From an uncultured Bacteroidota bacterium (GTDB lineage Bacteria > Bacteroidota > Rhodothermia > Balneolales > HLUCCA01): a stretch of 64,000 nucleotides of DNA. Positions 1 to 64,000 of this stretch are shown piece after piece (positions within the stretch are counted from its first letter, which is position 1; every line of letters begins with the position of its first letter). The notes below the pieces were generated by a model. That model saw only the letters and a list, made by a program, of their open reading frames with translations. It had not been told where the DNA came from and searched no databases. A program made the position numbers and the translations under genes. The DNA lies in contig CAMTWZ010000007.1 of NCBI GenBank assembly GCA_947085565.1, positions 18,260 through 82,259 of the forward strand. The letters are read 5' to 3'.

Positions 1-353
1 GGATTCAGATAACCGGCCATTTCCACCAATGAATCAGACAGCACCGGGTCGAAATCGACGATCGGCGCGAGTTCATCACGTAAAAACGCGGTGATGGTCG
101 GCTTGTCGTTCGTGGAAATCACGCCTTTCAGGTTGGGGATGTCGGACACGAGCGTCGCCGTCTGATACAGCAATCGGAAACGGATCTCCTGAATGCGCTC
201 GAAAATCTGCCCGGTTTCCTGGAAATTTCGGGTGATGTCGGCCCGGATGCGGTTTTCCACCACGCGACTCACGCTGATCGTCACAATCGCCACCACCACC
301 AGGATGATGCCGGTGATGCTGAGAAGGAGCTTGAGGCGGAGGGTGGTTCTCAA
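1..353 (-). CDS. Membrane-anchored sensory/regulatory protein, N-terminal 117 codons only (continues past the left edge)
   Basis: Missing from the ORF track because the window edge cuts it. The reverse frame is open from 353 to 1. An in-frame TAA at 362-360 leaves TTG (353-351) as the only plausible start. Translation LRTTLRLKLLLSITGIILVVVAIVTISVSRVVENRIRADITRNFQETGQIFERIQEIRFRLLYQTATLVSDIPNLKGVISTNDKPTITAFLRDEL... gives one N-terminal TM helix followed by a soluble domain. Track ORF 76..474(-) is a different frame derived from the repeat. Confidence 0.5.
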   Translation of the reverse strand, partial: MRTTLRLKLLLSITGIILVVVAIVTISVSRVVENRIRADITRNFQETGQIFERIQEIRFRLLYQTATLVSDIPNLKGVISTNDKPTITAFLRDELAPIVDFDPVLSDSLVEMAGYLN

Positions 354-354
354 A

Positions 355-495
355 ATTTGTTAGTGGTTTGTTGTTTGTTGTTTGTTGTTTGTTGTTTGTT
401 GTTTGTTGTGGAAAACGACATGCTTCACGAAAGAAAGTAGTAAAACCCAGCTCGGATTTAAAACAACTAACCACAAACCACTAACAACGAACCAC
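355..495. repeat. Heptamer-built inverted-repeat element (GT-rich arm / AC-rich arm)
   Basis: The left arm (355-411) contains gttagtg plus 6 perfect tandem copies of gtttgtt (366-407). The right arm (460-495: aacaact aaccaca aaccact aacaacg aaccac) is its imperfect reverse complement with the same 7-nt period. About 48 nt of unique loop separates the arms. It shares the 17-mer gttagtggtttgttgtt (359-375) with 2630-2646. Confidence 0.85.
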
Positions 496-1136
496 TATGG
501 CTCTAAGACAAACGCATCCAGCTCCAACCGTTGCCCTGCGGTGAGAGTCACGCTTTGGCGGAGCTCGGTGTAGCCGGGGGCGGCGACATGGATCGTGTAG
601 CGTCCAGCGGGAACGGCGGGGAGGCGGAACGTGCCGGCTCCATCAAGAACCGTCCAATGAACCGCAGTGTTCGGCAGCACCCGGATTGTGGCATTCATGC
701 TCGAATGGATGTCGCAAAACACGGAAACCTCGCCGGGTTTGTCGAAGCGCACATCCACATGCTCGCCAGCGGGACGTCGCCCCACATTGAATCGCTTCAC
801 ATCCGACAATGAAAACACATTATGATAGATGGGATCGGAATTGAGGATGCGGACGGTCTGCCCGGCCACCACCACGATCATGCGAGGCTCGAACTGCGTG
901 TCTTTCTGATTCAGGACGGGCGGGGCTCCGAGCGAAGCGGTCTGCGGCGCGGAACCTTCGATCCAGACCACCACGGGAACGGACGCCTTTACGGCATCGG
1001 TGGATCGGCCCCGGGCGTAGCGCGACTGTCCCCTCACGCCCGATTGCTGGATACGGGCCTGGCCGAGTTCCACGCGTCCGGAGACCGTGGCCGGGGCAGG
1101 AGGTTGGATGAGGAGGAGGAGTATTAAAACAATCAT
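495..1136 (-). CDS. Secreted cupredoxin-like (amicyanin/plastocyanin-type) protein with C-terminal carboxypeptidase-regulatory-like beta-sandwich
   Basis: Track ORF 495..1298 trimmed to the Met at 1136. MIVLILLLLIQPPAPA looks like a signal peptide, and the 54 upstream codons read through the palindromic repeat. IYHNVFS ... FCDIHSSMNA gives an H...CxxHxxM pattern like a type-1 copper site. The C-terminus GTFRLPAVPAGRYTIHVAAPGYTEL is CarboxypepD_reg-like. Confidence 0.65.
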   Translation of the reverse strand: MIVLILLLLIQPPAPATVSGRVELGQARIQQSGVRGQSRYARGRSTDAVKASVPVVVWIEGSAPQTASLGAPPVLNQKDTQFEPRMIVVVAGQTVRILNSDPIYHNVFSLSDVKRFNVGRRPAGEHVDVRFDKPGEVSVFCDIHSSMNATIRVLPNTAVHWTVLDGAGTFRLPAVPAGRYTIHVAAPGYTELRQSVTLTAGQRLELDAFVLEP

Positions 1137-1182
1137 GTTCAGTTTTGAATGCTCATGACGAGAATGTAAGACAGTTTTCAAT

Positions 1183-1358
1183 AGGGTCCTTCGCTGCGGG
1201 CTGCGCCCTACGCTCAGGATGACAAGCGCATCACGCATAAAAGAAGAGGCGGCATAGCTAAATCCCAAGTGCACTTGGAATACAGTTATGCCGCCCATTT
1301 AATGTTCTTCCAACACCGTGTCATCCTGAGCGTAGGGCGCAGCCTGCAGCGAAGGACC
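1183..1358. repeat. 176-bp nested palindromic (long hairpin / MITE-like) element
   Basis: The 40-nt arms 1183-1222 (gggtccttcgctgcgggctgcgccctacgctcaggatgac) and 1319-1358 (gtcatcctgagcgtagggcgcagcctgcagcgaaggaccc) are reverse complements at 39/40 positions. Inside are a second perfect 9-bp pair (ggcggcata 1247-1255 / tatgccgcc 1287-1295) and a central 14-bp perfect palindrome ccaagtgcacttgg (1264-1277). Confidence 0.9.
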
Positions 1359-1377
1359 CACTACCAGCGTTGTTTAA

Positions 1378-2100
1378 TCACAAAATCCTATACGTCGCGC
1401 TCACCACGCCCGTGATTTTCTTCTCGATGGAGCTCAGGTCATTCATTCCGTAATCCGAGACGTTGTTCGACAGCACCGGCGTGATCTGCAGCACGCCCAT
1501 GCGGGCTCCGGTCAGCGGACCGATATCCCTTCCCGTCGCTTCCACAATGGCTTTGGCCCGTTCCGTGGCGTTCGCCGCGGCCGCGGCCTGAATCTGGATG
1601 CGCAAGCTGTCGAGTCCGGAAAAATGATACTCCGGCTGTTCCACCATCACATCCAGCCCCTGTTCGACCAACGACGCGATCGACAACGAAAGATTCCGGA
1701 TCTGCTCCACATCCGTCGACTGGATCTCAAAACGCTGCGAATATTGATGATGAAGGATGCGTCCCGTAGGCATTCCGTTGTTGGCATATTCCTCGCGGGC
1801 GAACGAATTCATAGGCTGCTCTGAAACGGCCTCTGGCGCCACGCCCTGCGCGGTCAGATACGCCTGAAGGATGGGAATACGCGATTTGAGCCGGCCGAAC
1901 GCCTCGCTCGCCGTCGGTGCCTGGGTGGTGATGGTGAGTCGCAAGACCCCGAGATCGCTTCGGAAGGTGGATGTGGCCGAACCGGTGACCGTGATGGTCT
2001 GGTCTGAAAGTTCATTCGAGCGCCACGTAAGGGCGACGACGGATGCCGACAGAAAAAGTCCCGCGGCAAGGATGAGGGCGGAGATGGATTGGGTGTTCAT
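1378..2100 (-). CDS. SIMPL-domain (DUF541) periplasmic/secreted protein
   Basis: 240 aa with an N-terminal signal/anchor (ISALILAAGLFLSASVVAL). Overall sequence pattern is typical of the SIMPL family (…ITVTGSA…, …RLTITTQAPTASEA…, …ANATERAKAIVEATG…GPL…). Confidence 0.75.
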   Translation of the reverse strand: MNTQSISALILAAGLFLSASVVALTWRSNELSDQTITVTGSATSTFRSDLGVLRLTITTQAPTASEAFGRLKSRIPILQAYLTAQGVAPEAVSEQPMNSFAREEYANNGMPTGRILHHQYSQRFEIQSTDVEQIRNLSLSIASLVEQGLDVMVEQPEYHFSGLDSLRIQIQAAAAANATERAKAIVEATGRDIGPLTGARMGVLQITPVLSNNVSDYGMNDLSSIEKKITGVVSATYRIL

Positions 2101-2124
2101 CCAAGAATGTAAGACGGAAATCGG

Positions 2125-2152
2125 GAATCAGGAATCAGGAATCTGGAATCAG
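2125..2152. repeat. Heptanucleotide tandem repeat (gaatcag)x4, one copy variant (gaatctg)
   Basis: Units lie at 2125-2131, 2132-2138, 2139-2145 (gaatctg) and 2146-2152. The reverse complement ctgattc is the same unit as the 5-copy array at 57185-57219. It lies 25 nt upstream of the SIMPL start codon on the minus strand. Confidence 0.9.
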
Positions 2153-2189
2153 CTTATAGTTTAAGAGAACCGCACCGCTTCCACACTGA

Positions 2190-2540
2190 CTATGTCACCC
2201 CGAACCCCTGCAAGATCTCTTCCGTGCGATCCGTCAGCAGCTCGACAAGCGCCGGATCCATGAATTCGTACTCATCCGGGATGTGCAGGATTTCAATCGG
2301 CGGCACGCGCCTGCCCGGATATGCGTCCCAGATGCGGGTGCGCTGATCGGGCTCCATCACCAGGATGAGATCGGCCCAGGCGAGATCTTTCTCGGTGAGT
2401 TTGCGCTCTGCGCTAGGACTGACTCCCGCCGAGCGGACATTGAACCGCATATCGTTCTTGAACAAGGATTCGGCGGTGCGGCTGCGTCGCTTATTGCGTC
2501 CACAAACAAAAATCAGATTGGGAAGATCGGCACGATGCAT
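2190..2540 (-). CDS. Low-molecular-weight phosphotyrosine phosphatase-like protein (short form)
   Basis: 116 aa. N-terminal LIFVCGRNKRRSRTAE matches the CX5R(S/T) P-loop of LMW-PTP/ArsC-type phosphatases. Confidence 0.75.
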   Translation of the reverse strand: MHRADLPNLIFVCGRNKRRSRTAESLFKNDMRFNVRSAGVSPSAERKLTEKDLAWADLILVMEPDQRTRIWDAYPGRRVPPIEILHIPDEYEFMDPALVELLTDRTEEILQGFGVT

Positions 2541-2611
2541 GATTCGGGTCCTGATTTGGGGGTTCGTCCTGATCCGGCATAATCCTGAAATCGAGTCCCA
2601 TTGTCAAGTTG

Positions 2612-2701
2612 GGTGGTTTTTTGTTTGTTGTTAGTGGTTTGTTGTTATCCCAAGCCAATTCATGATTTCCTTCATCACGACTAACAACTAACAACTAACT
2701 A
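2612..2701. repeat. Heptamer-built inverted-repeat element, second family member
   Basis: The left arm has gtttgtt (2623-2629), gttagtg (2630-2636) and gtttgtt (2637-2643). The right arm has actaaca x2 plus actaact (2680-2700), an imperfect reverse complement. About 32 nt of loop separates them. It sits between the ltaE stop (2705) and the phosphatase start (2540). Confidence 0.8.
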
Positions 2702-2704
2702 TAA

Positions 2705-3709
2705 TCACAACCCTCCGATCACCTTCTCCAACTGGGCATCATCGACCTGGAAATGAAACACAGCGCGGATCGTCTTCGGCCCGAACTGAACCATCGCCAC
2801 GCCCTTTTCCTTGAAGCGGGCCAGGTGGCCTGCCACGTCACCGTCGTTCACATCGAACAACACGATATTGGTCTTCACCGAGTCCGGATCCACGGTATAC
2901 TCAGGGTGCTTACTCAGCGCCAACGCCAGTTCTTTCGCCCGGCGGTGGTCGTCGGCCAGCAGCGGTAGATGGTGGTCGAGCGCGTATTCGGCGGCGGCGG
3001 CCAGCAATCCAACCTGACGCATCCCTCCTCCCCATTGCTTGCGCCGGCGGTATGCGTCGCGGATCAGGTCCTTCCCGCACAACACCATCGAGCCTACCGG
3101 AGCCCCGAGTCCTTTGCTGAAGCAGACCGACATCGTATCGGCCACGGTTCCGAAGAAGCGGAATTCGACGCCCGAGGCGATCGACGCGTTCCAGATGCGC
3201 GCACCGTCGATATGCAGCGCCACGCCTTTCTCATCGGCCAGTTTGCGGATCGCAAGCAGGTTTTCGCGTGTGTAATATGCGCCGCCGCCCTTGTTCGTGG
3301 AATTCTCCAGCGCGATGACCGATGTGCGCGGATCCCAGTCGTTGTGCGCCCGGAATCCGGTCTGCAGAATCTCCGGCGTCAGGATTCCCTGCTCACCCAC
3401 CACCGTATGCACTTGCACACCGCTCAGCATAGGCGCCGCGGCCGATTCGTAATTGAAGATGTGCGCGGTCTTGTCGAGCAGAATCTCATCACCCGGTTTC
3501 GTGAGCAGATTCACGCATAACTGGTTTCCCATCACGCCGCTGGGCACGAACAAGCCCGCCTCGAAGCCGAACATCGTCGCAACACGCTCTTGGAAGGCGT
3601 TCATCGTGGGGTCTTCCTTGAACACGTCATCACCCACCTCGGCGCGGATCATCGCTTGAAGCATGCCCGGTGTGGGCTTGGTGACGGTATCGGAGCGGAG
3701 ATCGATCAT
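2705..3709 (-). CDS. ltaE: Low-specificity L-threonine aldolase
   Basis: 334 aa. The N-terminus MIDLRSDTVTKPTPGMLQAM is the hallmark beta-eliminating-lyase/threonine-aldolase start. A PLP-fold pattern runs throughout. Confidence 0.9.
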   Translation of the reverse strand: MIDLRSDTVTKPTPGMLQAMIRAEVGDDVFKEDPTMNAFQERVATMFGFEAGLFVPSGVMGNQLCVNLLTKPGDEILLDKTAHIFNYESAAAPMLSGVQVHTVVGEQGILTPEILQTGFRAHNDWDPRTSVIALENSTNKGGGAYYTRENLLAIRKLADEKGVALHIDGARIWNASIASGVEFRFFGTVADTMSVCFSKGLGAPVGSMVLCGKDLIRDAYRRRKQWGGGMRQVGLLAAAAEYALDHHLPLLADDHRRAKELALALSKHPEYTVDPDSVKTNIVLFDVNDGDVAGHLARFKEKGVAMVQFGPKTIRAVFHFQVDDAQLEKVIGGL

Positions 3710-3766
3710 TTCTTTTTTCTTAGTTCTTCATCGTTTAACAGACGCATTGACCTTTTCAGCTTCAGG

Positions 3767-3933
3767 TAATTTTAAATTGTCAATTTTAAATGATGGGTAG
3801 CCTTGAATAAGGCTCGAAATTTCGCGAAACCTGGAGGTACCACATTTAAAATTGAACATTTATAATTGTTAACTACCTCGAAGAATTGCGCCAGCTAGAA
3901 ATCATACATTTAAAATTGTTCACTTAAAATTCA
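3767..3933. repeat. AT-rich array: three blocks, each two tandem copies of a ~14-mer (acatttaaaattgN)
   Basis: Block 1 is 3767-3794 (taattttaaattgt caattttaaatgat). Block 2 is 3842-3869 (acatttaaaattga acatttataattgt). Block 3 is 3906-3933 (acatttaaaattgt tcacttaaaattca). Unrelated spacers of about 47 and 36 nt at normal GC separate the blocks. The array lies in the hbd-ltaE intergenic region. Confidence 0.8.
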
Positions 3934-3949
3934 CAAGGCTCAGAGCCCT

Positions 3950-4804
3950 TTAAAGAGTATAAAACCCGCGCCCCGTTTTATCCCCCAATACCCCCGCATC
4001 CACCATTTGCACGAGGAGCGGACATGGCCGGTACTTCGGATCTTTGAACCCGTCGTAGAGCACGTTCAGGATGGCCAGGCACACATCCAGCCCGATGAAA
4101 TCAGCCAGCCTCAGCGGACCCATCGGATGCGCCATGCCCAGTTTCATCACATTATCGACGGCTTCGGGCGTAGCCACGCCTTCATACACGCAATAAATGG
4201 CTTCGTTGATCATCGGCATGAGCACGCGGTTCGACACAAAACCTGGATAATCGTTCACGAGCACCGGTTCTTTGCCAAGCTTCACCGATAAGTCGCGGAT
4301 GGTTTCGGCCACCACGTCCGTGGTCTTGTAGCCTTTCACGATCTCGACGAGTTTCATCATCGGCACCGGATTGAAAAAGTGCATGCCGATCACTTGTTCC
4401 GGACGCTTTGTCGCATTCGCGATTTTCGTGATCGAAATGGATGACGTATTGCTGGCGAGAATCGCATGAGACGGCGCCGAATCGTCCAAAATCCGGAAAA
4501 TCTTGTTCTTAAGGTCCACATTCTCATTGACGGCTTCCACCACAAGGTCGGCGTCGGTCACCGAGGTGGCCAGATCCGTGGCGAAGGTCAGTCGCCCCAG
4601 CGTTTCGGAATGTTGTTCTGCGGTGAGTTTCTCTTTGGCGACCAATCGGCCCAGATTCTTGTCGATCGTGGCCTTCGCTTTGTCCAACACCGCCTGATTC
4701 ACATCGATGAGAGTGGTTCTGAAGCCGTTCTGCGCCGCGATGTGCGCGATGCCATTGCCCATGGTTCCGCCGCCGACTACGGCGATGTGATGGATGCTGC
4801 TCAT
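3950..4804 (-). CDS. hbd: 3-hydroxybutyryl-CoA / 3-hydroxyacyl-CoA dehydrogenase (NAD-binding)
   Basis: 284 aa. Rossmann motif VVGGGTMGNGIA at the N-terminus. The C-terminal domain GPLRLADFIGLDV is typical of the 3HCDH family. Confidence 0.9.
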   Translation of the reverse strand: MSSIHHIAVVGGGTMGNGIAHIAAQNGFRTTLIDVNQAVLDKAKATIDKNLGRLVAKEKLTAEQHSETLGRLTFATDLATSVTDADLVVEAVNENVDLKNKIFRILDDSAPSHAILASNTSSISITKIANATKRPEQVIGMHFFNPVPMMKLVEIVKGYKTTDVVAETIRDLSVKLGKEPVLVNDYPGFVSNRVLMPMINEAIYCVYEGVATPEAVDNVMKLGMAHPMGPLRLADFIGLDVCLAILNVLYDGFKDPKYRPCPLLVQMVDAGVLGDKTGRGFYTL

Positions 4805-6018
4805 GATGTCGCTCCTGTTTCTTGAAGAAATTCTTGGATGGTTTGGGATGCGCTTTTGCGCGGGCGGATGACTCTGGCGCCATCCGGAGTGAGGAGAATC
4901 TCCGCCGGCAACGGACGTCGGTTATAGCCCGAAGCCATGGTCATGCCGTAGGCACCCGTGTCGCACAGGGCGAGAATGTCGCCCGAGGACGTAGCCGGGA
5001 GCGGGCGGTCTTCGGCCAGGATGTCGCCCGTTTCGCAGATGTTCCCGGCGATGGTATAGACGCGGTCGGCCGATGCGTCGCTCCGGGTCACGTTCTTGAC
5101 TTCGTGCCACGCGTCGTACAGGGCGGGCCGAAGCAAATGATTGAACCCGGTGTCAGTGCCCAAGAAGGTGATGCGCCCCTGGTCCTTTACGGTGTTCACG
5201 GTGGTGAGCAGCATTCCGGCCGGACCCACGATCCACCTTCCCGGCTCGAAAAAGTACGTGAGTTTGCGGCGTTCCAGAATCGGCGCGGCTTTCTTGGCGA
5301 ATTCTTCGATGGAGAATTCCGACTCTTTCTCTTTGTAAGGGATCGGAAATCCGCCGCCGAAATTCATCCATTCCAGATCGGGCAGCGCATCGCCCACATC
5401 CAGCAGGGTGTTCATCGCCGCGATGAGGTTGTCGGGCTTGCGGATGCCGCTTCCGATGTGCAGATGCAGTCCGTTGATGCGCACGCCGTAGGTCTTGGCC
5501 ATGGCTACGGCCTGAGGAATGAGATCGAGCCGGATTCCGAACTTCGAATCGCGGTTTCCGGTGTCCACTTTGGCGTGATGTCCGTCGCCGATGGCCGGAT
5601 TCACACGGATGCTGCACGTCTTCCCTCCCGCTTCGCAGAACGCCTCCAGCCGCGAATACGAGCCGATGTTCAGATATACGCCGGCATCCATCGCCTCGCG
5701 CATCTCCTCATCGGTCATGTTGTTCTCGGTGTAGAAGATGCGCGCCGGATCCATGCCGATCGACATCCCCAAAAGAGCTTCCTCGAAACTGACGGTATCG
5801 AATCCGAACCCTTCTGCGGCGATGAGTCCGAGAATGTGCGGGTTGTCGTTCGCTTTCACGGCGTACAGAAGCCGCACCGGCAAGCCTTCGAACGCGCTCA
5901 TCAGCCGTTGGCATCGGGCGCGGATCCGGGCTTCATCATACACATACAAAGGAGTTCCGTGGGAGGCGGCGAGAGAAAGCAGTTCTGCGGATGATGCGAA
6001 AAGTTTGGGTTCGGACAC
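4801..6018 (-). CDS. lysA: Diaminopimelate decarboxylase
   Basis: 405 aa. PLP-lysine motif YAVKAN and the group IV decarboxylase pattern (…HLHIGSG…, …EPGR…). 4-nt overlap with hbd. Confidence 0.9.
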   Translation of the reverse strand: MSEPKLFASSAELLSLAASHGTPLYVYDEARIRARCQRLMSAFEGLPVRLLYAVKANDNPHILGLIAAEGFGFDTVSFEEALLGMSIGMDPARIFYTENNMTDEEMREAMDAGVYLNIGSYSRLEAFCEAGGKTCSIRVNPAIGDGHHAKVDTGNRDSKFGIRLDLIPQAVAMAKTYGVRINGLHLHIGSGIRKPDNLIAAMNTLLDVGDALPDLEWMNFGGGFPIPYKEKESEFSIEEFAKKAAPILERRKLTYFFEPGRWIVGPAGMLLTTVNTVKDQGRITFLGTDTGFNHLLRPALYDAWHEVKNVTRSDASADRVYTIAGNICETGDILAEDRPLPATSSGDILALCDTGAYGMTMASGYNRRPLPAEILLTPDGARVIRPRKSASQTIQEFLQETGATS

Positions 6019-6068
6019 GGCGAGATAGAAGTGTAAATTTGAGGCTAAAAGTAAGGGATTTTCGCCTC

Positions 6069-8435
6069 ATGAAACTTGTTTTCCGCTACGTTGTCTTTTT
6101 TGTGATCCTCCTGCTGGGAGTGGTGTCGTTGGCTTATTATTGGACGATTGTCCGCCCGCAGGCAGATTATGAAGCCACCGTGAGCCTGGACGGACTCAAA
6201 TCTCCCGTCACCATCCATTGGGATGAGTACGGTGTGCCTCACATCTTCGCCACCAACGAAGAAGACCTGTATTTCGCCGTCGGTTATGCGCATGCCCAAG
6301 ACCGGCTGTGGCAGCTCACGCTTCAGCAACTGGTGTTGGAGGGCCGATTCGCCGAATTTCTGGGCGAAGACGCGCTGCCCATCGACCGCTTCAGCCGAAC
6401 GATGGGATTCATGCGCATTGCCAAGGCCATCGAGGCCGAAACCTCTCCTGAGCAGATGAAATTGTATACTGCGTACAGCCGGGGCGTGAACCAGTACATC
6501 GCCAAGGTCGGAAATCATCTGCCCATCGAATACTCGCTCACCGGAATCAAGCCCTGGGAATGGACGCCGGCCCACAGCATCGGCGTGACACGCCTCATGG
6601 GATGGGAACTGAATGTGGGATGGTGGAGCAAAGTGATGCTCGGCTTCCTTCAGGACAAACTACCCGCCGAACAGTGGAACGCTCTGATTCCGCAATGGCC
6701 GGGCGACGGGCCCACCAGTCAGGACAGCACGCTCATGCCGTTTCTTAACGGACAGCTTTCCATGCGCGAAGTGATGAACCGAAAAGGAACCGGCGTGGGA
6801 AGCAACGCATGGGTCATCGACGGCACGAAATCGGAAACCGGATATCCGATGTTGGCCGGCGATCCGCATCTGGGACTGGATATGCCCGGCTTCTGGTACG
6901 AAGTGCATCTGAATCTGAACGGGAAGAACGTATCGGGCGCCACCATCGCCGGCGCGCCGTACGTGATCCTGGGTCAGAACGACCATCTGGCGTGGAGCTT
7001 CACCTCACTGATGGCCGACAACACCGATTTCTTCCGCATCCGCGTGAATCCTGACGACCGCAGCCAATATCTCACCACCGAAGCCAAGCCGTTCACCTAT
7101 GTGCGCGAGCTGATCAAAACCAAAGAAGGTCGCGTGGATGCCTTGGAAGTCCGGGTCACGGAATTCGGACCGGTGATCAACGACATCTATCCGAACAAAG
7201 CTTTGGTGGAAGGCGAGCCGATCACGTTGAGATGGTCGGGGCAGGATATCTCCCACGAAGGGGAAACCTTGTACCGAATCAACTGGTCGGAAAGCTTCCA
7301 GCAGTTTCAGGACGCGCTGCCCAGTTTCGGAGTCGTGGGTTTGAACATGATCTATGGCGACAGAACCGGCAACATCGGCCTGTTCACCATCGGAAACATC
7401 CCGATCCGCCGCGATCCGCTCCGGATGCGCAATTCCTGGGATCTGGAAGACGCGTGGAAAGGGTTCATCCCTTATGCCGAATTGCCGAAGATCATCAATC
7501 CGAAATCGGGATTCATCAGCAATGCGAACAATCCGCCGATGAAGAATTATCCGTATTACCTCACGGCGTTTTGGGAGCCGGAATCGCGCCAGCAGCGGAT
7601 TCTGGAAGTCCTTGGTGAGCGCAAGCGGTTTTCCTTGGATGATTTCCAGAACCTTCAGAACGATGTGCTGAGCGTGAGCGCCCGCGAACTCACCCCGATG
7701 ATACTACCCGCTCTTCAAGCCTCCGAAGACAGCCTCATTCTGACCGCCATCCCCTACCTGATCAACTGGGATTACAAAGTGGTGACCAGTTCCACCGCGG
7801 CGACCCTCTTCGACTCCTTTTTCCTGAATCTCACCCGTAACACTTTCCTTCCGAAACTGGGATCGGACGCATACGACAACTTCATCCGCTTAGAGAACAT
7901 GCCCTCCAGGCTGATGTCGGCCATGATCAAACGCGGCGAAATTCCCGATTCGGTCATCATCGCGAGCATGATGGAAACCGTGAGCATGCTGGAGGCGCGC
8001 TTTGGAAAAGAGACGGCCGATTGGCGATGGGAGAACCTGCATACAATCACGCTGGATCCGCCGGTGTTCCGCGAAGCTGCCCAGGCACCCGGTGCGCCGC
8101 GTGTATTGGGACTCATTCTGAACAATGTGTTGAGCAAGGGGCCGTATCCCGTTCCCGGCCATTCCCGCACCGTGAACAACGGTCAATATGACTGGCACAA
8201 CCCATTCGAAATGACCTTGGGGGCGAGCATTCGGCGCATCGTGGATCTGGGAGACCTGAGCGCGTCAAGAAGCGTGTTGCCTACGGGACAATCGGGAAAT
8301 CCGTTGGCGGATCATTTCGGAGATCAAACCGAATTGTGGATCTCAGGCAAATACCGCATTTTTCAGCATCATCAGAACATCGCGGAAAACCAGAACGTCC
8401 GCACCATGACCTTACAACCAGCCACCACGAAATGA
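6069..8435 (+). CDS. Penicillin acylase-family Ntn hydrolase (penicillin amidase / acyl-homoserine-lactone acylase type)
   Basis: Track ORF 5991..8435 trimmed to MKLVFRYVVFFVILLLG (TM/signal) at 6069. The GSNAWVIDG motif is the autoproteolytic Ser that starts the beta subunit. Length and pattern are typical of the family. Confidence 0.85.
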   Translation: MKLVFRYVVFFVILLLGVVSLAYYWTIVRPQADYEATVSLDGLKSPVTIHWDEYGVPHIFATNEEDLYFAVGYAHAQDRLWQLTLQQLVLEGRFAEFLGEDALPIDRFSRTMGFMRIAKAIEAETSPEQMKLYTAYSRGVNQYIAKVGNHLPIEYSLTGIKPWEWTPAHSIGVTRLMGWELNVGWWSKVMLGFLQDKLPAEQWNALIPQWPGDGPTSQDSTLMPFLNGQLSMREVMNRKGTGVGSNAWVIDGTKSETGYPMLAGDPHLGLDMPGFWYEVHLNLNGKNVSGATIAGAPYVILGQNDHLAWSFTSLMADNTDFFRIRVNPDDRSQYLTTEAKPFTYVRELIKTKEGRVDALEVRVTEFGPVINDIYPNKALVEGEPITLRWSGQDISHEGETLYRINWSESFQQFQDALPSFGVVGLNMIYGDRTGNIGLFTIGNIPIRRDPLRMRNSWDLEDAWKGFIPYAELPKIINPKSGFISNANNPPMKNYPYYLTAFWEPESRQQRILEVLGERKRFSLDDFQNLQNDVLSVSARELTPMILPALQASEDSLILTAIPYLINWDYKVVTSSTAATLFDSFFLNLTRNTFLPKLGSDAYDNFIRLENMPSRLMSAMIKRGEIPDSVIIASMMETVSMLEARFGKETADWRWENLHTITLDPPVFREAAQAPGAPRVLGLILNNVLSKGPYPVPGHSRTVNNGQYDWHNPFEMTLGASIRRIVDLGDLSASRSVLPTGQSGNPLADHFGDQTELWISGKYRIFQHHQNIAENQNVRTMTLQPATTK

Positions 8436-9319
8436 AAATTTTGCTTGGGATCGATGCTGGCGGCTCTAAATCCACCTTGATCGCCGTCGATACGCATTTG
8501 AAAGAACTATACCGCGACAGCGGCCCATCCATCCATGCCCGAATGATGCCCCTTGACGACCAGGTCGCCGGGGTGACGCGTCTGGTCGAAACCATGCGCA
8601 TTTCCCATCCGGATTGGGACATCGACGGACTTTGCCTGGGCGTTGCCGGCGGCGGGCGCAAGTTCGAGCAGGAACGGCTCACCGATTCACTCAGCGCCAT
8701 CTATCCGGATTGGAACATTCTGGTGACGTCAGACGCGCACATCGCCCACGCCGATGCCTTCGAGAACGGCGACGGTATCCTGGTGATCACCGGAACCGGA
8801 AGCATGGTTCTGGGTCGGGCTGGAACCCGTTGGGAGCGAGCCGGCGGATATGGATTCATCATCGGCGACCCTGCCGGCGGGTACCGCTTGGGTCAGGAAG
8901 CGCTCTTTGCGATGTGTACCGCCTTCGACGGCGGCGAATCGACCCTGCTCACAAGTCTGCTCGCGGAAGAATTCGACATCCGATCGCGCGACATGCTCAT
9001 CCAGAAAGTGTACGACAACGAACTGCTTCCTGCGAAACTCGCACCCTTGGTGTTGGATGCGGCCGACCACATGGATCCGGTGAGCTTGAGAATCCTGACT
9101 GAGAACACAGGACGTGTCGCCAATCAAATAAGCCTATGCGCGAACGCGTTGGGATTGAAGAGCACCCCGGTCTCCGTGATCGGTGGCTTGTTCAACAACG
9201 CCGTCTTCAAATATCATCTGATGGAGGCCGTGAACTCGAAAGTGGACGAGGTCTCATGGGCGGAGAAGAAAGCGGATCCCGCTTTGGGTGCCTGCCGCAT
9301 GATCTTGCACACCTCGTAA
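8432..9319 (+). CDS. BadF/BadG/BcrA/BcrD-type ATPase, N-acetylglucosamine(-like) kinase
   Basis: Trimmed to MKILLGIDAGGSKSTLIAV, which carries the ASKHA phosphate-1 motif, at 8432. ATGA overlap with the acylase stop. A second motif is LVITGTGS. Confidence 0.75.
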   Translation: MKILLGIDAGGSKSTLIAVDTHLKELYRDSGPSIHARMMPLDDQVAGVTRLVETMRISHPDWDIDGLCLGVAGGGRKFEQERLTDSLSAIYPDWNILVTSDAHIAHADAFENGDGILVITGTGSMVLGRAGTRWERAGGYGFIIGDPAGGYRLGQEALFAMCTAFDGGESTLLTSLLAEEFDIRSRDMLIQKVYDNELLPAKLAPLVLDAADHMDPVSLRILTENTGRVANQISLCANALGLKSTPVSVIGGLFNNAVFKYHLMEAVNSKVDEVSWAEKKADPALGACRMILHTS

Positions 9320-9339
9320 GCATCCCTTATTCCTATTTC

Positions 9340-12186
9340 ATGAAAAGATTTCCCATCGCCATTCTCATCGGCCTGTTTTCGTGCTCATCGGCCAGCACCG
9401 TGACGCTTCATGCGCCACCGGCGGAAACCCAAACCGATATCGACGCCCTTCTCGCCTCGCTCACCGTTCGCCAGAAAATAGCCCAAATGATGCATGTCTG
9501 GGCCTATGGAGAGTTCCAAGCCGACGAATCGGACCGCTTCAAACGCGTGGAACGCCTCGTCGTGGAAGATCAGATCGGCGGGTTCATCTTCTCGCGCGGA
9601 AACATCTACGACCAGGCCATCCTCACCAACAAACTGCAGACCTTGAGCCGCATTCCGCTTTGGATTTCGCAGGATATGGAGTTCGGCGCAGCCATGCGAA
9701 TCAACGGAACCACGCGTTTCGCCCCGGCCATGGCGCTCGCCGCCACGCGCGATCCAAAGCTTGATTACATGAAAGGGTATGTCACCGCCATGGAAGCGAA
9801 AGCCGTGGGTGTGCATCAGATTTTCGCTCCCGTCGTGGATGTGAACAACAACCCAGCCAACCCCGTGATCAACACCCGCAGTTATTCCGAAAACCCGGAA
9901 TTGGTCTCCCAATTCGGCGTGGAATTCATCCGAGGCGTGAAAGCGGCTGGACTCGTCTCCACCGCCAAGCATTTTCCGGGGCATGGCGACACCGCCACCG
10001 ACTCTCACATCGGGCTTCCTGTGATCAATCACGACTGGGCACGCTTGAGCAGCCTTGAATTGGTTCCCTTCCGCGCCGTGATCGATGCCGGTGTGGAAAG
10101 CGTGATGAGCGCACATATCTCTTTCCCGAAACTGGGAAGCGAACCCGGTCTGCCCGGAACCCTTGATCCGAAAATCCTGACCGGGCTGCTTCGAGACTCC
10201 CTCGGTTTCACCGGCTTGGTGACCACCGACGCCTTGGAGATGGAAGGTATTTCCGAGCACTACTCTCCTGGCGACGCCCTCATCCGCGCCATCCTCGCCG
10301 GCGCCGACATGCTCCTTATTCCTCCCGATGTGGCCACCAGTTTGGATGCGGCCGTTCTGGCGGTCGAGCGCGGACAGATTCCGATCGAACGCATCGACGC
10401 TTCCGTGCGTCGCATCCTTGAATGGAAAGCGAAAATGGGGCTTTTCACTCAGAACCAGGTGGACATCAACGCCCTTAGCCGGCTCGTTGCCCGCCCCGAG
10501 TACCAGCGCGCGGCCGATGAAGTCGCGAAACGGTCGATCACCGTCATCCGCAACCAGAATCAGATCATTCCGATCAAATCAGAACGTTTTCGCCGTATCA
10601 CGGCCATCTCCATGGCGGACGACCGCACCGGAAGCACCGGTTCCGGTTTCGCCACCGCTCTGCGCAGATATCATGGCGACGTGCGGTTCTGGTACCACGA
10701 CCAACGCAGCAAACCCGAAGATGTCGACGCGATTGTGAACGCGGCTTCCAGCGCGGATCTCATCGTTGTGGGATCGTTCGTGTTCCTGCAGACCTCCTCC
10801 GGCAAGATTTCTCTCACCAATGCGCAAAACCGTTTCCTGAAACGGCTCAAATCCACCGGCAAGCCGATCGTGCTGATCTCCTTCGGCAATCCGTACATCG
10901 TGATCGACCTTCCTGACGCCGATGTCCATCTTCTGGCTTGGGCGAACACCCAATCGCAGATCGAGGCCGCCACCAACGCGATGTTCGGCGCCACCACGAT
11001 CGACGGCAAACTGCCCATTTCCATCCCAGGTACCGTTTACAAATTCGGTGACGGCCTCACGATTCCGAAAATCCTCGTGCGTCCCGGCGCGCCCGAAGGC
11101 GTTGGATTATCGAGTGCGGCGCTCGACCGCATCCAAGGCATCATGGATACCGCCATCCGCGATTCCATCTTTCCGGGCGGCACGGTTACCGTCATCAAAG
11201 ACGGAGTGATCGCCTTCGAACGCGGATTCGGATACCATGATTACACCAAAACCAAGCGTGTTCACGCCAACGACATCTTCGATCTCGCATCGGTCAGCAA
11301 AGTGATGGGAACGACCCTCGCGGCCATGAAACTCGTGGACGAAGGCAAGCTCAGCCTCGAAGATCCTATCTCGAAATACATTCCCGAGTATGCTTCCGGA
11401 CCCAAAGCCTCCATCCGCATCCGCCATTTCCTATCCCATACCTCCGGCTTGCCGCCTTTCCGTGTGTATGTGGATTCATTGAAAACCCGGACTGCCATCC
11501 TGGCTGCCATCCGCAAAGAACCCCTCGTGAATGCGCCCGGCGAACGGTATGTTTACAGCGATCTGGGAATGATCCTGTTGGGAAGCATCATCGAGCAGAT
11601 CACCGGAATGGGTCAGGAAGCCTATCTGGCGCGCACATTTTACACGCCGATGGGGATGACATCCACGATGTATAACCCGCTCAAACGCAATCAGCAGCTG
11701 CTGAATCGCATTCTTCCCACCGAGCACGACACCATCTACCGCAAGATGTGGGTGCACGGCGTGGTTCACGACGAACGCGCCTATTACATGGACGGCGTGG
11801 CGGGACATGCCGGACTCTTCTCCACCGGCCGGGATGTGGCCTTCTTCGCACAACTGATGCTCGATAAAGGCATGTTCGGAGGCGTGCGGTATCTGAAAGC
11901 GGAAACCGTGGAACTGTTCACGGCGAAAACCTCCGCATCTGGCAGCCGCGCCATCGGATTCGACATGAAATCACCCACCGGATTCAGCTCCGCCGGAACG
12001 TTGGCGGGTCCACGCACATACGGACACACCGGCTTCACTGGAACCAGCATCTGGATCGATCCGGACAAGAACTTGGCCGTGATCGTACTCACCAACCGCA
12101 CCTATCCTTACCGGAAAACCAGCACGGGCGTGAATTCCGTAAGAGCGTCAGTGGGCGACCAAGTCTATCGCAGCCTTCTCCCATGA
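9340..12186 (+). CDS. Fusion protein: N-terminal GH3 beta-N-acetylhexosaminidase (NagZ-like) + C-terminal serine beta-lactamase/PBP4*-fold hydrolase
   Basis: Trimmed to MKRFPIAILIGLFSCSSAS (lipoprotein-like signal) at 9340. The GH3 motif is KHFPGHGDT. The C-terminal half carries SxxK (ASVSKVMG), YSD(L) and HTGFTG (KTG-like) motifs of class C/AmpH-type serine hydrolases. Confidence 0.85.
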   Translation: MKRFPIAILIGLFSCSSASTVTLHAPPAETQTDIDALLASLTVRQKIAQMMHVWAYGEFQADESDRFKRVERLVVEDQIGGFIFSRGNIYDQAILTNKLQTLSRIPLWISQDMEFGAAMRINGTTRFAPAMALAATRDPKLDYMKGYVTAMEAKAVGVHQIFAPVVDVNNNPANPVINTRSYSENPELVSQFGVEFIRGVKAAGLVSTAKHFPGHGDTATDSHIGLPVINHDWARLSSLELVPFRAVIDAGVESVMSAHISFPKLGSEPGLPGTLDPKILTGLLRDSLGFTGLVTTDALEMEGISEHYSPGDALIRAILAGADMLLIPPDVATSLDAAVLAVERGQIPIERIDASVRRILEWKAKMGLFTQNQVDINALSRLVARPEYQRAADEVAKRSITVIRNQNQIIPIKSERFRRITAISMADDRTGSTGSGFATALRRYHGDVRFWYHDQRSKPEDVDAIVNAASSADLIVVGSFVFLQTSSGKISLTNAQNRFLKRLKSTGKPIVLISFGNPYIVIDLPDADVHLLAWANTQSQIEAATNAMFGATTIDGKLPISIPGTVYKFGDGLTIPKILVRPGAPEGVGLSSAALDRIQGIMDTAIRDSIFPGGTVTVIKDGVIAFERGFGYHDYTKTKRVHANDIFDLASVSKVMGTTLAAMKLVDEGKLSLEDPISKYIPEYASGPKASIRIRHFLSHTSGLPPFRVYVDSLKTRTAILAAIRKEPLVNAPGERYVYSDLGMILLGSIIEQITGMGQEAYLARTFYTPMGMTSTMYNPLKRNQQLLNRILPTEHDTIYRKMWVHGVVHDERAYYMDGVAGHAGLFSTGRDVAFFAQLMLDKGMFGGVRYLKAETVELFTAKTSASGSRAIGFDMKSPTGFSSAGTLAGPRTYGHTGFTGTSIWIDPDKNLAVIVLTNRTYPYRKTSTGVNSVRASVGDQVYRSLLP

Positions 12187-12869
12187 GCATGTGGACCACC
12201 CTCCGCGAGCGATGCCATGTGCCGTATTCCGGAGTTCCGGAAGTGTGCATCGCCGTGGGTGGAGATGGAAAGTGGTATCCGGGAGTGCGGGTCGAGAACG
12301 CATCCTTTCCGCTCACCATCAGCGCCTATCAGTCGGCGGTGTTCGGATGCCTCTCTGAAGGAGTGGAACCCGTCGCCTTGCTGATTCCATCCGGAGTGTC
12401 GATGGATGCGGCCTATGCGTTCGGATATCCCGTTCAGACGGTCGAAGCCCCCAAAGGCCGCTTCGCCGACGTCCTGATCGATATCGTGAATGTCGACGCA
12501 CAATTCCAACGCCTGCGCAATCTTGCCGTGGTTCCGAACAGTCAGTTTCCGGTCGTGGCCCTAGTGCGCACCGAACAGGGCTGGATCAGCGGCGTGAACA
12601 TCGAAACCGCCGATTGGCAGCAAGGACTCTGCGCCGAACGCGTGGCCCTTTCGAAAAGTCTGGCACATGGCTTAGGAATGCCTTTGGAATGGCGGATTAC
12701 CGCGTTCAAAGGGGAATTCATCAGTCCGTGCGGAGCTTGCCGCCAAGTTCTGGCCGAGCACAACAGCGAGGCGGAAGTCTGGATGCATCACCCCGACCAC
12801 AGCCTATCGCGACATACCGTAGCTCAATTCCTTCCCCTTTCCTTCACTGGCGAATTCTTACGCAAATGA
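12183..12869 (+). CDS. cdd: Cytidine deaminase, two-domain form (degenerate N-domain + catalytic C-domain)
   Basis: 228 aa. The C-terminal half has CAERVA and SPCGACRQVLAEH, the zinc ligands and catalytic Glu. The N-terminal half has the CDA fold signature (VPYSG…VRVENASF) but SAYQ in place of CAER. ATGA overlap with the upstream gene. Confidence 0.8.
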   Translation: MSMWTTLRERCHVPYSGVPEVCIAVGGDGKWYPGVRVENASFPLTISAYQSAVFGCLSEGVEPVALLIPSGVSMDAAYAFGYPVQTVEAPKGRFADVLIDIVNVDAQFQRLRNLAVVPNSQFPVVALVRTEQGWISGVNIETADWQQGLCAERVALSKSLAHGLGMPLEWRITAFKGEFISPCGACRQVLAEHNSEAEVWMHHPDHSLSRHTVAQFLPLSFTGEFLRK

Positions 12870-13501
12870 CCCTGCTCCTCGTCCTCGACGACGCCCACAT
12901 GGGCAATGCCCTTTTCATGAAGGCGTTCGGACAGTCGATCAAAACTGTGAAAACGTCACGGATCGTGATCCTTCACGCCTCCGACCGTCATACCGAATCG
13001 CTGATGCAGACAGGAATGTTCCGTGCCGATGCCGCGGTCAGAGCCGCCCGTGAAACCAATCGGAAACTGGTGACCTGGCTGGCCGATTACGGACTCTCGT
13101 GCATTGGAATGCATGGAGACCAACGCAGACTCTTCACACGTAGAAAAGATCGTTTGGATGTGGACCGATCCAAGCTCGAATCCTATGCGCCAGAAAGCGT
13201 TTGGTTGGTCTCGACCCTGACTTGCGACGAAAACGGGCGAATTCTCAGTGAAAATCTTTCCGAGATGGCCAGATTTCTCGAAATCCATCTCCCTGTCGAC
13301 GAAGTCGTCCTTTTCAGCGCCACTCAGGCCGATCCCATCATCAAGCCAGATGACTCGGCACATCTGGAATGGGCGCAACGGATTGATTTTATTGACCAGA
13401 TTCCTTTGGAGTTCAGAGATTACAACCATCCCGTAGTGCTGGGTGGAACCACCGCTCTTGCCCTTCTGGAGCAGGGAAAACCGGTCTTGAGAATCCGCTG
13501 A
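12866..13501 (+). CDS. Hypothetical protein (211 aa), last gene of the plus-strand operon
   Basis: Track ORF 12614..13501 trimmed to MTLLLVLDD at 12866 (ATGA overlap with the cdd stop). I see no catalytic motif I can name. The alternating beta/alpha pattern is weakly reminiscent of an amino-acid-kinase-like fold, but the glycine-rich motifs are absent. Confidence 0.5.
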   Translation: MTLLLVLDDAHMGNALFMKAFGQSIKTVKTSRIVILHASDRHTESLMQTGMFRADAAVRAARETNRKLVTWLADYGLSCIGMHGDQRRLFTRRKDRLDVDRSKLESYAPESVWLVSTLTCDENGRILSENLSEMARFLEIHLPVDEVVLFSATQADPIIKPDDSAHLEWAQRIDFIDQIPLEFRDYNHPVVLGGTTALALLEQGKPVLRIR

Positions 13502-13639
13502 ACGCAAATATTTGGCTTTTTTCATTAGAATTTGAGCGTTTCGTATTGACTGATGGCCTTCTTATAGGTAGCTTCAACGAAACTGAGAGCTTAGCTCCAG
13601 TAAATCTCTTTCTAACTCAACCTAAATCTGGAGTGAATC

Positions 13640-13813
13640 ATGAGTCGTTTTTCCGAAATCAAAGCACTGGTCGACCAACTAGACGGTGATCTGGACAAGT
13701 TCTATAACAAGGCGAACAAAACCGCAGGAACCCGCGCCCGCAAAGCCCTTCAAGACCTGAAAAAAATCGCACAAGAAGTGCGCTTGGACATCCAGAACCG
13801 CAAAAACGGATAA
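13640..13813 (+). CDS. Small basic 'histone H1'-type (Hc1-like) DNA-binding protein, 57 aa
   Basis: Not in the ORF track (<60 aa). ATG at 13640, TAA at 13811-13813. Translation: MSRFSEIKALVDQLDGDLDKFYNKANKTAGTRARKALQDLKKIAQEVRLDIQNRKNG. The NK(A/T)AGTRARKA core matches my recollection of the short 'histone H1' proteins annotated in Bacteroidota. A strong terminator follows. Confidence 0.75.
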   Translation: MSRFSEIKALVDQLDGDLDKFYNKANKTAGTRARKALQDLKKIAQEVRLDIQNRKNG

Positions 13814-13851
13814 TCTGATTTCTGACAAGTCTTTGTCTTGCTAATAAAAAA

Positions 13852-13878
13852 AGTCCGCCCACAATGGCGGACTTTTTT
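13852..13878 (+). terminator. Rho-independent terminator
   Basis: The agtccgcc / ggcggact stem has a 5-nt loop (13852-13872) and is followed by tttttt (13873-13878). An A-run precedes it. Confidence 0.85.
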
Positions 13879-13898
13879 GTTTAACCCATTCTCACAGA

Positions 13899-15137
13899 GT
13901 GCCAGCCACTTCCTACAAAGTATTCACCGACCCCATCCACGGGTTCGTGCAGGTTCCCAAAGGCCTGATCTTGCGCCTGGTCGACCATCCCTATGTTCAA
14001 CGCTTACGGCGCATCCGCCAGCTCGGGCTTGGTTATCTCGTCTTTCCCGGTAGCGAACACTCCCGTTTTTCGCATGCTTTGGGTGCCTTAGGCCTGATGC
14101 AGCGCACGTTGGCCAGCCTTAAAGAGAAGAACACCACAATATCCAACGATGAGATGGAAGGTGCCATGGCCGCCATCCTTCTGCATGACATCGGTCACGG
14201 ACCCTTTTCCCATACACTCGAAAACACCTTCATCACCGATTTCCATCATGAGCAGATGACCTTGGCGCTCATGAAGAAACTCAATGAGGAATTCAACGGC
14301 GCGCTCAGCACGGCCATCGACATTTTCACGGGCCAGCATCCCAAACCCTTCCTTCATCAGCTCATCTCCTCCCAACTCGATATCGACCGCTTGGATTACA
14401 TCAAGCGCGACAGCATGTTCACCGGCGTGCTTGAGGGCGGAATCGGCATCGAACGCATCATCAAGACGATGAGGGTTCGCAAAGGCCAGATGGTGATCGA
14501 ACGCAAAGGCATCTACGCCATCGAAAACTACATTACCGCACGCCGGTTGATGTACATGCAAGTCTATCAGCATAAGACCGTTCTGAGTGCGGATAAACTG
14601 CTGAGAGCCATCCTGTTGCGCGTGGCGGATCTGATCAAGGCCGGAAAGAGTCCGTTCATCCCCTCACCCGCGCTGGATTGGTTCCTGAAAAACACCCCAT
14701 CCGGCAAGAAAGGACTCAGCGACCAAGTGATCAGCACCTATCAGATGCTCGATGACAATGATATTCTAATGGGAATCAAATATTGGTGCCATGAGAAAGA
14801 TCGGATTTTGTCTGACTTATGCCGCCGTTTTCTGGAGCGTCGTTTCTTCCGCACCACCTTCCTGAAACAGCCGATGAGCGAAACCCAGTGGGAGCAACTG
14901 CAAGCCGAAACACAAGCCATCACCGGTGGAAAATCTTCGATAATCGGCTACTATCTGTTCCATGACAACCTTTACAACGAAGCCTACCGCTATGAGAACG
15001 ACAGCATCTGGGTGCTGGATGAACCCGATACGGTCGTCGAGTTTTCCAAAGCGGCGGATACGAAAAGCATCCAGGCCCTCACCCAACCCGTGGTGAAGCC
15101 CTATATCGTCCATCTCAAGGAAGTGAAGGTTTTTTAA
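13899..15137 (+). CDS. HD-domain phosphohydrolase (dGTPase/SAMHD1-like dNTP triphosphohydrolase family)
   Basis: 412 aa. Motifs: DPIHG, HSRFSHALG, LLHDIGHGPFSH and DRLDYIKRD. Confidence 0.85.
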   Translation: MPATSYKVFTDPIHGFVQVPKGLILRLVDHPYVQRLRRIRQLGLGYLVFPGSEHSRFSHALGALGLMQRTLASLKEKNTTISNDEMEGAMAAILLHDIGHGPFSHTLENTFITDFHHEQMTLALMKKLNEEFNGALSTAIDIFTGQHPKPFLHQLISSQLDIDRLDYIKRDSMFTGVLEGGIGIERIIKTMRVRKGQMVIERKGIYAIENYITARRLMYMQVYQHKTVLSADKLLRAILLRVADLIKAGKSPFIPSPALDWFLKNTPSGKKGLSDQVISTYQMLDDNDILMGIKYWCHEKDRILSDLCRRFLERRFFRTTFLKQPMSETQWEQLQAETQAITGGKSSIIGYYLFHDNLYNEAYRYENDSIWVLDEPDTVVEFSKAADTKSIQALTQPVVKPYIVHLKEVKVF

Positions 15138-15172
15138 CGGTAGAAGCGGTTGTAAACCGATACCTTCAACCC

Positions 15173-16408
15173 ATGAAATATCGTCGCTTTCTCATTCTCC
15201 TTCTGCTCACGCTCTTTTTCGGAGCGTTGGGATGGTGGCTCACCTTGTCCGAATCCTCGCCGTTCAACCGGCTTTTGTCCGATTCGCACACGGCACAGGT
15301 CCAGTATCTGGTAGGTGTCGTGGAACGTCAAACGGCCGGATCCGAAGAATGGATCCGAGTGAGCGTTGGCGACACCCTCAATCCGAAAGACCACATCCGC
15401 ACATCTTCAAACTCCAACGTGTTGCTCACGTTTTCGGGCGAAGCCAGTCTTTTCCTAGGATCCGACAGTGAAGTCGAGTTCGCCAGCGGGCTCTACCTGT
15501 GGAACGGAGAACTCAGTTACAAACGGATGAAAGGCTCCAAAACCGTTCCATCCGACATCAATACCGCAGACGGAACCCTTTCCATGGGTTCGAGACTTCC
15601 CGGCGACATCGAGGAGGTCTGGGTAACCCGCTCCGTCAGAGGCACTCATGTGGCCATCGATCATGGTTCCGGTGCTTGGAGCACCGCCAACGGCGAAAGC
15701 AAGGCGCTCATGCAGGGCGATTATCTGCAATTCGAATCGGTTTCGGTGATGCGCCAAGATCCGATCATCCGCTCTCCCGAAGCCGGGGAGGTGTTCACCC
15801 ACGGTTATCTTTCGCGCGGATTCAACGTGGTTTGGACCCCCGATTCCTCCGCCACCTCCTATCGCATCGAAATCACCAAAATCGATGAAGGTGCCTCATA
15901 CATGACTTGGAACGACACCGAAACCAATGCGTTTCGTGTTCGAAATCTGGATGCGGGAATCTATTCGGTGCGTGTATGGTCGTTCGGTGCCGACGGCCGC
16001 CGCAGCCAATGGTCGCAAACCCAAGGCTTCTCCATCAGCGGTCGGTATTTCGGCTCACTTAACGCTCCGCTGGCGTGGGAAGAGCCCATCCGGTTCGATG
16101 TGGCTCCATATCGTGAAAACCTCCTCCTCGGCGGATGGTTGCGCAAAGACCTGATCGATACCCACGAAATCGTCTTCTACGCCTTGACCGACGCGTGGTG
16201 GATCCAACCCTCCGTAGAAGAGTACAGGATTTCCGCCAATGAGGACGGATATTTCGAATCGTTTTGCAATTCGGCGAGATCCGTCTATGTTATGGTCGTC
16301 GCCAAAGGTGAAGGGGATTTTCCTGAAACCGTGCCCAGAAGCCGTTACCTTCCTTTTCCCGACGGCAAATACATTCTCTACCATATCGAAAAAACCCTTC
16401 GTCCATGA
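15173..16408 (+). CDS. TM-anchored FecR-like + FN3-like domain protein
   Basis: 411 aa with an N-terminal TM helix (FLILLLLTLFFGALGWWL). The segment VGVVERQTAGSEEWIRVSVGDTLNPKDHIRTSSNSNVLLTFSGEASLFLGSDSEVEF fits the FecR-domain pattern. The middle segment (VVWTPDSSATSYRIEITK…GIYSVRVWSF) looks FN3-like. The C-terminal third is unassigned. Confidence 0.6.
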   Translation: MKYRRFLILLLLTLFFGALGWWLTLSESSPFNRLLSDSHTAQVQYLVGVVERQTAGSEEWIRVSVGDTLNPKDHIRTSSNSNVLLTFSGEASLFLGSDSEVEFASGLYLWNGELSYKRMKGSKTVPSDINTADGTLSMGSRLPGDIEEVWVTRSVRGTHVAIDHGSGAWSTANGESKALMQGDYLQFESVSVMRQDPIIRSPEAGEVFTHGYLSRGFNVVWTPDSSATSYRIEITKIDEGASYMTWNDTETNAFRVRNLDAGIYSVRVWSFGADGRRSQWSQTQGFSISGRYFGSLNAPLAWEEPIRFDVAPYRENLLLGGWLRKDLIDTHEIVFYALTDAWWIQPSVEEYRISANEDGYFESFCNSARSVYVMVVAKGEGDFPETVPRSRYLPFPDGKYILYHIEKTLRP

Positions 16409-17748
16409 AGCTTCCCGGTCTGCTGCTGTTGATGTTCGTGATCTTGCCTCTCACCGCTTCAGCTCAGACCGACTCCGTGAGAGTGTATGTGGAACGGCAG
16501 GATTTCCAGTCTGCCATCCGCCTGTTGGACTCCGTTCTGACGCAAGACCCCGAAAATCCTGAATTGCGCTACCGATTGGCGCAAGTGACGGCATGGTCCG
16601 GCGCCTATCCCTCGGCGATCGCCATCCTTCGGAAACTGGTCGCTGACATCCCCTCCTATTCGGAGGCGGTCGTTCTTCTGGCAAGGGTCCATTCCTGGAA
16701 CGCCGATTACAATCAAGCCGAAACGCTCTATCGGAGCATCGTGAAAGAAGATCCCGCCTATGGCGATGCGCAAGCCGGATTGGCGCAATTGGCCTTCTAT
16801 AAAGGTGCGCTTAACGAAGCATACGTTCTTTCAAACTCTGTACTGGTCGATTTTCCCGAAAATGAAGTTGCCCTTCAAGTGAGAAACAGTATCCAAAAAG
16901 GGATGCGACCCGAATCGGAAACCCAATGGATGATGCCTTGGGATTCGGAAGGCAATCGCGGATGGGTCGTCTCCGAATCCGTGGGATTCGCACTCAGACC
17001 CGGACTTGGCGCCTTTGTGAAACTCCGTGCGGTGGACAATGGTGCCTCCGTATTCAGCTGGACGGGCGGCGCACGCTGGAGCCGATACTCCGCCTCGCTC
17101 GGAGCCAACGCCTACCGTCAGACGCGACGCATCGATCTGGAATTCTCCGGCTCCGCAAGGTTCGCAAATTCAGTGATATTCGCCAACCGCTACGGGCTCT
17201 TCGACAGCCAAGCCCTGATCGACAGAAACGTCAGCATCACTGAAATCGGGGGTATCCACCTGTACCGACGCGCCACACAAACCCTTACGTCCACATCCAC
17301 CTTCGCCGCGTACAGCACCGGCAACCAGCGCATCGCCGTAAGCCTCGACTACGACAAGTCGTTCGTGCTGGGCGAGGTCACCTTCCGTCCGGGTGCTGTG
17401 ACCTCGGTGTCCTCATTTCTGAAAAACGATCCCACAGGCGGATTTTTCGCACCCAAATGGTGGAACGTGTCTGCATTGAAAGCCGCCACGAACTATCGCC
17501 CGGCCACATCGCGCTTCCACGCATCACTCACCGCACAACTCGGTGCCCAAACCATCGCCCCGTACGGCGCCGAGCGCATCGGACCCGACCTGAGTTACTC
17601 TTTCGACCTCAGCGCCGGTTATACGCCTAGCCAAGACCTCCAAATCGTAGCAGGCTATCTGTACAGCACTCTGTTGAACACCACATCGCAGGCGAACGAT
17701 TCGTATTGGGCCCAGCGGTTGGGCATCAGGGTATTCATCCGATTCTAA
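16405..17748 (+). CDS. TPR-repeat + outer-membrane beta-barrel protein (YaiO/PgaA-like architecture)
   Basis: 447 aa with a signal peptide (LLLLMFVILPLTASAQ). It has about 150 aa of TPR-like helices, then about 270 aa of alternating-hydrophobic strands ending in …VFIRF (a C-terminal Phe, typical of OMPs). ATGA overlap with the upstream gene. Confidence 0.6.
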   Translation: MKLPGLLLLMFVILPLTASAQTDSVRVYVERQDFQSAIRLLDSVLTQDPENPELRYRLAQVTAWSGAYPSAIAILRKLVADIPSYSEAVVLLARVHSWNADYNQAETLYRSIVKEDPAYGDAQAGLAQLAFYKGALNEAYVLSNSVLVDFPENEVALQVRNSIQKGMRPESETQWMMPWDSEGNRGWVVSESVGFALRPGLGAFVKLRAVDNGASVFSWTGGARWSRYSASLGANAYRQTRRIDLEFSGSARFANSVIFANRYGLFDSQALIDRNVSITEIGGIHLYRRATQTLTSTSTFAAYSTGNQRIAVSLDYDKSFVLGEVTFRPGAVTSVSSFLKNDPTGGFFAPKWWNVSALKAATNYRPATSRFHASLTAQLGAQTIAPYGAERIGPDLSYSFDLSAGYTPSQDLQIVAGYLYSTLLNTTSQANDSYWAQRLGIRVFIRF

Positions 17749-19925
17749 TCGGCCGAAACCCAGCCGGTGTACGCATCCGGAAAATCATCGTCACCGAATC
17801 CGTACCATCCACGGATTCGCCAGGTATGGTAGGGTTTGGCATATTTCCCCAATCCCACCAGAAAGACGTTCTTTCCCGAAGCGGTGACATGCGGAACCAC
17901 GTTCGCGATGGATTTTAAGGTATCCAGATCATTCATAAACCGTCGAGCTTCCGCCTCCGTCCTGAATGTGCCGATCACCAGATGGTGGTACCCTTGGGTA
18001 AGGATCGAATCGGGTTGTACATGGCTGGTAGGCTTCATCACAAGATCCGCCGCCGGTGGTTTCGTTCCACCGGGCGCGTCGTACCTATCCGCGTAAGCGT
18101 CAGGGTAATCGCCAGGGCGCAACGCGTAGGCTCTCCTCATTGTGGCGGTGGTCAGCGGTGTGTCCGATCGTCCCACTCTCACGCGGAAGACGAGATAGCC
18201 GGAAGGAAGCGCATCCTTGACCACTTCGGCGCTGTCTCTAAGTGCTGCAGGCAATGATTCAAGGAAGCGGTTGGCATTGGATTCGGAAAGGAACGTGCCC
18301 AGCACCAGGTGATAATGGCCTTTGGAAAGCAACGATTCGAATGTGGGATCGGGTGATGCCGGGTCAGGCGATGGATCGAGCGTGGCATAGCGGATGGGGG
18401 CTTCAGGCCAGATCACAGCCCGGTACTTGTACATCACTCCGGATCCGATGAACAGAAACAGAAACAGGAAGCCGAACGGGAATTTCCGTGGTTCTTTCGG
18501 GGCGACCGGCTTCGCGGCGGCCTGTTTTGTAGCGGTTCCCAATCCTTTCCGGGTCATCTCACCCCAGGATTTGTTTCCCTTCAGGAAATCCACCAACCCC
18601 ATCAACCGCCACCACGAGTGCATCTGCCGGTAACCGAAATTCTCCAGCAAGGCATAGAAGAACATGATGAAGATGTGCCTTACCTGCGGATATCTGCGAT
18701 AGGTGAACTCTTCGCACAGTACGGAGGAAACTGACAAGACCATGCCTAAGAGGATGGATGCGGCCAGAAAAACGAGGGCGAATTCGATGTTGAGCGCTCC
18801 GAAAACCCAGGTGATGAACAGGAAGAAATAACCACCGACTTCGACGATGGGGCCGAGCATCTCAATGAAAAAGAAGAAGGGCATGGCGAAGAAACCGAGT
18901 CGGCCATAGGTCGGGTTGAACATCATTTTGCGATGGCGCCAAAGAGTGTCGGCCAAACCACGCTGCCAACGGTTCCGCTGCCGGGCAAGAACGGCTTTCG
19001 TCTCGGGGACTTCCGTCCAGCACACCGGTTCAGGGATGAATCGAACCCGGTAGGGAATCTTGTTCTCGCGGTAATACCGATGAAGCCGGACCACGAGCTC
19101 CATATCTTCGCCAACGGTGTCGTGCAGATAACCGCCCACTTTCAAGACCGCTTTGCGGTCGAACAGGCCGAAAGCGCCAGAAATGATGAGCAGACTGTCG
19201 AGATAATCCCATCCTACGCGTCCGAATAGAAATGCCCGGAGATACTCCACGACTTGGATCCGCGCGAGGAAGGATTTCGGCACGCGAATCTCTTTGAGTT
19301 CGTTGTTCTCGAAGATGCAATCGTTGGCGATGCGGACGATTCCACCGACCGCGATAGTGCTCTCATCTTCGATGAAGCAACGGATCATGCTTTGAAGCAC
19401 CAGCGGTTCAAGCACCGAATCAGCGTCTATCGAACAGATCAGATCGTTTCGGGAGACGTTGATTCCGACATTGAGCGCATCCGCTTTGCGTCCGTTTTCC
19501 TTGTCGACTACCAATAACTCGGGGTACAGATCCGATTTGTAGATCGCTTTGATCGGTTTGTGCGAAAGGATCAGAGGCACATACCGATCCACTTTCTTGA
19601 GCTTGAAATTCTCGATGAGGACATCCATCGTCCGGTCTTTGCTTCCATCGTTGATCACGATCACTTCATAGTTCGGAAACTGAAGCTGGAGAAGTGAACG
19701 TACCGAAGCCACCACCGTGCTTTCCTCGTTGTAGGCGGGCGCCAGGATGCTGATGGGATAGTAGAGATTGGAGCTGAACAGCCCGGAAAGGGAAAAGACA
19801 TCTTTCTGCTTGATCTGTTTTCGAATATGGAAAAAAGAAATCGTGATCAGCACCATGTACACCAGATTGATGGTGAGGAAATAGCTGATCACCGCATACT
19901 CGATGAACGTGAGGAAGATGTTCAT
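17745..19925 (-). CDS. Processive family-2 glycosyltransferase (PgaC/IcaA/cellulose-synthase-like) fused to two C-terminal SPOR-like domains
   Basis: 726 aa. GT2 motifs: INDGSKD, SIDADS (DxD), GEDMEL and RQRNRWQRG (QxxRW). TM helices lie at the N-terminus and at aa ~340-440, with an extra TM at aa ~482-498. After that come two ~70-aa repeats (HYHLVLGTFLSESNANRFL…FRVRVG and YHHLVIGTFRTEAEARRFM…FLVGLG) with the SPOR beta-alpha-beta-beta pattern. Confidence 0.85.
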   Translation of the reverse strand: MNIFLTFIEYAVISYFLTINLVYMVLITISFFHIRKQIKQKDVFSLSGLFSSNLYYPISILAPAYNEESTVVASVRSLLQLQFPNYEVIVINDGSKDRTMDVLIENFKLKKVDRYVPLILSHKPIKAIYKSDLYPELLVVDKENGRKADALNVGINVSRNDLICSIDADSVLEPLVLQSMIRCFIEDESTIAVGGIVRIANDCIFENNELKEIRVPKSFLARIQVVEYLRAFLFGRVGWDYLDSLLIISGAFGLFDRKAVLKVGGYLHDTVGEDMELVVRLHRYYRENKIPYRVRFIPEPVCWTEVPETKAVLARQRNRWQRGLADTLWRHRKMMFNPTYGRLGFFAMPFFFFIEMLGPIVEVGGYFFLFITWVFGALNIEFALVFLAASILLGMVLSVSSVLCEEFTYRRYPQVRHIFIMFFYALLENFGYRQMHSWWRLMGLVDFLKGNKSWGEMTRKGLGTATKQAAAKPVAPKEPRKFPFGFLFLFLFIGSGVMYKYRAVIWPEAPIRYATLDPSPDPASPDPTFESLLSKGHYHLVLGTFLSESNANRFLESLPAALRDSAEVVKDALPSGYLVFRVRVGRSDTPLTTATMRRAYALRPGDYPDAYADRYDAPGGTKPPAADLVMKPTSHVQPDSILTQGYHHLVIGTFRTEAEARRFMNDLDTLKSIANVVPHVTASGKNVFLVGLGKYAKPYHTWRIRGWYGFGDDDFPDAYTGWVSAD

Positions 19926-21034
19926 ACCACCTCCATCTCGTCACGGATCCGTCCGATGAGTTCCTGCAGCTCTTCGGTCTGCATCGCCAATTCGTCAAGG
20001 TTCGTCTGCCCTTCCGGGCCCATTGCCACCATGGCGAAAATCGCACGGATGCGCACATCCAACACTGGATCTTGGGCCAACTGCTTCAGATAGGGTAGGA
20101 AGCGGACATCATTGAACGCTTCGAAAGCCTGAGCGGTGCTTTTGCGGATTCGAGGATTGGCGTGACCTACGGTGGTATCGATCATCCAATCGCCGGCCGG
20201 ACCGAACTGAAACTGACCCATGGAATAAATCAGGGCATCGATCACCTCGTCATCCTCGGATCGGAATCCGGATTCGAGCAGGTCATAAAGCACCATGAGC
20301 AATTGCCCGTACCCGATGTCGGTGATGGCTCTGATCACCACGCCAATGTTATGAGCGGGGATCGAGGTATCCACCAAAAGCTTGGAGATGCACTCGGATT
20401 CCTCCTCGAACTGATCCAAAGCGAGGGTATGGAACCGATACATGATTTCGATCAGGGCAAGCCTTGATATCCGTGGATTGTGGACCACCTGGGTGAGCGC
20501 TTCGAACCGGATGCGGACCTCTTTGGAGGAAAGGAGTCCTGATGCCGCCGCATGAGCCAGCAACGGCGACGGCGATTTGACATACTGCCGGAGAAGCCGT
20601 AGCTCCTCATCATTGATGTCGATCACTTTCGAATAATACAGGCAAGCATCAATTCTCTGCTGATTCGCCGAAGATTTCAGCTTGGCGAAATAATGAGCCC
20701 GAATTCCCGGAAGGAAGAGCAAGGATTGGATCTTGGGCACTTCCTGACCGTCGAGTTGTGTCATCATGTCGGCAAGGATTTCCACAAACAGATCCATGTC
20801 GAATTCCGCTTTCACGGATTTTTCCATCCGTTCAATGGACTCATTCTCTCCGGTGATGTACTCGATGATGTATGTGTAGAACTGGTTTCGGCGTTTCGTC
20901 CTTTGTTTCTCCACATATCTGGAGGCATATCGGACGATCACCGAAGTGAAGAGCAGATACACCGACAGGATGGCAAGAAGCGAAGCAACGATATAGACGA
21001 ACCGGATGGCGTCGAAATCGTCACCGGAAACCAT
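19922..21034 (-). CDS. Single-TM HEAT/armadillo-like repeat protein
   Basis: 370 aa with an N-terminal TM helix (FVYIVASLLAILSVYLLFTSVIV). The rest is all-helical with repeated ~30-40-aa units (…NPRIRKSTAQAFEAFND…, …DPVLDVRIRAIFAMVAMG…) typical of HEAT repeats. 4-nt overlap with the GT2 start and 1-nt overlap with the receiver stop. Confidence 0.65.
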   Translation of the reverse strand: MVSGDDFDAIRFVYIVASLLAILSVYLLFTSVIVRYASRYVEKQRTKRRNQFYTYIIEYITGENESIERMEKSVKAEFDMDLFVEILADMMTQLDGQEVPKIQSLLFLPGIRAHYFAKLKSSANQQRIDACLYYSKVIDINDEELRLLRQYVKSPSPLLAHAAASGLLSSKEVRIRFEALTQVVHNPRISRLALIEIMYRFHTLALDQFEEESECISKLLVDTSIPAHNIGVVIRAITDIGYGQLLMVLYDLLESGFRSEDDEVIDALIYSMGQFQFGPAGDWMIDTTVGHANPRIRKSTAQAFEAFNDVRFLPYLKQLAQDPVLDVRIRAIFAMVAMGPEGQTNLDELAMQTEELQELIGRIRDEMEVV

Positions 21035-21411
21035 TATTTCTCCAAAGCCCTGGTGATGCGCATCATCAGCTCTCCGAGCTTGAAAGGTTTAGAGATATAT
21101 TCGAGAACTCCCATGGAGAATCCTCTTTGCAGGTCCTCTTCCCGGTTTTTCGAAGTGAGCATGATCACTTTGAGGTGGCGTGTTTTCTCATCGTCGCGAA
21201 TGGCCTGCAACACCTCGAAACCGCCGATGCCGGGAAGCATCACGTCGAGCAAAATCAGATCCGGCATGAGTTCGAACGCCTTGGCCAAACCTTCCACTCC
21301 GTTGGCCGCAATCACCACATCCATATTCTCATGATTGAGTTTGAACTCAACAAGTCTGGAAATTCCGGGGTTGTCTTCGATTAAAAGGACTTTAGGTCGT
21401 GTTGATGTCAT
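21034..21411 (-). CDS. Stand-alone response-regulator receiver (CheY-like)
   Basis: 125 aa. Motifs KVLLIEDN, LILLDVMLPG (phospho-Asp) and SKPF. There is no output domain. Confidence 0.9.
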   Translation of the reverse strand: MTSTRPKVLLIEDNPGISRLVEFKLNHENMDVVIAANGVEGLAKAFELMPDLILLDVMLPGIGGFEVLQAIRDDEKTRHLKVIMLTSKNREEDLQRGFSMGVLEYISKPFKLGELMMRITRALEK

Positions 21412-22539
21412 TCAGGACGTATGCTTCAAAGGAAGGCGTATCGTGAACGTGGTTCCGATACGTTCCATGCTTTCCACAGTGATGGTGCCATTATGTAGCT
21501 CAAGATATCGCTTGACCAGTGGCATACCAAGCCCTGTACCCTTTTCACCCTTTGTTCCTCGTCGTTGCGCACCGAATTTCTCAAACAATTTGGGAAGAAG
21601 GTCTTTAGGTATTCCCATCCCTGAATCGATGATCTGGATCTGAAGTTGACTTGAATCGACCGGAGATGAGCCGATCTCCACTTTCACCACTCCACCATCC
21701 GATGTGAATTTGATGGCGTTCGAAATCAGATTTCCAATGATTTGCGAGAATTTGGTGATGTCCACTTCCGCCTGGATTCCTTCTATTCTCTCGATCATGA
21801 CCAATTTAACACCTTTCGATTTGGCCGTTGCGGTATGCAATTGCATCACATCATGGCAATACGCTCCGATATCGGTCTGTGTGAAGGTCAATTGAAGCGA
21901 ATTGGCCTCGATCAAAGCGATGTCCAACAGATCGTTGACCAGTAGCAGGAGACGCTCCGCACTGGATTCGATCAGCGCGAGCATATCGGCGAGTTCCTTC
22001 TCATCGGCCGGGCCGTCGGTACGCAAAAAGTTCGAAATTCCGATGATGCCGCCGATCGGGTTTCTCATATCGTGGGAGATGATTCCCAAAACCTCGTCTT
22101 TCTCCTTGTTGAGCTTTTCGAGGCGGATCACGTTCTGTTGACGCTCCAATTCTAGATAACGCATCCGAAGATGCAGCTCGATCCGCGCCAAGACCTCCAG
22201 TTGCTGAAAAGGTTTGGTGATGTAATCCACTCCGCCCGACTCCAACGCCTTCACCTTGGCGTCCACATCGCTAAGAGCGCTCAGGAAAATGATAGGGATA
22301 TCGTCATAAGCGGATTCCTTCCGGATCTCACGGCAGGTTTCGAAACCATCCATTCCGGGCATCATCACATCCAAAAGGATCAGATCCGGTGTTTTGCGAG
22401 AAAGAAGTGCGATGGCATCTTCGCCATTGAATGCCGCCAACACCTTGTATTGCTTGCCACGCAACATCTGCGTGAGAACCTGGACATTCTGCTGGGTGTC
22501 GTCTACGACGAGAATGGTAGGTACGCTTGGTTCAGACAT
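21412..22539 (-). CDS. Receiver-histidine kinase (REC-HisKA-HATPase_c)
   Basis: 375 aa. The N-terminal receiver has ILVVDD…LILLDVMMPGMDG. The H-box is ISHDMRNP. The C-terminal ATPase has the G-box GTGLGMPLV. Confidence 0.9.
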   Translation of the reverse strand: MSEPSVPTILVVDDTQQNVQVLTQMLRGKQYKVLAAFNGEDAIALLSRKTPDLILLDVMMPGMDGFETCREIRKESAYDDIPIIFLSALSDVDAKVKALESGGVDYITKPFQQLEVLARIELHLRMRYLELERQQNVIRLEKLNKEKDEVLGIISHDMRNPIGGIIGISNFLRTDGPADEKELADMLALIESSAERLLLLVNDLLDIALIEANSLQLTFTQTDIGAYCHDVMQLHTATAKSKGVKLVMIERIEGIQAEVDITKFSQIIGNLISNAIKFTSDGGVVKVEIGSSPVDSSQLQIQIIDSGMGIPKDLLPKLFEKFGAQRRGTKGEKGTGLGMPLVKRYLELHNGTITVESMERIGTTFTIRLPLKHTS

Positions 22540-24940
22540 CCTGATACCGTTTTGCCACTTGGGTTAGTTGAAAATAATCGGCTCTCTGCAGAATGGAGGT
22601 GAACAGTTCCGCCACGGATTCGAACCCGGCGATAGGTTCGGCACTGCGCATGATCTCCAAGATCGCGTCAAAATCCTGCTCCTCCATCGCTGCATTGATG
22701 CGAAGTTGGGACTCTTTCGGAAAAGTACGCAAATACGCCACGATATCGTCAACACCCACATCTTTGGAATCAGGTTCGGCAGCCATTTCTTCGTAAGTGA
22801 ATTCCACCCCTATCAGTTTACCGATGAGCTCGAGCAGATCCGGCTCATAAAACGGTTTGCGCACATATTCGGTGAATCCCTGGCGCTTGAGTTCCACATT
22901 TTTACCTTCGAAGCCGCTGGCGGTGAGTGCGATGATGGGGACCGTTTTGCCTGTCGGCAATTCCCGGATCTTCAGCATGGCACCGATTCCGTCCAGTACG
23001 GGCATGATGATATCCATCAACACCAAATCGAAGGGTTTGGCGGCGAACGCATCCACGGCGACCTGGCCGTTTTCGGCTTCTTCCACCTCGAAGCCGATCG
23101 CTTCCAGCATCACACGGGCCACTTCGCGGTTCGGAGGAACATCATCCACAACCAGAATTCGAGGATTCTTATTCTTACTGATACCGGTGATCTGCTTAGG
23201 ATGCTGGCGGCTTCCGGAAAACACCGCTGTTGACGCTCTGAGGGGGATTTCCACCCGGAAATTCGACCCTTGCCCGACCACGCTCGACACCGAAATCCTG
23301 CCTCCCATCAATTCGCTGAGTTTCCGGCTGATCGCCAACCCCAAGCCCGTGCCTTCCTGATATTTACCTTTCACTTGCTGGAACGGTGAGAAAATCGCCT
23401 CCAACGAATCGGCCGGAATTCCAGCGCCGGTGTCGATCACATCAAACACAAGGTCGTAGGTGCCTGAATACTGCAATTTGAGCGTCACACTTCCTGTGGA
23501 TGTGAACTTGATGGCGTTTCCAATCAGATTGATCAGGATCTGACGGAGTTTGTTCGGATCGCCGACCACCGCGCCCGGCAGAGGATCTTGGAAATCCGTC
23601 TTCAGCGCGATTCCTTTCTCCTTGCATTTCAGATTGAACATTGACTGAAGGTCCTGAAGCAATTCCGGAAGATTGAAATCCACCTCGATAAGATCCATCT
23701 TGCCGGATTCGATCTTCGAGATATCCAGGATGTCGTTGATCATGTTCAGAAGGTGATGCCCGCTTCGATACATGGTTCCGACATATTGCTGCTCCTGATC
23801 GACCAGGTTCTTGCTTTTCTGAAGGATCTGGGCATAACCGAGAACCGCGTTCAACGGAGTGCGGAGCTCGTGGGAGATCCGTGCCAGGAACGAGCTCTTC
23901 GCTTCACTGGCCTCTATGGCGCGTTTGCGCGCCTCAACCAATTCATCGATCCGGTAGGCCACCAAAATGAAGCGGTTTCCGCCATCGTCGTCGGGCATGG
24001 AATGGATCATCCAGCTCAGAGAGTGTTCGGTTCCGTCGCGCGTGATGAGGGTGTCTTCGGTTTTGACAACATCCAGTCCGTTTCTGGCATCTTTGAACCC
24101 GTCTTTGAAGGCCAGATACAATTCAGGGTAAACCTCGGGGAAAGGCAAGCCGGATTTGAGTTCCCCATCGGGTTGGAAATCATCGCCGAAGCGGCGGCTG
24201 AACGTCTGGATATTCAGATAATCACCTAACAGCATCATCGGTATGGGTGCGTTTCGGATCAGCGATTCCAACTGAGCGCGTTCCACACGCAGCGAGGCTT
24301 CCACTTTCTTGCGCGCCTTGATATCCCTGAACAGGATGAAACTGGTAACCAGGATCAGGACGATGGCGATCACGGTTTCGGCAAGTATGATCATCGACGA
24401 ACGCCGGAAAGAGGCATCGGCCAGAAGAAGCCGTTCATTCAGATAATCGTTCTCCAGCTTTTGCATGTAGATCACCACTTCCCGCACATCCGACATGGCC
24501 TCGGCGCCGGACCCCGAATTGGTCATTTCCGCGGCTTGAGCGAACCCTTCCCGACTTCTGACATTGATCGTCGATTCCATGATCTGGAACTTGGCGTACA
24601 CACGGATCCTCAATGAATCCATATACGCCCTGGCTTGCTCATCGCGGATCAGAGAATAAAAGGATACCAGTTGAGCGTCGATTTTCAGTTTCGCTCTCTG
24701 GTAAGGCGCCAGATAGGATGAATCTCCGGTGATTACGAAACCGCGCTCGGACGTTTCCATGTCGGTGACGAGGATCAGAAGATCGTTCAGCTCGGAAACC
24801 AGCTGCTGGGTACGGGTCACCTCATCCAAATGCTCGCCGATGGCGTTATTGCCTCGTATACTTGCCCATGCTATAAGTGCAAGCACCAGGACCGCGACCG
24901 CGAATCCGACGTAAACCCGCATTTCGACTTTTTCTCTCAT
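22532..24940 (-). CDS. Hybrid sensor histidine kinase: CHASE3-TM-PAS-HisKA-HATPase_c-REC + ~100-aa helical tail
   Basis: 802 aa. The N-terminal TM is followed by a CHASE3-like periplasmic segment (…METSERGFVITGDSSYLAPY…) and a second TM. The H-box is ISHELRTPLN and the G-box GTGLGLAISRKL. The receiver has ILVVDD…LVLMDIIMPVLDG. ATGA overlap with the folA stop. Confidence 0.9.
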   Translation of the reverse strand: MREKVEMRVYVGFAVAVLVLALIAWASIRGNNAIGEHLDEVTRTQQLVSELNDLLILVTDMETSERGFVITGDSSYLAPYQRAKLKIDAQLVSFYSLIRDEQARAYMDSLRIRVYAKFQIMESTINVRSREGFAQAAEMTNSGSGAEAMSDVREVVIYMQKLENDYLNERLLLADASFRRSSMIILAETVIAIVLILVTSFILFRDIKARKKVEASLRVERAQLESLIRNAPIPMMLLGDYLNIQTFSRRFGDDFQPDGELKSGLPFPEVYPELYLAFKDGFKDARNGLDVVKTEDTLITRDGTEHSLSWMIHSMPDDDGGNRFILVAYRIDELVEARKRAIEASEAKSSFLARISHELRTPLNAVLGYAQILQKSKNLVDQEQQYVGTMYRSGHHLLNMINDILDISKIESGKMDLIEVDFNLPELLQDLQSMFNLKCKEKGIALKTDFQDPLPGAVVGDPNKLRQILINLIGNAIKFTSTGSVTLKLQYSGTYDLVFDVIDTGAGIPADSLEAIFSPFQQVKGKYQEGTGLGLAISRKLSELMGGRISVSSVVGQGSNFRVEIPLRASTAVFSGSRQHPKQITGISKNKNPRILVVDDVPPNREVARVMLEAIGFEVEEAENGQVAVDAFAAKPFDLVLMDIIMPVLDGIGAMLKIRELPTGKTVPIIALTASGFEGKNVELKRQGFTEYVRKPFYEPDLLELIGKLIGVEFTYEEMAAEPDSKDVGVDDIVAYLRTFPKESQLRINAAMEEQDFDAILEIMRSAEPIAGFESVAELFTSILQRADYFQLTQVAKRYQDV

Positions 24941-25416
24941 GATGACGAATGCAAACGATGATAGACCACGAACGACATTCCGTCTGCCGCTCTTCGCGAC
25001 ACTTCCTTCCAGACCTTTCCGATACCGTGTCTGTATTCAGGAAAATATACATCACCTTCATGAATCCCAACGACTTCCGTGACAATCATCTCGTCGATGT
25101 AGGGCATGATGGATTCGTATAATTTCGATCCGCCGATCACAAACACTTTCTCGTATTTCGAAAGATAAGTCATGGCTTCCGGAATAGACTCAAAACTTTT
25201 GACGTTTTCCCATTTTTTGGATGAGATCACGAAATTCTCCCTTCCGGGCAGCGGTTTCTCGCCCAATTCCTCATACACGCCTCTACCCATGAGGATGGGA
25301 TGTCCCATGGTGGTTTGCTTGAAATGACGCATGTCTTCGGGCTGTTTCCAGGGTAGCCCACCCTTGTTTCCGATCACCAACGCCTCATCGTGCGCGACGA
25401 TCAGAACCCATCTCAT
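24937..25416 (-). CDS. folA: Dihydrofolate reductase
   Basis: 159 aa. The pattern (IVAHDEALVIGNKGGLPW…, …VIGGSKLYE…) is typical of DHFR. It lies immediately downstream of thyA with a 4-nt overlap. Confidence 0.9.
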   Translation of the reverse strand: MRWVLIVAHDEALVIGNKGGLPWKQPEDMRHFKQTTMGHPILMGRGVYEELGEKPLPGRENFVISSKKWENVKSFESIPEAMTYLSKYEKVFVIGGSKLYESIMPYIDEMIVTEVVGIHEGDVYFPEYRHGIGKVWKEVSRRAADGMSFVVYHRLHSSS

Positions 25417-26228
25417 ACCGCGACCTCGAATTTGATTCCAGGGTCGGGGTCATAACCGGTCAATACGAAATCGTCGAATCCGAGCTCATCCAGAGGCTTT
25501 TTCGCCACAGTGAGTGCGGGCAAAGGCTTGGGCGTTCTCTTGAGCTGCTCTTTGAGTCCATCCACATGGTTCACATAGATGTGCGCATCCACGATGGTAT
25601 GGGCGAATTCACCCGGCTCCAAACCCACTTCCTGCGCGATGGCGATGGTGAGTGCCGAATAACAGGCCAGATTGAACGGGATGCCCAAGGCGATGTCTCC
25701 CGAACGTTGCGTGAGGTGGCAATTCAGGCGCCCCTTGCTCACATTGAACACAAAAAGAATATGGCAAGGCGGAAGCGCCATGTGCTTGAGCATTCCCGGA
25801 TGCCAGGCGCTCACCACGATCCGACGACTGTTCGGATTGGTCTTCAATGTGTGCACAGCCTCTTTGATCTGATCGACCGTGGTCACCTCTCCGCTCGGAT
25901 CCGTGTAGGGATCACCGACCGGAAACTTGCGCCACATCACCGGATAAATCGGCCCGACGTGGCCATCTTCACGCGCCCACGCATCCCAGATGTGGCAATT
26001 GTTCTCGTCGCGAAGCCAACGGATGTGGTCTTCGCCCCTGAGATACCATAAAAGCTCAAGAATGACCGATCTGAAATGCACTTTTTTCGTGGTCAGCAAC
26101 GGGAATCCTTCCGCCAAATCCACCTTGTAGAATTCCGCGAAGGAGGAAATGGTGTCGATTCCGGTCCGGTTATGCTTAAGTTCCCCGTTTTCAAGAACCC
26201 GGGCCACCAAGTCGTGATAGGCTTTCAT
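25413..26228 (-). CDS. thyA: Thymidylate synthase (ThyA type)
   Basis: Trimmed to MKAYHDLVARVLENG at 26228 (ATGA overlap with the ilvE stop). Motifs: FPLLTTKKVHF, LPPCH and QRSGDIALGIPFN. Confidence 0.95.
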   Translation of the reverse strand: MKAYHDLVARVLENGELKHNRTGIDTISSFAEFYKVDLAEGFPLLTTKKVHFRSVILELLWYLRGEDHIRWLRDENNCHIWDAWAREDGHVGPIYPVMWRKFPVGDPYTDPSGEVTTVDQIKEAVHTLKTNPNSRRIVVSAWHPGMLKHMALPPCHILFVFNVSKGRLNCHLTQRSGDIALGIPFNLACYSALTIAIAQEVGLEPGEFAHTIVDAHIYVNHVDGLKEQLKRTPKPLPALTVAKKPLDELGFDDFVLTGYDPDPGIKFEVAV

Positions 26229-27310
26229 CGCGCATCTCCGAGAAGGCGTGTCCAACCGTGGGTGTCCGCGATGTCACCATGGTGCCATCCGGTGATGGTA
26301 TCGTACAAGCGTTGTGAAAGCGGACCCATTCTCTCCATGCCCAGTTCCACGACTGAACCGTTGTGATGGATGAGTCCGACGGGCGAAATCACCGCGGCGG
26401 TTCCTGAGGCGAACACTTCCGTCAGCCTTCCGTTATTCCCTGCTTCAAGCACTTCATGGATGGAAATGACGCGTTCTTCAACGGGAAGACCGAAATCTTT
26501 CGCCAGAGTCAGCACGCAATCGCGAGTCACTCCGCTCAGGATGCTATCGGTGAGTGCGGGTGTGACCAATGTTCCGTCGATCACGAAAAAGATGTTCGAG
26601 GTGCCCACTTCCTCGATGTAGGTGCGCTCTTTGGCATCCAGCCATAGAACCTGCGCGTACCCTTTTTCCATGGCTTGAAATGAGGGTTTGAGCGTCGCGG
26701 CATAATTGCCCGGACTCTTGGCACTTCCGGTTCCGCCTCTCATGGCACGGGCGTATTCAGGCATCGTGGTCAGCTTCACCGGCTTGATGCCTTCGGCGTA
26801 GTAATTTCCCACCGGGCCACCGATCACCATGAACCGATATCGCGTCGACGGGCGTACGCCCAAATAAGGCTCCGCCGCGATGATGAACGGACGGATGTAG
26901 TAGCTCTTGTACCGGTCGTTGGGCACCCACGCCGAATCCATGCTTAGTAAAGTGTCGATCGCTTCGAACCAAGCCTCGCGTGGAAGCGGTGGAATACTCA
27001 TGCGCTCGCAAGAAGCAAGGAACCGCTCATAGTGGCGGTCGGCGCGAAACACATTCACTCGCCCGTCTTTGTAGCGGAAGGCTTTGAGCCCTTCGAACAC
27101 CGCCTGACCGTAATGCAGCACGCTCAGCGCCGGACTGAGTTGGATCGGTCCGAACGGGATGATCTCCCCTTGTTGCCAATCTTTATTCTCAAATATGACC
27201 TGAGCCATGTGATCGGAAAACACCTCACCGAAGCGGAGGGTTGAGAAATCGACGGAAGAGACATTGGATGAGGCGGCGGCTGTGATTCGAAACGGTGTCG
27301 TCATAGTCAT
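26225..27310 (-). CDS. ilvE: Branched-chain amino-acid aminotransferase (class IV, long form)
   Basis: 361 aa. Fold-type IV PLP pattern (…YGQAVFEGLKAFR…, …GTGSAKSPGNYA…, …EVGTSNIFFV…). Confidence 0.9.
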   Translation of the reverse strand: MTMTTPFRITAAASSNVSSVDFSTLRFGEVFSDHMAQVIFENKDWQQGEIIPFGPIQLSPALSVLHYGQAVFEGLKAFRYKDGRVNVFRADRHYERFLASCERMSIPPLPREAWFEAIDTLLSMDSAWVPNDRYKSYYIRPFIIAAEPYLGVRPSTRYRFMVIGGPVGNYYAEGIKPVKLTTMPEYARAMRGGTGSAKSPGNYAATLKPSFQAMEKGYAQVLWLDAKERTYIEEVGTSNIFFVIDGTLVTPALTDSILSGVTRDCVLTLAKDFGLPVEERVISIHEVLEAGNNGRLTEVFASGTAAVISPVGLIHHNGSVVELGMERMGPLSQRLYDTITGWHHGDIADTHGWTRLLGDAR

Positions 27311-28137
27311 GGTGTGGGTAGCCCGTAGGAAGCTAAGGCATCCTCCGCAGCTTTCTGTTCTGCTTTCTTTTTGCTCTTACCAGTACCCATCCCCCTAACT
27401 TCCGTGCCGATCAGCACTTGGATGGTGTACACTCTGTCATGATCGGGCCCCTCAACCTCGGAAGTCCGGTATGTAGGAGTTCCGAGTTTATGGGATTGCG
27501 CAAATTCGAGCAAGAGGCTTTTGAAATTGTCGCGTTCCTGCTCGATGTTGCTGAAATCAATTTCGCTTAAAATCACACGTTCCACAAACGCGAAAACGAC
27601 GGGAAATCCGCGGTCGCGATAGACCGCGCCGATCAGCGCTTCGAAAATATCCGACATCACGTTCACGCTGTTTTCGATGCCTTGATCGCGTACCCGGTCT
27701 CCGATTTCGATGATTTCGGCCAGTTTCAATTTATCGGCCAACATCGCCAACGTCTCGGCCCGCACAATTCTGGACCGCATCTGCGTCATGAACCCTTCGT
27801 CCTGCTTCGGATAGCGGTTATAAATGAGCTCGGCCACGATCAGATCCAAGACGGCATCGCCAAGGAATTCCAACTGCTCATAGCTTTCATGATCTTGGAA
27901 TTCGCTCTCCACCAGCTTGGATCGGTGGCGCAGCGCCATCGCATACATATTCGGATTGCCGATCCAGGTTCCGATGATCTCTTCGATTCGCGAAATGACC
28001 TTTTTGGCCCTCGGTGGCAAATCCTTCTTGAGTTGGGAGGCCCGGTATCGGGCGATGAGTCCGCCTTTAGAGTTCAAAAGCTTTGAAAACCACGGACGTA
28101 TTATGACCGCCAAATCCGAACGCGTTATTGATGGCAT
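27307..28137 (-). CDS. rnc: Ribonuclease III
   Basis: The signature is EQLEFLGDAVLDL. The C-terminal dsRBD reads …FKSLLLEFAQSHKLGTPTYR…GTGKSKKKAEQKAAEDAL. The start is uncertain: the longest ORF start (28137) overlaps fabF by 71 nt, so the true start may lie further downstream. Confidence 0.85.
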   Translation of the reverse strand: MPSITRSDLAVIIRPWFSKLLNSKGGLIARYRASQLKKDLPPRAKKVISRIEEIIGTWIGNPNMYAMALRHRSKLVESEFQDHESYEQLEFLGDAVLDLIVAELIYNRYPKQDEGFMTQMRSRIVRAETLAMLADKLKLAEIIEIGDRVRDQGIENSVNVMSDIFEALIGAVYRDRGFPVVFAFVERVILSEIDFSNIEQERDNFKSLLLEFAQSHKLGTPTYRTSEVEGPDHDRVYTIQVLIGTEVRGMGTGKSKKKAEQKAAEDALASYGLPTP

Positions 28138-29311
28138 ACTTCATTTTTCGTGGTACGGCCTCATTGACGGTGTAATTCAGATCGCACAACGGATCGGGAG
28201 TTACATAATTGATGGTGGGTGGAACCATCTGGTGATACAGAGCGAGAATCGTAGCGACGGATTCAGCGGCTCCTGCGGCGCCAAGCAGGTGACCGGTCAT
28301 CGACTTGGTCGAATTCAGATTCATCGAATAGGCATGGTCGCCGAAGACTTTCTTGATGGCATTGGTTTCGGCGACATCTCCAAGCGGAGTCGATGTCCCA
28401 TGCATGTTGATGTGGTCCACATCTTCCGGACGGATGCCCGCAGCTTTGAGCGCCTCATTCATGGCCAGAATGACACCGTTCCCGTCGGGATCGGGAGCCG
28501 TGATATGGTACGCATCCGCGGAAAAACCGTAACCGACCACTTCGGCGTAGATTCGAGCACCGCGTGAGACCGCAGTATCCATCGATTCCAAAAACAGCAT
28601 CGCGGCGCCCTCGCCAAGAACGAAACCGTCTCGCGACGCATCAAATGGCCGGGAAGCGTGTTCCATGTCTTCGTTTCGAGTCGACATGGCTTTCATGGCG
28701 TTGAAACCGCCCACGCTCATCTCTGAGATCGGAGATTCGGTACCACCGCAGATGGCATAGTCGGAAGTGCCATGGCGGATGAAATCATACGCCAGACCGA
28801 TATTGTGCGAGCCAGTGGCACACGCCGAAACCGCGCAGAAATTCGGACCCCGGAATCCATACTTGATGGACACGTACCCTGCGGCGATATCCGGAATCAG
28901 CATCGGAATGAAGAACGGAGAAATGCCACGCGGGCCCCTCTCCTTAAACTCCAATGCCTGCTGGAAAAAGACCTGAAATCCACCGATGCCCGTACCGACC
29001 AACACGGCGACCCGATTCCGGTCGATTCCGTCCAGCGGAATTCCGGAATCCTTGATCGCCTCATCGGCGGTGATCATGGCATACTGGGTGAATTGATCAA
29101 TACGACGCACCTCCTTCGCATCGAAGTACCGCAACGCGTCGTAATCGGCGAGTTGGGCGGCGAATCTGGTCGGAAATTGGCTGACATCGAATCGTGTGAT
29201 CGGACGCACCCCGCTCCGCCCACGGACCAAACCATCCCAGAACTCCGGGGTGGTGTTTCCTATCGGCGTAAGGGATCCGATTCCAGTGATGACGACTCTT
29301 CGGCCAGCCAC
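28067..29311 (-). CDS. fabF: 3-oxoacyl-ACP synthase II
   Basis: The active-site Cys lies in SACATGSH, with HGTSTP and GFGGHN motifs. The track start (29350) overlaps acpP by 35 nt. GTG at 29311 (VAGRRVVITGIG) lies 4 nt after the acpP stop and gives a protein of about 414 aa. Confidence 0.95.
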   Translation of the reverse strand: MAGRRVVITGIGSLTPIGNTTPEFWDGLVRGRSGVRPITRFDVSQFPTRFAAQLADYDALRYFDAKEVRRIDQFTQYAMITADEAIKDSGIPLDGIDRNRVAVLVGTGIGGFQVFFQQALEFKERGPRGISPFFIPMLIPDIAAGYVSIKYGFRGPNFCAVSACATGSHNIGLAYDFIRHGTSDYAICGGTESPISEMSVGGFNAMKAMSTRNEDMEHASRPFDASRDGFVLGEGAAMLFLESMDTAVSRGARIYAEVVGYGFSADAYHITAPDPDGNGVILAMNEALKAAGIRPEDVDHINMHGTSTPLGDVAETNAIKKVFGDHAYSMNLNSTKSMTGHLLGAAGAAESVATILALYHQMVPPTINYVTPDPLCDLNYTVNEAVPRKMKYAINNAFGFGGHNTSVVFKAFEL

Positions 29312-29315
29312 TCGA

Positions 29316-29552
29316 TCAAGCCTTGCTTTGGATGTAGGAAATCGCTGCACCTACCGTGGAGATGGTTTCAGCATCTTCATCCGGAATGCTCACACCGAAT
29401 TCTTTTTCCAATTCCATGATCAGCTCAACAGTGTCGAGCGAATCGGCGCCAAGATCATTTGTGAAATTCGCTTCGATCGTGACCATGCTCTCATCGACGC
29501 CAAGTTTGTCTACGATGATTGCTTTTACTTTTGCTTCAATGTCGTTAGCCAT
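29316..29552 (-). CDS. acpP: Acyl carrier protein
   Basis: 78 aa. [16 protein letters not shown] carries the phosphopantetheine Ser. Confidence 0.95.
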
Positions 29553-29643
29553 GTTGAAATGTCCCTTTGTTTTTTTGTTGATGCCCGGTCTGCGGGCGGT
29601 TAAAAGTTACTTTTGTTTGCGTTAATGTACAACGTCGGTCCAT

Positions 29644-30393
29644 TCACATCACCATCCCGCCATCCACATGCAAAACCACGCCTGTGATGTAGGATGCCGC
29701 ATCGGATGCGAGAAACTGAACCGCGGAGGCGACTTCGTCGGTCTGGCCGGCTCTTCCCATCGGGATCGTGGCCAGAATTCCGTTCAAGGTGGCTTCCGGG
29801 AGTTTGTCGGTCATGTCGGAGGTGATGTACCCCGGAGCGACCACGTTCACCCGCACATTGCGGGAACTGAGTTCTTTGGCCAGCGACTTGGTGAATCCGA
29901 TGATTCCGGCCTTCGACGCGGCGTAATTCGTTTGTCCGGCGCTTCCAGCCACTCCCACGATCGATCCGATGTTCACGATGGAGCCTTTGCGTTGCTTCAT
30001 CATCGGACGAACCGCTGATTTCGAGTAGTTGAACACGCTTTTGAGATTGGTGTTGATCACATCATCCCACTGCTGCTCGCTCATGCGCATGATCAGAGTG
30101 TCTTGGGTGATTCCGGCGTTGTTGATCAGGATATCCAATGATCCCCACTGTGCCACCACATCGCTCACCACTTCGTCTGCGCGCTTGGCATCCACCGCAT
30201 CCGCCTGATAGATCAAGGCTTGGCGGCCCATGGCCACGATCTGGTCTTGGACTTCCTTCGCGGCGGCTTCCGAGCGTGAATACGTGATGGCGACATTCGC
30301 TCCGGCTTTCGCCAGATGCAGAGCGATCGCGCGACCGATTCCGCGGCCTGCGCCGGTCACCAATGCGGTTTTGCCTTCCAATGAAAAACTCAT
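29644..30393 (-). CDS. fabG: 3-oxoacyl-ACP reductase
   Basis: 249 aa SDR with TGAGRGIGRA, NNAG and YAASKAG motifs. Position in the fab cluster supports the call. Confidence 0.9.
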   Translation of the reverse strand: MSFSLEGKTALVTGAGRGIGRAIALHLAKAGANVAITYSRSEAAAKEVQDQIVAMGRQALIYQADAVDAKRADEVVSDVVAQWGSLDILINNAGITQDTLIMRMSEQQWDDVINTNLKSVFNYSKSAVRPMMKQRKGSIVNIGSIVGVAGSAGQTNYAASKAGIIGFTKSLAKELSSRNVRVNVVAPGYITSDMTDKLPEATLNGILATIPMGRAGQTDEVASAVQFLASDAASYITGVVLHVDGGMVM

Positions 30394-30402
30394 GTGCTTT
30401 CC

Positions 30403-31293
30403 TTATGAATGTCCAGATGCCACGGCATCAGGTAACGTACGTTTCACCAATCCTTGCAACACCTTGCCCGGACCCACTTCCACGAATTCGGTGGCTCCAT
30501 CGGCGTTCATGGCGTTCAGGGTCTGAGTCCATCTCACAGGATTCATCAGCTGCTGTAAGAGATTTTCGCGGATGGTGGCGGGATCGGTTGTGGATTTGGC
30601 CGTGTAATTGCTGTAGATCGGACAACGGGGGATGTCGATCCTGAGGGTTTCCAAGCTGTGCTTGAGTCCATCGAACGCGGGACGCATCAACGGGGAGTGG
30701 AACGCGCCGGAAACCGGAAGTTTCTTGGCCAGTTTGCATCCGCCTTCTTTCAAGAGCACCAATGCGGCGTCGATGGCGGCTTCATGCCCTGAAATCACGA
30801 GTTGGCCGGGTGAATTGTAATTGGCGGCGACCACGGTCAAACCGGTCTCGGCCGAAGCTTTGGCGCAGATGTCTTCCACTACGGCATCGTCCATGCCGAT
30901 CACAGCGGCCATGGTCCCGGGATTTTCGGAGCCGGCCTGCTGCATGAGTTGGCCGCGACGGCGCACGATCTTCAGAGCATCCTCGAAAGACACCGCTTCG
31001 CAGGCCACCAGCGCGGAGAACTCGCCCAGGCTGTGGCCGGCAACCAGATCCGCTTTCTCATCCAGTGCTTTGAAAAGCGCCACGGAATGCACGAATATCG
31101 CAGGTTGGGTATGCTCGGTTTGGCGAAGGGTCTCGTCCGGACCTTCGAACATGATCGCGCTCAGGTCATACCCGAGAATATCGTTCGAACGGCTCACCAA
31201 CGCTTTGAATGTAGAATTCGTCGCGAAATGGTCTTTCCCCATTCCGACGGATTGCGAGCCTTGACCAGGGAATATATATGCGGTTTTCGACAT
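30403..31293 (-). CDS. fabD: Malonyl-CoA:ACP transacylase
   Basis: 296 aa with FPGQGSQ, GHSLGE and the GAFHSPLM motif. Confidence 0.9.
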   Translation of the reverse strand: MSKTAYIFPGQGSQSVGMGKDHFATNSTFKALVSRSNDILGYDLSAIMFEGPDETLRQTEHTQPAIFVHSVALFKALDEKADLVAGHSLGEFSALVACEAVSFEDALKIVRRRGQLMQQAGSENPGTMAAVIGMDDAVVEDICAKASAETGLTVVAANYNSPGQLVISGHEAAIDAALVLLKEGGCKLAKKLPVSGAFHSPLMRPAFDGLKHSLETLRIDIPRCPIYSNYTAKSTTDPATIRENLLQQLMNPVRWTQTLNAMNADGATEFVEVGPGKVLQGLVKRTLPDAVASGHS

Positions 31294-31297
31294 CAGA

Positions 31298-32284
31298 TCA
31301 CCATTTCAGATACACGGCTCCGGAGGTGAATCCGCCACCGAACGCGGCCAGGATCACATTGTCGCCAGGTTTGAGTTTGTTCCGCCAATCGTAAAGACAC
31401 AGTGGAATGGTGCCAGCGGTGGTGTTGCCGTATTTCTCGATGTTCACCATCACCTTGTCGATGTTGACCTCCATGCGGCGTGCGGTGGCATCGATGATGC
31501 GGAAATTCGCCTGATGGGGAACCAACCACGCGATGTCGTCAGCGGAAAGGTTGTTTTTCGTCATCAAGGCGACGGAAATATCGGCCATGGCCTCTGTCGC
31601 TTTCTTGAAGACCGTTTTCCCGTCCTGCTTGATGTAATGCCAGTTGTTGTCAACCGTTTCGTGCGAAGAGGGATACAGACTTCCACCGCCCTTCTGAACC
31701 AGAAGCTCGTCTTCATCGCCATCGCTGGTCTGGATGAAATCCTGGATGCCGTTGCCATCGGTGGTGGGTTCGAGCAGAACCGCGCCGGCGCCGTCACCGA
31801 AAATGATGCAGGTCGCACGGTCGGTGTAATCGATGATGGATGACATCTTATCAGCGCCGATCACCAACACGTTCTTGTACCTGCCAGATTCAATCATCAT
31901 CGCGCCGGTGGTGAGCGCGTACAGGAAGCCGGAACATGCGGCAGAAAGATCGAATGCGTAAGCATTCACCGCGCCGATTCGTTTCTGAACCAGACAAGCG
32001 GTGGACGGAAACAGATAATCCGGGGTGACCGTCGCCACGATGATGCAATCGATGTCTTCAGGATTCTTACCGCGCAGGGCGAGAGCTTCTTTCGCCGCTT
32101 CGGTGGCCATGAAGGAGGTCGCCTTGGCCGGATCCCTCAATATTCTGCGTTCTTTGATGCCGGTGCGGCTGGTGATCCATTCGTCGTTGGTTTCGACGAG
32201 TTTCTCCAGGTCGGCGTTCGTAAGCACACCCTCAGGGAGGTAGTGGCCCACAGAAGTGATCCTGGCTTTGACGGGCAGACTCAT
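31298..32284 (-). CDS. fabH: 3-oxoacyl-ACP synthase III
   Basis: Trimmed to MSLPVKARITSVGHYLP at 32284, 13 nt after the plsX stop. The active-site Cys lies in SAACSGF. HQANFRI and GNTTAG motifs are present. Confidence 0.9.
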   Translation of the reverse strand: MSLPVKARITSVGHYLPEGVLTNADLEKLVETNDEWITSRTGIKERRILRDPAKATSFMATEAAKEALALRGKNPEDIDCIIVATVTPDYLFPSTACLVQKRIGAVNAYAFDLSAACSGFLYALTTGAMMIESGRYKNVLVIGADKMSSIIDYTDRATCIIFGDGAGAVLLEPTTDGNGIQDFIQTSDGDEDELLVQKGGGSLYPSSHETVDNNWHYIKQDGKTVFKKATEAMADISVALMTKNNLSADDIAWLVPHQANFRIIDATARRMEVNIDKVMVNIEKYGNTTAGTIPLCLYDWRNKLKPGDNVILAAFGGGFTSGAVYLKW

Positions 32285-32297
32285 GCGTGAAGTTGTG

Positions 32298-33284
32298 TTA
32301 ACCGACGGCCGCGACAATCTTGTCGTTCACATGGTGGTTTACCATGCTCGCCGCCTTGAAAATCATGTTTTTGATGGCCAAGGAGGTGCTTCCTCCATGC
32401 CCTACGAAACTGACACCATTGACGCCCAAGAACGGGACGCCACCCACGGATTGATAATCGAAGGGTGCGAAAGCTTGTTTGAGCACACCCAAGATCGGCT
32501 TGACCTGCTCAGGAGTGAGACCTTGCTTGGCAATCGCCACACCTACCAGATGTTGGATGGCTTCTGGAATGGATTCGCCGAATTTGAGAATGAGATTGCC
32601 TACGAGTCCGTCGCACACAAACACATCCGCTTGAGCGGAGAGGATGTCGCGACCTTCCACGTTCCCGACGAAGCGAGGATGCGACTTGAGCATCTCATGC
32701 GCCTTGCGAAGGGTTTCCGTGCCTTTCTCCTCTTCCTCACCCACATTGAGCAGACCGATTTTCGGCAGTTCGATGCCCATTTCGGTCTTCGCGTACACCT
32801 CGCCCATCAGAGCGAACTGATAGAGCATTTCGGGTTTCACTTCCAGATTGGCTCCCACATCCACCATGATGCGGAATCCCTTCACAGTAGGATAGACGGA
32901 GGAAATCGTAGGACGAAGCACGCCAGGTAGGCGACCGAGGATCACCGCGGACGCGGCGAGCAGAACTCCGGTATGTCCGGCGCTCACGAACGCATCCACA
33001 TGCTTCTGGGCATGCATGCCCAAACCGACCACGATCGATGAATTCGGCTTGGTTTTGATCGATTGAACGGAATCTTCCATTCCGATCACTTCGGGAGCAT
33101 CCACGATGCTGATACGGTCGCCGGAATATCCGGTCGACACCAAAGCCTCTTCGACGATGGCCTTGGGGCCAACAAGCACGATGTGCAGGTCGGCACGCTC
33201 CCTGACGGCGTCTACTGCGCCCTGAACAGGATTTTGCGGGTAATGGTCGCCTCCGGCGGCATCGACAGCGATCTTCAGGGACAT
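32298..33284 (-). CDS. plsX: Phosphate acyltransferase PlsX
   Basis: 328 aa. KIAVDAAGGD at the N-terminus, the family pattern, and the position between rpmF and fabH all support the call. Confidence 0.9.
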   Translation of the reverse strand: MSLKIAVDAAGGDHYPQNPVQGAVDAVRERADLHIVLVGPKAIVEEALVSTGYSGDRISIVDAPEVIGMEDSVQSIKTKPNSSIVVGLGMHAQKHVDAFVSAGHTGVLLAASAVILGRLPGVLRPTISSVYPTVKGFRIMVDVGANLEVKPEMLYQFALMGEVYAKTEMGIELPKIGLLNVGEEEEKGTETLRKAHEMLKSHPRFVGNVEGRDILSAQADVFVCDGLVGNLILKFGESIPEAIQHLVGVAIAKQGLTPEQVKPILGVLKQAFAPFDYQSVGGVPFLGVNGVSFVGHGGSTSLAIKNMIFKAASMVNHHVNDKIVAAVG

Positions 33285-33302
33285 GACTGTATGGATTATG
33301 GG

Positions 33303-33485
33303 TTAGGCTTTGGCCACGTCAAGCACTTGACGGCCACGGTAATGACCGCAGGAAGGGCAAGCGTGATGGAATTGATGCGTAGCGCCGCAATTCGTGCAAG
33401 TCGCCAATTCCACTTCAGCAAGTTTGTGGTGGGCACGGCGGGTTGCGGTGCGTTGTTTGGAATGGCGGCGTTTTGGATTTGGCAT
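33303..33485 (-). CDS. rpmF: 50S ribosomal protein L32
   Basis: Trimmed to MPNPKRRHSKQRTATRRAHHKL at 33485. Zinc-ribbon pattern: CxxC…CPSCG. Confidence 0.9.
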   Translation of the reverse strand: MPNPKRRHSKQRTATRRAHHKLAEVELATCTNCGATHQFHHACPSCGHYRGRQVLDVAKA

Positions 33486-33493
33486 GAGTGGTC

Positions 33494-33994
33494 TTAATTC
33501 TTCTGTTGTGTTGATGTCAGCGATGTCAGCGCGGCCCAACGCGGGTCGGGTTGTGTTTCCTCAGCCACGGGTGACTCGAAAGGAATCTCTTCTCCGTCTT
33601 CATCCAAAAACCGCGGGTGCAGTTTCCGTATTGGAATCGTGAGAAGCAAGGTGTCGCGAACATCATGGGTGATGTCGATTTGGTTCGAAGGCATGTTCAG
33701 ACGGCGTACGGCCACCTGATCGTCTTCCGTCTCTTCCTCCAATTCAGGTTTGAAAATCACAGTGTATTCGGCAGTCACCGGATAGTCGAACGTCTCCAAA
33801 GAGCGGTCGCAGACCAGATGCAATTCCCCTTCCACTGTCAGTCGGGCTTCTATCATGTTCCTGGAGCGGATGAACTCCACATGGACATCGAACAGATCCC
33901 CGCTGCCAACTCCCAACATCAGTTCTTCCGCCTTGACAGTGACGTCTTGAACGGATTCCCCCTCGTCGATTTCGTTGATTTTGAACTTCAGCAT
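33494..33994 (-). CDS. yceD: DUF177 (YceD-family) protein
   Basis: 166 aa and acidic. The pattern …VEGELHLVCDRSLE… and the conserved position directly upstream of rpmF support the call. Confidence 0.8.
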   Translation of the reverse strand: MLKFKINEIDEGESVQDVTVKAEELMLGVGSGDLFDVHVEFIRSRNMIEARLTVEGELHLVCDRSLETFDYPVTAEYTVIFKPELEEETEDDQVAVRRLNMPSNQIDITHDVRDTLLLTIPIRKLHPRFLDEDGEEIPFESPVAEETQPDPRWAALTSLTSTQQKN

Positions 33995-34047
33995 TGAACG
34001 GATGTTAAGCCGGTAAAATTAGCGCAAAATCCGGACTCTATCAAGCC

Positions 34048-34674
34048 TCAGGAAAAGAGTCCGAACAGTCTCTGATCGATCAGCGAAATCACCTGCCCGA
34101 GATGTTCCTTGTTGTTCACGAAATCCAAATTATCGGTTTCGATGATCAGCTTCTCGTAAGGATATCGGTCGATCCAGCTCTCATACAAGGAATTCAGACT
34201 CTCCAGGTAATCGATCCGGATGGTGTTCTCATAGGCCCTTCCCCGCTGCTGTATCTGCTTGACCAAGGTCGGCACATCCGCACGCAGGTAGATCAGCAGA
34301 TCCGGCGGACGCAGATAATCGCTCATCTCCTTGAACAGCGATTGGTAATTGGCGAAATCCCGCTCACTCATCAATCCCATTTCATAGAGGTTTTTGGCGA
34401 AGATCTCGACATCCTCGTAAATCGTACGGTCTTGGATGAAGTTCTGATCCACTCCGAGCATCCGCTTCATCGAACGGAACCGCGACGACAGGAAATAGAT
34501 CTGCAGATTGAAACTCCATCTGCGCATATCCTCATAGAAATCAGCCAGGTAGGGATTGTCGTCGACCGACTCGTAATACGCTTCCCATTTGAAATGCTTG
34601 GACAGTAATCCGGTGAGGGATGATTTTCCGGCGCCGATGTTTCCGGCGAGCGCGATATATCGAAGATCCTGCAT
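34048..34674 (-). CDS. Deoxynucleoside kinase (dAK/dGK/dCK family)
   Basis: 208 aa. P-loop IALAGNIGAGKSSL, DRTIYED and an LID-region RGR… pattern. 1-nt overlap (TGATG) with the pgi stop. Confidence 0.85.
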   Translation of the reverse strand: MQDLRYIALAGNIGAGKSSLTGLLSKHFKWEAYYESVDDNPYLADFYEDMRRWSFNLQIYFLSSRFRSMKRMLGVDQNFIQDRTIYEDVEIFAKNLYEMGLMSERDFANYQSLFKEMSDYLRPPDLLIYLRADVPTLVKQIQQRGRAYENTIRIDYLESLNSLYESWIDRYPYEKLIIETDNLDFVNNKEHLGQVISLIDQRLFGLFS

Positions 34675-35948
34675 CAGGGTTTTCCTAAAAGTCGGAACAT
34701 GGCTTTCTTGTAGGCTTCCACTCCGGGCTGGTCAAAGGGATTCACGCCCAAGGCATACCCATAGACTCCGGTGGCCAATTCGAACATGTAGATTAGTGAG
34801 CCAAGGGTGTTGGCGTTCAGACGGTCCAGGCGGATGCCGATCACGGGAACCCCGCCCTCGATATGCGCCTGCCGTGTGCCTTCATACGCCTTGGAATTGA
34901 CCTCATGCATGGTTTTTCCGGAAAGATAATTCAATCCGTCAAAGTCCACCGATTCCGATTTGAGAACCAGGTCGCTGACAGGCTCATCCACCACCAGAAA
35001 CGTCTCTATGATGTTCCGAACGCCGTCTTGGACCATCTGTCCGAGGCTGTGCAAGTCGGAGGAATACCCGTGAACGGCTGGATAAAGCCCTTTATGCTCT
35101 TTTCCTTCGCTTTCTCCGAACAATTGCTGCATCCATCCACCAAAAGCCTTGAGCTCGGGTTCGAACGAAGCGATCACATCCACACGGTAACCGGCCTCAT
35201 AGAGCGCGAGGCGGGCCGTCGCATACTCGAACACATCCCCTTTTCCGCCATCGGTATCGCGAAACGCCTGAACGGCGCCGTAAAACAGCTCGCGGATGTC
35301 GATTCCCGCCACCGCGATGGGCAGCAACCCGACGGGCGTGAGAACGGAAAAGCGTCCGCCGACATCGTCGGGAAGCACGAACTTGCGATATCCGTTCGCT
35401 TCGATCACATTGTTGAGCGCGCCGCCTTTTTCAGACGTGGTGCAGATGATGCGGCTTGCCGCCACTTTCTCGCCATAGGCTTGATTCATCCACTGACGCA
35501 GCACGCGGAAAGCCAACGCGGTTTCGGTGGTGGTGCCCGATTTGGAGATCACGTTCATCCAAACGCGCTTTCCTTCCAAATGGACGAGCAGCTCTTTGAG
35601 ATATCGGGCACTCATCTGGTGACCCGCATACACAATTTCAGGTCCGTTGGAGCCGAAAAACGGTCCCAAAGCCTCGATAACCGCCCGGGCGCCGAGATAG
35701 GAGCCGCCGATGCCGCAGACGATGAACACATCCGCTTCATTGCGGATGGTGGCCGCCAGGGTATCGAGCTCGTTAAGCAGGGCGTCGTCGGGCGAGGCGA
35801 GAATCCGGCGCCAGCCGAGCCATTCCGGACCTTTTCCTGTACCTGTCTTTAGTTCGTTGAACGCGTGATCGATGCGTACGCGTGTCGATTCAAACGATTG
35901 TGCGGGGAGAAACGCCCGTGCCGCACTCACATCCGTGTGAATAGCCAT
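34674..35948 (-). CDS. pgi: Glucose-6-phosphate isomerase (short, ~424-aa type)
   Basis: Track ORF 34674..36173 trimmed to MAIHTDVSAARAF at 35948. The upstream 75 codons overlap pfkA out of frame. Motifs: GIGGSYLG, SKSGTTTE, DVGGRFSVL. Confidence 0.9.
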   Translation of the reverse strand: MAIHTDVSAARAFLPAQSFESTRVRIDHAFNELKTGTGKGPEWLGWRRILASPDDALLNELDTLAATIRNEADVFIVCGIGGSYLGARAVIEALGPFFGSNGPEIVYAGHQMSARYLKELLVHLEGKRVWMNVISKSGTTTETALAFRVLRQWMNQAYGEKVAASRIICTTSEKGGALNNVIEANGYRKFVLPDDVGGRFSVLTPVGLLPIAVAGIDIRELFYGAVQAFRDTDGGKGDVFEYATARLALYEAGYRVDVIASFEPELKAFGGWMQQLFGESEGKEHKGLYPAVHGYSSDLHSLGQMVQDGVRNIIETFLVVDEPVSDLVLKSESVDFDGLNYLSGKTMHEVNSKAYEGTRQAHIEGGVPVIGIRLDRLNANTLGSLIYMFELATGVYGYALGVNPFDQPGVEAYKKAMFRLLGKP

Positions 35949-36925
35949 CAGCTTAAGATTTTTGCGAGCTCGAGAAGCTCGTAATTGATACTTTTTTTCT
36001 TGGACCAGACGGTGTTGATCGGCGAGATGCGCATCTTGTTGTCGATCACGCCGACCATGACGTTGGTGTGTCCGTCGAGCAGCGCCTGAACGGCGGCGGC
36101 ACCTAGGCGGCTGGCCAAGACTCTGTCGCGCGCGGTGGGCTGTCCGCCGCGCTGGATATGTCCCAAAATGCACACACGCATCTCGTATTTGCCGAAATCC
36201 TCTTTTAGCTGCTCGCCAAGTTTGTACGCGCCACCGGTTTCGTCACCCTCGGCGACCACCACCAGGCTGCTTCGACGCTGCGCGCGGAACACTTCCGTGA
36301 GCGAGGCCTTGATGTCTGCGATCTCGGTGAGGGCTTCCGGCAGAAGAATGAGCTCCGCTCCGCCTGCGATTCCGGTTTCCAGGGCGATGAAGCCCGCTTC
36401 GCGGCCCATCACTTCCACCAGGAACAGACGCTCATGGGCGTCGGCCGTGTCGCGGATCTTGTCGATGGCTTCCATCGCCGTGTTCAATGCTGTGTCGTAG
36501 CCGATGGTCTCATCCGTACCCGACAAATCATTGTCGATGGTGCCCGGAATTCCGATCACCAGCACGCCGTGCTCTTCGTTGAGCTTGGTGGCGCCTTGGA
36601 AAGTTCCGTCGCCGCCGATGCCGATCACCGCGTCGATGCCGTAGGCTTTGATGTTGGCCGCGGCCAAGGCCCGTCCTTCCACTGTGCGGAAATCATCGGA
36701 ACGGGCGGATTTGAGAATCGTACCGCCTTGTTGAATGATGTTGGAGACCGAAGTGCTGTCCATGTCCACGAAATCTCCGCGGATCATGCCTTGGTATCCG
36801 TAACGGATACCCACCACCTGCAAATCGTTGTATCGTGCGGTCCGGACAACGGCTCTCACAGCCGCATTCATGCCCGGAGAATCCCCTCCGCTGGTAAACA
36901 CCCCTATTTTTTTGATCGATTTCAC
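35948..36925 (-). CDS. pfkA: ATP-dependent 6-phosphofructokinase
   Basis: Only the C-terminal 325 codons of track ORF 35948..37840 are real. The GTG start at 36925 gives VKSIKKIGVFTSGGDSPGMNAA. Motifs: GGDGT, PGTIDND, MGR. The upstream 305 codons are antisense to ispB. Confidence 0.9.
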   Translation of the reverse strand: MKSIKKIGVFTSGGDSPGMNAAVRAVVRTARYNDLQVVGIRYGYQGMIRGDFVDMDSTSVSNIIQQGGTILKSARSDDFRTVEGRALAAANIKAYGIDAVIGIGGDGTFQGATKLNEEHGVLVIGIPGTIDNDLSGTDETIGYDTALNTAMEAIDKIRDTADAHERLFLVEVMGREAGFIALETGIAGGAELILLPEALTEIADIKASLTEVFRAQRRSSLVVVAEGDETGGAYKLGEQLKEDFGKYEMRVCILGHIQRGGQPTARDRVLASRLGAAAVQALLDGHTNVMVGVIDNKMRISPINTVWSKKKSINYELLELAKILS

Positions 36926-36994
36926 GTTGTGATGCCTTATGTTTTGAATAGCGCCGTAATTTGCACAGAATTCCGATAAAATACCCGCCTCGAC

Positions 36995-37975
36995 GTGACC
37001 CAATCCGTAACTCTCGACGAAATTCAGCACCCGATCTCCGGACACCTCTCCTCTTTCCGCACCTATTTCCGTGAAGCGACGAGTTCCGATGTCTTCCTCT
37101 TGGACCAGATGCTGCGTTATCTGCTGCGGACCAAGGGAAAAGAGCTGCGTCCTTCCCTCGTTTTCCATTGCGCGCGGCTCTGCGGACAGATCACCGAGCG
37201 CAGTTATGTGGCCGCCACCATGATCGAACTTCTTCATACGGCCACTCTGATCCACGACGATGTGGTGGATGAGGCCGATGAACGCCGCGGGTTCCTCAGC
37301 ATCAGCGCCATCTGGAAAAACAAGGCCGCGGTGCTGTTGGGAGATTTCCTCTTGTCGAAAGGCTTGCTCGTGGCCCTCGACCGCGACGAATTCTCCTTGC
37401 TCAAAGTGCTCTCCGTTGCCGTCAAACGCATGAGCGAGGGTGAATTGCGCCAACTGAAAGCCTCCAAGCTTCAGAACATGAACGAAGAGCGCTATTTCAA
37501 GGTGATTTCCGGCAAGACCGCATCCCTCATCTCCGCCTGCTGCGAATGCGGGGCGATCAGCGCCAGCGAAGATCCCGATGTCTGGAGACGGATGCGCGAA
37601 TTCGGCGAAGCCTTGGGCATCGCGTTCCAAATCCGAGACGATCTGTTCGATTACGAAACCAACGACACCGGAAAAACCGTCGGAGCCGACATCCTCGAAG
37701 GAAAAATGACCCTTCCCATGATCTACGCTCTTCAGAACGCGTCGCTCATGCAACGGGTGCGCATCCGAAGAGTGTTCGCCAACGAGAAGAAAACCCCCGA
37801 ACAGGTGAGGCAAGTCATCGAGTTCGTTCACTCCAACCAAGGTGTGGAACGTACCCGCGCCCGGATGATGAGCATCTCCGAAGAAGCCAGAACCTTGTTG
37901 AACACCTTTCCTGAGGGTGAGTCACGCGACACTCTCGATCAGTTTCTGAATTTTGTCGTCAACCGCACCAAATAA
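36995..37975 (+). CDS. ispB: Polyprenyl diphosphate synthase (octaprenyl/heptaprenyl type)
   Basis: 326 aa. First and second Asp-rich motifs: LIHDDVVDEADERRG and FQIRDDLFDY. Confidence 0.85.
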   Translation: MTQSVTLDEIQHPISGHLSSFRTYFREATSSDVFLLDQMLRYLLRTKGKELRPSLVFHCARLCGQITERSYVAATMIELLHTATLIHDDVVDEADERRGFLSISAIWKNKAAVLLGDFLLSKGLLVALDRDEFSLLKVLSVAVKRMSEGELRQLKASKLQNMNEERYFKVISGKTASLISACCECGAISASEDPDVWRRMREFGEALGIAFQIRDDLFDYETNDTGKTVGADILEGKMTLPMIYALQNASLMQRVRIRRVFANEKKTPEQVRQVIEFVHSNQGVERTRARMMSISEEARTLLNTFPEGESRDTLDQFLNFVVNRTK

Positions 37976-38726
37976 GACGGTTTTCCTAGCGGATATCCAT
38001 CTCGGCGGGTTCGATGATGCGACCAATGCCCAGATCGAGTCGGATGCGGTCTCGCTCGTGAACTGGTGCGACCGCCACAGCTACAAACTGTTCCTGCTGG
38101 GCGATGTTTTCGATCATTGGATGGAATATCCGGGCAGAACTCCCGATTTCGGGCACGGCTTCCGCTCCGCGATCAGGCGGTATTCCGAGCGCCACGGACC
38201 CGTGCTCCACATCACCGGTAACCACGACAACTGGACGCTGGGAGGGTTGGCGCACGAAGGCTTCGATCAGATTTCGGAATCGGCGCGATTCGACATCCAC
38301 GGCAGGTCGGTCTTTCTGCTTCATGGCGACGGACTCGCCGATCCTTCCCTCCTGTTTCCTCGTCCCTTGTACCATCGTGTGCTCAGGCATCCTTTGTTTG
38401 TGCGGATGTATCGCTTCCTGCTTCCGATGCCTTTGGCCTTGGACATCATGAAAGGGTTTTCCAGGTGGCAACGCCGCCGGCATCCCGAACACAACGACAC
38501 CGAAACCCTGGACCGATGGGTGCTTTCCGCGCTGGATCGTGGACTTTCGGAAGTGATCATCGCCGGGCATCACCATCAAGTCAGACATATGAAAATCGGG
38601 AACCGTGAGTATCTTAACACAGGTGCGTTTTTTCGCACCCGCACCATAGTCACACATACCGACGAGGGTTTCCGAGTCGTTGTCTGGGATAGCCGTAACC
38701 AGAGTTTGAACGCCGCAACAGAATGA
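37953..38726 (+). CDS. lpxH: UDP-2,3-diacylglucosamine diphosphatase-like calcineurin-type metallophosphoesterase
   Basis: 257 aa. Motifs: FLADIHLG, LGDVFDHW, GNHD, HGD and GHHH. Overall collinear with LpxH. TTG start at 37953, with no in-frame ATG nearby. Confidence 0.7.
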   Translation: MSSTAPNKTVFLADIHLGGFDDATNAQIESDAVSLVNWCDRHSYKLFLLGDVFDHWMEYPGRTPDFGHGFRSAIRRYSERHGPVLHITGNHDNWTLGGLAHEGFDQISESARFDIHGRSVFLLHGDGLADPSLLFPRPLYHRVLRHPLFVRMYRFLLPMPLALDIMKGFSRWQRRRHPEHNDTETLDRWVLSALDRGLSEVIIAGHHHQVRHMKIGNREYLNTGAFFRTRTIVTHTDEGFRVVVWDSRNQSLNAATE

Positions 38727-40984
38727 TTGACGAAGAAAGATTTCTGAACGATCCCGCTTACCGACACGAAATCATGTCGAAACGCAAATCCGCGCCTAGC
38801 GCGCCACCCAAGAAAAACGACCCCTTCTGGCCACTCATGAAAAAAGGCGGATTGATTCTTTTCGGACTTCTGTTGTTGTTCTTCATCTATCTGCTGTTGG
38901 GATTGCCGAGTTTCGAGGAATTGGAGAATCCGCGAACCGACAACGCCTCGTTGGTGATCGCGCGTGACGGAGTGACGCTGGACCGGTTCTTCACCGAAAA
39001 CCGCACCATGGTCAAATTCGATGAGATTTCGCCGGATGTGATCAACGCGTTGGTTTCCACCGAAGACCATCGGTTCTACGACCATTGGGGGATCGATCTG
39101 ATCCGGACGCTCGCCGTTCCCTTCCATATCATGATGGGAAACATGCAGGGAGGATCCACCATCAGTCAGCAGTTGGCGCGGAACCTGTACCGGAAAATCG
39201 GAAAAGAAGTCTCCATCATCCGGAAGCTTCGGGAAATGCTCACCGCCATCCAGTTGGAAAGGAGTTACACCAAGCAGGAGATCATCGAAATGTACCTGAA
39301 CACGGTGGAGTTCAGCAACTCGGCGTTCGGGATCGAATCGGCGGCGAGAACGCACTACAACAAGCCCGCATCCAAACTCAACGTGAACGAAGCGGCGACG
39401 ATGATCGGATCGCTGAACGCTATTTCGGCGTTCAATCCGCGTACCCGGGTGGAAGCCTCCACCCGCCGACGCAACATCGTTCTGTCGCGCATGCACACCC
39501 AGGGCCACCTCACCCAAGAAGAATACGAGGCCGAGATCGCCAAGCCGATCACCTTGAATTACCAACCACCGAGCACCGCAAGTCGGAAAGTGCGCTATTT
39601 CGGTGAGTTTGTGCGGGGCAAGGTTCAACGCTGGGTCGAAGCGAACGGATATGACCTTTTTCGCGACGGACTCAAAATCTATACCACCGTCGATTCACGG
39701 ATGCAGCGGGTTGCCGAAGCCGCAGTTCAATCGCAGTTGGATACCTTGCAGCGTTCTTTTCAGAGGGAATGGACCACCCGGGGCGGCGCATATATGGACA
39801 GATTGTGGCGCCAGTATCCCGGATTCCTCGACAGCTTCATCAAAGAATCGGAAGAGTACAAATCTGCTGTGGCGGCGGGTTCCAGTCGCGAATTCGTCTT
39901 GGATTCGCTGAAGCGGGTCCCCACATTTGTGGATGCCGTGAAACGCAACCGCACGCGCCTGGAAGCCAGTTTCCTAGCGATCGATCCAAGCAACGGACAT
40001 ATCCTGGCCTATGTGGGCGGATCCAATTACAGCCGTTATCAGTTCGACCAGGTGTCGATGTCTCGCCGCCAAGCGGGTTCCACCATCAAGCCGTTCGTGT
40101 ACACCGTGGCCATCGACAACGGTTACAAACCCGAGTACATGATCTCCAGATACCCGATCAGCTTCGTGGACCGTGGGGGCAAGGTCTGGGCACCGCGCGA
40201 CGCTTCGGCCAGCTCCGGACCCGAGATGATCTCCTTGCGCGAAGCCTTGGCGCGAAGCAACAACAACGTGACCGTGCGCCTTCTACCGATTCTGGCCGGA
40301 ACCCCCGGAACCAAGCGCTTGGAAGATCTCCAGCCCGCGGCGCGAAAGATCGCCGGCATGGCCAAGAATATGGGGATCCATTCTCCCATGCAAGTGGTTC
40401 CGGCACTGGCTCTCGGAACGGCCGAAGTGAGTTTGATGGAGCTGACCAGCGCCTATGCCACCTTTGCCAACCAGGGCGTTCACATCGAACCGATTGCCGT
40501 CACCCGCATCGAAGACCGGAACGGAAACTTGCTGGTCGAATTCTACCCCGAATCGCGTGAGGAAGTGATCTCACCGGAAACGGCGTACACCATGATCGAC
40601 ATGATGCGTGGCGCAATCCGTGGCGGCAGCTGGGGTTGGGGCACCGGTGCGAGATTGCGCGGAATGGGAGTCTATCAGGATGTGGCCGGCAAGACCGGTA
40701 CCACGAACAACTCGGCCGACAACTGGTTCATGGCCGTGATGCCCCACATTGCGATGGGCGCATGGGTAGGTGGCGAAGATCGCAGAATCCGTTTCCCGAG
40801 CGACACCTACATCGGTCAAGGCGCGAGAGCCGCTCTGCCTATTGTCGGTAAATTCATCATGGGATGCATCAACACTGAAGACTGTCCTTGGAGTTATCAA
40901 GGCTTCGAGCCACCTGTAGGGTATTCCCTCGATGCGGAAGAAGCCGAAACAGTGTCTCCGCGGCGCGGGCGTACGGGCTGGTAG
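38723..40984 (+). CDS. mrcA: Class A penicillin-binding protein 1A (glycosyltransferase GT51 + transpeptidase)
   Basis: 753 aa with an N-terminal TM. GT51 motifs are STEDHRFYDHWG and GGSTISQQ. Transpeptidase motifs are SxxK (GSTIKP), SNN and KTGTT. Confidence 0.9.
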   Translation: MIDEERFLNDPAYRHEIMSKRKSAPSAPPKKNDPFWPLMKKGGLILFGLLLLFFIYLLLGLPSFEELENPRTDNASLVIARDGVTLDRFFTENRTMVKFDEISPDVINALVSTEDHRFYDHWGIDLIRTLAVPFHIMMGNMQGGSTISQQLARNLYRKIGKEVSIIRKLREMLTAIQLERSYTKQEIIEMYLNTVEFSNSAFGIESAARTHYNKPASKLNVNEAATMIGSLNAISAFNPRTRVEASTRRRNIVLSRMHTQGHLTQEEYEAEIAKPITLNYQPPSTASRKVRYFGEFVRGKVQRWVEANGYDLFRDGLKIYTTVDSRMQRVAEAAVQSQLDTLQRSFQREWTTRGGAYMDRLWRQYPGFLDSFIKESEEYKSAVAAGSSREFVLDSLKRVPTFVDAVKRNRTRLEASFLAIDPSNGHILAYVGGSNYSRYQFDQVSMSRRQAGSTIKPFVYTVAIDNGYKPEYMISRYPISFVDRGGKVWAPRDASASSGPEMISLREALARSNNNVTVRLLPILAGTPGTKRLEDLQPAARKIAGMAKNMGIHSPMQVVPALALGTAEVSLMELTSAYATFANQGVHIEPIAVTRIEDRNGNLLVEFYPESREEVISPETAYTMIDMMRGAIRGGSWGWGTGARLRGMGVYQDVAGKTGTTNNSADNWFMAVMPHIAMGAWVGGEDRRIRFPSDTYIGQGARAALPIVGKFIMGCINTEDCPWSYQGFEPPVGYSLDAEEAETVSPRRGRTGW

Positions 40985-40990
40985 GATTTA

Positions 40991-41018
40991 GATGCTTGAT
41001 GCTGGATGCTGGGTGCTG
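40991..41018. repeat. Heptanucleotide tandem repeat (gatgctg)x4, end copies variant
   Basis: Units are gatgctt (40991-40997), gatgctg (40998-41004), gatgctg (41005-41011) and ggtgctg (41012-41018). The array starts 7 nt after the mrcA stop, at the left border of the AT-rich islet. Confidence 0.85.
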
Positions 41019-41306
41019 GGAAATTAATTGAAAAATAACCCAGTAGATCCGTCCAGAATAATTCATTGCTAGAATTGTACGCTTTCCGGCCATAGACCGA
41101 GCCGTCGGGGCGGCGCAAGGACGATATTTTCAAGTCACATAGTCCTATCTGTTTCAATTACTTTACCAATGAGTTCAGCGAACATTATTCGCTTGTATCG
41201 CGCTTTACAATTCTCAGAAGCGTCAGTTGCCATGGCCCGACCATTTTAATCACCGACCCGCCTTTTTTACCCTTTTGGGCAAGACACACTTTTTGATAGA
41301 ACTATC

Positions 41307-41606
41307 TCACTTTGGAATCAGGTTCCTGAGCCATATATACAGGCCATAACAGGCCAATGGAATATTGGTCTTCACTCCAGCGATAAAGGCAATGTCATCG
41401 GGAATATCATACCAGTAAACCAGTTGGTAGTTGGTCAAGAGCAAGGTCGCAAATAACACCCCAGAGGTAATGCCTAATGCCCGAGTCATCCAAACCCCTG
41501 CTCGGTGACCTAAAACGTGCCGAATCAGTAGAACTATCAGGATGATCGGCCAGCCAATCAAACAAAACTGATTCACGAGGACATGGAATGTGTAATAATA
41601 ACCCAT
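41307..41606 (-). CDS. Small integral-membrane protein; candidate immunity protein for the upstream RHS-tip toxin
   Basis: 99 aa with about 3 predicted TM helices (LIGWPIILIVLLI, ALGITSGVLFATLLL, IPLACYGLYIWL). It starts 9 nt after the toxin stop, on the same strand, and shares the AT-rich composition. The function is inferred from position only. Confidence 0.45.
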   Translation of the reverse strand: MGYYYTFHVLVNQFCLIGWPIILIVLLIRHVLGHRAGVWMTRALGITSGVLFATLLLTNYQLVYWYDIPDDIAFIAGVKTNIPLACYGLYIWLRNLIPK

Positions 41607-41615
41607 ATGTGCTAA

Positions 41616-42593
41616 TTATTTGCGAAATAGCCCCAAATTCTCAGATCGCGAACCTATCCTTGAGTGATATCCAGGATGCGAATTGCCACCATAGGAGCCA
41701 TAAAAACGGTTAATATGCATGGCATTCGAACCACCAACCGGATGTCCATGTCCCACCAACTCATGCATCAGAACGATTCCATTTGGAACGTTCTGTCTAT
41801 TTCCATCCGCTGAAATCATGACCCTGCCCCCGCCAGATCTCGATATCATAGCTCCTTGCCCATCATATGCCGTGACTTTATCCATTGATGTACCCGGAAA
41901 TAGTTTCGTGCTACCAGATACATAATCTAGGTCGAAAGCTATTTCGTTTGAATTAATCACATCGTACAGAGCAGATACGATTGGATTCGCACTAAAATCA
42001 AACGTACTTCCGGTAGTGGATAACCTGAAGCCGGATACGGTTTCGACATCCCCCCAAGTCCACGGCTTGTACCATACCGCCGCCGATACTTCCCATGAGG
42101 TCGCTTCAACAGAAATCCCGGTTTTACCCTGATGCAACGCATTTAGGTCGTTTGCCGCCCTTTGGCATTCAGATTCATCAGCGCAACGCACCTCTCTCCC
42201 ATCCGGATCGACATAAATCATTGGACTGTTCATCGAATACACATACGGACTCCACGTCGCGAAGTCTTCCGCCAACGGGTCCACTCCGAAGAAGCGTCCG
42301 GTTCCGGGCGAGTACATCCGAGCGCCGGAGTAGTACAGACCTAAACCGCTTTCACCATCTCGCCAGTAGCCGGTGAATCCTTGACGGACGGGCGTGCCGG
42401 TGGATGAGCGGCCCGGCATGTCCACGCCCCTTCGCCCGATTTCATCGGACTCAGGGCAGGCTCCTGGATAATAATCATTCGCTTCGAGCAAGGAGCCGCT
42501 GTTGGAGGTCCGCACCCGCACCGAACCCAGATGATTCGTCACTTCGGGTCGGGGTAAAATCTTGGCGGGATAAGCATTGATTCGCATCATCAT
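41616..42593 (-). CDS. Orphan RHS-repeat-associated core tip fused to a C-terminal polymorphic-toxin domain
   Basis: 325 aa. Residues 1-132 are the end of an RHS/YD core (NHLGSVRV…, GYWRDGESGLGLYYSGARMYSPGTGRFFGVDPLAEDFATWSPYVYSMNSPMIYVDPDG). Residues 133-325 form an unrelated AT-rich domain containing LMHELVGHGH. No YD-repeat shell or N-terminal trafficking domain lies upstream; atpC does. Confidence 0.8.
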   Translation of the reverse strand: MMMRINAYPAKILPRPEVTNHLGSVRVRTSNSGSLLEANDYYPGACPESDEIGRRGVDMPGRSSTGTPVRQGFTGYWRDGESGLGLYYSGARMYSPGTGRFFGVDPLAEDFATWSPYVYSMNSPMIYVDPDGREVRCADESECQRAANDLNALHQGKTGISVEATSWEVSAAVWYKPWTWGDVETVSGFRLSTTGSTFDFSANPIVSALYDVINSNEIAFDLDYVSGSTKLFPGTSMDKVTAYDGQGAMISRSGGGRVMISADGNRQNVPNGIVLMHELVGHGHPVGGSNAMHINRFYGSYGGNSHPGYHSRIGSRSENLGLFRK

Positions 42594-42603
42594 GCCCCAC
42601 CTT

Positions 42604-42672
42604 AGGGAGAAGTTGTATAAGAGTCAAGGTTAAGTTTCCGTTACGGACTCACTTAACCTCTCTTACCCTCCC
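42604..42672. other. Extended imperfect hairpin between atpC and the RHS fragment
   Basis: Three stem segments: gggag (42605-42609) with ctccc (42668-42672), aagag (42619-42623) with ctctt (42660-42664), and aggttaagt (42627-42635) with acttaacct (42651-42659). An A7 run follows on the plus strand, so on the minus strand the T-run precedes the hairpin. This is not a canonical terminator for either strand. Confidence 0.6.
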
Positions 42673-42686
42673 GGTAAAAAAATCTT

Positions 42687-43094
42687 CTACCGCGCTCCGG
42701 CCACCTTGAGCCGGTTCATCGCGCGGCTGAGCGCCGCTTCGGCGCGGGCTTGGTCCAAACCGGAAGTACGGTTCAACAACCGTTCCTTGGCACGTGAACG
42801 TGCCGCTTCTGCGCGGGCCACATCGATCTGATCAGGAGCTTCCGCCGTCTCGGCCAGTACCACCACTTCGTTCGAACGGACTTCCACAAAACCGCCGCTG
42901 ACTGCGAAAAACCTGAGGGTGCCGTCGGTATCGGTCACGCGGACTTCACCCGCTTCCAAGGCCGACATCAACGCCGCATGGTTCGTCAGGATTTCGAATG
43001 ACCCTTCGGTTCCCGGAACCCGGATGCCCGTGACAGAGCCACGGAACACCGGTCCGTTGGGAGTCAATACCTGAGCTTGGAATGGAGCCGCCAT
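42687..43094 (-). CDS. atpC: F0F1 ATP synthase subunit epsilon
   Basis: 135 aa. The N-terminal beta-sandwich plus C-terminal helical hairpin pattern, and the position directly downstream of atpD, support the call. Confidence 0.9.
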   Translation of the reverse strand: MAAPFQAQVLTPNGPVFRGSVTGIRVPGTEGSFEILTNHAALMSALEAGEVRVTDTDGTLRFFAVSGGFVEVRSNEVVVLAETAEAPDQIDVARAEAARSRAKERLLNRTSGLDQARAEAALSRAMNRLKVAGAR

Positions 43095-43097
43095 GGG

Positions 43098-44594
<1,497 letters not shown>

Positions 44595-44746
44595 TTATTG
44601 GCAGTGAGCGTGTGTTAAATAGCTTCCAAAATTAGGGAGAAAACTCCCGAAAAGCAATGCAGAAAGGCCTCCTTTTCGATTGAACGGCAGGGGCAATCTC
44701 CGTATTTTTCCTGATTCCCTAAGAACCTTTTAAACCCGTCCGAATT

Positions 44747-46066
44747 TTGGAAACACTACCCACCGCACGCCTTGCCTCCATCCAGGTGCTCACACGCTTC
44801 GACGACAGCGCCTATCTGGATTTTTCCCTGTTGAACGACTTGCCGCCTCAAGACCGCGGTCAGGCGCAGGAATATGTCCAAGGCATCTTGCGCCGCCGCA
44901 GCTACCTGGATTTCCTCATTGAACAGTTCAGCGCTGTCGGCATTGTCGAAATGGAAGGGTTTTTCAAAAACATCCTGCGTCTGGGCATGTACGACCTTCT
45001 TTTCATGGACGGCACGCCAGATTACGCTGCGGTGAACGAATCCGTCGAAATCGCAAAAACCCGCATCAGCGGAAAATCGGGAGACGTGGTGAACGCCATC
45101 CTGCGTCGTGTGCAGCGCGAAATGGCCAATCTGCCGAAACCGGCACACGAAGACCGCACCAAACTCATCGCCACCACATTTTCCCATCCCGAGTGGATGG
45201 TTTCCCGCTGGGTGGCCCGCATGGGTGAGCGCGACGCGTTTCTGCTGATGCAGTCGAACAACCGCCGCCCGGAATACTTCCTGAAAGTGAACACATTGAA
45301 GACGGCATCCCCCAACTTCCGTCTACGCATGGAAAAAAGCGGCGTTGATTTCGAAGAGAGCGAGTGGTTGCCTGATTATTTCAAAGTGAGCTCCTTGGCC
45401 GATGTGCGTTCCAAGGGCTGGTTCGAAAAAGGTCTTTGCCAAGTGCAGGACATCGCCGCAGGCTTCGCCCCGGCCATCCTGAACCCGAGACCCGGTGAGA
45501 CGGTGTACGACATCTGCGCGGCGCCCGGCACCAAGACCATCGTGATGTCCGGTATGATGAACAACGAGGGAACCATCCTCGCCATCGACATCAACGGAGA
45601 GCGCATCACCAAAATCGCGGAGAACGCGGAGCATTACGGTGCGGACAATGTGAAAATCCGCCGTGCCGACGCCCGTGAGGAACGCTTCAAACTGGCCGAC
45701 GCCGTGTTGTTGGACGCTCCTTGCACCGGAACGGGGGTTCTGAGCAAACGCGCCGACCTGCGTTGGAGACGCAAACCAGAAGATCTCGACCAGATCGTGA
45801 AAACACAAGCCGAACTGTTGGATGCCGCGGCGAACATGGTTTCCAAAGGCGGCAGACTCGTGTACACCACCTGTTCGCTCGAACCCGAAGAGAACATGGG
45901 TCAGATCGAGAACTTCCTCAAGGAGTACAACAACTTCGAACTTCAGCATCTGGGTGATTTCCTGCCCAAAGAAGTCCTTTCCGAAGATGGACTTTCCTAC
46001 CAGACCTGGCCGCACAAACACAACTGCGACGGACATTTCGGAGTCTTGCTCAAACGGGTGGTATAA
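44747..46066 (+). CDS. rsmB: 16S rRNA (cytosine-C5)-methyltransferase RsmB/Sun
   Basis: 439 aa (TTG start in the track). N-terminal NusB-like domain. SAM-MTase motifs are DICAAPGTKT, DAPCTGTGV and TCSLEPEEN. Confidence 0.85.
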   Translation: METLPTARLASIQVLTRFDDSAYLDFSLLNDLPPQDRGQAQEYVQGILRRRSYLDFLIEQFSAVGIVEMEGFFKNILRLGMYDLLFMDGTPDYAAVNESVEIAKTRISGKSGDVVNAILRRVQREMANLPKPAHEDRTKLIATTFSHPEWMVSRWVARMGERDAFLLMQSNNRRPEYFLKVNTLKTASPNFRLRMEKSGVDFEESEWLPDYFKVSSLADVRSKGWFEKGLCQVQDIAAGFAPAILNPRPGETVYDICAAPGTKTIVMSGMMNNEGTILAIDINGERITKIAENAEHYGADNVKIRRADAREERFKLADAVLLDAPCTGTGVLSKRADLRWRRKPEDLDQIVKTQAELLDAAANMVSKGGRLVYTTCSLEPEENMGQIENFLKEYNNFELQHLGDFLPKEVLSEDGLSYQTWPHKHNCDGHFGVLLKRVV

Positions 46067-48724
46067 GTGCTGAACGTGTCGGACATCCCTAAGAAATTCG
46101 AGCCCGGCTCGGTCGAGGCCCGTTGGTATGCCTATTGGGATGAGAACGGATTTTTCCGTTCCACCCCCGACGGGCGCGAACCGTTCACGGTACTCATCCC
46201 GCCACCGAACGTCACCGGTGTGTTGCACATGGGCCACATGCTCAACAACACGATCCAAGATGTGTTGGTGCGTCGCGCCCGAATGCTGGGCAAAAACGCC
46301 TGCTGGGTTCCGGGAACCGACCATGCCTCCATCGCCACCGAAGCCAAGGTGGTGCAGAGATTGCGCAAGCAAGGCATCAAGAAAGGTGATCTCACACGCG
46401 ACGAATTTCTCAGACATGCTTGGGAATGGACCGACGAGCACGGCGGCATCATTCTCAAGCAGTTGCGCACCTTGGGCGCATCCTGCGATTGGAAACGCAC
46501 CCGATTCACCATGGAGCCGGATCTGTATGATGCGGTTATCGACTGCTTCATCGAGTTATACGAGCGCGGACAGATCTACCGCGGCGTGCGCATGATCAAC
46601 TGGGATCCGGAAGCCAAGACCGCGCTTTCCGACGAAGAAGTGCTCTTCAAGGAAGTGCGCTCCAAGATGGTCCACCTCCGGTACGCCTGCACCGACGGCA
46701 GCGGGGATGTCGTCATCGCGACGCAACGTCCGGAGACCATCATGGCGGATGTGGCGATCGCCATACATCCCGATAATCCGAAAACCGCGCATCTCAAAGG
46801 CAAAACAGTCCGCATTCCGCTCATCGGCCGCGAAATTCCGGTCATCGAAGACGATTATGTGGATCCCGAGTTCGGAACCGGCGCCCTCAAAGTGACACCG
46901 GCTCACGACCGCAACGACTACGACATCGGCAAGCGCCACGGACTGCCCATCATCGACATCCTTAACGCGGATGGCAGCCTGAACGAGTCCGCGCAGATCC
47001 TCGTGGGCTTGGACCGGTTCAAAGCCCGGACCGCCATCATGACCCTGCTCGAAGAAGGCGGATTCATCGACAAGATCGAAGAATACACCACCAACATCAG
47101 CGTATCGGAACGTACCGATGCCGTGGTGGAGCCGCGCTTGTCGCTGCAATGGTTCCTCGAGACGAAAGAACTGGCCAAACCGGCCCTCGAAGCGGTGATG
47201 AGCGACGAGATCCGCTTCCATCCCGCCAAATTCAAAAACACCTACCGCCATTGGATGGAAAACATCCAAGACTGGTGCATTTCGCGTCAGTTATGGTGGG
47301 GACACCGCATCCCGGCCTGGTTCTACGGCGAAGGCGAGCAAGACTACGTGATCGCGAAAACCGCCGATCAGGCGTTGGACAAATCGCGGGTCAAATCCGG
47401 CAACGCGGCTCTCACCTCAGCCGACCTGCGGCAGGAAGACGACGTGCTCGACACCTGGTTCTCCTCCTGGTTGTGGCCGATCAGCGTATTCGACGGCTTC
47501 AAGGACAAAGACAACGCCGACATCCGCTATTATTATCCGACGAACGATCTGGTGACCGCCCCCGAAATCATGTTTTTCTGGGTGGCGCGGATGGTGATGG
47601 CGGGCTATGCCTTCCGAGGCGGCGTGCCGTTCAAGAATGTGTATTACACCGGCATCGTGCGCGACAAACAACGCCGCAAGATGTCCAAATCGCTGGGCAA
47701 CTCCCCCGATCCGCTCGATCTGATCGCCCAATACGGTGCCGATGGCACCCGCGCCGGCATGCTGTTCTCCTCCCCTGCCGGAAATGACCTGCTGTTCGAT
47801 GAAGCCTTGGTCGAACAAGGACGCAATTTCGCGAACAAGATCTGGAACGCCTTCCGCTTCATCACCATGCAGATGGAAGAAGGGAAAAGCTACACTCCGA
47901 CTCTCGAATTCGACGAATCGAGCTTGGCCGATCAGTGGATGCGCTCGCGCATCATGCGCACGCTCAAAGACGTGGATCAGCATTTCGAAGAATATCGGAT
48001 TTCCGATGCGCTTCAATCCCTCTACTCCTTGGTTTGGGATGATTTCTGCGATTGGTACATCGAAATCAGCAAACCCGCGGTGGATGTGAACCGGGCGTTA
48101 GGCATCTTCGAACTGCTCATGAAAATGCTGCATCCGATCATGCCGTTCATCACTGAAGAGATCTGGCAGCGCATCCGGGAACGGTCCACCAGCGAAGCCC
48201 TTACGATTTCCGCTTGGCCGCAACTCCACGAAGAGTGGATTTCGGATGAGGCCGAAGCCCGCTTCCTGCTTCAGAAAGAGCTGGTATCGGCGCTGAGGAA
48301 CATCCGCGCGAGCAAGAATCTGTCGCCCGTAGCGCCCTTGGACGTGCGGATCCGTCTCGAGTCGGACGCCGAAGCCACCGACCTAGATCGTGACCTGTGG
48401 ATTTTCCGCAAACTGCAGAAAACCTCTTCGCTCACTGTAGGCGCGGGCATTGAAAAGCCGAAAGGAAGCGTATCCGCCGTGTTCAAGAACGTGGAAATGA
48501 TCGTTTCGCTCGACGGACTGATCGACACCGAAGCCGAACGAGTGAAAGTGACCGCGGAAATCCAGCGTCTGGAAGGATTTCAGAAAAGCGTTCAAGCCAA
48601 ACTCTCCAACGCCGGCTTCGTGGACCGCGCGCCAGCCGATGTCGTGGCCAACGAGCGGCAGAAACTGGCCGATGCCACGCAGAACATCGAAAAACTGCGG
48701 GCCATCCTGGCCGATCTGACCTGA
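46067..48724 (+). CDS. valS: Valine--tRNA ligase
   Basis: 885 aa. HIGH-type motif (LHMGHMLN), KMSKS (RKMSKSLGN) and a C-terminal coiled coil. GTG start directly after the rsmB stop. Confidence 0.95.
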   Translation: MLNVSDIPKKFEPGSVEARWYAYWDENGFFRSTPDGREPFTVLIPPPNVTGVLHMGHMLNNTIQDVLVRRARMLGKNACWVPGTDHASIATEAKVVQRLRKQGIKKGDLTRDEFLRHAWEWTDEHGGIILKQLRTLGASCDWKRTRFTMEPDLYDAVIDCFIELYERGQIYRGVRMINWDPEAKTALSDEEVLFKEVRSKMVHLRYACTDGSGDVVIATQRPETIMADVAIAIHPDNPKTAHLKGKTVRIPLIGREIPVIEDDYVDPEFGTGALKVTPAHDRNDYDIGKRHGLPIIDILNADGSLNESAQILVGLDRFKARTAIMTLLEEGGFIDKIEEYTTNISVSERTDAVVEPRLSLQWFLETKELAKPALEAVMSDEIRFHPAKFKNTYRHWMENIQDWCISRQLWWGHRIPAWFYGEGEQDYVIAKTADQALDKSRVKSGNAALTSADLRQEDDVLDTWFSSWLWPISVFDGFKDKDNADIRYYYPTNDLVTAPEIMFFWVARMVMAGYAFRGGVPFKNVYYTGIVRDKQRRKMSKSLGNSPDPLDLIAQYGADGTRAGMLFSSPAGNDLLFDEALVEQGRNFANKIWNAFRFITMQMEEGKSYTPTLEFDESSLADQWMRSRIMRTLKDVDQHFEEYRISDALQSLYSLVWDDFCDWYIEISKPAVDVNRALGIFELLMKMLHPIMPFITEEIWQRIRERSTSEALTISAWPQLHEEWISDEAEARFLLQKELVSALRNIRASKNLSPVAPLDVRIRLESDAEATDLDRDLWIFRKLQKTSSLTVGAGIEKPKGSVSAVFKNVEMIVSLDGLIDTEAERVKVTAEIQRLEGFQKSVQAKLSNAGFVDRAPADVVANERQKLADATQNIEKLRAILADLT

Positions 48725-48730
48725 TTCCTC

Positions 48731-51025
48731 ATGAAGACGTTCTCCTTACACCCTGAGCCGCCCAGACAGGAACAGGCGAGCGTGCTCACCTTCTTGAACG
48801 AGCTGAACGGTCCGCAGAAAGAAGCCACGGTTCACTCGAACGGTCCCCTGCTGATCATCGCAGGTGCCGGGTCGGGAAAGACGCGGGTCCTCACATTCCG
48901 CATCGCGCATCTGTTGGCCGCGAACAAAGCCTATGCCTCGCAGATCCTGGCGCTGACCTTCACCAACAAGGCCGCCAAGGAAATGAAGGAGCGGATCACG
49001 AAGCTCATCGGTCCGGAAGCCTCCCGCTTATGGATGGGAACCTTCCACTCCATTTTCGGACGGATACTGCGTGTGGAAGGTCCGCATCTGGGCTACACCC
49101 CCGATTTCAGCATCTACGACACCGACGACCAGGATCGGGCCATCAAGGGCATCCTTCAGGAACTCAAGCTCGATTCGAAAGAAGTGAAAGCCTCGCAGAT
49201 CCGGTTCCGCATATCCGGAGCGAAAAACCAGCTGATCTATCCCGAAGAATACGCGAACAAATTCGTGGGCAGTTCCATGGACGACATCGCCGCGCAGGTC
49301 TATCCGCGGTACATCGAGCGACTCAAGGCTCAGAACGCGATGGATTTCGATGACCTGCTCATCAAACCCATCGAACTGTTCAACCAGTTTCCGGAGCGCT
49401 TGCAACTGTACCAGGAAAAGTTCAAGTACATCCTCATCGACGAATATCAGGATACGAACCGGGCGCAGTACGAAGTCTCCAAAATGCTCGCGGCCACGCA
49501 CAAGAACATCTGCGTGGTGGGAGACGACGCTCAGAGCATTTATTCCTTCCGCGGGGCGGACATCTCCAACATCCTCAACTTCAAAGAGGATTATCCGGAA
49601 GCCACTCAAATCGCCTTGGAGCAGAATTACCGCAGCACGAAAGTGATTCTCAAGTGCGCAGACAGCATCATCAAGCAGAACAAGCGCCAGCTCGAGAAAA
49701 CGTTGTGGACCGAGAACGACATCGGAAAGCCGATCACCTTGCTCGACAACTTCAATGAGCGCGAAGAAGCGCAGCGCGTGGCCTCGCACATCCAGCAACT
49801 GCGCTTGCGGGAAGGATATAAGAATCACGACTTCGCGATCCTGTACCGCACCAACTATCAAAGCCGGGTGTTCGAAGATGCCCTTCGCAAAGCCGACATC
49901 AAGTATCAATTGGTGGGTGGCGTGTCGTTCTATCAGCGCAAAGAAGTGAAGGATGTGGTGGCGTATCTGCGATTGTTGGTGAACACGGCCGATGAGGAAG
50001 CCCTCAAGCGCGTGATCAACGAACCGGCGCGCGGCATCGGCGACAAATCCATCGACAGCCTGAAATCCGCCGCTCGTGCCCAGGAAAAACCCTTATGGGA
50101 GATGTTGACGGATTCGGCGGCATTGGCGGAGGTGTATAAGCCGGCGCAGATCCGCATCCGGGAATTCAAGCAGACCATCGAAGAGGCCCGGGAGCAGATC
50201 AAGTCCGCCTCCATCGTCGAAACCACACGCACTTTGCTTGAGAAAACCGGGTACGTGAAGCAATTCATCGAAGAGAACACGAAAGAATCGCTGGATCGGC
50301 GTCAGAACGTGATGGAATTGCTCAACTACATCGCCGATTACGAGCGATCGGAAGAGACGCCGACACTGACCGGATTCCTGCAGGAAGTGTCTTTGGTGAG
50401 TGATATCGACCAGATGGAAGACAATGCTCCGAAAGTGACCTTGATGAGCATCCATGCCTCGAAAGGACTGGAGTTTCCGGTCGTTTTCGTGGTGGGCATG
50501 GAAGAAGAGCTCTTCCCCATCGGCGGACGCGGCGGCGAGGAAGTGGATCTGGAAGAAGAACGCCGCTTGTTTTATGTGGCCATCACCCGGGCGCAGAAAG
50601 AGCTGTTCTTTTCACATGCCCGAAGCCGCTACAAATATGGAGAGGAAAAGACCGCGTTGCGCTCGCGATTTCTGGATGAAGTGGACAAAGGCGTGGTGCG
50701 AACCGAAACCGGAGCCACCATTTCACAGCGCACGGATCGGTTCAAAGTGACCGGATCGGGGTACAACGTGGAATACGAACCCAAGATCCTACCCGTTATC
50801 CAACCCAAGCCGAAACTGTCGAGCTCCAATGTGAGTGTGGAGTACGACATGGCTGAACTTCATCAACTCGTGACCGGAGCGCGCGTGTATCACGACACTT
50901 TCGGCGCTGGAAAAATCATCAATAAAGAGGGCAGCGGAACAGAGGCCAAACTTACGGTGTTCTTTCCCGAGCATGGTCAGAAGAAGCTGATCGTCAAGTT
51001 TGCCAAGCTCCGTATTTTGCAATAA
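48731..51025 (+). CDS. pcrA: UvrD/PcrA/Rep-family ATP-dependent DNA helicase
   Basis: 764 aa. Motif I AGAGSGKT, motif II DEYQDTN, and other SF1 motifs (…TFHS…, …VGDDAQSIYSFRGA…). Confidence 0.9.
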   Translation: MKTFSLHPEPPRQEQASVLTFLNELNGPQKEATVHSNGPLLIIAGAGSGKTRVLTFRIAHLLAANKAYASQILALTFTNKAAKEMKERITKLIGPEASRLWMGTFHSIFGRILRVEGPHLGYTPDFSIYDTDDQDRAIKGILQELKLDSKEVKASQIRFRISGAKNQLIYPEEYANKFVGSSMDDIAAQVYPRYIERLKAQNAMDFDDLLIKPIELFNQFPERLQLYQEKFKYILIDEYQDTNRAQYEVSKMLAATHKNICVVGDDAQSIYSFRGADISNILNFKEDYPEATQIALEQNYRSTKVILKCADSIIKQNKRQLEKTLWTENDIGKPITLLDNFNEREEAQRVASHIQQLRLREGYKNHDFAILYRTNYQSRVFEDALRKADIKYQLVGGVSFYQRKEVKDVVAYLRLLVNTADEEALKRVINEPARGIGDKSIDSLKSAARAQEKPLWEMLTDSAALAEVYKPAQIRIREFKQTIEEAREQIKSASIVETTRTLLEKTGYVKQFIEENTKESLDRRQNVMELLNYIADYERSEETPTLTGFLQEVSLVSDIDQMEDNAPKVTLMSIHASKGLEFPVVFVVGMEEELFPIGGRGGEEVDLEEERRLFYVAITRAQKELFFSHARSRYKYGEEKTALRSRFLDEVDKGVVRTETGATISQRTDRFKVTGSGYNVEYEPKILPVIQPKPKLSSSNVSVEYDMAELHQLVTGARVYHDTFGAGKIINKEGSGTEAKLTVFFPEHGQKKLIVKFAKLRILQ

Positions 51026-51038
51026 CCAAATTCGTCGT

Positions 51039-52433
51039 TTGAAATCTCTGCTTCTCTTTTGCGGGTTTGTTGTGGTTGGCGCTGTTCAAGCCCAACCCGT
51101 CTTTTCCCCACGCTTGCAGGCGTTAGGCGGAACGGGAACGGCCATATCCAGCGGAATCGAAGCCACGTTCAGCAATCCGGCGAATCTGATGATCCGAAAC
51201 CATCGACAAGGGTTTCTTTTGCATGCCGGATTGCTCTCATTTCAATCGAGTTTGGAACTGACCCTGGATCACGCGGTGCGGCCCTTTCAGATCTGGGATA
51301 CCGGAAGTTCCACGCCGATCGCCTCACACCATAGCGGTAACGCATCTTTCGACAACCTTCTCGCCGGATTCAGTTACACCTCTCCGAGCTTCGGAGTGTC
51401 GTTGGGATGGAGAATCCGCGGAGAGAACACATGGTCGGCTGGAAACGGCTGGTACGACACCACCACGGAGGTGGTCGACCGCTCACTCACGCAAAACCTG
51501 AATATCCGGCATGAATTCGGACTTGGAATCGCCTGGGAATACGAGCTCATCAGCGGATGGCTCACCGACCTGAGCAAACTGCATGTCGGAGTGACACCGA
51601 AAGTCGTGATTCCCGGACTTTTCATCGAACAGCAGATCCAATCGATCTATGGCCAGACGGAATCGGGAATACCCACGCATGTCGGATCGTACGACCTGCT
51701 GAGCGCCGGCGCGATGGGAAATTTCGCCACCGGAGCAGACGGTTTGCCGTTGCGGATGGAGGATATGCTCACACCCACCGGAATCGGCGGTGGCTTGGAC
51801 ATGGGCTTCACCTACATCATCGGTCTTGGAAACGAGCAATCATTGGGATTCCGCCGACGCGATGAGACCAAGAATTCGATCCGATTGTCGGCATCCATCA
51901 ATGATGTGGGCATTGTGAGTCACACGAAGTTACCGGTTCGCAGATCTGCGGGTTCCGAATCTGCGACGAACGCACCTATCTCGGCGCCACTCACCTCCGG
52001 ATACATCGGAGCGGCAGGGCAGTTTGAAGCCATTCTGGCAGAAACTGTCACCGAAAAAGGCATCCGTGACCGATCGGTTCCCGGCGAAACCGGAAGCATC
52101 AATCTCACTCTTCCCACCATGATGAATGGTGGCGGCGCGATTCAGCTCAACCGCGTGTTGTTCACGGGCGACATCCGCATACCGCTCTCCACGCATCCCT
52201 ATTATGCCGACAGCCGGACGCTTCGCATCGGAACCGAACTCAAACTTCTGCGCACCTTGCCCTTGCGCGGCGGAGTGGTCTTCCGCGAAGGATATGAAAC
52301 CACATACACCGCCGGATTCGCATTGGATTTCAGAAACATCGATTTTTCGACGGCTTTGCAATTCCGGGTGACCGATGCGGGCGATTTCCAGCCCGTGGGA
52401 TTAGGCGTCGCGGCTCTGCATATCCGTCTCTGA
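51039..52433 (+). CDS. Hypothetical outer-membrane beta-barrel protein (FadL/PorV/TraF-like N-terminal motif)
   Basis: The track start (51000) lies inside pcrA. TTG at 51039 gives LKSLLLFCGFVVVGAVQAQ, a signal peptide. ALGGTGTAISSGIEATFSNPANL resembles the N-terminal motif of FadL-like/PorV-PorQ-type barrels. A strand-like alternation continues to the C-terminus. Confidence 0.5.
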   Translation: MKSLLLFCGFVVVGAVQAQPVFSPRLQALGGTGTAISSGIEATFSNPANLMIRNHRQGFLLHAGLLSFQSSLELTLDHAVRPFQIWDTGSSTPIASHHSGNASFDNLLAGFSYTSPSFGVSLGWRIRGENTWSAGNGWYDTTTEVVDRSLTQNLNIRHEFGLGIAWEYELISGWLTDLSKLHVGVTPKVVIPGLFIEQQIQSIYGQTESGIPTHVGSYDLLSAGAMGNFATGADGLPLRMEDMLTPTGIGGGLDMGFTYIIGLGNEQSLGFRRRDETKNSIRLSASINDVGIVSHTKLPVRRSAGSESATNAPISAPLTSGYIGAAGQFEAILAETVTEKGIRDRSVPGETGSINLTLPTMMNGGGAIQLNRVLFTGDIRIPLSTHPYYADSRTLRIGTELKLLRTLPLRGGVVFREGYETTYTAGFALDFRNIDFSTALQFRVTDAGDFQPVGLGVAALHIRL

Positions 52434-52525
52434 AACTGTTAAATTGGCAGAATAGATGGATCAGCCTTCGGATTGGCTGAATCCTTGTACCGACGAAGGG
52501 AAACAACACAAAAGGAACCCTTTTC

Positions 52526-54988
52526 ATGAAAGAAGACGATTTCCAAGACTTCGAACAAGCCATCCCCTTGCTGTCGGAAGAAGAAGAGCGCAAGCTAAGC
52601 GAATCCGGAATCCCAGAGCACCTTCCCATCCTTCCCTTGAAGAACACCGTCCTCTTTCCCGGCGTTGTGATTCCGATCACCGTGGGACGCGACCGTTCGC
52701 TCGCCTTGGTAAAGAAAGCGTTCGCCTCCGACAAGATCATCGGAATCGTCACCCAGAGAAAGAAAGAGCAGGAAGATCCCGGTCCGGACGATCTGTACTC
52801 CATCGGAACCGTGGCGCAGATTCTGAAACTCATCAAAATGCCGGATGGCTCCAAGAGCATTGTGATCCAGGGCAAATCGGTCTTCAAAATCGACCAATTC
52901 ACTTCGCAGGATCCCTATTTCCTGGCGGATGTGTCGCGTTTCAAGAATGAGATGGACATGTCGGATGTGGAACTCGACGCGGCGGTCCGATCCATCAAAG
53001 AGACTGCGATCCACATCGTGAACCTTTCCCCGAATCTTCCTTCCGAGGCGGCAGTGGCGCTCAATACCATCCATTCGCCGACCTTCCTGCTCAATTTCAT
53101 CGCCTCGAATCTGAACATCAGCAACGACGACAAGCAGAAGATCCTCGAGATTCCGAAATTCAGCGAACGGCTCAAACAGGTGATGGAGCATCTGAACCGC
53201 GAAGTGCAGGTGTTGAATCTGAGTCAGGAAATCCGCTCGAAAGTGAAGACCGACATCGATCAGCAGCAACGTGATTTCTATCTGCGTCAGCAACTCAAAG
53301 TGATTCAGGAAGCGCTCGGCGAAGAAAGCGAACAGGAGCAGGTGCAGAAACTGCGCGAACGGGCCGCGAAGAAGAATTTCCCGGAGCATGTGAGCAAAGC
53401 GCTCGAGAAAGAGTTCACCCGACTGGAGCGCACACCCACTTCCGCACCGAATTACGGAGTGATCCATAACTATGTGGAATGGATCTTGGATCTGCCTTGG
53501 AATGAATACAGCGAAGACAAACTCGATCTGAAATACGCTCGGACCGTACTTGAAGAAGACCACTATGGCTTGGAGAAAGTCAAGAAGCGCATCCTGGAGT
53601 ATCTGGCGGTTCTCAAGCTCAAGAACGACATGAAAGCGCCGATTTTGTGCTTATATGGTCCGCCGGGCGTGGGAAAAACTTCTTTGGGCAAATCGATCGC
53701 CCGCTCACTGAACCGCGAATTCGTGCGATTCAGTCTGGGTGGCTTGCAGGATGAGGCCGAAATCCGCGGACATCGCCGCACCTACATCGGCGCTCTTCCC
53801 GGACGCATCGTGCAGAGTTTGAAAAAAGCGGGGACCTCCAACCCGGTGATGATGCTCGATGAGATCGACAAAGTAGGCATGACCTATCGCGGCGACCCTA
53901 CCTCCGCCCTGCTGGAAGTGCTCGATCCGGAGCAGAACAACACGTTCTACGACAATTACATGGAATTGGAAGTGGATCTGAGCCGGGTCTTGTTCATCGC
54001 CACGGCGAACAGTTTGGATACGATTCCGGGTCCGCTGCGCGACCGGATGGAGATCATCCACCTGACCGGATACACCCTTGAAGAGAAAGTCGAGATCGCG
54101 AAAAGTTATCTCGTCCCGAAGCAGATCGAAGAAAACGGACTCACGAAAAAGCAGTTCAAGATATCGGATGCGGCCTTGCAAGGGATCGTGGATGGATACA
54201 CGCGTGAATCGGGGGTAAGGAACCTGAGTCGCGAGATCGGATCTGTGGTTCGCGGCGTGGCGGCGGAAGTGGCTGGCGGCGATCGGGACGCGGCGTCGGT
54301 AGGAATTTCCGATGTCGAGAAGTACCTCGGCAAGCGGAAGTACTTTTCGGATATCGCCGAACGGACCACGGTACCCGGTGTGGCCACAGGACTTGCCTGG
54401 ACGCCGGTCGGGGGAGACATCTTATTCATTGAAGCGAGCGTGGCGCCGGGAAGCGGGAAAATGACAATTACGGGTCAGCTTGGCGATGTGATGAAGGAAT
54501 CGGCGGTGCTGGCGATGAGTTATTTGAAAACCAACGCCGAAACGCTGGGTATTCCTCCAACGGCGTTCACTCAGTGGGATCTTCACTTGCATGTGCCCGC
54601 AGGCGCGGTTCCGAAAGACGGTCCGTCGGCCGGAGTCTCCATCCTTTCGGCGATCGCATCCATTTTCACGCAACGCAGAGTGAAAAACACCGTGGCCTTG
54701 ACCGGAGAAATCACACTTCGCGGCTTGGTTCTGCCGGTGGGAGGTATCAAGGAGAAAGTGCTCGCCGCGAAACGCGCCGGAATCACGCATGTGCTGCTTC
54801 CCAAAAAGAACGAAAAAGATATCGCGGAAATCGAAGCCGAAGTGATCAAGGGACTCGACGTCTCCTATCTCGATCGCATGGATCAGGTCTTCAAGCTGGT
54901 TCTTGAGAAAGACGTGCTTTCCGACCCGAGCATCAAGTTCCGGAAACGCCTCGAGTCGGTTCCGCAAGACGCATCGGTTGTGAATTGA
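52526..54988 (+). CDS. lon: ATP-dependent Lon protease (LonA)
   Basis: 820 aa. Lon N-domain, Walker A GPPGVGKTS, and the protease Ser motif PKDGPSAG. Confidence 0.95.
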   Translation: MKEDDFQDFEQAIPLLSEEEERKLSESGIPEHLPILPLKNTVLFPGVVIPITVGRDRSLALVKKAFASDKIIGIVTQRKKEQEDPGPDDLYSIGTVAQILKLIKMPDGSKSIVIQGKSVFKIDQFTSQDPYFLADVSRFKNEMDMSDVELDAAVRSIKETAIHIVNLSPNLPSEAAVALNTIHSPTFLLNFIASNLNISNDDKQKILEIPKFSERLKQVMEHLNREVQVLNLSQEIRSKVKTDIDQQQRDFYLRQQLKVIQEALGEESEQEQVQKLRERAAKKNFPEHVSKALEKEFTRLERTPTSAPNYGVIHNYVEWILDLPWNEYSEDKLDLKYARTVLEEDHYGLEKVKKRILEYLAVLKLKNDMKAPILCLYGPPGVGKTSLGKSIARSLNREFVRFSLGGLQDEAEIRGHRRTYIGALPGRIVQSLKKAGTSNPVMMLDEIDKVGMTYRGDPTSALLEVLDPEQNNTFYDNYMELEVDLSRVLFIATANSLDTIPGPLRDRMEIIHLTGYTLEEKVEIAKSYLVPKQIEENGLTKKQFKISDAALQGIVDGYTRESGVRNLSREIGSVVRGVAAEVAGGDRDAASVGISDVEKYLGKRKYFSDIAERTTVPGVATGLAWTPVGGDILFIEASVAPGSGKMTITGQLGDVMKESAVLAMSYLKTNAETLGIPPTAFTQWDLHLHVPAGAVPKDGPSAGVSILSAIASIFTQRRVKNTVALTGEITLRGLVLPVGGIKEKVLAAKRAGITHVLLPKKNEKDIAEIEAEVIKGLDVSYLDRMDQVFKLVLEKDVLSDPSIKFRKRLESVPQDASVVN

Positions 54989-55905
54989 TCATGGAATCAG
55001 GGCGCGTCATCAAATCCACCGGAAGCTGGTATCAAGTGGCATCGGCTTCGGGGGATGTGGTGCCATGCCGGCTTCCCGGCAAATTCCGCTTATCCGGAAG
55101 TGAAGACACCAATCCGGTGGCTGTGGGCGACCGCATCCTCTTCGAGCGGATGGAAGACGGCGCCGGACAAATCCGCGACATCCAGGAACGCACCAACACC
55201 ATGATCCGCCAAGCTACGCACGGCCGGCGCGGGAACCAGGTGTTGGCGTCCAATATCGATCTGGGAATCTGTGTGCAGTCGGTGAAGCGCCCTGAATTCA
55301 AGACCGGCTTCATCGACCGGTTCCTTCTCACCTGCGATGCGAACCAGATCCACGCTCTTATTTTTATCAACAAGATGGATTTGGCCAAAGAGCGCGACCT
55401 GAACGAATTGGCCGATTTACAAGCCCTCTACACCTCTTTGGGGTATGAATGGATGACCGGAAGTATCACGGATCCGGCGTCCATCGACGCGCTCAAACGC
55501 CGGATCTCTGACGAGACGGTGATGTTCATGGGTCCGTCCGGCACCGGAAAAAGCAGTTTATTAAACGCCCTCGCGCCGGGATTGCGGCGCGATGTGGGCA
55601 ACATCAGCAACTTTTCAAATAAGGGAAAACATACAACCACCTTCGCCGAAATGTTGGCATTACCCGACAACGGTTATGTGATCGACACCCCTGGAGTAAG
55701 GGAATTCGGTATCGTGGACGTGGATAAGGCCGGATTGTCGAATTTTTTTCCAGAGATGAAGACCCTTCGCGAATCGTGCAAATATTACAATTGCACCCAT
55801 GTCCACGAGCCAGAATGCAAGGTGATGCAGGCTTTTGAAGCTGGAAAGATTTCTGCAAGCAGGTACAATTCCTATCTGAATATCTTGGATTCGCTACCGG
55901 CTTAA
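54985..55905 (+). CDS. rsgA: Ribosome small-subunit-dependent GTPase A
   Basis: 306 aa. Circularly permuted GTPase (NKMDL … GPSGTGKSSLLNAL) with a C-terminal zinc knuckle, CKYYNCTHVHEPEC. 4-nt overlap with lon. Confidence 0.9.
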   Translation: MIMESGRVIKSTGSWYQVASASGDVVPCRLPGKFRLSGSEDTNPVAVGDRILFERMEDGAGQIRDIQERTNTMIRQATHGRRGNQVLASNIDLGICVQSVKRPEFKTGFIDRFLLTCDANQIHALIFINKMDLAKERDLNELADLQALYTSLGYEWMTGSITDPASIDALKRRISDETVMFMGPSGTGKSSLLNALAPGLRRDVGNISNFSNKGKHTTTFAEMLALPDNGYVIDTPGVREFGIVDVDKAGLSNFFPEMKTLRESCKYYNCTHVHEPECKVMQAFEAGKISASRYNSYLNILDSLPA

Positions 55906-56005
55906 AATCTTATTACATTTTGGAACTGTATTTGCTTACAGAAGTTCAAAACGTCTCATTCGTTACATATTCCACCAAATCAATCGCATATCCGGAGGTC
56001 TCTAG

Positions 56006-57121
56006 ATGGTCTTTAAAAACAAATTCAAAGTCTTACTAACTGCGGTCGCCTTTTGTGGCTTCAGTTCGCCGGCTTTCGCACAGTTGGAAGGAGCTGGCGA
56101 AATCTTGCGTGCAAGTGAAGGCGACGCCACGCTCATCCTTCAAGAATATCTTCGTCCACTTGGGCAAGGCGTTGGTGCCGGCCTTAATTCAGGTTGGTTC
56201 AACACTGCGAAAACTCACAAATTCCTCGGATTTTCTGTGGGTTTCCGCATGAACGCGTACATGGTTCCTAAAGAATTTCAATCCTTCGATCTGACGGATC
56301 TGAATCTGACGTCGTTGCAATATGCCGGTAAAGGTGGTACGAATCCCGTCACCAGCCCGACATTCTCCGGCGAAAGTGGCGTCACCACCCCAAGAATGTG
56401 GATCAATGCTCCGGCTCCCAACCAAGCCACACGAATCACAGAGTTCGACCTTCCCGAAGGTATCGGTGTTCCTTATGCGGGCTTCCCGACCATTCAAGGT
56501 TCCGTCGGCTTGCTGTTCGACACGGATGTGATGATCCGCTTCGTTCCAACCACGGAGATTCCTGACTTCGGCGAATTCGGCATGATGGGCTTCGGTGTGA
56601 AGCACAACATCAAACAATGGATTCCGATCGTAAACGCCATTCCTATCGATTTGAGCGCTTATTTCGGAACCAACACCGTGACATTGAATGCGGGTTTCAA
56701 TGTACCTCCACCTACACAAACCAGCAATGGTCAGGCGATCCGTCAAGATCCATCGCTTGACTTTTCCGGACAAGGAGTTGAATTCAAGGCAACCACCACC
56801 TCTTATGGTTTGATTGTCGGCAAATCGATTCCTTTGATTTCGGTGTACGCTTCCCTCGGACAAGAGAAAGCTCTCACTGAAGTTGGCGTTCTGGGTCGCT
56901 ATCCGCAAGTTGTGCCACGTGTTCCGACAGCTGGCGCACCACAACAATGGCAGGTGACGGCAACCAATAACAACCCTGTGAATTTGGAGTTTGACAACGG
57001 AACCACCATGCGCGCTACTGTAGGTGCGAGCTTAAAAATCTTGTTCTTCCGTTTGAACGCCGATTACTCCATGGGTGAGTATCCTGTGGCGAGCGCAGGA
57101 TTGGCATTCACGCTTCGATAA
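56006..57121 (+). CDS. Hypothetical secreted / outer-membrane protein
   Basis: 371 aa. Signal peptide MVFKNKFKVLLTAVAFCGFSSPAFAQ. The composition is beta-rich and glycine/aromatic-rich. A strong terminator follows. I recognise no motif. Confidence 0.5.
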   Translation: MVFKNKFKVLLTAVAFCGFSSPAFAQLEGAGEILRASEGDATLILQEYLRPLGQGVGAGLNSGWFNTAKTHKFLGFSVGFRMNAYMVPKEFQSFDLTDLNLTSLQYAGKGGTNPVTSPTFSGESGVTTPRMWINAPAPNQATRITEFDLPEGIGVPYAGFPTIQGSVGLLFDTDVMIRFVPTTEIPDFGEFGMMGFGVKHNIKQWIPIVNAIPIDLSAYFGTNTVTLNAGFNVPPPTQTSNGQAIRQDPSLDFSGQGVEFKATTTSYGLIVGKSIPLISVYASLGQEKALTEVGVLGRYPQVVPRVPTAGAPQQWQVTATNNNPVNLEFDNGTTMRATVGASLKILFFRLNADYSMGEYPVASAGLAFTLR

Positions 57122-57144
57122 GCGACTCGTTTATGAGTGACCCA

Positions 57145-57177
57145 GCCCGGTGCGGAATTCCGCATCGGGCTTTTTTT
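57145..57177 (+). terminator. Rho-independent terminator
   Basis: GC-rich hairpin gcccggtgcggaattccgcatcgggc (57145-57170) followed by ttttttt (57171-57177). Confidence 0.85.
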
Positions 57178-57184
57178 ATGCGTA

Positions 57185-57219
57185 CTGATTCCTGATTCCT
57201 GATTCCTGATTCCTGATTC
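57185..57219. repeat. Heptanucleotide tandem repeat (ctgattc)x5, perfect
   Basis: Five perfect units: 57185-57191, -57198, -57205, -57212 and -57219. The array lies between the terminator at 57145-57177 and the polA stop (57223), in a convergent intergenic region. Same unit as 2125-2152, in the opposite orientation. Confidence 0.95.
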
Positions 57220-57222
57220 CCA

Positions 57223-59976
57223 TCAATGCGCATCGAGCCAGTTGTCGGCAATTCCCACTTCCGCCTTCAGCGGCACTCCAATATCCATCGCCGCTTCCAT
57301 CTCCATTTTGACGATCGCGGAAACGCGGTCCACCTCATCCACCGCCACTTCGAACACGAGTTCATCGTGCACCTGAAGCAGCATGCGCGAACGTAGGTTC
57401 TCTGCGGCGAAGCGCTTGTCGAGCCGGATCATCGCCAGTTTGATCAGATCCGCCGCCGTGCCTTGGATCGGGGTGTTGATGGCCGTTCGCTCTGCGAACT
57501 GACGCGCATTCACGTTCGATGCATTGATGTCTTTGATGTAGCGACGTCGTCCGCCCAAGGTTTTGACGAACCCATTGTCGCGCGCGAAGACGATGGTGTC
57601 GTCCATGTACTTTCGGATGGAGGGAAACCGCTTGAAGTACGCTTCGATAATGGCTTTCCCTTCGGAATTGGATATCCCGAGCCGACCCGCCAATCCGAAC
57701 GCGCTAACGCCGTACGGAATGCCGAAATTCACTTCTTTCGCTTTTCGACGGGCTTCACGGTCCACTTCTTCATCCGCGCCGAGATTGAATATGGCTCGCG
57801 CCGTGGCCGCGTGGATGTCCTCATCCCTCAGAAACGCCTCTTTCATGTTCACATCCCCTGAAATCGCGGCGATCACACGCAACTCGATCTGGGAATAATC
57901 CGCGGAGAGGAGTTTGAATCCATCCTCAGCGATGAAGGCTTTGCGGATTTCGCGTCCTTTTTCAGTGCGGATGGGGATGTTCTGCAGATTCGGATTCGAG
58001 GATGCGAGTCGGCCTGTGGCCGCCACGGCCTGATTGAAATTGGAATGGACCCGTTGATCGGAGGCGAGCACCTGCCGCGGAAGGGCATCCACATAGGTGG
58101 ATTTGAGTTTCGAAAGCGACCTGAAATCCAAGATCAACGCCGGAAGTTTGTATTGTGGCGCGAGTTGGGCGAGTACGTCTTCGGAAGTGGAATACTGTCC
58201 CGTCGCGGTTTTCTTGCCACTCGGGATTCCCATTTTCTTGAACAGGATCTCGCCGAGCTGGGCCGGAGAGTTCAGATTGAAACTGGTTCCCGCCTCAGCG
58301 AAGATCTGCTCTTCAAGCGCGATCATGGCCGCGCCAAGTTCACCGGAAAAACTTTCCAAGCGCTTCAGATCGATCTTGATACCCCAAGTCTCCATCTTCG
58401 CCAAGACCTCGATCAGCGGAAACTCGATGTCGTGGGCGATCGACATCAGCTCGTCGCGTTCCAACAGCGGCAGCAGCGCCTCATACAGCCTGTAGGTTAC
58501 CCACGCGTCTTCGGCGGCGTAGGTGGCCACCTCGGCGATCGGGACCTCTCTGAGCGATTTCTGCTGCTTCCCGGATCCGATGAGTTTCTCGATGGGAATG
58601 GGATCGTACTCCAGATAGCGGCGTGAGAGCGCGTCCATGCTCAACTGTTGACCCGGATCCACGAGATAGGCGGCGATCATGGTGTCGAAGATCTGTCCGG
58701 CGGGATGGATGCCGTATCGATTCAGCATCATGATGTCGTATTTCGCGTTGTGGGCGATGTAAGTTCGCGACGGATCCGAGAACAGCGGAGCCAAAGCCGC
58801 ACGGACCGCCTCGTCTTCCGCGGCCACATACCAGGCTTTCCCTCCCCCCGCGCAGACCGAAATCCCTAGCAGGTCCGCCTCCAAGGCGTCGATCCCCGTC
58901 GTTTCGGTATCGAAACACAGCACCGTGGCCTTGGCCAGCTCCGAGGCCAAGGCCCGGGCTTCCTCCACGGTCTGAAGCAGCACGAAATCCGCGGATTCCG
59001 GATCATGCGTGGCCCAAGCCGATGCGAAGAGATCGCCCGCGGAAGACGTTCCTCCCGTGGCGGCTCCGAACAGATCCACTTGTCCCGCCGGCGCTTCCCG
59101 CGCCGACTCTGTGTATTTGCGGGTGAGCGTTTTGAATCCCATCCGACCGAAAAACTGAGCCAGATTCACCGAATCCACACCCGACCATTCGTACGACTCC
59201 ATCCCGCCCAAGCCGTCTACGTCGGTTTTGATGGTCACCAACCGACGCGACAGCAGCACGCGCTCGGGGTCGGCTGTGAGTCCCTCCCTCACTCGTTTCG
59301 CGGAAATAGTGGGCGCCGCAGCCACGAGATTATCCAGATTTCCATATTGAAGGATGAGTTCCGGCGCGCCTTTCTTTCCGATGCCGACCACTCCGGGCAC
59401 GTTATCGGAACTGTCGCCGATGAGCGTGAGCACATCCACGACCTGTTCGGGCGGAACTCCGAAATAATCGATCACTCCTTGCCGGCCGATCACATCGAAG
59501 CCCTCTTCTTTCAGACGGGGTTTCATCATGCTCACATTATCGCAGACCAATTGCATGTAATCTTTGTCGGGCGTCACCATGAACACATCCACCTCTTTTC
59601 CGCGGGCTTCCCAAGCCAAGGTACCGAGAATGTCGTCGGCTTCGACCCCATCCCTCTCGATCGACGGAATGCGCATATGAGCGAGCATTTCTTTGATCAC
59701 GGGGATGGCATGGCTGATTTCTTCCGGCTGCGGCGGTCGTTGCGCCTTGTATTGCGCGTCCATTTCGTGGCGGAACGTGGGCGCGTGGGTATCCCAAGCC
59801 ACAACGATATGGGACGGTTTTTCGGCTTCAAGCAGCCTGACCAGCGTATTTGCGAAACCGAGAACTGGGCCGGTGTTGAGCCCCTCCGAATTTCTGAGAT
59901 TCGCATTCACGAAGGCGAAGTGGGCGCGATAGGTGAGCGCCATCGCATCCAATAAATAAAACCGTGGTCTGGACAT
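57223..59976 (-). CDS. polA: DNA polymerase I
   Basis: 917 aa. 5'-nuclease domain, 3'-5' exonuclease domain (FDTETT) and family A polymerase motifs (…DYSQIELR…, …QVHDELVFE…). Confidence 0.95.
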   Translation of the reverse strand: MSRPRFYLLDAMALTYRAHFAFVNANLRNSEGLNTGPVLGFANTLVRLLEAEKPSHIVVAWDTHAPTFRHEMDAQYKAQRPPQPEEISHAIPVIKEMLAHMRIPSIERDGVEADDILGTLAWEARGKEVDVFMVTPDKDYMQLVCDNVSMMKPRLKEEGFDVIGRQGVIDYFGVPPEQVVDVLTLIGDSSDNVPGVVGIGKKGAPELILQYGNLDNLVAAAPTISAKRVREGLTADPERVLLSRRLVTIKTDVDGLGGMESYEWSGVDSVNLAQFFGRMGFKTLTRKYTESAREAPAGQVDLFGAATGGTSSAGDLFASAWATHDPESADFVLLQTVEEARALASELAKATVLCFDTETTGIDALEADLLGISVCAGGGKAWYVAAEDEAVRAALAPLFSDPSRTYIAHNAKYDIMMLNRYGIHPAGQIFDTMIAAYLVDPGQQLSMDALSRRYLEYDPIPIEKLIGSGKQQKSLREVPIAEVATYAAEDAWVTYRLYEALLPLLERDELMSIAHDIEFPLIEVLAKMETWGIKIDLKRLESFSGELGAAMIALEEQIFAEAGTSFNLNSPAQLGEILFKKMGIPSGKKTATGQYSTSEDVLAQLAPQYKLPALILDFRSLSKLKSTYVDALPRQVLASDQRVHSNFNQAVAATGRLASSNPNLQNIPIRTEKGREIRKAFIAEDGFKLLSADYSQIELRVIAAISGDVNMKEAFLRDEDIHAATARAIFNLGADEEVDREARRKAKEVNFGIPYGVSAFGLAGRLGISNSEGKAIIEAYFKRFPSIRKYMDDTIVFARDNGFVKTLGGRRRYIKDINASNVNARQFAERTAINTPIQGTAADLIKLAMIRLDKRFAAENLRSRMLLQVHDELVFEVAVDEVDRVSAIVKMEMEAAMDIGVPLKAEVGIADNWLDAH

Positions 59977-60051
59977 AGGAAGAGTTAATTTAGAACCGAC
60001 AAAATAGGCACCTTGACGAACATTCTCCGGATCATTGCCGAATAAGCCGAC

Positions 60052-61176
60052 ATGAGTTTAAAAAACGAAGCCAACACCGCCCTTCAAGAGACCCGCTCCA
60101 TCTACAAGGAGTACACCACCGGGATGACCCGAGAGAACCTCGGTCGTGAATTCCATGCTGACTCCAAGCGGCTCAAGCAGTTATATCGCGAAGCCATCGG
60201 GAACGAATTCGATGATGAAACCGGCGAACCGGTCAGCTTCATGGTCAAAGTGAAGCGCCTGGTGGCCGCGTTGAGCATCCGGATGAATCCGGTACGCAGA
60301 TTGGTCTTCGGAACCTCATTCGTGCTTTTTTTCCTTCATTACCTGACCAACACCGGGTTGATTCATACCCTGGCCATGCCAACGGCATTCGCGGGCTTGG
60401 TGATGATCGTGATGATCGAGCTTCTCGAAAAACTGGATGTGAAAAAAGAAATCGATCTGGCCCGGGATATCCAGTTGGGATTGCTGCCATCACCTGATAT
60501 CACTACCGGAGGATTTCACTTCGTGTCTTTCGCCAACACCGCCAGCGAAGTCGGCGGCGATTACGTGGATGTGATTCCGACGGAGAAAGGCATCTATTAT
60601 CTGATCGCGGATGTGTCCGGAAAAGGACTTTCCGCGGCGCTGTACATGCTTCGCATGCAAGCCATGGTGCATCTGATGATCCGGAAATGGGAGCCCACAC
60701 CGAAAGAATTATTACTGGAAATGAATGAATTCATCAAATCCAGCCAGATGGATAAGACGTTCGTCACTGCTTGTGTCGCCTTTTTCCCTACCAAAGCCGA
60801 TCATTTCATCATGGTGAGAGCCGGACATAACGCCCCATTGCTTTACAAAGCCGATAAAGATGCCGTGCTGGACCTGAAAACCACAGGATTCGCGCTTGGA
60901 ATGACGAGTACCGAGCGCCTCAAAACCTTCATGAAAGAGTCGAAAATCCCCATCGGGAAAAACGACACCCTTTTCTTCTTCACTGATGGGTTGAATGAAG
61001 CCCGCAGCGAAGTCGGTGAGGAATACGGCGACACCCGACTTCGCGACCTGATCGAGCTTTACGGCTCGTTGGAAGCGAAAACCATCGCACGCAAAGTGCA
61101 GAGTTCGTTGGAGCAATTCATCGGTGATGAGAAACCCGCCGATGACATCACGTTCACAGTGATCAAGCGCGTGTGA
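60052..61176 (+). CDS. PP2C-type (SpoIIE/RsbU-family) serine phosphatase with two TM helices
   Basis: 374 aa. TM helices lie at aa ~85-135. The catalytic-domain pattern is GGDYVDV…ADVSGKG…FTDGL…DDITF. Confidence 0.85.
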
Positions 61177-63124
61177 CCGCGCCAACCACCGCCTCGGCTG
61201 TGAGTCCGAACTCGGAATACAATTTCTGAATCGGGGCGGATTCTCCGAAGTGATCCAATCCGATGACGGTTCCCTGATCGCCCACCCATTCGGTCCAACC
61301 GAAGGGTGATGCCGCTTCGATAGCGACCCTGCGTTTCACGGAGTTAGGCAGCACGGATTCTTTGTATTCCGCGGATTGCTTGCGGAAGGATTCCCACGAT
61401 GGCATGCTCACCACACGCACCTGCTTGCCCGCCGCGCTCAGGGTTTTCCAAGCCTCGTAAGCGATGGTCACTTCAGAACCGGTGGCCAGAATGATCGCTT
61501 CGGGTTTACCGTTGGAGGCTTCGGCGAAAATATAGGCGCCCTTGGCCACATTGTCCCAAGAGTCGGCGGTTTGCTCGTAGGTCGGGAGATTCTGGCGGGT
61601 GAGAATGAGGCATGTGGGTCCGTCGGTGCGGGTCAATGCCACATTCCAGGCAGCGCTGGTTTCGTTGGCGTCGGCCGGACGGATCACCAGATTGTTCGGA
61701 ATGGCACGAAGCGCGGCCAGATGTTCGATCGGTTGGTGCGTAGGTCCGTCTTCGCCCAGACCTATGCTATCGTGAGTAAATACGTAGATCGCGGGGACAT
61801 GCATCAACGCGGATAAGCGGATTGCCGGGCGGCAATAATCGGAAAACACCAGGAAGGTTCCGCCATACGGCACGATGGAGCCATGAAGAGCCATACCGTT
61901 CATGATCGAACCCATGGCATGTTCGCGTACCCCGTAATGCACGTAATTTCCGCTGAAATCGTCTTTCTGAACGGCTTTGAAACCTTTGAAGGCGGTGAGG
62001 TTGCTGCCACCGAGATCGGCGGTGCCGCCTAGAACGCCGGGAATGAGCAAGCCGACGGCGTCGAGCGCGTTACCCGAGGCTTTGCGTGAGGCGATCCCTT
62101 TGGGATCGGGAGCATAGACGGGCAAGAGTTTGGTGTAATCGGGAGTTTTCCGATCGAAGCAGGCCTGGAGATAGGCGCGGGCTTCGGGGGATGCGTCGGC
62201 AAGGCGGGAGTTCCACTCGGCTTCGAGAGTGGCGCCTTTCTCAAGCGCGGTGCGGAAATGAGCCAGAACGTCGTCTGGAATCAGAAACTTGGCTTCAGGA
62301 TCCCAGCCATAGGCTTGTTTGGTGAGTTTGATCTCCTCTTCACCCAGCGGTGATCCGTGCGATTCTTCCGTGTCTTGCTTGTTCGGACTACCGAACCCGA
62401 TGTGGGTTCTGCAGGCGATGAGACTCGGTTTGTCGGAAACCAGTTGCGCTTCGGCGATGGCATGGCGGATGGCGTCGCGATCGTGTCCGTCGATGGCGCG
62501 GGTGTGCCAGCCGTAGGCTTCGAAACGCTTCAGGACGTCTTCGGTGAAGGCCAGATCTGTTGAGCCGTCGATGGTGATTTTGTTATCGTCGTACAGGTAG
62601 ATGATGTTGCCAAGGCCGAGGTGCCCGGCCAGTGATGCGGCTTCTTGGGAAACCCCCTCCATGAGATCCCCATCCGAGACAATGGCATACACGTGGTGAT
62701 CGAGTATGGACTTCGCCCCCATGTGTTTGGCGGCGATCGCCATACCCACGCCATTCGCGAAACCTTGTCCTAACGGGCCGGTGGTGGTTTCCACGCCAGG
62801 GGTAAGGCCGACTTCCGGGTGGCCGGGAGTTTTGCTCCCCCACTGCCTGAAATTCTTGATCTCATCCAGCGGAAGGTCATATCCGGTAAGGTGAAGCAAG
62901 GAGTACAGCAACATGGAACCGTGTCCGGCCGACAAGATGAAACGATCCCGGTTCACCCATTTCGGATTGGCGGGGTTATGTTTGAGAAATTCGGTCCATA
63001 GCACAAAAGTCACATCCGCCATACCCATCGGCATCCCGGGATGGCCGGAATTGGCTTTCTGGACAGCGTCCATACTCAGGGTTCGGATGGTATCGACACA
63101 GCGTTGTTCCAGGGTGCGGGACAT
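61163..63124 (-). CDS. tkt: Transketolase
   Basis: 653 aa. ThDP motifs: SGHPGMPMG and GDGDLMEG-like (SDGDLMEGV). Its 3' end overlaps the convergent phosphatase gene by 14 nt. Confidence 0.95.
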
Positions 63125-63190
63125 GATATTGAAGGTTCTTAAATGTGGGCAAATTTTGCGCTATTTGCGCGAAGATTGTGCAAATATACC

Positions 63191-63221
63191 AAAAAAAAGC
63201 CGTCTGTGGGAAACAGACGGC
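63191..63221 (-). terminator. Rho-independent terminator (reads on the minus strand, after the TPR gene)
   Basis: Hairpin gccgtctgt/acagacggc (63199-63221). It is flanked on the plus strand by a preceding A8 run (63191-63198), which is a U-run after the hairpin on the minus strand. Confidence 0.8.
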
Positions 63222-63246
63222 TTTTCAAAGATTCAGAGACTGGCTC

Positions 63247-64000
63247 TCATCGGATGGTGGCGCATTTCAGTTCGTGGGTCATCGCGTGTTCGGCGTTGGC
63301 GCGGAAATCACCGAAGGAAGCGTTCCTGTAGGCGTCACACGAAGCCGAGAAATTGCCTTTGAATTTGAGTGCGTTTGCGAGTTCGAACCAGATGCGGGCG
63401 CGATCCACAGGGCCGCCTTTCTCGAGAACCAAAGCGCGGTTGGCGCTCTCGATGGCTTTGTCGAACTCCGCCTGGAGATTGTACACCTCGGCCAATCGGT
63501 AATGCAATTCAGGATCTTCGTCTTTGTATTCGATGGCTTGTTTGAGGAACGCGACCGCCTCAGGGTATTTTTTGGCTTCTTTCATGATAGCTGCCGAAGA
63601 AAGCAGGTAATTTCGTGCCGCGTTGGTGGCAGCATCCAGGATCTGGTTGTTCTTGGCGGCTCCGGCGAGTTGGATAGCGCGGTCGAACTGAACCAAGGCC
63701 TCTTCGCCACGGGCCAAACCGCGAAGCGCCAAACCTTTGTTGTAATACGCTTGCGCGAAGGTTGGCTGCACGGAGATAGTTTTGTCATAAAGTTCGATGG
63801 CGCGCTCATGATCTTTGGCCTGAAGGGCTTGGTTACCTGCGGTGTAGTAGGCTTGCAACAGGCCTTGCTGGGCGCGCTGCGCGAAGTTCGTGTTATTGTA
63901 TTTGCGCGATTCAGCGATGGTTTTCTCGAAAGCGGTCGCCGCCTCAAGCATTTTTCCTTCGCGAGCCAAACCAACGGAATAGGCGAAATGAAGTTGTGGG
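63247..64000 (-). CDS. Tetratricopeptide-repeat protein, C-terminal part (frame stays open to the right edge)
   Basis: The track lists 63247..63969, but the frame upstream of the TTG is open to position 64000 (…PQLHFAYSVGLAREGK…). Repeated 34-aa A/Y/L-rich TPR units are present (…AYYNKGLALRGLARGEEALVQFDRAI…). Confidence 0.7.
   Translation of the reverse strand, partial: PQLHFAYSVGLAREGKMLEAATAFEKTIAESRKYNNTNFAQRAQQGLLQAYYTAGNQALQAKDHERAIELYDKTISVQPTFAQAYYNKGLALRGLARGEEALVQFDRAIQLAGAAKNNQILDAATNAARNYLLSSAAIMKEAKKYPEAVAFLKQAIEYKDEDPELHYRLAEVYNLQAEFDKAIESANRALVLEKGGPVDRARIWFELANALKFKGNFSASCDAYRNASFGDFRANAEHAMTHELKCATIR

What the first reader, a model, noticed from the sequence alone, without database searches (positions are those of the whole stretch)
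15173..24940. Candidate undescribed synthase-dependent exopolysaccharide system: phosphorelay -> HEAT adaptor -> GT2::SPOR synthase, converging on a FecR-like/TPR-barrel export pair
Seen: five minus-strand genes run from 24940 to 17745 with overlapping or abutting junctions. They are a CHASE3-PAS hybrid kinase, a REC-kinase, a stand-alone receiver, a single-TM HEAT-repeat protein, and a multi-TM processive GT2 (DADS, GEDMEL, QRNRW) with two SPOR-like domains. Two plus-strand genes converge on them so tightly that the stop codons overlap. These are a TM-anchored FecR-like/FN3-like protein and a TPR + beta-barrel protein ending in Phe, and they are themselves coupled by an ATGA overlap.

Established: synthase-dependent EPS machines (PgaABCD, BcsABC, NfrAB, Pel) pair a GT2 synthase with a TPR/beta-barrel porin. 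They are usually gated by a c-di-GMP receptor (PilZ, the PgaCD interface, MshEN, degenerate GGDEF).

Inference: the parts list here is synthase + porin-like + periplasmic protein. I see no c-di-GMP module, no PgaB-like deacetylase and no BcsB-like subunit. Instead there is a dedicated multi-kinase phosphorelay and a HEAT-repeat membrane protein. I do not recall a characterised system with this architecture.
Basis: partly seen in the sequence, partly recalled or inferred. Interest (0 to 1): 0.8.

Follow-up and report, generated by a model that had tools for sequence, protein, structure and literature searches.

The report
Receiver–HEAT–GT2 polysaccharide synthase cassette
This is a real gene cluster for making and exporting a polysaccharide; its conserved core (a phosphorylatable receiver, a membrane-anchored HEAT-repeat protein and a processive GT2 synthase) occurs unnamed in hundreds of bacterial species and some archaea, and may switch the synthase by phosphorylation rather than the usual c-di-GMP.

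Summary
Most domain calls hold: CHASE3 hybrid kinase, REC-kinase, stand-alone REC, single-TM HEAT protein, multi-TM GT2 with two SPOR-like domains, and a TPR protein with a signal peptide.

Three calls do not hold or are weak:
- "FecR-like" has no support.
- PAS is sub-threshold.
- The barrel of the 447-aa protein is supported only indirectly.

The main result is conservation. HEAT lies directly upstream of this GT2 in 73-75 of 81 loci from at least 14 bacterial phyla, and also in haloarchaea. A stand-alone, fully phosphorylatable REC lies upstream in 57 of 70 loci. A TPR+beta-barrel porin is frequent in diderms and absent in the archaeal and the one monoderm (Halanaerobiales) locus examined. 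The kinases and the 411-aa protein are specific to the window's lineage.

The modelled GT2 resembles hyaluronan, cellulose and chitin synthases. It falls far below the PgaC and BcsA family cutoffs.

Related cassettes in Gemmatimonadota and Marinimicrobia carry REC-GGDEF-REC proteins. "No c-di-GMP" is therefore true of this window but not of the family.

No curated model, specific RefSeq product name or paper was found for the cassette.

Verdict: a new, widespread variant of synthase-dependent polysaccharide systems. Its function and switch mechanism are inferred, not shown.

The parts
22532..24940 (-). Hybrid sensor kinase, 802 aa: TM - CHASE3 - TM - PAS-like linker - HisKA - HATPase_c - REC; no Hpt detected. 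An input module specific to this lineage.
   Evidence: Pfam CHASE3 3.9e-25, HisKA 4.8e-21, HATPase_c 2.1e-28, REC 1.1e-22. PAS_4 is sub-threshold only. The gene is conserved in L029 and L091; L094 and L095 have a multi-PAS hybrid kinase in its place. Its start overlaps the folA stop.
21412..22539 (-). REC-HisKA-HATPase_c kinase, 375 aa. Probably a second-tier kinase controlled through its own receiver.
   Evidence: Pfam REC 2.5e-31, HisKA 5.9e-14, HATPase_c 2e-28. Conserved at this position in L029, L091, L094 and L095. Absent next to the triad in Rhodohalobacter and Gracilimonas.
21034..21411 (-). Stand-alone receiver (REC), 125 aa. A conserved core component and the proposed phospho-switch.
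   Evidence: Pfam REC 2.5e-25. A stand-alone REC lies upstream on the same strand in 57 of 70 loci. Across 56 cassette RECs: D56 56/56, K108 56/56, T/S86 56/56, D13 55/56, Y105 48/56. Also present in the haloarchaeal and Mesorhizobium versions.
19922..21034 (-). HEAT-repeat protein, 370 aa, with one N-terminal TM; the HEAT solenoid is predicted to be cytoplasmic. The constant partner of the GT2.
   Evidence: Pfam HEAT_2 4.4e-08 and HEAT 1.3e-07. TM at residues 15-33 followed by a basic stretch (sequence). Found directly upstream of the GT2 in 73/81 loci by HMM and 75/81 by BLAST clustering. The TM anchor is conserved in 71/73. Full-length homology at 24-30% identity to the Rhodohalobacter and Gracilimonas proteins.
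18510..19925 (-). GT2 synthase core (residues 1-472): N-terminal TM helix, GT-A domain, C-terminal helical TM bundle. A processive synthase-translocase fold.
   Evidence: Pfam Glycos_transf_2 8.4e-21, Glyco_trans_2_3 and Chitin_synth_2. Invariant D, DxD, ED and QRNRW motifs. AlphaFold pLDDT 80. Foldseek top hits are hyaluronan synthases (E 2.6e-15, TM 0.62), BcsA and chitin synthases. About 50% identity across phyla.
17745..18509 (-). C-terminal extension of the GT2 (residues 473-726): disordered basic linker, an extra TM helix (484-505), then two SPOR-like domains (about 537-615 and 645-724) predicted to be periplasmic.
   Evidence: Pfam SPOR 28 bits, cutoff 21, at residues 644-696. Internal repeat of 40% identity, E 2e-19. 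AlphaFold models two beta-alpha-beta-beta domains at pLDDT about 90. The extension is found only in close relatives; most family members are 468-550 aa.
16405..17748 (+). Secreted TPR protein, 447 aa, with a C-terminal domain of about 280 aa that is probably an outer-membrane beta-barrel. The candidate export porin.
   Evidence: Signal peptide, G/S/T/aromatic-rich C-terminal half, and a C-terminal ...VFIRF. TPR_19 1.5e-20. The TPR module is homologous to that of TPR+YaiO porins (hhalign 98-99.7%). The C-terminal domain has only 15 homolog clusters in 1.84 billion representatives. In that family 5/14 members hit OMP_b-brl (26-27 bits, cutoff 28.7) and one hits PgaA_barrel (25.8 bits, cutoff 27). 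Every member examined lies convergent with the GT2. The AlphaFold single-sequence model was uninformative.
15173..16408 (+). Membrane-anchored protein, 411 aa, of unknown fold; only its middle domain is weakly FN3/Ig-like. A lineage-specific accessory, translationally coupled to the porin.
   Evidence: N-terminal TM at residues 7-25. No Pfam family at E<=0.01 and no FecR hit at E<=10. FN3/Ig-like signals at residues 205-290. Homologs only in L029, L091 and L095, absent in L094. ATGA overlap with the porin gene.

Best explanation
The cluster encodes a synthase-dependent polysaccharide secretion system built round a conserved three-gene core.

Shown by fold, motifs and topology prediction: a processive, membrane-integrated GT2 polymerises a sugar from a nucleotide-sugar donor and threads the chain through its own transmembrane channel.

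Shown by conservation, with the role inferred: a single-TM protein with a cytoplasmic HEAT solenoid is the synthase's constant partner.

Inferred: a stand-alone receiver, once phosphorylated, docks on the HEAT protein and/or the GT2 and switches synthesis on or off after translation. It would fill the role that c-di-GMP receptors fill in the Bcs, Pga, Pel and Alg systems.

In this lineage the phosphate comes from a two-tier kinase pair. A CHASE3 hybrid kinase senses a periplasmic signal and acts on a REC-kinase, which in turn phosphorylates the stand-alone receiver. This order is inferred.

The polymer then crosses the periplasm and outer membrane through the convergently encoded TPR + beta-barrel protein, helped by the 411-aa membrane-anchored protein. 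This is also inferred.

The two periplasmic SPOR-like domains on the synthase would tether it to peptidoglycan, perhaps at division sites. This feature is specific to the lineage.

The closest named enzyme family is PgaC/IcaA, so a beta-linked HexNAc-type polymer is the best guess, but the product is unknown.
For: GT2 as a synthase:
- Catalytic motifs are invariant.
- The AlphaFold model has pLDDT 80.
- The best structural matches are hyaluronan synthase, BcsA and chitin synthase.
- The nearest NCBIfam model is PgaC_IcaA (E 2.6e-41).

Module conservation:
- HEAT is adjacent to the GT2 in 73-75 of 81 loci across at least 14 phyla.
- A stand-alone REC lies upstream in 57 of 70 loci.
- The triad also occurs in Mesorhizobium, Emticicia and a haloarchaeon.
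- Divergence is correlated among the three genes (Mantel r 0.83-0.90).

Topology:
- The HEAT TM anchor is conserved in 71/73 homologs, and its positive-inside flank puts the solenoid in the cytoplasm with the GT domain and the REC.

Receiver competence:
- The phospho-acceptor residues are essentially invariant.
- Input modules vary between lineages (CHASE3 HK, multi-PAS HK, GAF HK, Hpt-containing hybrids, REC-GGDEF-REC) while REC-HEAT-GT2 stays constant. That is the pattern expected of an output module.

Export:
- A TPR+beta-barrel gene accompanies the cassette in diderms: 27 loci with TPR+YaiO (YaiO E 2e-40), plus Mesorhizobium and Emticicia.
- It is absent in the haloarchaeal locus and in the one monoderm (Halanaerobiales) locus seen.
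- In the window's lineage, every member of the rare porin family that was examined lies convergent with the GT2.

Precedents:
- A single-domain response regulator directly activates an EPS enzyme in Myxococcus (PMC12802240).
- A HEAT_PBS protein interacts with CheY in Halobacterium (PMC2666748).
Against: - No experiment or complex prediction links REC, HEAT and GT2 physically.
- The polymer is unknown.
- The barrel of the 447-aa protein is not confirmed structurally (pLDDT 35) and is not detectably YaiO.
- Bacteroides finegoldii and Deinococcus radiophilus carry HEAT-GT2 with no adjacent REC, so the receiver is not obligatory.
- Many cousins encode GGDEF proteins beside the cassette, so c-di-GMP may be the real or an additional effector in the family.
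- The Mantel correlations are partly explained by shared species phylogeny.
- Tight gene junctions in this genome also join unrelated housekeeping genes.
Confidence: 0.6

Rival explanations
1. The system is controlled by c-di-GMP after all. HEAT-GT2, or their interface, would be the c-di-GMP receptor, as in PgaC-PgaD. The stand-alone REC would be what remains of an ancestral REC-GGDEF-REC protein and would act only upstream, as a phosphate shuttle or sink or as a regulator of a diguanylate cyclase encoded elsewhere, rather than on the synthase.
For: REC-GGDEF-REC or Hpt-REC-GGDEF-REC genes lie directly upstream of HEAT-GT2 in Gemmatimonadota, Acidobacteria, Actinobacteria and Marinimicrobia (15 loci in cluster 9). 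Some keep an intact GGEEF. Others are degenerate, like the receptor-type GGDEF domains of PelD. The C-terminal REC of these proteins usually scores best against the window's REC.
Against: The 64-kb window has no GGDEF-like ORF. Pfam finds no PilZ, MshEN or GGDEF domain in the GT2 or HEAT proteins. Haloarchaea carry the triad, and GGDEF proteins are almost absent from archaea (PMC10086821). The stand-alone REC is kept in Marinimicrobia even beside a GGDEF protein.
Confidence: 0.2
2. The GT2 does not make a secreted matrix polysaccharide. It would make a cell-envelope or septum-associated glycan, or short oligosaccharides of the NodC type, and the convergent TPR/barrel pair would be unrelated or serve another envelope function.
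For: In this lineage the synthase carries two SPOR-like domains; from established knowledge, SPOR domains bind septal peptidoglycan. The window's barrel is not a detectable YaiO or PgaA family member. Many loci show no porin within 6 kb: 17 of the 38 loci with full flanks. NodC and chitin-synthase models also match the GT2.
Against: TPR+barrel genes recur inside the operon, between REC and HEAT or directly after the GT2, in many phyla. Accessory LtaS/OpgB-like periplasmic transferases with TPR domains co-occur, as BcsG does with cellulose synthase. The SPOR extension is limited to a small clade. The fold matches channel-forming synthases.
Confidence: 0.12
3. The two kinases and the 411-aa/447-aa pair are simply neighbours in a compact genome and have no functional tie to the REC-HEAT-GT2 triad.
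For: Gene overlaps continue into folA, thyA, rnc and fabF. In this lineage the whole block, housekeeping flanks included, is syntenic, as vertical inheritance alone would give. Rhodohalobacter and Gracilimonas have the triad with no adjacent kinases.
Against: The kinase position is kept while its sensor domain is exchanged (CHASE3 versus multi-PAS). These are the only two-component genes in the 64-kb window. Unrelated kinases flank the triad in other phyla and in archaea. The porin family is extremely rare and was found only beside this GT2. A porin at this position is the rule in other diderm versions.
Confidence: 0.08

Closest known systems
PgaABCD / IcaADBC poly-beta-1,6-GlcNAc system
   Same: Both have a membrane GT2 synthase with D, DxD, ED and QxxRW motifs, a small membrane partner encoded next to it (PgaD there, the HEAT protein here), and a TPR + beta-barrel exporter (PgaA). 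PgaC_IcaA is the best-scoring named model for the GT2 (E 2.6e-41). One member of the window's porin family almost reaches the PgaA_barrel cutoff.
   Different: The GT2 scores 142 bits against an equivalog cutoff of 422, and the porin scores 34 against 367. No PgaB/IcaB-type deacetylase was found in any neighbourhood. The partner is a 370-aa HEAT solenoid, not the small two-TM PgaD. A receiver gene is part of the operon.
Bcs cellulose secretion systems (BcsA-BcsB-BcsC, BcsG)
   Same: Both have a processive GT2 synthase-translocase fold (Foldseek hits 4p00, 9b8v, 9fmz) and a TPR+barrel exporter. In cousin loci an accessory periplasmic alkaline-phosphatase-superfamily transferase parallels BcsG.
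   Different: The GT2 has no PilZ domain and there is no BcsB. CelA scores 40 bits against a cutoff of 699. The accessory transferase best matches phosphoglycerol transferase/LtaS rather than BcsG, and it is absent from the window.
Pel system (PelD-PelE-PelF-PelG, PelB)
   Same: An inner-membrane alpha-solenoid scaffold (PelE, predicted TPR-like) and a degenerate-GGDEF receptor (PelD) resemble the HEAT protein and the degenerate REC-GGDEF-REC proteins of the Gemmatimonadota cousins. PelB is a TPR + barrel exporter.
   Different: Pel uses a soluble GT4 (PelF) and a separate transporter (PelG). Here a GT2 both polymerises and translocates. This comparison rests on established knowledge of Pel and was not tested with these tools.
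EpsW-EpsZ of Myxococcus xanthus (single-domain response regulator activating an EPS enzyme)
   Same: A phosphorylated stand-alone receiver controls polysaccharide synthesis after translation by binding a membrane enzyme (PMC12802240).
   Different: EpsW targets a phosphoglycosyl transferase of a Wzx/Wzy pathway, not a processive GT2 synthase. No HEAT adaptor is involved, and epsW is not part of a conserved three-gene cassette with its target of the kind seen here.
E. coli yaiS-yaiP-yaiX-yaiO cluster and TPR+YaiO porins
   Same: A membrane GT2 (YaiP, 27% identity over 339 residues, E 7e-12) is encoded with a YaiO barrel. Most versions of the cassette outside the window's lineage use TPR+YaiO porins.
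   Different: The E. coli cluster is itself uncharacterised, and it has no HEAT or REC gene. The window's own barrel is not detectably YaiO.
Halobacterium HEAT_PBS protein OE2401F of the archaeal chemotaxis switch
   Same: A HEAT-repeat protein serves as interaction partner of a CheY-type receiver and is needed for output (PMC2666748).
   Different: It is soluble, part of a motility pathway and has no glycosyltransferase partner. Homology to the window's HEAT protein was not tested.

Membership tests
Processive membrane GT2 synthases (BcsA/HAS/Chs/PgaC class) | GT-A domain with D, DxD, (T)ED and QxxRW motifs | tested here: met
   D93, D167/D169, E273-D274 and Q316-R-N-R-W320 are invariant in 67 homologs. 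Pfam GT2 families match.
Processive membrane GT2 synthases (BcsA/HAS/Chs/PgaC class) | Transmembrane helical bundle that forms a channel next to the active site | tested here: met
   AlphaFold model at pLDDT 80 with TM helices 2-44 and 338-448. Foldseek top hits are 8smp (HAS, E 2.6e-15, TM 0.62), BcsA and chitin synthases.
PgaABCD PNAG system | Synthase reaches the PgaC_IcaA equivalog score (TIGR03937, 422 bits) | tested here: not met
   141.9 bits. The Mesorhizobium ortholog scores 145.8 bits.
PgaABCD PNAG system | PgaB/IcaB-type polysaccharide deacetylase in the operon | tested here: not met
   None in the window cluster. None among the recurrent neighbour families in 81 loci.
PgaABCD PNAG system | PgaA-type TPR + 16-strand barrel porin | tested here: inconclusive
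   PGA_TPR_OMP scores 34 bits against a cutoff of 367, on the TPR region only. PgaA_barrel scores 25.8 bits against a cutoff of 27 in one family member, P0143. No confident structure was obtained.
Bcs cellulose synthase | C-terminal PilZ domain on the synthase, plus BcsB | tested here: not met
   No PilZ hit and no BcsB-like gene. CelA scores 40 bits against a cutoff of 699.
NfrAB-type system | MshEN c-di-GMP-binding domain on the GT2 | tested here: not met
   Pfam finds only GT2 families and SPOR in the 726-aa protein.
YaiO-family outer-membrane barrel (PF19413 / TIGR04390) | C-terminal domain matches the YaiO barrel model | tested here: not met
   No Pfam or NCBIfam YaiO hit. Barrel-only hhalign gives 0.3-4.6% probability. 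Cassette porins of other phyla do match: E 2e-40 and 170 bits.
TPR+barrel porins associated with this cassette | N-terminal TPR module homologous to that of the cassette's TPR+YaiO porins | tested here: met
   hhalign gives 98.2% for the single sequence and 99.7% for the family profile. The 'AR.YaW.G.Y' repeat signature is shared.
Outer-membrane beta-barrel protein (generic) | Signal peptide, C-terminal aromatic beta-signal, barrel fold | tested here: inconclusive
   A signal peptide and a C-terminal ...VFIRF are present. OMP_b-brl is hit by 5 of 14 family members, just below the cutoff. The fold was not resolved.
SPOR domain (PF05036) | Pfam gathering score and a beta-alpha-beta-beta fold | tested here: met
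   Domain 2 scores 28 bits against a cutoff of 21. Domain 1 is a 40%-identical repeat of it. Both are modelled at pLDDT about 90. Peptidoglycan binding was not tested.
Two-component receiver (CheY-like), phosphorylatable | Acidic pocket, phospho-acceptor Asp, and the Thr/Ser, Tyr and Lys switch residues | tested here: met
   D13, D56, T86, Y105 and K108 are present in the window REC and conserved in 48-56 of 56 cassette RECs.
Multistep His-Asp-His-Asp phosphorelay | An Hpt domain or protein between the hybrid kinase and the terminal receiver | tested here: not met
   No Hpt hit in any of the three window proteins, nor in the kinase's C-terminal tail. Hpt is present in other versions of the cassette.
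FecR family (PF04773) | Match to the FecR model in the 411-aa protein | tested here: not met
   No FecR hit at E<=10 in the window protein or in three homologs.

The most novel reading that the evidence does not exclude
REC-HEAT-GT2 is an ancient, horizontally mobile, self-contained module found in Bacteria and Archaea. In it a phosphorylated receiver, acting through a membrane-anchored HEAT adaptor, directly gates a processive polysaccharide synthase. That would be a phosphorylation-gated counterpart to c-di-GMP gating, and a previously unnamed family of synthase-dependent polysaccharide systems with its own porin (TPR+YaiO) and its own modification enzyme (an LtaS/OpgB-like transferase with TPR).
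Probability: 0.4. Interest if true: 0.8.

Novelty: new variant of a known kind. Interest (0 to 1): 0.7.

Why it matters
The textbook set of synthase-dependent exopolysaccharide machines is small (cellulose, PNAG, alginate, Pel, and more recently Nfr), and nearly all are gated by c-di-GMP.

This cassette differs in three ways:
- It is present in at least 564 species spanning at least 14 phyla, and in haloarchaea.
- It has no curated family model and only generic RefSeq product names.
- Its constant companions are a phosphorylatable receiver and a HEAT-repeat membrane protein.

If the receiver gates the synthase directly, two-component phosphorylation becomes a second general way to switch processive synthases after translation. 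It would also explain how organisms with little or no c-di-GMP signalling, archaea among them, control matrix production.

Culturable carriers exist (Gracilimonas, Rhodohalobacter, Brevundimonas, Mesorhizobium ciceri, Haloarcula), so the question can be tested directly.

The polymer may itself be new. It may also carry a phospho-substituent in lineages that have the LtaS/OpgB-like accessory.

Tried and rejected
1. The HEAT alignment (A2) could not seed a genome scan because it was too divergent to back-translate. The GT2 alignment was used instead.
2. The last large protein search was run with the 411-aa and 447-aa proteins concatenated. Generic word matches flooded the candidate list and nothing scored. 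That search was wasted, so no permitted alignment was available for structure prediction of those two proteins.
The single-sequence model of the 447-aa protein was uninformative (pLDDT 35).
4. The window's barrel was tested as a YaiO barrel three ways: single sequence against profile, two-sequence profile, and 14-sequence profile restricted to the barrel. All were negative.
5. The 411-aa protein was tested as a member of the recurrent unannotated 408-aa family (cluster 15) seen in Ignavibacteria, Marinimicrobia and Chitinophagaceae. It is not related (hhalign 0.7%).
6. 'FecR-like' was rejected for the 411-aa protein.
7. Sequence searches of the GT2 against PDB chains matched only the first 60 residues or so of the GT-A domain. 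A fold search was needed.
8. Eight literature searches found no description of the cassette. The terms covered HEAT repeat, GT2, response regulator, YaiO, PgaC, synthase-dependent and receiver domain. The held library is incomplete, so this is absence of evidence only.
9. The Lipocone paper and Römling's essay were checked and do not cover the cassette.

Full report
**Observation**

The seven ORFs are at the stated coordinates.
- Plus strand: 15173-16408 (411 aa) and 16405-17748 (447 aa).
- Minus strand: 17745-19925 (726 aa), 19922-21034 (370 aa), 21034-21411 (125 aa), 21412-22539 (375 aa) and 22532-24940 (802 aa).

Reading the junctions directly confirms the ATGA overlaps between the 411-aa gene and the porin gene and between HEAT and GT2. 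REC and HEAT overlap by 1 nt (TAATG). REC-HK and REC abut (TGAATG). The two kinase genes overlap by 8 nt. The convergent stop codons share bases (CTAA).

One caveat applies. The folA stop also overlaps the kinase start by ATGA, and thyA, a class IV aminotransferase, rnc and fabF follow upstream without gaps. Tight coupling is therefore a property of this genome and is not evidence of function.

**Domains**

Pfam and NCBIfam confirm the following:
- CHASE3-HisKA-HATPase_c-REC in the 802-aa protein
- REC-HisKA-HATPase_c in the 375-aa protein
- a stand-alone REC
- HEAT repeats behind a single N-terminal TM helix
- a GT2 with SPOR
- TPR repeats in the 447-aa protein

The GT2 motifs D93, D167xD169, E273-D274 and Q316RNRW320 are invariant in 67 homologs.

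An AlphaFold model built on that alignment has pLDDT 80. It shows an N-terminal TM helix, a GT-A domain and a helical bundle (338-448). A disordered basic linker and an extra TM helix (484-505) follow, then two beta-alpha-beta-beta domains (537-615 and 645-724) at pLDDT about 90. The second of these passes the SPOR gathering score. The first is a 40%-identical repeat of it. The extra TM helix should place both in the periplasm.

- PAS is sub-threshold.
- No Hpt is present, so a classical phosphorelay is not shown.
- 'FecR-like' has no support at E<=10 in four homologs.

Only the middle of the 411-aa protein gives weak FN3/Ig-like signals.

**What the GT2 is**

Sequence searches of the PDB match only the start of the GT-A domain. 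The model's best structural matches are all membrane-integrated processive synthase-translocases:
- class I hyaluronan synthases (8smp, E 2.6e-15, TM 0.62)
- BcsA
- chitin synthases

The nearest curated family is PgaC/IcaA, at 142 bits against a cutoff of 422. CelA and NodC score far lower. The protein is a synthase of the known class but not a member of any characterised family.

**Conservation: the main result**

The GT2 core (about 470 aa) is highly conserved. It is 60-65% identical across Balneolaceae. A scan of one genome per species found at least 564 species encoding a relative. Copies about 50% identical occur in these groups:
- Marinimicrobia, KSB1, Latescibacteria, Lentisphaeria
- Gemmatimonadota, Ignavibacteria, other Bacteroidota, Acidobacteria
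- Alpha- and Gammaproteobacteria
- Actinobacteria and Halanaerobiales

I profiled 81 non-redundant loci with HMMs and all-against-all clustering.
- A HEAT-repeat gene lies directly upstream of the GT2 in 73 loci by HMM and 75 by BLAST clustering. Four of the loci without it are contigs truncated at the GT2.
- A small stand-alone REC lies upstream on the same strand in 57 of 70 loci. It is adjacent in 37 and one gene away in 18.

The HEAT proteins are true full-length homologs despite 24-30% identity. They keep the N-terminal TM anchor in 71 of 73 cases. The cassette RECs keep the phospho-acceptor Asp and Lys in 56/56, Thr/Ser in 56/56 and the acidic Asp in 55/56. Divergence of the three genes is tightly correlated (Mantel r 0.83-0.90), although shared phylogeny contributes to that figure.

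Annotated plasmids extend the range:

| Organism | Gene order |
|---|---|
| Mesorhizobium ciceri | HK - RR - RR - 'YaiO family OM beta-barrel' - HEAT - GT2 - Hpt |
| Emticicia | RR - HEAT-like - GT2 - hypothetical - YaiO - LTA-synthase family |
| Deinococcus | TPR - HEAT - GT2 |
| Bacteroides finegoldii | HEAT - GT2 |
| Haloarcula halophila (archaeon) | RR - HEAT - GT2 - GAF kinase, no porin |

All RefSeq product names are generic. NCBIfam release 20 has no model for the HEAT partner or for this GT2 family.

**Accessories**

In diderm versions a TPR + YaiO barrel gene (YaiO E 2e-40; TIGR04390 170 bits) sits between REC and HEAT or after the GT2. It occurs in 27 loci, with two further divergent clusters.

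Eight loci add an 830-aa membrane protein with a sulfatase-superfamily domain and C-terminal TPRs. Its best match is phosphoglycerol transferase I, the LtaS/OpgB type. It may decorate the polymer as BcsG does for cellulose.

Input modules vary widely:
- CHASE3 or multi-PAS hybrid kinases in the window's lineage
- giant hybrid kinases with Hpt in other lineages
- a GAF kinase in the archaeon

In Gemmatimonadota, Acidobacteria, Actinobacteria and Marinimicrobia the input is a REC-GGDEF-REC or Hpt-REC-GGDEF-REC protein. The GGDEF domains are degenerate in most Gemmatimonadota. They keep an intact GGEEF in Marinimicrobia, a Rubrobacteraceae MAG and one Gemmatimonadales MAG.

It is not correct for the family.

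**The window's own export pair**

The 447-aa protein has a cleavable signal peptide, a G/S/T/aromatic-rich C-terminal half and a C-terminal ...VFIRF. Its TPR module is homologous to that of the TPR+YaiO porins (98-99.7%). Its C-terminal 280 residues are not detectably YaiO.

That domain is rare, with 15 clusters among 1.84 billion representatives. Within the family, 5 of 14 members hit OMP_b-brl and one hits PgaA_barrel, all just below the cutoffs. Every member whose context I could read lies convergent with a long GT2 followed by HEAT, REC, REC-HK and a large hybrid kinase. The chromosomal setting is the same each time, with an HD protein on one side and folA-thyA on the other.

The 411-aa protein has homologs only in this lineage and is missing in L094. 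A single-sequence AlphaFold model of the porin failed (pLDDT 35). The barrel is therefore likely but not proven.

**Mechanism**

Supported by fold, motifs and topology prediction:
- the synthase fold and catalytic motifs
- the obligate genomic pairing of HEAT with the GT2
- a competent receiver
- the predicted cytoplasmic location of the HEAT solenoid, judged from the TM plus its positive-inside flank

Inferred:
- REC~P binds HEAT and/or the GT domain and gates synthesis.
- The kinases feed REC.
- The TPR/barrel protein exports the chain.
- The SPOR domains tether the synthase to peptidoglycan.

Two published precedents make the REC-HEAT step plausible. EpsW~P directly activates an EPS phosphoglycosyl transferase in Myxococcus (PMC12802240). 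A HEAT_PBS protein interacts with CheY and is needed for output in Halobacterium (PMC2666748).

The main rival is that c-di-GMP is the real effector and the stand-alone REC is a remnant of REC-GGDEF-REC. Against this stand the archaeal triad and the absence of any c-di-GMP domain here.

**Comparison and novelty**

The system works like the Pga, Bcs and Pel machines: a synthase, an inner-membrane partner and a TPR/barrel exporter. It fails the membership tests for each of them. Its distinguishing feature is a conserved REC + HEAT pair in the position where those systems have a c-di-GMP receptor.

E. coli's own yaiS-yaiP-yaiX-yaiO cluster pairs a distant GT2 (27% identity, E 7e-12) with a YaiO barrel, and it is likewise uncharacterised.

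Eight full-text literature searches found no description of the cassette. The library is incomplete, so this cannot prove that none exists.

I rate it a new variant of a known kind: widespread, unnamed and directly testable in culturable carriers.

Noticed in passing
L043, L055, L062, L066, L068, L070, L074 (Gemmatimonadota and others), gene directly upstream of HEAT: REC-GGDEF-REC proteins whose GGDEF domain lacks any GG[DE]EF motif. They may be receptor or scaffold-type degenerate GGDEFs tied to the HEAT-GT2 pair. Marinimicrobia (L040, L044, L047, L053), L050 and L067 keep an intact GGEEF.
   Followed up: partly
L086 (Haloarcula halophila plasmid) 4427-8555: A haloarchaeon carries response regulator - HEAT - GT2 (44% identical to the window's GT2) - GAF kinase, with no porin. 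Salinirubellus and Halosolutus plasmids also carry the GT2.
   Followed up: partly
L040:12669-13898, L044:11404-12609, L048:7569-8792, L063:7498-8751, L069:7465-8736, L071:7628-8827 and others (alignment A4): A conserved protein of about 408 aa with an N-terminal TM recurs inside the cassette in Ignavibacteria, Marinimicrobia and Chitinophagaceae. It has 54 invariant columns (motif AGDFxDN) but no Pfam, NCBIfam or PDB sequence match.
   Followed up: partly
L002:12921-15395, L012:7215-9695, L089:8676-10643 and five other loci: A membrane sulfatase-superfamily protein of about 830 aa with C-terminal TPRs lies next to the cassette's porin. RefSeq calls it 'LTA synthase family', and its best NCBIfam match is phosphoglycerol transferase I. 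This suggests phospho-decoration of the polymer, as BcsG does for cellulose. It is absent from the window.
   Followed up: partly
L098 (E. coli K-12 MG1655 380069-384616): yaiO is the last gene of an uncharacterised cluster: yaiS (putative deacetylase), yaiP (membrane GT2, 27% identical to the window's GT2 core), yaiX (acyltransferase split by IS2), then yaiO. This looks like a cryptic GT2 + YaiO-barrel glycan system.
   Followed up: partly
window 24937-29350, minus strand: folA, thyA, a class IV aminotransferase, rnc and fabF run into the kinase gene with overlapping or abutting junctions. The folA-thyA flank is syntenic in relatives L091 and L095; L091, L094 and L095 all share the plus-strand flank.
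   Followed up: partly
window 9136-12186, plus strand: A 1016-aa fusion of glycoside hydrolase family 3 (N- and C-terminal domains) with a serine beta-lactamase/transpeptidase-like domain. The fusion is conserved in L091 and L095 but is a separate beta-lactamase-family gene in L094.
   Followed up: no
window about 13500-13900 (57-aa ORF seen in L003:7677-7850, L091:5244-5417): A small Hc1-type (PF07432) histone-like protein gene is conserved just upstream of the HD-domain gene in all relatives examined.
   Followed up: no
GT2 homologs P0016-P0034, L094:10535-12940, L095:10414-13014: The C-terminal extension of the synthase varies greatly between close lineages (468, about 540, 620-690 and 770-866 aa). 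Only some versions score as SPOR, so the periplasmic tail appears to be a fast-evolving add-on.
   Followed up: no

Follow-up and report, generated by a model that had tools for sequence, protein, structure and literature searches.

The window, a 64,000-nt stretch of DNA from an uncultured Bacteroidota bacterium, carries on its minus strand a gene string that reads, from the sequence and the list of open reading frames, thyA-folA-CHASE3 hybrid kinase-REC kinase-REC-HEAT-GT2, with neighbours that abut or overlap (Table 1). The last three genes of this thyA-to-GT2 string encode a stand-alone receiver (REC), a membrane-anchored helical-repeat protein (HEAT) and a polysaccharide synthase (GT2).

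Table 1. Genes of the module and its neighbourhood in the window, in order of position.
Product	Length (aa)	Position	Strand	Basis or remark
Membrane-anchored protein, fold without known match	411	15173..16408	+	4-nt overlap with TPR/porin gene
Signal-peptide TPR/putative porin protein	447	16405..17748	+	Pfam TPR_19 and others; convergent with GT2
Processive membrane GT2 polysaccharide synthase (predicted)	726	17745..19925	-	Pfam GT2 families, AF2/Foldseek
Membrane-anchored HEAT/alpha-solenoid protein (HEAT)	370	19922..21034	-	AF2, Foldseek, Pfam HEAT_2
Stand-alone receiver, single-domain response regulator (REC)	125	21034..21411	-	Pfam Response_reg
Cytoplasmic REC-HisKA-HATPase kinase	375	21412..22539	-	Pfam
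CHASE3-HisKA-HATPase-REC hybrid sensor kinase	802	22532..24940	-	Pfam

Within the string, thyA and folA overlap by 4 nt, folA and the first kinase gene by 4 nt and the two kinase genes by 8 nt, and the stop codon of the REC kinase (21414-21412) directly abuts the REC ATG (TGAATG). The TAA stop of REC lies at 21036-21034 and the HEAT ATG at 21034-21032, giving a TAATG junction with 1 nt common to both genes; the HEAT TGA stop (19924-19922) and the GT2 ATG (19925-19923) form an ATGA junction with 4 nt common to both. Sequence and reading frames thus confirm the two overlaps on which the preliminary description had built its case for coupling. Stop/start overlaps are commonplace within operons. 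What stands above chance is that the REC-HEAT-GT2 order and its tiny gaps recur in ~18/18 distinct modules, at HEAT identities to the window of 22-69%.

These modules come from an exhaustive HMMER search for the HEAT family, which gave ~60 full-length clusters (330-400 aa, TM included); contexts were read in 28 loci, representing the ~18 distinct modules. We found REC immediately upstream and GT2 immediately downstream of HEAT in all 28 loci, wherever the contig allows, with junction gaps of -32 to +57 nt (medians +3 and -4). Sampling from the GT2 side (n = 2 only) gave the same picture, as the GT2 homologues of Gracilimonas sp. Q87 and Rhodohalobacter barkolensis both have REC-HEAT upstream. 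The linkage persists in differing surroundings: only the window type has the kinases, the porin gene is convergent, co-directional or absent (it does not adjoin the module in L028), and the flanks vary between thyA/folA, purL and ddl. Among the best 150 HEAT-family matches there was no REC-HEAT or HEAT-GT2 fusion.

All named carriers are Balneolales or unclassified Bacteroidota metagenome-assembled genomes. Hence, with the triplet sampled within one order, vertical operon inheritance explains part of this constancy. Occurrence of the HEAT protein or the receiver apart from GT2, which had been raised as a point against their association, was tested, and every readable HEAT context has both partners. 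Hence, the functional link between REC, HEAT and GT2 is well supported, and the three genes are a fixed unit, of which we found no description in the literature searched. As part of reading the module as a phospho-switch, we would tentatively divide it into at least four sequence/context types: one with kinases and SPOR domains (the window type), one with a YaiO-type porin and a sulfatase-TPR protein, a bare triplet and a long-HEAT type.

The GT2 protein has a core at ~1-450, a disordered linker, an extra TM segment at 483-505 and two periplasmic SPOR-like domains (~537-615 and 645-724), and its Pfam matches are Glycos_transf_2, Glyco_trans_2_3, Chitin_synth_2 and SPOR. Its motifs (D93, DxD at 167-169, GED at 272-274 with E273-D274, and QRNRW at 316-320) are invariant in 28 homologues. 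When the AF2 model was compared with the PDB by Foldseek, hyaluronan synthases were the best matches, followed by BcsA and chitin synthases (E 1e-16 to 1e-10). The protein combines GT-A motifs with a fused TM channel, as in membrane-integrated synthases of the BcsA/HAS/CHS/PgaC type; by its modelled structure, it is a processive channel-forming synthase. The polymer made is probably a beta-linked HexNAc-type chain. The best NCBIfam match was PgaC_IcaA (TIGR03937; 141.9 bits, E 2.6e-41), and assignment as a PgaC/IcaA PNAG synthase equivalog was rejected since this score is far under the curated cutoff of 422.3.

The SPOR-like domains have a septal peptidoglycan-binding fold and might point to HEAT and the receiver positioning or timing the synthase, for example at the septum, or to reverse signal flow, in which they report synthase activity to the kinases. 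In eukaryotes, GT2 synthases are known to be positioned or activated by alpha-solenoid proteins, namely chitin synthase 3 by Chs4/Skt5 and cellulose synthase by CSI1. However, SPOR domains occur only in some window-type relatives, and most module GT2s (468-548 aa) lack them yet keep REC and HEAT, so we consider this explanation quite improbable.

The HEAT protein has a hydrophobic segment at ~12-34 followed by a basic cluster, and its AF2 model (pLDDT 87.8) consists of a long N-terminal helix (5-61) and then ~19 short helices, in line with the single N-terminal TM helix and helical repeats noticed earlier. Pfam HEAT_2/HEAT matches are confined to 253-339; HEAT_2 (PF13646) alone scores 33.7 bits against a gathering cutoff of 27.7, over residues 253-335 only, which places the protein among HEAT-repeat proteins. 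No Pfam family matched residues 1-250, though these include the best-conserved stretch of the family (161-180), and outside the Pfam-matched part the protein is a helical repeat by predicted structure only. Foldseek matches of the model are alphaRep, armadillo and importin-alpha.

Family-wide, HEAT_2 was matched in 57/63 members, and a single N-terminal TM helix is found in all 63 aligned members. The positive-inside rule is obeyed in 62/63, with a mean net charge of +3.8 after the TM helix vs -1.1 before it. Hence, the prediction places the solenoid in the cytoplasm, on the same side as REC and the GT domain, and the predicted layout is one N-terminal TM helix (N-out/C-in), a juxtamembrane stalk and a cytoplasmic solenoid of ~310 aa. 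R35 is conserved in 98% and G96 in 100% of the 63 aligned members. The window protein is the defining member of this family, which marks the module.

An inner-membrane co-subunit that activates or stabilises the synthase is a general requirement of synthase-dependent systems, as is a cytosolic signal input (PMC8892547). HEAT could be a constitutive structural co-subunit of this kind (a 'co-polymerase', like PgaD, IcaD, BcsB and PelE), while the receiver, in a PilZ-like role, would have the cytoplasmic domain of GT2 as its direct target. The HEAT/GT2 junction is indeed the tighter one, overlapping in 14/20 loci with measured junctions, and REC-GT2 co-divergence is as high as that of REC-HEAT (pairwise-identity correlations of 0.91 and 0.92, in a range of 0.87-0.92 among the three proteins). 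Hence, since the correlations are equally high in all three pairs, co-divergence does not single out a REC-HEAT interface. Yet the solenoid far exceeds what a membrane stabiliser needs, alpha-solenoids are typical protein-docking scaffolds, and REC always adjoins HEAT and never follows GT2. These points are not decisive, and we regard a purely structural HEAT as rather unlikely.

REC matches Response_reg at residues 8-119 (89 bits), which is its sole Pfam domain. Hence, REC is without an output domain, as first described. It has an acidic pair (E12/D13), the phospho-acceptor D56, and T86, Y105 and K108, and all 15 aligned module receivers retain D13, D56, T/S86, Y/F105 and K108. A receiver domain only, with acidic pocket, Asp, T/S and Lys, makes it a CheY-like stand-alone response regulator and, judging by the intact phospho-site, a canonical, phosphorylatable receiver. 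In sequence, the PDB entries nearest to it are PleD REC1, RpaA and CheY-like receivers. Module receivers score 68-260 bits against the window REC vs 22-67 bits for kinase REC domains, and by these sequence criteria the receiver appears module-specific and functional. REC resembles CheY-FliM, DivK and CpdR in being receiver-only, with canonical D-D-D-T-K chemistry and a conserved aromatic switch residue at 105; it differs in that the known targets of those receivers include no polysaccharide synthase or HEAT protein, and gene linkage is what points to its own putative target.

In loci L001-L011, which are of the window type, the gene immediately before REC encodes the REC-HisKA-HATPase kinase, likely the cognate kinase of the receiver there. 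The CHASE3 hybrid kinase is also kept in window-type loci and is likely the periplasmic input sensor; its C-terminal 92 aa had no Pfam match at E<=10. There is no His within its C-terminal ~90 aa. Hence, an HPt domain is not evident. Single-domain receivers often serve as sinks or shuttles, and the window REC comes directly after two kinases, one of them this hybrid, so REC may do no more than relay phosphate for these kinases or serve them as a sink, being co-encoded with HEAT-GT2 for co-expression while the kinases have their true output elsewhere (e.g. in transcription). We judge this highly improbable, since the receiver still adjoins HEAT-GT2 in L014, L016, L017, L027 and L028, where the REC-HisKA-HATPase kinase does not adjoin the module and no kinase is nearby. 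The receiver also co-diverges with HEAT and GT2, and its alpha4-beta5-alpha5 output face carries the family-invariant residues D93, F98, Y105, F110 and R118.

On the plus strand, the 447-aa protein carries TPR repeats in its N-terminal part, its C-terminal half is beta-rich with RVFIRF as the last residues, and it gave weak NCBIfam matches to the TPR regions of PgaA, BcsC and PrsT. Its positional equivalents in L014 and L027 match Pfam YaiO, an outer-membrane barrel. The putative barrel part of the window protein had no Pfam match; the protein is probably an outer-membrane export porin. The 411-aa protein had no Pfam or PDB match; its gene is conserved together with that of the putative porin in loci of the window type, L010 among them, and absent from other module types, and it is possibly a periplasmic accessory of the export path. 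A GT2, a candidate co-subunit (HEAT) and a TPR/beta-rich protein with a putative barrel, convergent in the window, together form the layout of a synthase-dependent exopolysaccharide system. Among the genes flanking the module, no polysaccharide-deacetylase domain of the PgaB/IcaB type was found, and the 411-aa neighbour has no recognisable domain. A Sulfatase+TPR protein, encoded in some module types, recalls BcsG.

We give roughly an even chance to the reading that the three genes are one functional unit, a phospho-gated inner-membrane GT2 synthase of the HAS/PgaC/BcsA type with two dedicated regulatory subunits. The one TM helix of HEAT would hold the protein in the membrane next to the synthase TM domain, with its solenoid under the membrane adjoining the GT domain. 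The receiver would be phosphorylated on D56, in the window probably along the route CHASE3 hybrid kinase to REC kinase to receiver, and in other module types by kinases encoded elsewhere. In one phosphorylation state, it would dock on the solenoid, the synthase or both, and docking would be a post-translational on/off switch for polymerisation or translocation; the polymer would then exit via the convergently encoded TPR/beta-barrel protein. We infer the phospho-gating, the REC-HEAT contact and the replacement of c-di-GMP, as well as every other physical contact, whether regulation is positive or negative, and which protein donates the phosphate.

With respect to c-di-GMP, Pfam and NCBIfam gave no PilZ, GIL, MshEN or GGDEF domain in GT2, HEAT and REC, and at E<=0.01 no recognisable c-di-GMP receptor module in these three proteins, both kinases and the products of the three convergent genes. 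PgaC-PgaD is also without a recognisable c-di-GMP domain (PMC8892547). Hence, the absence of such a domain does not prove the absence of c-di-GMP control. By analogy, the near-invariant juxtamembrane Arg35 of the HEAT family could belong to a site for a small ligand, such as has been proposed for PgaC-PgaD, and not to one for the receiver, which leaves room for a composite, domain-less c-di-GMP site of that kind as a possibility.

Among known systems, PgaC-PgaD and IcaA-IcaD (pgaABCD, icaADBC) are similar in that TIGR03937 is the closest curated family of the GT2, and in combining a membrane GT2 that lacks a fused signalling domain with an adjacent, separately encoded membrane co-subunit (a candidate here); PgaA, like the 447-aa protein with its weak match, is a TPR and porin export partner. 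The position held by PgaD and IcaD had been suggested for HEAT, and the adjacency stands, but the analogy is loose: HEAT has one TM helix and a ~310-aa cytoplasmic domain, is ~3x larger and without homology, and its gene lies upstream rather than downstream of the synthase. Pfam and NCBIfam gave no PgaD or IcaD match in HEAT, the only adjacent membrane partner (E<=0.01). The signal differs as well, in that a phosphorylatable receiver belongs to the REC-HEAT-GT2 unit whereas the input of PgaCD is c-di-GMP (PMC8892547).

In E. coli Bcs, a cytosolic regulator with a degenerate REC, BcsE (REC*-GGDEF*), is brought to the synthase by an adjacently encoded single-pass membrane partner, BcsF (PMC7439463). 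The E. coli-type system (BcsA, BcsE-BcsF, BcsRQ) thus resembles the module in pairing a processive GT2 of similar fold with a receiver-fold protein and a single-pass membrane partner. However, the BcsE receiver is degenerate and its signal is c-di-GMP, whereas the phospho-site of REC is intact and no GGDEF or GIL part accompanies it; HEAT carries a large solenoid, in contrast to the short peptide BcsF; and the module synthase has neither PilZ nor BcsB. Pel (PelD-PelE-PelF-PelG) is likewise a multi-protein synthase complex, with a membrane-anchored helical-repeat protein, PelE, and a separate signal receptor, PelD (PMC8892547). In contrast to the predicted cytoplasmic HEAT solenoid, the TPR part of PelE is periplasmic (PMC8892547), PelF is a GT4 rather than a channel-forming GT2, and the Pel receptor binds c-di-GMP.

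The structures closest to the GT2 model are those of class I HAS and chitin synthases (8smp, 7sp9), with a TM-score on target of up to 0.69. These enzymes make and translocate HexNAc-containing polymers as single polypeptides, and the GT2 also matches Pfam Chitin_synth_2. However, their sequence identity to the GT2 is 12-16%, and HAS works without co-subunits. Yeast Chs3 is regulated by the solenoid protein Chs4/Skt5, an analogy to HEAT-GT2.

In the synthase-dependent systems for cellulose, PNAG, alginate and Pel, it is c-di-GMP that gives the signal for post-translational activation (PMC8892547). The constancy of the triplet suggests polysaccharide on/off switching of an undescribed kind in Balneolales. 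It is conceivable, if somewhat doubtful, that polysaccharide synthases of this order run on two-component phosphorylation instead of c-di-GMP, a private CheY-like receiver docking on the HEAT co-subunit when phosphorylated and opening or closing the synthase, with one phospho-switch per polymer. If true, direct two-component control of polymerisation would be a solution differing from c-di-GMP activation; in the literature searched, we found no description of a polysaccharide synthase as an output class of response regulators. The one-TM HEAT protein (~60 clusters) and its matched receiver form a compact, testable family, and with Gracilimonas sp. Q87 and Rhodohalobacter barkolensis as cultured carriers, genetics and biochemistry are feasible. 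Even if the mechanism is wrong, the result still supplies a genomic marker that is specific to an uncharacterised clade of polysaccharide synthases in halophilic and marine Balneolales.

We found that seven reverse-strand genes (thyA, folA, two kinase genes, and the genes for a stand-alone receiver (REC), a HEAT-repeat protein (HEAT) and a polysaccharide synthase (GT2)) form one string, since every junction is abutting or overlapping. Read directly from the bases, the receiver and HEAT genes have 1 nt in common (TAATG) and the HEAT and GT2 genes 4 nt (ATGA), the REC-kinase stop codon directly precedes the ATG of the receiver (TGAATG), the kinase genes share 8 nt with each other, and there are 4-nt overlaps at folA/kinase and at thyA/folA. 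The arrangement of the housekeeping genes thyA and folA, which share bases with each other and with the CHASE3 kinase gene, is kept in eight related loci (L001-L008); nucleotide-metabolism genes appear in one overlapping string with signalling and synthase genes. Between 13.5 and 27.5 kb, a scan for sigma-70 promoters and terminators, uninformative for this lineage, gave promoters not above shuffled expectation and no clear operon boundaries.

Features of the module and its surroundings in the window
Feature	Position	Strand	Basis or remark
GH3/beta-lactamase-like fusion, 1016 aa	9136-12186	+	
HD/HD_assoc_2 protein	13899-15137	+	convergent on GT2
Membrane-anchored protein, 411 aa, no recognisable domain	15173-16408	+	convergent on GT2
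Signal-peptide protein, 447 aa: N-terminal TPR repeats, beta-rich C-terminal half, terminal Phe	16405-17748	+	convergent on GT2
GT2 synthase, 726 aa	17745-19925	-	ORFs and domains
C-terminal third of GT2 (residues ~483-726)	17745-18480	-	Pfam and AF2
HEAT protein, 370 aa	19922-21034	-	ORFs and domains
Stand-alone receiver, 125 aa	21034-21411	-	ORFs and Pfam
REC-HisKA-HATPase kinase, 375 aa	21412-22539	-	ORFs and domains
CHASE3-HisKA-HATPase-REC hybrid kinase, 802 aa	22532-24940	-	ORFs and domains
thyA, folA	24937-26255	-	
Phosphofructokinase, 630 aa	35948-37840	-	

A word-indexed homologue search with the HEAT protein gave 14 close relatives only, whose loci follow the gene order of the window for more than 20 kb, a stretch that takes in fabD-fabG-acpP-fabF-rnc-ilvE-thyA-folA. 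Since such wholly colinear loci, housekeeping genes included, prove synteny only, we rejected them as independent evidence of linkage and used an exhaustive HMMER profile search instead. This search found about 60 representative HEAT clusters of 330-400 aa, aligned over almost their full length including the TM helix, below which the matches drop sharply to long generic multi-HEAT proteins aligned at ~285-350 only. No REC-HEAT or HEAT-GT2 (Rosetta-stone) fusions were among the best 150 HMMER matches, and a word-index profile search with an alignment of 63 family members (A2) gave no useful additions. Distant contexts were reached by exact look-up of distant HEAT members, by metagenome scan (7 loci when seeded with a different HEAT sub-family, A4) and from GT2 homologues of cultured species, with Gracilimonas sp. 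Q87 and Rhodohalobacter barkolensis as starting points and only two loci (L027 and L028) reached from the GT2 side; a profile search of genome contigs with the narrow alignment A1 gave two loci. The window and L001-L026 were analyzed uniformly by six-frame ORFs and phmmer, and L027 and L028 by their gene calls.

We found the receiver immediately upstream of HEAT and GT2 immediately downstream in every locus, as far as the contig extends, with junction gaps of -32 to +57 nt (medians +3 and -4). This linkage covers ~18 distinct modules with 22-69% HEAT identity to the window, and in no readable locus did the HEAT or receiver gene occur independently of GT2, the arrangement that the preliminary description had named as a refutation. 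All members named to a taxon are Balneolales (Rhodohalobacter, Gracilimonas, Balneolaceae MAGs) or unclassified 'Bacteroidota' MAGs. One locus, L002 (CAYPOI010000017.1), is labelled 'uncultured Chitinophagales bacterium'; it is gene-for-gene colinear with a Balneolales MAG (L001) at nearly identical coordinates, which suggests a taxonomic mislabel or binning error.

Pairwise identities in 15 complete modules average 62% for GT2, 49% for REC and 29% for HEAT, and the distance matrices of the three proteins (mirror-tree, from pairwise identities) correlate at 0.87-0.92. To judge from these identities, REC-HEAT-GT2 is inherited and diverging as a block, with HEAT the fastest-evolving. Because the correlations are high for all three pairs, they do not discriminate which pair touches. 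A purely structural HEAT co-polymerase with a receiver acting directly on GT2 is an alternative that we consider unlikely.

The surroundings of the triplet vary. Upstream kinases are found in the window type only (L001-L011), a kinase is divergent in L012, and L014, L016, L017, L027 and L028 lack an adjacent one; we rejected the kinases as part of the core unit since they are absent beside the module in five context types. The persistence of the receiver in modules lacking neighbouring kinases weakens another explanation, that the receiver serves as a relay or sink with no connection to the synthase, which we judge very improbable. A convergent porin gene is found in the window, L010 and L014 and a co-directional one in L027, and none is present in L028; the flanks are thyA/folA, purL or ddl. 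Hence, with the triplet constant while its surroundings vary, the irreducible conserved unit is REC-HEAT-GT2.

The HEAT protein has a hydrophobic segment at residues ~12-34, followed by RYASRYVEKQRTKRR. Its AF2 model (pLDDT 87.8) has a single long helix (5-61) and then about 19 short helices that form a solenoid, for which Foldseek matched alphaRep, designed armadillo and importin-alpha; sequence methods detect only the last three or so HEAT repeats (residues 253-343). Exactly one N-terminal TM helix is present in 63/63 aligned family members, and the charge after it exceeds that before it in 62/63 (mean +3.8 vs -1.1). Hence, the solenoid should be cytoplasmic by predicted topology, in the same compartment as the receiver and the GT domain. 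Family-wide conservation is modest (17-69% identity among the 63 members): only R35, which is juxtamembrane (98%), and G96 (100%) are near-universal, with codons at about 20930 and 20747, and the best-conserved block, residues 161-180, lies outside the Pfam HEAT match. By analogy with what has been proposed for PgaC-PgaD, a membrane-proximal ligand site is conceivable at R35.

In the receiver, residues 8-119 match Pfam Response_reg and there is no second domain. Its closest solved relatives are ordinary receivers (e.g. PleD REC1, RpaA and CheY-like proteins), and E12/D13, D56, T86, Y105 and K108 are all present. The acidic pair, D56, T/S86, Y/F105 and K108 are kept in 15/15 receivers of the aligned complete modules, so by its residues the phospho-site is intact. 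Also invariant in these 15 are L20, K24 and L25 in alpha1 and D93, F98, F110 and R118 in alpha4-beta5-alpha5; alpha1 and alpha4-beta5-alpha5 usually form the kinase-docking and output faces of a receiver. The overlapping junctions, the output-less receiver and the one-TM HEAT protein of the preliminary description were confirmed from the bases, Pfam and the AF2 model.

GT2 has the D, DxD, GED and QRNRW motifs of the synthase. The curated family that fits it best is PgaC/IcaA, but with 141.9 bits it is far below the 422-bit cutoff, so GT2 is not assigned to PgaC. Its AF2 model is closest to hyaluronan synthases, followed by BcsA and chitin synthases; the nature of the polymer is suggested only by similarity to PgaC, hyaluronan and chitin synthases. 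C-terminal to the core, a linker modelled at low confidence leads to an additional TM helix (483-505) and a pair of SPOR-like domains. This C-terminal third matches Pfam SPOR at 28 bits and is modelled as two beta-alpha-beta units; with these domains, a module that binds septal peptidoglycan would lie in the periplasm. The extension varies: the GT2 proteins of relatives have 468-826 aa, and most lack SPOR. That SPOR is not general weakens the idea of a unit that works in localisation or feedback, to which we assign little probability.

Several genes near the module were also observed. The 447-aa TPR/beta-rich protein is likely an export porin; the TPR proteins that are porin candidates in L014 (10723-11964) and L027 (10722-11924) match Pfam YaiO (outer-membrane barrel) towards the C-terminus, and the window candidate had no YaiO match even at E<=10. 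The 411-aa protein is membrane-anchored at its N-terminus, the stop of its gene overlaps the TPR/porin gene start by 4 nt, and it has no Pfam, NCBIfam or PDB match. It is kept with the porin gene in window-type loci, including L010 (33% identity), is absent from other module types and may be a periplasmic accessory of the export path. In several non-window types, a Sulfatase(+TPR) protein of 816-824 aa adjoins the triplet (L017 266-2740, L020 1673-4120, L027 11921-14395), which we take to recall the BcsG-type polymer-modifying phosphoethanolamine transferases. The GH3/beta-lactamase-like fusion, which joins N- and C-terminal domains of glycoside hydrolase family 3 to a beta-lactamase/PBP-like domain, is kept in the vicinity of the module in the close relatives L003-L008, at 951-953 aa, and may serve in peptidoglycan recycling. 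In the phosphofructokinase, the PFK domain is residues 311-587 only, and its 310-aa N-terminal extension has no Pfam match.

We give an even chance to the reading that HEAT is a membrane-tethered cytoplasmic scaffold and synthase co-subunit and the receiver its dedicated phospho-switch. In the window, the signal would most plausibly run from the periplasmic CHASE3 sensor kinase through the REC-kinase to the receiver, a pairing that we infer; in the hybrid kinase, we rejected an HPt domain for the last ~90 aa, which have no His and no Pfam match. The docked receiver would then alter synthase activity post-translationally, whichever the sign of this control, and the polymer would exit through the TPR/barrel protein.

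Synthase-dependent systems commonly have a synthase, a co-subunit in the inner membrane (BcsB, Alg44, PelE, PgaD) on which activity or stability depends, sensing of c-di-GMP, TPR scaffolds with a porin, and a periplasmic hydrolase (PMC8892547). The window likewise has a synthase, one candidate for the co-subunit and one for the TPR/porin, but has a phosphorylatable receiver where the c-di-GMP module would be; PilZ, GIL, MshEN and GGDEF were not detectable in any protein of the locus. The nearest documented functional analogy to receiver and HEAT is BcsE-BcsF. Cytosolic BcsE, a regulator with a degenerate receiver fold, is brought to the cellulose synthase complex by the product of a neighbouring gene, a single-pass membrane protein (PMC7439463). 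The PgaD/IcaD-like position that had been proposed for HEAT is a loose analogy: a candidate co-subunit gene adjoins the synthase gene, but there is no homology, and size and gene order differ. Functional coupling is strongly supported by the linkage, whereas the proposed gating and c-di-GMP replacement are not yet supported.

The products fall into the generic classes of processive GT2 synthase, stand-alone receiver and HEAT repeat, and we found no description of the receiver-HEAT-GT2 module in the literature searched, which excludes most subscription journals. The one-TM HEAT family is specific and previously unannotated, and with its matched single-domain response regulator it defines the variant. 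REC-HEAT-GT2 is a clear, testable module, a lineage-wide variant of synthase-dependent polysaccharide systems in which, with the key interaction one that we infer, a control logic other than c-di-GMP is plausible.

Follow-up and report, generated by a model that had tools for sequence, protein, structure and literature searches.

The 1,702 nt that separate atpC from mrcA, two convergent genes in the 64,000-nt stretch of Balneolales DNA analysed here (the window), are best explained as a relic orphan tip-immunity module, a reduced rhs island that would keep immunity together with a silent toxin reserve, and we give this reading a probability of about 0.6. The insert is homologous to a complete rhs island that occupies the same chromosomal site in a relative. 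The original prediction had placed an orphan RHS tip and immunity cassette, lower in G+C, as an insertion between mrcA and the atpDC operon, and it is upheld by a domain match to the core, by the same pairing of domains elsewhere and by relatives in which the site is empty. Read along the minus strand, the island is made up as follows.

40985..42686, minus strand: whole inserted island, 1,702 nt, from the mrcA stop codon (40982-40984, plus strand) to the atpC stop codon (42687-42689, minus strand)
42618..42686, minus strand: left-end element, 69 nt, common to the island of the relative L004, to which homology extends as far as 42618, with two hairpins
42541..42617, minus strand: 77-nt segment upstream of and at the start of the open reading frame (ORF), encoding its first 17 residues and carrying the start codon and AGGTG
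41616..42593, minus strand: 325-aa ORF, consisting of 17 unrelated residues, about 115 residues of RHS core end and a putative toxin domain of about 193 residues
42198..42540, minus strand: core piece b, the last part of an rhs core, from T-N-H-L-G-S to P-x-x-x-x-D-P-D-G
42524..42540, minus strand: left 17-bp direct repeat, GACGAATCATCTGGGTT, where rhs-derived DNA starts in the junction alignment
42433..42465, minus strand: 33-nt in-frame insertion in the core piece, where conserved YYPFG(L) is replaced by YYPGACPESDEIGRRGV, from alignments to L004 core ends and protein homologues
41619..42197, minus strand: putative toxin domain (residues 133-325), with invariant H277, E278, H282 and H284 (HELVGHGH) and co-varying Cys137/Cys143
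41307..41606, minus strand: 99-aa hydrophobic membrane protein, the putative immunity protein, 9 nt downstream of the 325-aa ORF
41121..41306, minus strand: AT-rich spacer, 186 nt, 41% G+C, without an Rfam match
41037..41120, minus strand: core piece a, 84 nt of rhs core that encode LRRPDGSVYGRKAYNSSNELFWTDLLG (tblastn E=6e-10)
41037..41053, minus strand: right 17-bp direct repeat, GACGGATCTACTGGGTT, where rhs-derived DNA stops in the junction alignment
40985..41016, minus strand: right-end element, about 32 nt, common to L004, with a (GATGCTK)x4 heptamer run on the plus strand, adjoining the mrcA stop codon

Insertion of rhs DNA at the atpC|mrcA junction

In two related genomes, L021 and L022, the stop codons of atpC and mrcA lie 0 and 2 nt apart. 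The comparison of this junction that the original prediction had called for thus identifies the DNA between the two housekeeping genes in the window, which runs from stop codon to stop codon, as an insertion. A third Balneolales relative, L004, carries about 12.7 kb at the same junction, where an rhs gene (1396 aa + 507 aa) matching DUF6443 and RHS_repeat above their cutoffs, as well as TIGR03696, is followed by three orphan tips. Because the site and both ends, 69 nt on the left and about 32 nt on the right, are shared with L004, the window island looks like a reduced form of an L004-type island, and less like a solitary chance insertion. Simple inheritance is nevertheless awkward, since L021, in which the site is empty, is no more distant from the window than L004 is (AtpC 84% versus 73%, MrcA 91% versus 88%). 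The left-end element folds at -24.5 kcal/mol (z=-3.1), a value reached by 0 of 200 shuffles, and its inner stem UCCG/CGGA appears as UUCG/CGAA in copy 1 of L004, which is a compensatory change; it may act as the atpDC terminator. A consensus scan of the region returned no terminator-like site, no Rfam family was found in the region, and the window contains no tRNA.

The features first described for this locus were all present at the same coordinates, and the ORF positions, the 9-nt gap and the G+C counts, including exactly 21 and 34 in two quoted lines of 60 nt, were reproduced. Analysis of G+C and GC3 by segment likewise bore out that the tip is poorer in G+C than the core piece: G+C is 0.475 in the toxin domain, 0.453 in the immunity gene and 0.409 in the spacer, against 0.592 in the core piece and 0.548 in the whole window, and GC3 is 0.43 in the toxin domain, against a host-like 0.66 in core piece b and 0.64-0.67 in atpD/atpC. 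The drop is limited to the tip, the immunity gene and the spacer. Other rhs-like sequence is absent from the 64-kb window by tblastn; as had been claimed, no delivery apparatus was found there, the remaining large ORFs being housekeeping or unrelated genes. The exact 325-aa protein also occurs in Logan assemblies (four runs) and on a 160-kb contig of one NCBI record, and Logan contigs from the same species are 100% identical to the window over the shared stretches, so that no strain-level polymorphism is visible.

The proposed RHS core end is real, with residues 67-132 matching TIGR03696 (Rhs_assc_core) at E=2.1e-15 and 57 bits, where the cutoff is 32.5. Further matches are to the C-termini of solved RHS/Tc proteins, Tse5, YenC2 and TccC3 among them, and the core end terminates as SPMIYVDPDG, in agreement with the PxxxxDPxG ending of the RHS-associated core. 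At the nucleotide level, core piece b is 74-77% identical to the four core ends of L004, from the long rhs gene and the orphans, and 76-83% identical to L105, which makes the 5'-truncated core a homologue of the core of a full-length rhs in the same clade. The YD-repeat beta-shell of several hundred residues is absent, there being no RHS_repeat match and only the roughly 115 core-end residues. Neither is there an N-terminal delivery region (PAAR, VgrG-binding, DUF6443 or signal peptide), its place being taken by 17 residues that contain no hydrophobic stretch and match no domain.

These first residues read MMMRINAYP, with ATGATGATG at the start (42585-42593), AGGTG 6 nt upstream of the ATG, an in-frame stop upstream at 42624-42626, and atpC 93 nt upstream of the ATG. 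The ORF has an ATG of its own, as predicted; this ATG lies in 77 nt without a recognised rhs origin, and AGGTG is weak evidence for translation because few genes of this genome (4 of 42) have a Shine-Dalgarno-like motif. Given both signals, the ORF may be translated. A consensus scan, which does not extend to the promoter types of this lineage, gave no sigma-70-like promoter upstream of the ORF. The similarity of the 77-nt segment to the 5' region of the L004 rhs gene is not significant (162 of 500 shuffles score as well), and the 77-nt, 186-nt and 20-nt segments have no match in any compared locus. We rejected on the same alignment, which is no better than shuffles, that the ORF start (ATG CGA ATC ...) is homologous to the native start of the long rhs gene of L004 and the ORF hence the product of an internal in-frame deletion.

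Downstream of the immunity gene, the roughly 290 nt at 41019-41306 had been described as AT-rich and non-coding. The AT-rich spacer is confirmed, but the segment is not uniform, as core piece a (55% G+C) lies inside it. Core piece a is the 5' start of the next orphan module, comprising its first 28 core codons and cut after the T-D-x-L-G codons, and it is 82-88% identical to the segment immediately upstream of b in the four L004 copies and in L105. In those copies a and b are contiguous, and the window pieces, b at 42540-42198 and a at 41120-41037, map to adjacent, overlapping segments of intact cores, so that they are circularly permuted relative to intact cores. The left and right repeats are identical at 14 of 17 bases. 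Together with everything between them they make up the rhs-derived block, whose length is exactly one array period plus 17 bp.

The putative toxin domain and its membrane partner

The domain following DPDG also follows RHS core ends in other organisms and taxa, including proteins with RHS repeats, an architecture that points to toxin activity. The family is rare, with 45 cluster representatives among 1.84 billion. Its motif, which was first read as a classical HExxH, proved in the alignment to be HExxGHGH (HExxxH with HxH), and these are the invariant columns. Searches of Pfam with the ORF and 26 family members, of NCBIfam, and of PDB sequences with a profile gave no match for the toxin domain, and the best resemblance to a peptidase was that of one family member to Peptidase_M91 (E=0.056). 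The AF2 model of the domain is confident (pLDDT 92.4, pTM 0.88), and a Foldseek search of the PDB with this model gave no match (best E 0.24).

Among zinc metallopeptidases, zincins carry HExxH on an active-site helix of the zincin fold, and M49 (DPP III) carries HExxGH together with a second motif, EExx(A/K)E, in a two-lobe fold. The invariant His-Glu-x-x-Gly-His resembles such a metal-binding and catalytic motif, and the likeness is confined to the motif. The spacing is not the HExxH of zincins, with neither a Pfam peptidase match nor a Foldseek match in the PDB; and unlike M49, only the hexapeptide is shared, in a domain of about 190 residues without sequence or fold similarity to any PDB chain. 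Cys137 and Cys143 are both present in 12 of 26 sequences and both absent in 14, and no sequence has a single one, an all-or-none pattern that fits a disulfide and an extracytoplasmic site of action. We consider that the domain is probably a metal-dependent hydrolase acting in the cell envelope, and a candidate for a new antibacterial activity with a membrane-embedded immunity partner. The near-invariant Trp315 is Ser in the window copy. Viral contigs and plasmids yielded no copy of the toxin domain, the plasmid matches being confined to the generic RHS core end. Some short family members (P0024, P0026 and P0029) consist of a signal peptide, about 35 residues of core end and the toxin domain, and others (P0002 and P0021) of a lipoprotein-like signal, a PKD domain, about 115 residues of core end and the toxin domain.

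The prediction that a small membrane protein follows the toxin domain holds here and at homologous loci, where the protein is small and multi-TM or membrane-anchored. Only two relatives of the 99-aa protein were found among 5.8 billion proteins. A C-terminal domain of distinct composition is thus directly followed by a small gene, as in orphan modules, and the architecture suggests an immunity function. The pair is conserved in L018, from another metagenome, in which a 91%-identical toxin is directly followed by an 88%-identical homologue of the 99-aa protein. The two pairs share 91.5% nucleotide identity, without gaps over 914 nt, and the homology stops at the immunity stop codon. With dN/dS of 0.11 for the toxin and 0.22 for the immunity gene, at dS about 0.27, both genes have been under purifying selection. 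Tajima-type relative rate comparisons with most outgroups assign more lineage-specific replacements to the window copy than to L018, with small counts such as 5:0, 4:0 and 3:0. For a toxin without a means of delivery, a dN/dS of 0.11 calls for one of three conditions: the truncation is recent, selection has acted chiefly in the lineage of L018, or the orphan product has some activity itself.

Origin and present role of the module

That orphan modules exist in Salmonella and can be activated by recombination is established (Koskiniemi et al., 2014, PMC3967940), as are displaced tips in Enterobacteriaceae (Jackson et al., 2009, PMC2935791). Like orphan rhs-CT/rhsI modules and displaced tips (Jackson et al., 2009, PMC2935791; Poole et al., 2011, PMC3150448; Koskiniemi et al., 2014, PMC3967940), the insert has a 5'-truncated core of host-like G+C joined to a low-G+C domain after PxxxxDPxG. 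As in the enterobacterial modules, a small gene lies directly downstream with a further core fragment behind it, and a full-length rhs from the same clade has a homologous core. It differs from them in its lineage and rhs type (Balneolales, DUF6443-type), in the ATG of the fragment, in the 17-bp core-motif repeats that bound the block, and in standing alone between atpC and mrcA: no full-length rhs gene lies upstream, and only in L004, at the same chromosomal site, do orphan tips lie downstream of a main rhs gene.

We propose the following model for the relic. The insert would be one period of an rhs tip array left from a larger rhs island, with, in minus-strand order, a core end fused in frame to the toxin domain, the immunity gene, the spacer and the start of the core of the following module. 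Because the YD-repeat shell, the N-terminal delivery region and a signal peptide are absent, the 325-aa product would be neither encapsulated nor exported as an Rhs effector. The immunity gene would shield the cell from relatives deploying the same toxin, and the toxin part would lie silent in reserve, open to re-arming if it recombined homologously with a full-length rhs gene from its own core clade. Protection together with such a reserve is most likely the present role of the module.

Jackson et al. (2009, PMC2935791) proposed circular intermediates for rhs tip exchange, with homologous recombination inserting the circle into an rhs core. The block resembles such a circle in holding the 3' part of a core, the tip, the immunity gene, the spacer and the 5' part of the next core, and differs from the model in that its flanks, of 77 nt and 20 nt, have no rhs similarity; any link to the model is tentative. 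Two independent deletions would not be expected to place both boundaries of the rhs DNA in one and the same 17-bp core motif, a coincidence that we estimate, post hoc, at about 2% (about 2 x 17 / 1500). An account of origin in which a circle of one array period, excised by recombination between core repeats, integrated outside rhs at a short T-D-x-L-G-like sequence would explain the repeat at each end of a block of one period plus 17 bp and the permuted order of pieces that in intact cores run directly from a to b. To our knowledge, the circular tip intermediates proposed in 2009 have never been observed, and the present case yielded neither a circle nor a recombinase nor a pre-insertion site, the repeats have 3 mismatches in 17 positions, and the toxin domain was not found on viral contigs and plasmids; moreover, the island ends common to the window and L004 are more simply explained by a common island that was later reduced, and two deletions near a conserved motif could still have produced the block. 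We hold this origin to be rather doubtful, though it is compatible with the reading of the module as immunity and reserve.

Other readings concern what the genes do now. A stand-alone module of toxin-antitoxin type, whose transcript would come from atpDC read-through or a promoter of its own and be translated from the ATG of the ORF, with a toxin acting in the producer and checked by the 99-aa protein, would suit two intact ORFs 9 nt apart with an ATG and AGGTG, and the low dN/dS of both. [quoted passage not shown] We judge it unlikely nonetheless, as a structured hairpin element separates atpC from the ORF, the consensus scan gave no promoter, Shine-Dalgarno-like motifs are rare in the genome, the first 17 residues come from DNA that matched no compared locus, and the partner is an integral membrane protein, not a soluble antitoxin, which together with the co-varying Cys pair suggests a target in the envelope rather than the cytoplasm. 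A decaying pseudogene that has lost its function and is heading for deletion is slightly less probable still. The 33-nt insertion that destroys the conserved YYPFG motif, the Ser at Trp315, the excess of lineage-specific replacements, the 84 nt remaining of the next module and the absence of delivery apparatus from the window all suit decay, but the reading frames are intact over 975 and 297 nt, the pair is free of gaps against L018 with dN/dS well below 1, the invariant H-E-H-H residues are kept, and an immunity gene would remain useful even beside a dead toxin. It is very improbable that the ORF is a complete small secreted toxin comparable to the short homologues with a signal peptide or lipoprotein-like signal before the core end, because the window protein begins MMMRINAYPAKILPRPEV, without a hydrophobic signal segment, and its core piece is that of the local Balneolales rhs clade, not of the short-protein type.

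Significance for rhs islands and polymorphic toxins

Since orphan rhs tips are a familiar finding, this one is no surprise, and its modest value lies in three points. The stop-to-stop junction of atpC and mrcA is a defined insertion point that among Balneolales is empty, filled by a full rhs island or occupied by a minimal relic, and this natural series is useful for studying the gain and erosion of rhs islands outside Proteobacteria. The shape of the relic, one array period between core-motif repeats, is that predicted for circular tip intermediates, and its toxin domain is rare, confidently modelled and without a sequence or fold relative among described families. We regard it as an unlikely combination that the block is the fossil of such a hypothesised intermediate, integrated via the 17-bp microhomology, and that the fold and activity of its toxin are new to polymorphic toxins. 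If this were true, tip-immunity cassettes would be able to move and settle independently of a resident rhs gene, and the HExxGHGH domain would represent a fold and an activity new among polymorphic toxins.

Structure of the inserted island

The two reading frames predicted between mrcA and the atpDC operon were recovered with the same coordinates, and the rhs-derived pieces of the island were mapped by blastn and by alignments against L004, the atpC-mrcA locus of the Balneolales MAG JTS-RE107.

Features of the island
42593-41616, minus strand: 325-aa ORF, RHS core end plus C-terminal domain (putative toxin, residues 133-325)
41606-41307, minus strand: 99-aa ORF, 9 nt after the 325-aa ORF (putative immunity gene)
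42540-42198, minus strand: piece b, core end before the toxin, 74-77% identical to four L004 copies
41120-41037, minus strand: piece a, core stub, 82-85% identical to the 84 nt that adjoin piece b on its 5' side in all intact L004 copies

The core end claimed for the longer ORF was confirmed by the RHS-associated core domain TIGR03696, which matched residues 67-132 (E=2.1e-15; 57 bits vs. a cutoff of 32.5), and residues ~18-135 align with the C-terminal ends of solved RHS/Tc proteins, among them SGS4, Tse5, YenC2 and TccC3. The G+C counts quoted for two 60-nt lines (21 and 34) were exact, and G+C by segment confirmed the drop in composition across the toxin/immunity part. Against 0.548 for the whole window, the core piece had a G+C of 0.592 and the C-terminal domain one of 0.475, with 0.453 for the 99-aa gene and 0.409 for the spacer behind it; GC3 was 0.66 in the core piece, resembling atpC and atpD, vs. 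0.43 in the C-terminal domain. As expected from the claimed absence of a full-length rhs gene, tblastn over the 64 kb with a complete core end and a long rhs body as queries found no rhs sequence beyond the island, and the large ORFs of the window are housekeeping or unrelated genes. The exact island proteins also occur in Logan assemblies of several runs, with the common DNA 100% identical, and in a single NCBI record, which has a 160-kb contig; the closest named relatives of this genome are Balneolales MAGs.

The original prediction described the tail behind the immunity gene as ~290 nt of AT-rich non-coding DNA. Its 186-nt spacer is indeed AT-rich, but the tail is not non-coding throughout, as it holds piece a, which encodes LRRPDGSVYGRKAYNSSNELFWTDLLG and shows up in a spurious 86-aa ORF. 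In another rhs locus (L105), where b directly follows a, the corresponding segment has 88% identity to piece a. Taken in order, core-b, toxin, immunity, spacer and core-a make up one period of a tip array, and the tail therefore contains the start of a second orphan module. The first rhs-homologous bases are precisely GACGAATCATCTGGGTT (42540-42524) and the last are precisely GACGGATCTACTGGGTT (41053-41037), 17-bp repeats with 14/17 identity that each encode a conserved T-(D/N)-x-L-G motif. The 77 nt 5' of piece b (with an ATG triple), the spacer and the 20 nt after piece a matched none of the compared loci; homology of the 77 nt to the L004 rhs start was rejected, the alignment being no better than shuffles. 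The spacer contains a small inverted repeat, AGCGAA-TAATG-TTCGCT (41180-41200, minus strand), ~110 nt past the immunity gene.

The junction in relatives and the origin of the island

In two metagenomic relatives, the atpC and mrcA stop codons are 0 nt (L021; AtpC 84% identical to that of the window) and 2 nt (L022; AtpC 65%) apart, so that window 40985-42686 (1,702 nt) is inserted DNA, in line with the predicted insertion. At these empty sites (stop codons at L021 3425-3430 and L022 4329-4336), the convergent genes leave terminators no room between them. The same junction in L004 is occupied by ~12.7 kb.

Contents of the L004 island
Long rhs gene, as two overlapping ORFs of 1396 aa (DUF6443 and RHS_repeat, both above cutoffs) and 507 aa (TIGR03696)
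Three more core-end copies with different tips (orphans)
Second copy of atpD'-atpC
174-aa gene

The long rhs gene starts with an ATG followed by a G10 homopolymer (L004 2500-2600), and an upstream ATG, one frame over, encodes the signal-peptide-like MRTSKIFSLLLLLAINGGG. Both would be joined if the G run changed by 1 nt; the arrangement reflects either phase variation or an assembly error.

The window and L004 have in common the first 69 nt after atpC and ~32 nt adjoining the mrcA stop codon; the two islands are thus homologous at both ends, that of the window being a small version. The 69-nt element has two predicted hairpins (z=-3.1), with a compensatory CG-to-TA change in L004. Right behind the mrcA stop codon, the 32-nt element (40985-41016) contains four GATGCTK heptamers (plus strand); L004 has them in the same place, with differing copies. 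The simplest interpretation is a reduced rhs island, consisting of a relic orphan tip-immunity module and the stub of the next module, and the predicted orphan RHS tip with immunity gene is upheld with these refinements.

The rhs-derived block equals one array period plus 17 bp, with both limits in the same 17-bp motif; the chance of two independent deletions giving such limits is ~2%, as roughly estimated post hoc. In the model proposed by Jackson et al. (PMC2935791), tips travel as circles excised via core-repeat recombination. A circle of one array period, integrated by a crossover in short core-like microhomology, would carry exactly the block found here and leave exactly its terminal repeats; however, neither a circle nor a recombinase or pre-insertion site was found. 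The ends common to the window and L004 favor a common island, and this route is considered unlikely.

Judged by identity to the window, empty-site L021 is at least as close as L004 (AtpC 84% vs. 73%; MrcA 91% vs. 88%; AtpD 96.8% vs. 97.6%), which implies either clean loss of the island in the L021 lineage or movement between lineages. Such movement would proceed by recombination in flanking core genes. In keeping with it, the ~11-kb rhs island is bracketed by a direct duplication of 803 bp that comprises the atpD 3' end and atpC (L004 1639-2441 and 13673-14469; 93.9% identity). The right boundary of the duplication falls within the loop of the hairpin element after atpC, and the arrangement suggests a Campbell-type integration event by a circle bearing atpD'-atpC.

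Other rhs fragments were also seen. In another Balneolales MAG (L007 4860-5102), a solitary core-end fragment that starts at MSMRLGYYYPFGLDMPGRS has its own ATG; no more than ~60 nt separate its start from the end of a glycosyltransferase gene that is unrelated and divergently oriented, and the contig stops inside the fragment. In L106, a related rhs tip ORF overlaps at its 3' end with an IS30-like transposase gene (HTH_38 + rve; 1086-2084).

The toxin domain and its partners

The C-terminal domain matched nothing in Pfam, NCBIfam or PDB sequences, even with a 26-sequence profile, and HMMER, run exhaustively over 1.84 billion cluster representatives, found only 45 relatives. H277, E278, H282 and H284 are invariant, inside HELVGHGH. 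A zincin HExxH identity was rejected, as the spacing differs; the HExxGH pattern brings to mind peptidase family M49, but nothing else is alike. Two Cys at the domain start are both present in 12/26 sequences and both absent in 14/26, never single (0/26), which suggests a disulfide and hence an extracytoplasmic site of action for the putative toxin.

Elsewhere, the domain lies behind RHS core ends in other taxa. It is found both in RHS-repeat proteins and in short proteins, where it is preceded by a signal (signal peptide or lipoprotein-like), a PKD domain and the last ~115 (or only ~35) core residues. The core-end segment seems to be a portable module working without a shell. Five short proteins (P0002, P0021, P0004, P0006 and P0007; loci L102-L104) have ~410-460 aa, with lipoprotein-like or signal peptide, PKD, ~115 core-end residues beginning at YYxxDHLGS and toxin domain, and their genes form arrays with small downstream genes; P0024, P0026 and P0029 are shorter still, with ~35 core-end residues behind a signal peptide.

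The 99-aa product is hydrophobic, as predicted for a small membrane protein; among 5.8 billion proteins it had only two relatives, one of them directly behind a toxin copy in another metagenome (L018). The two pairs are 91.5% identical over 914 gapless nt, with homology ending at the immunity stop codon. Behind the L018 pair is a different gene with YD-repeat-like sequence (YSDGRGNIF..., 988-1191), so the rhs context of the pair differs there. In other loci, the toxin homologue is followed by an unrelated, similarly small protein containing three or four hydrophobic segments (L005, L104 and an uncalled ORF in L101) or by an N-terminally anchored protein of 181-190 aa (L102, L015). A partnership kept while the partner sequence varies is the usual signature of toxin-immunity pairs in polymorphic toxins (PMC3150448, PMC4436062), and the putative toxin with its varied small partner genes carries it.

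Wear, selection and possible function

The window copy has lost the conserved YYPFG of the core to an in-frame insertion of 33 nt (42433-42465), and near-invariant Trp315 is replaced by Ser. Private replacements, window : L018, are in excess in the window against most outgroups (e.g., 5:0, 4:0, 3:0), the counts being small. Both reading frames remain intact, and the catalytic-looking residues are retained. AGGTG lies 6 nt 5' of the ATG triple; this carries little weight, because Shine-Dalgarno-like 5-mers precede only 4/42 window genes (background 2.8%; non-overlapping ORFs of ≥200 aa with longest-ORF starts, hence a crude count), which fits a lineage seldom using Shine-Dalgarno-led initiation. 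Consensus scans found neither a promoter 5' of the 325-aa ORF nor a canonical terminator; the stretch between atpC and this ORF includes the conserved hairpin element.

In the established mechanism of Rhs effectors, the toxin is enclosed in a shell and export depends on N-terminal regions. The 325-aa product has no shell, delivery region or signal peptide, and therefore cannot act as an Rhs effector. dN/dS between the window and L018 (Nei-Gojobori) was low in both genes (toxin part 0.11, immunity gene 0.22; dS ~0.27); possibly the truncation is recent relative to the L018 split, or selection still operates. If so, the immunity gene would shield against relatives armed with the same putative toxin, and the toxin could be kept by occasional re-arming through recombination with a full-length rhs gene, as shown for Salmonella orphans (PMC3967940). 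Alternatively, intracellular toxin-antitoxin-like activity could keep the toxin under selection, by analogy with other rhs toxin-immunity pairs (PMC7043789).

Orphan rhs tip-immunity modules are already known as a kind, and this one comes from an under-studied phylum. Special to it are the rare, uncharacterized toxin domain and the unusually clean, repeat-bounded structure.
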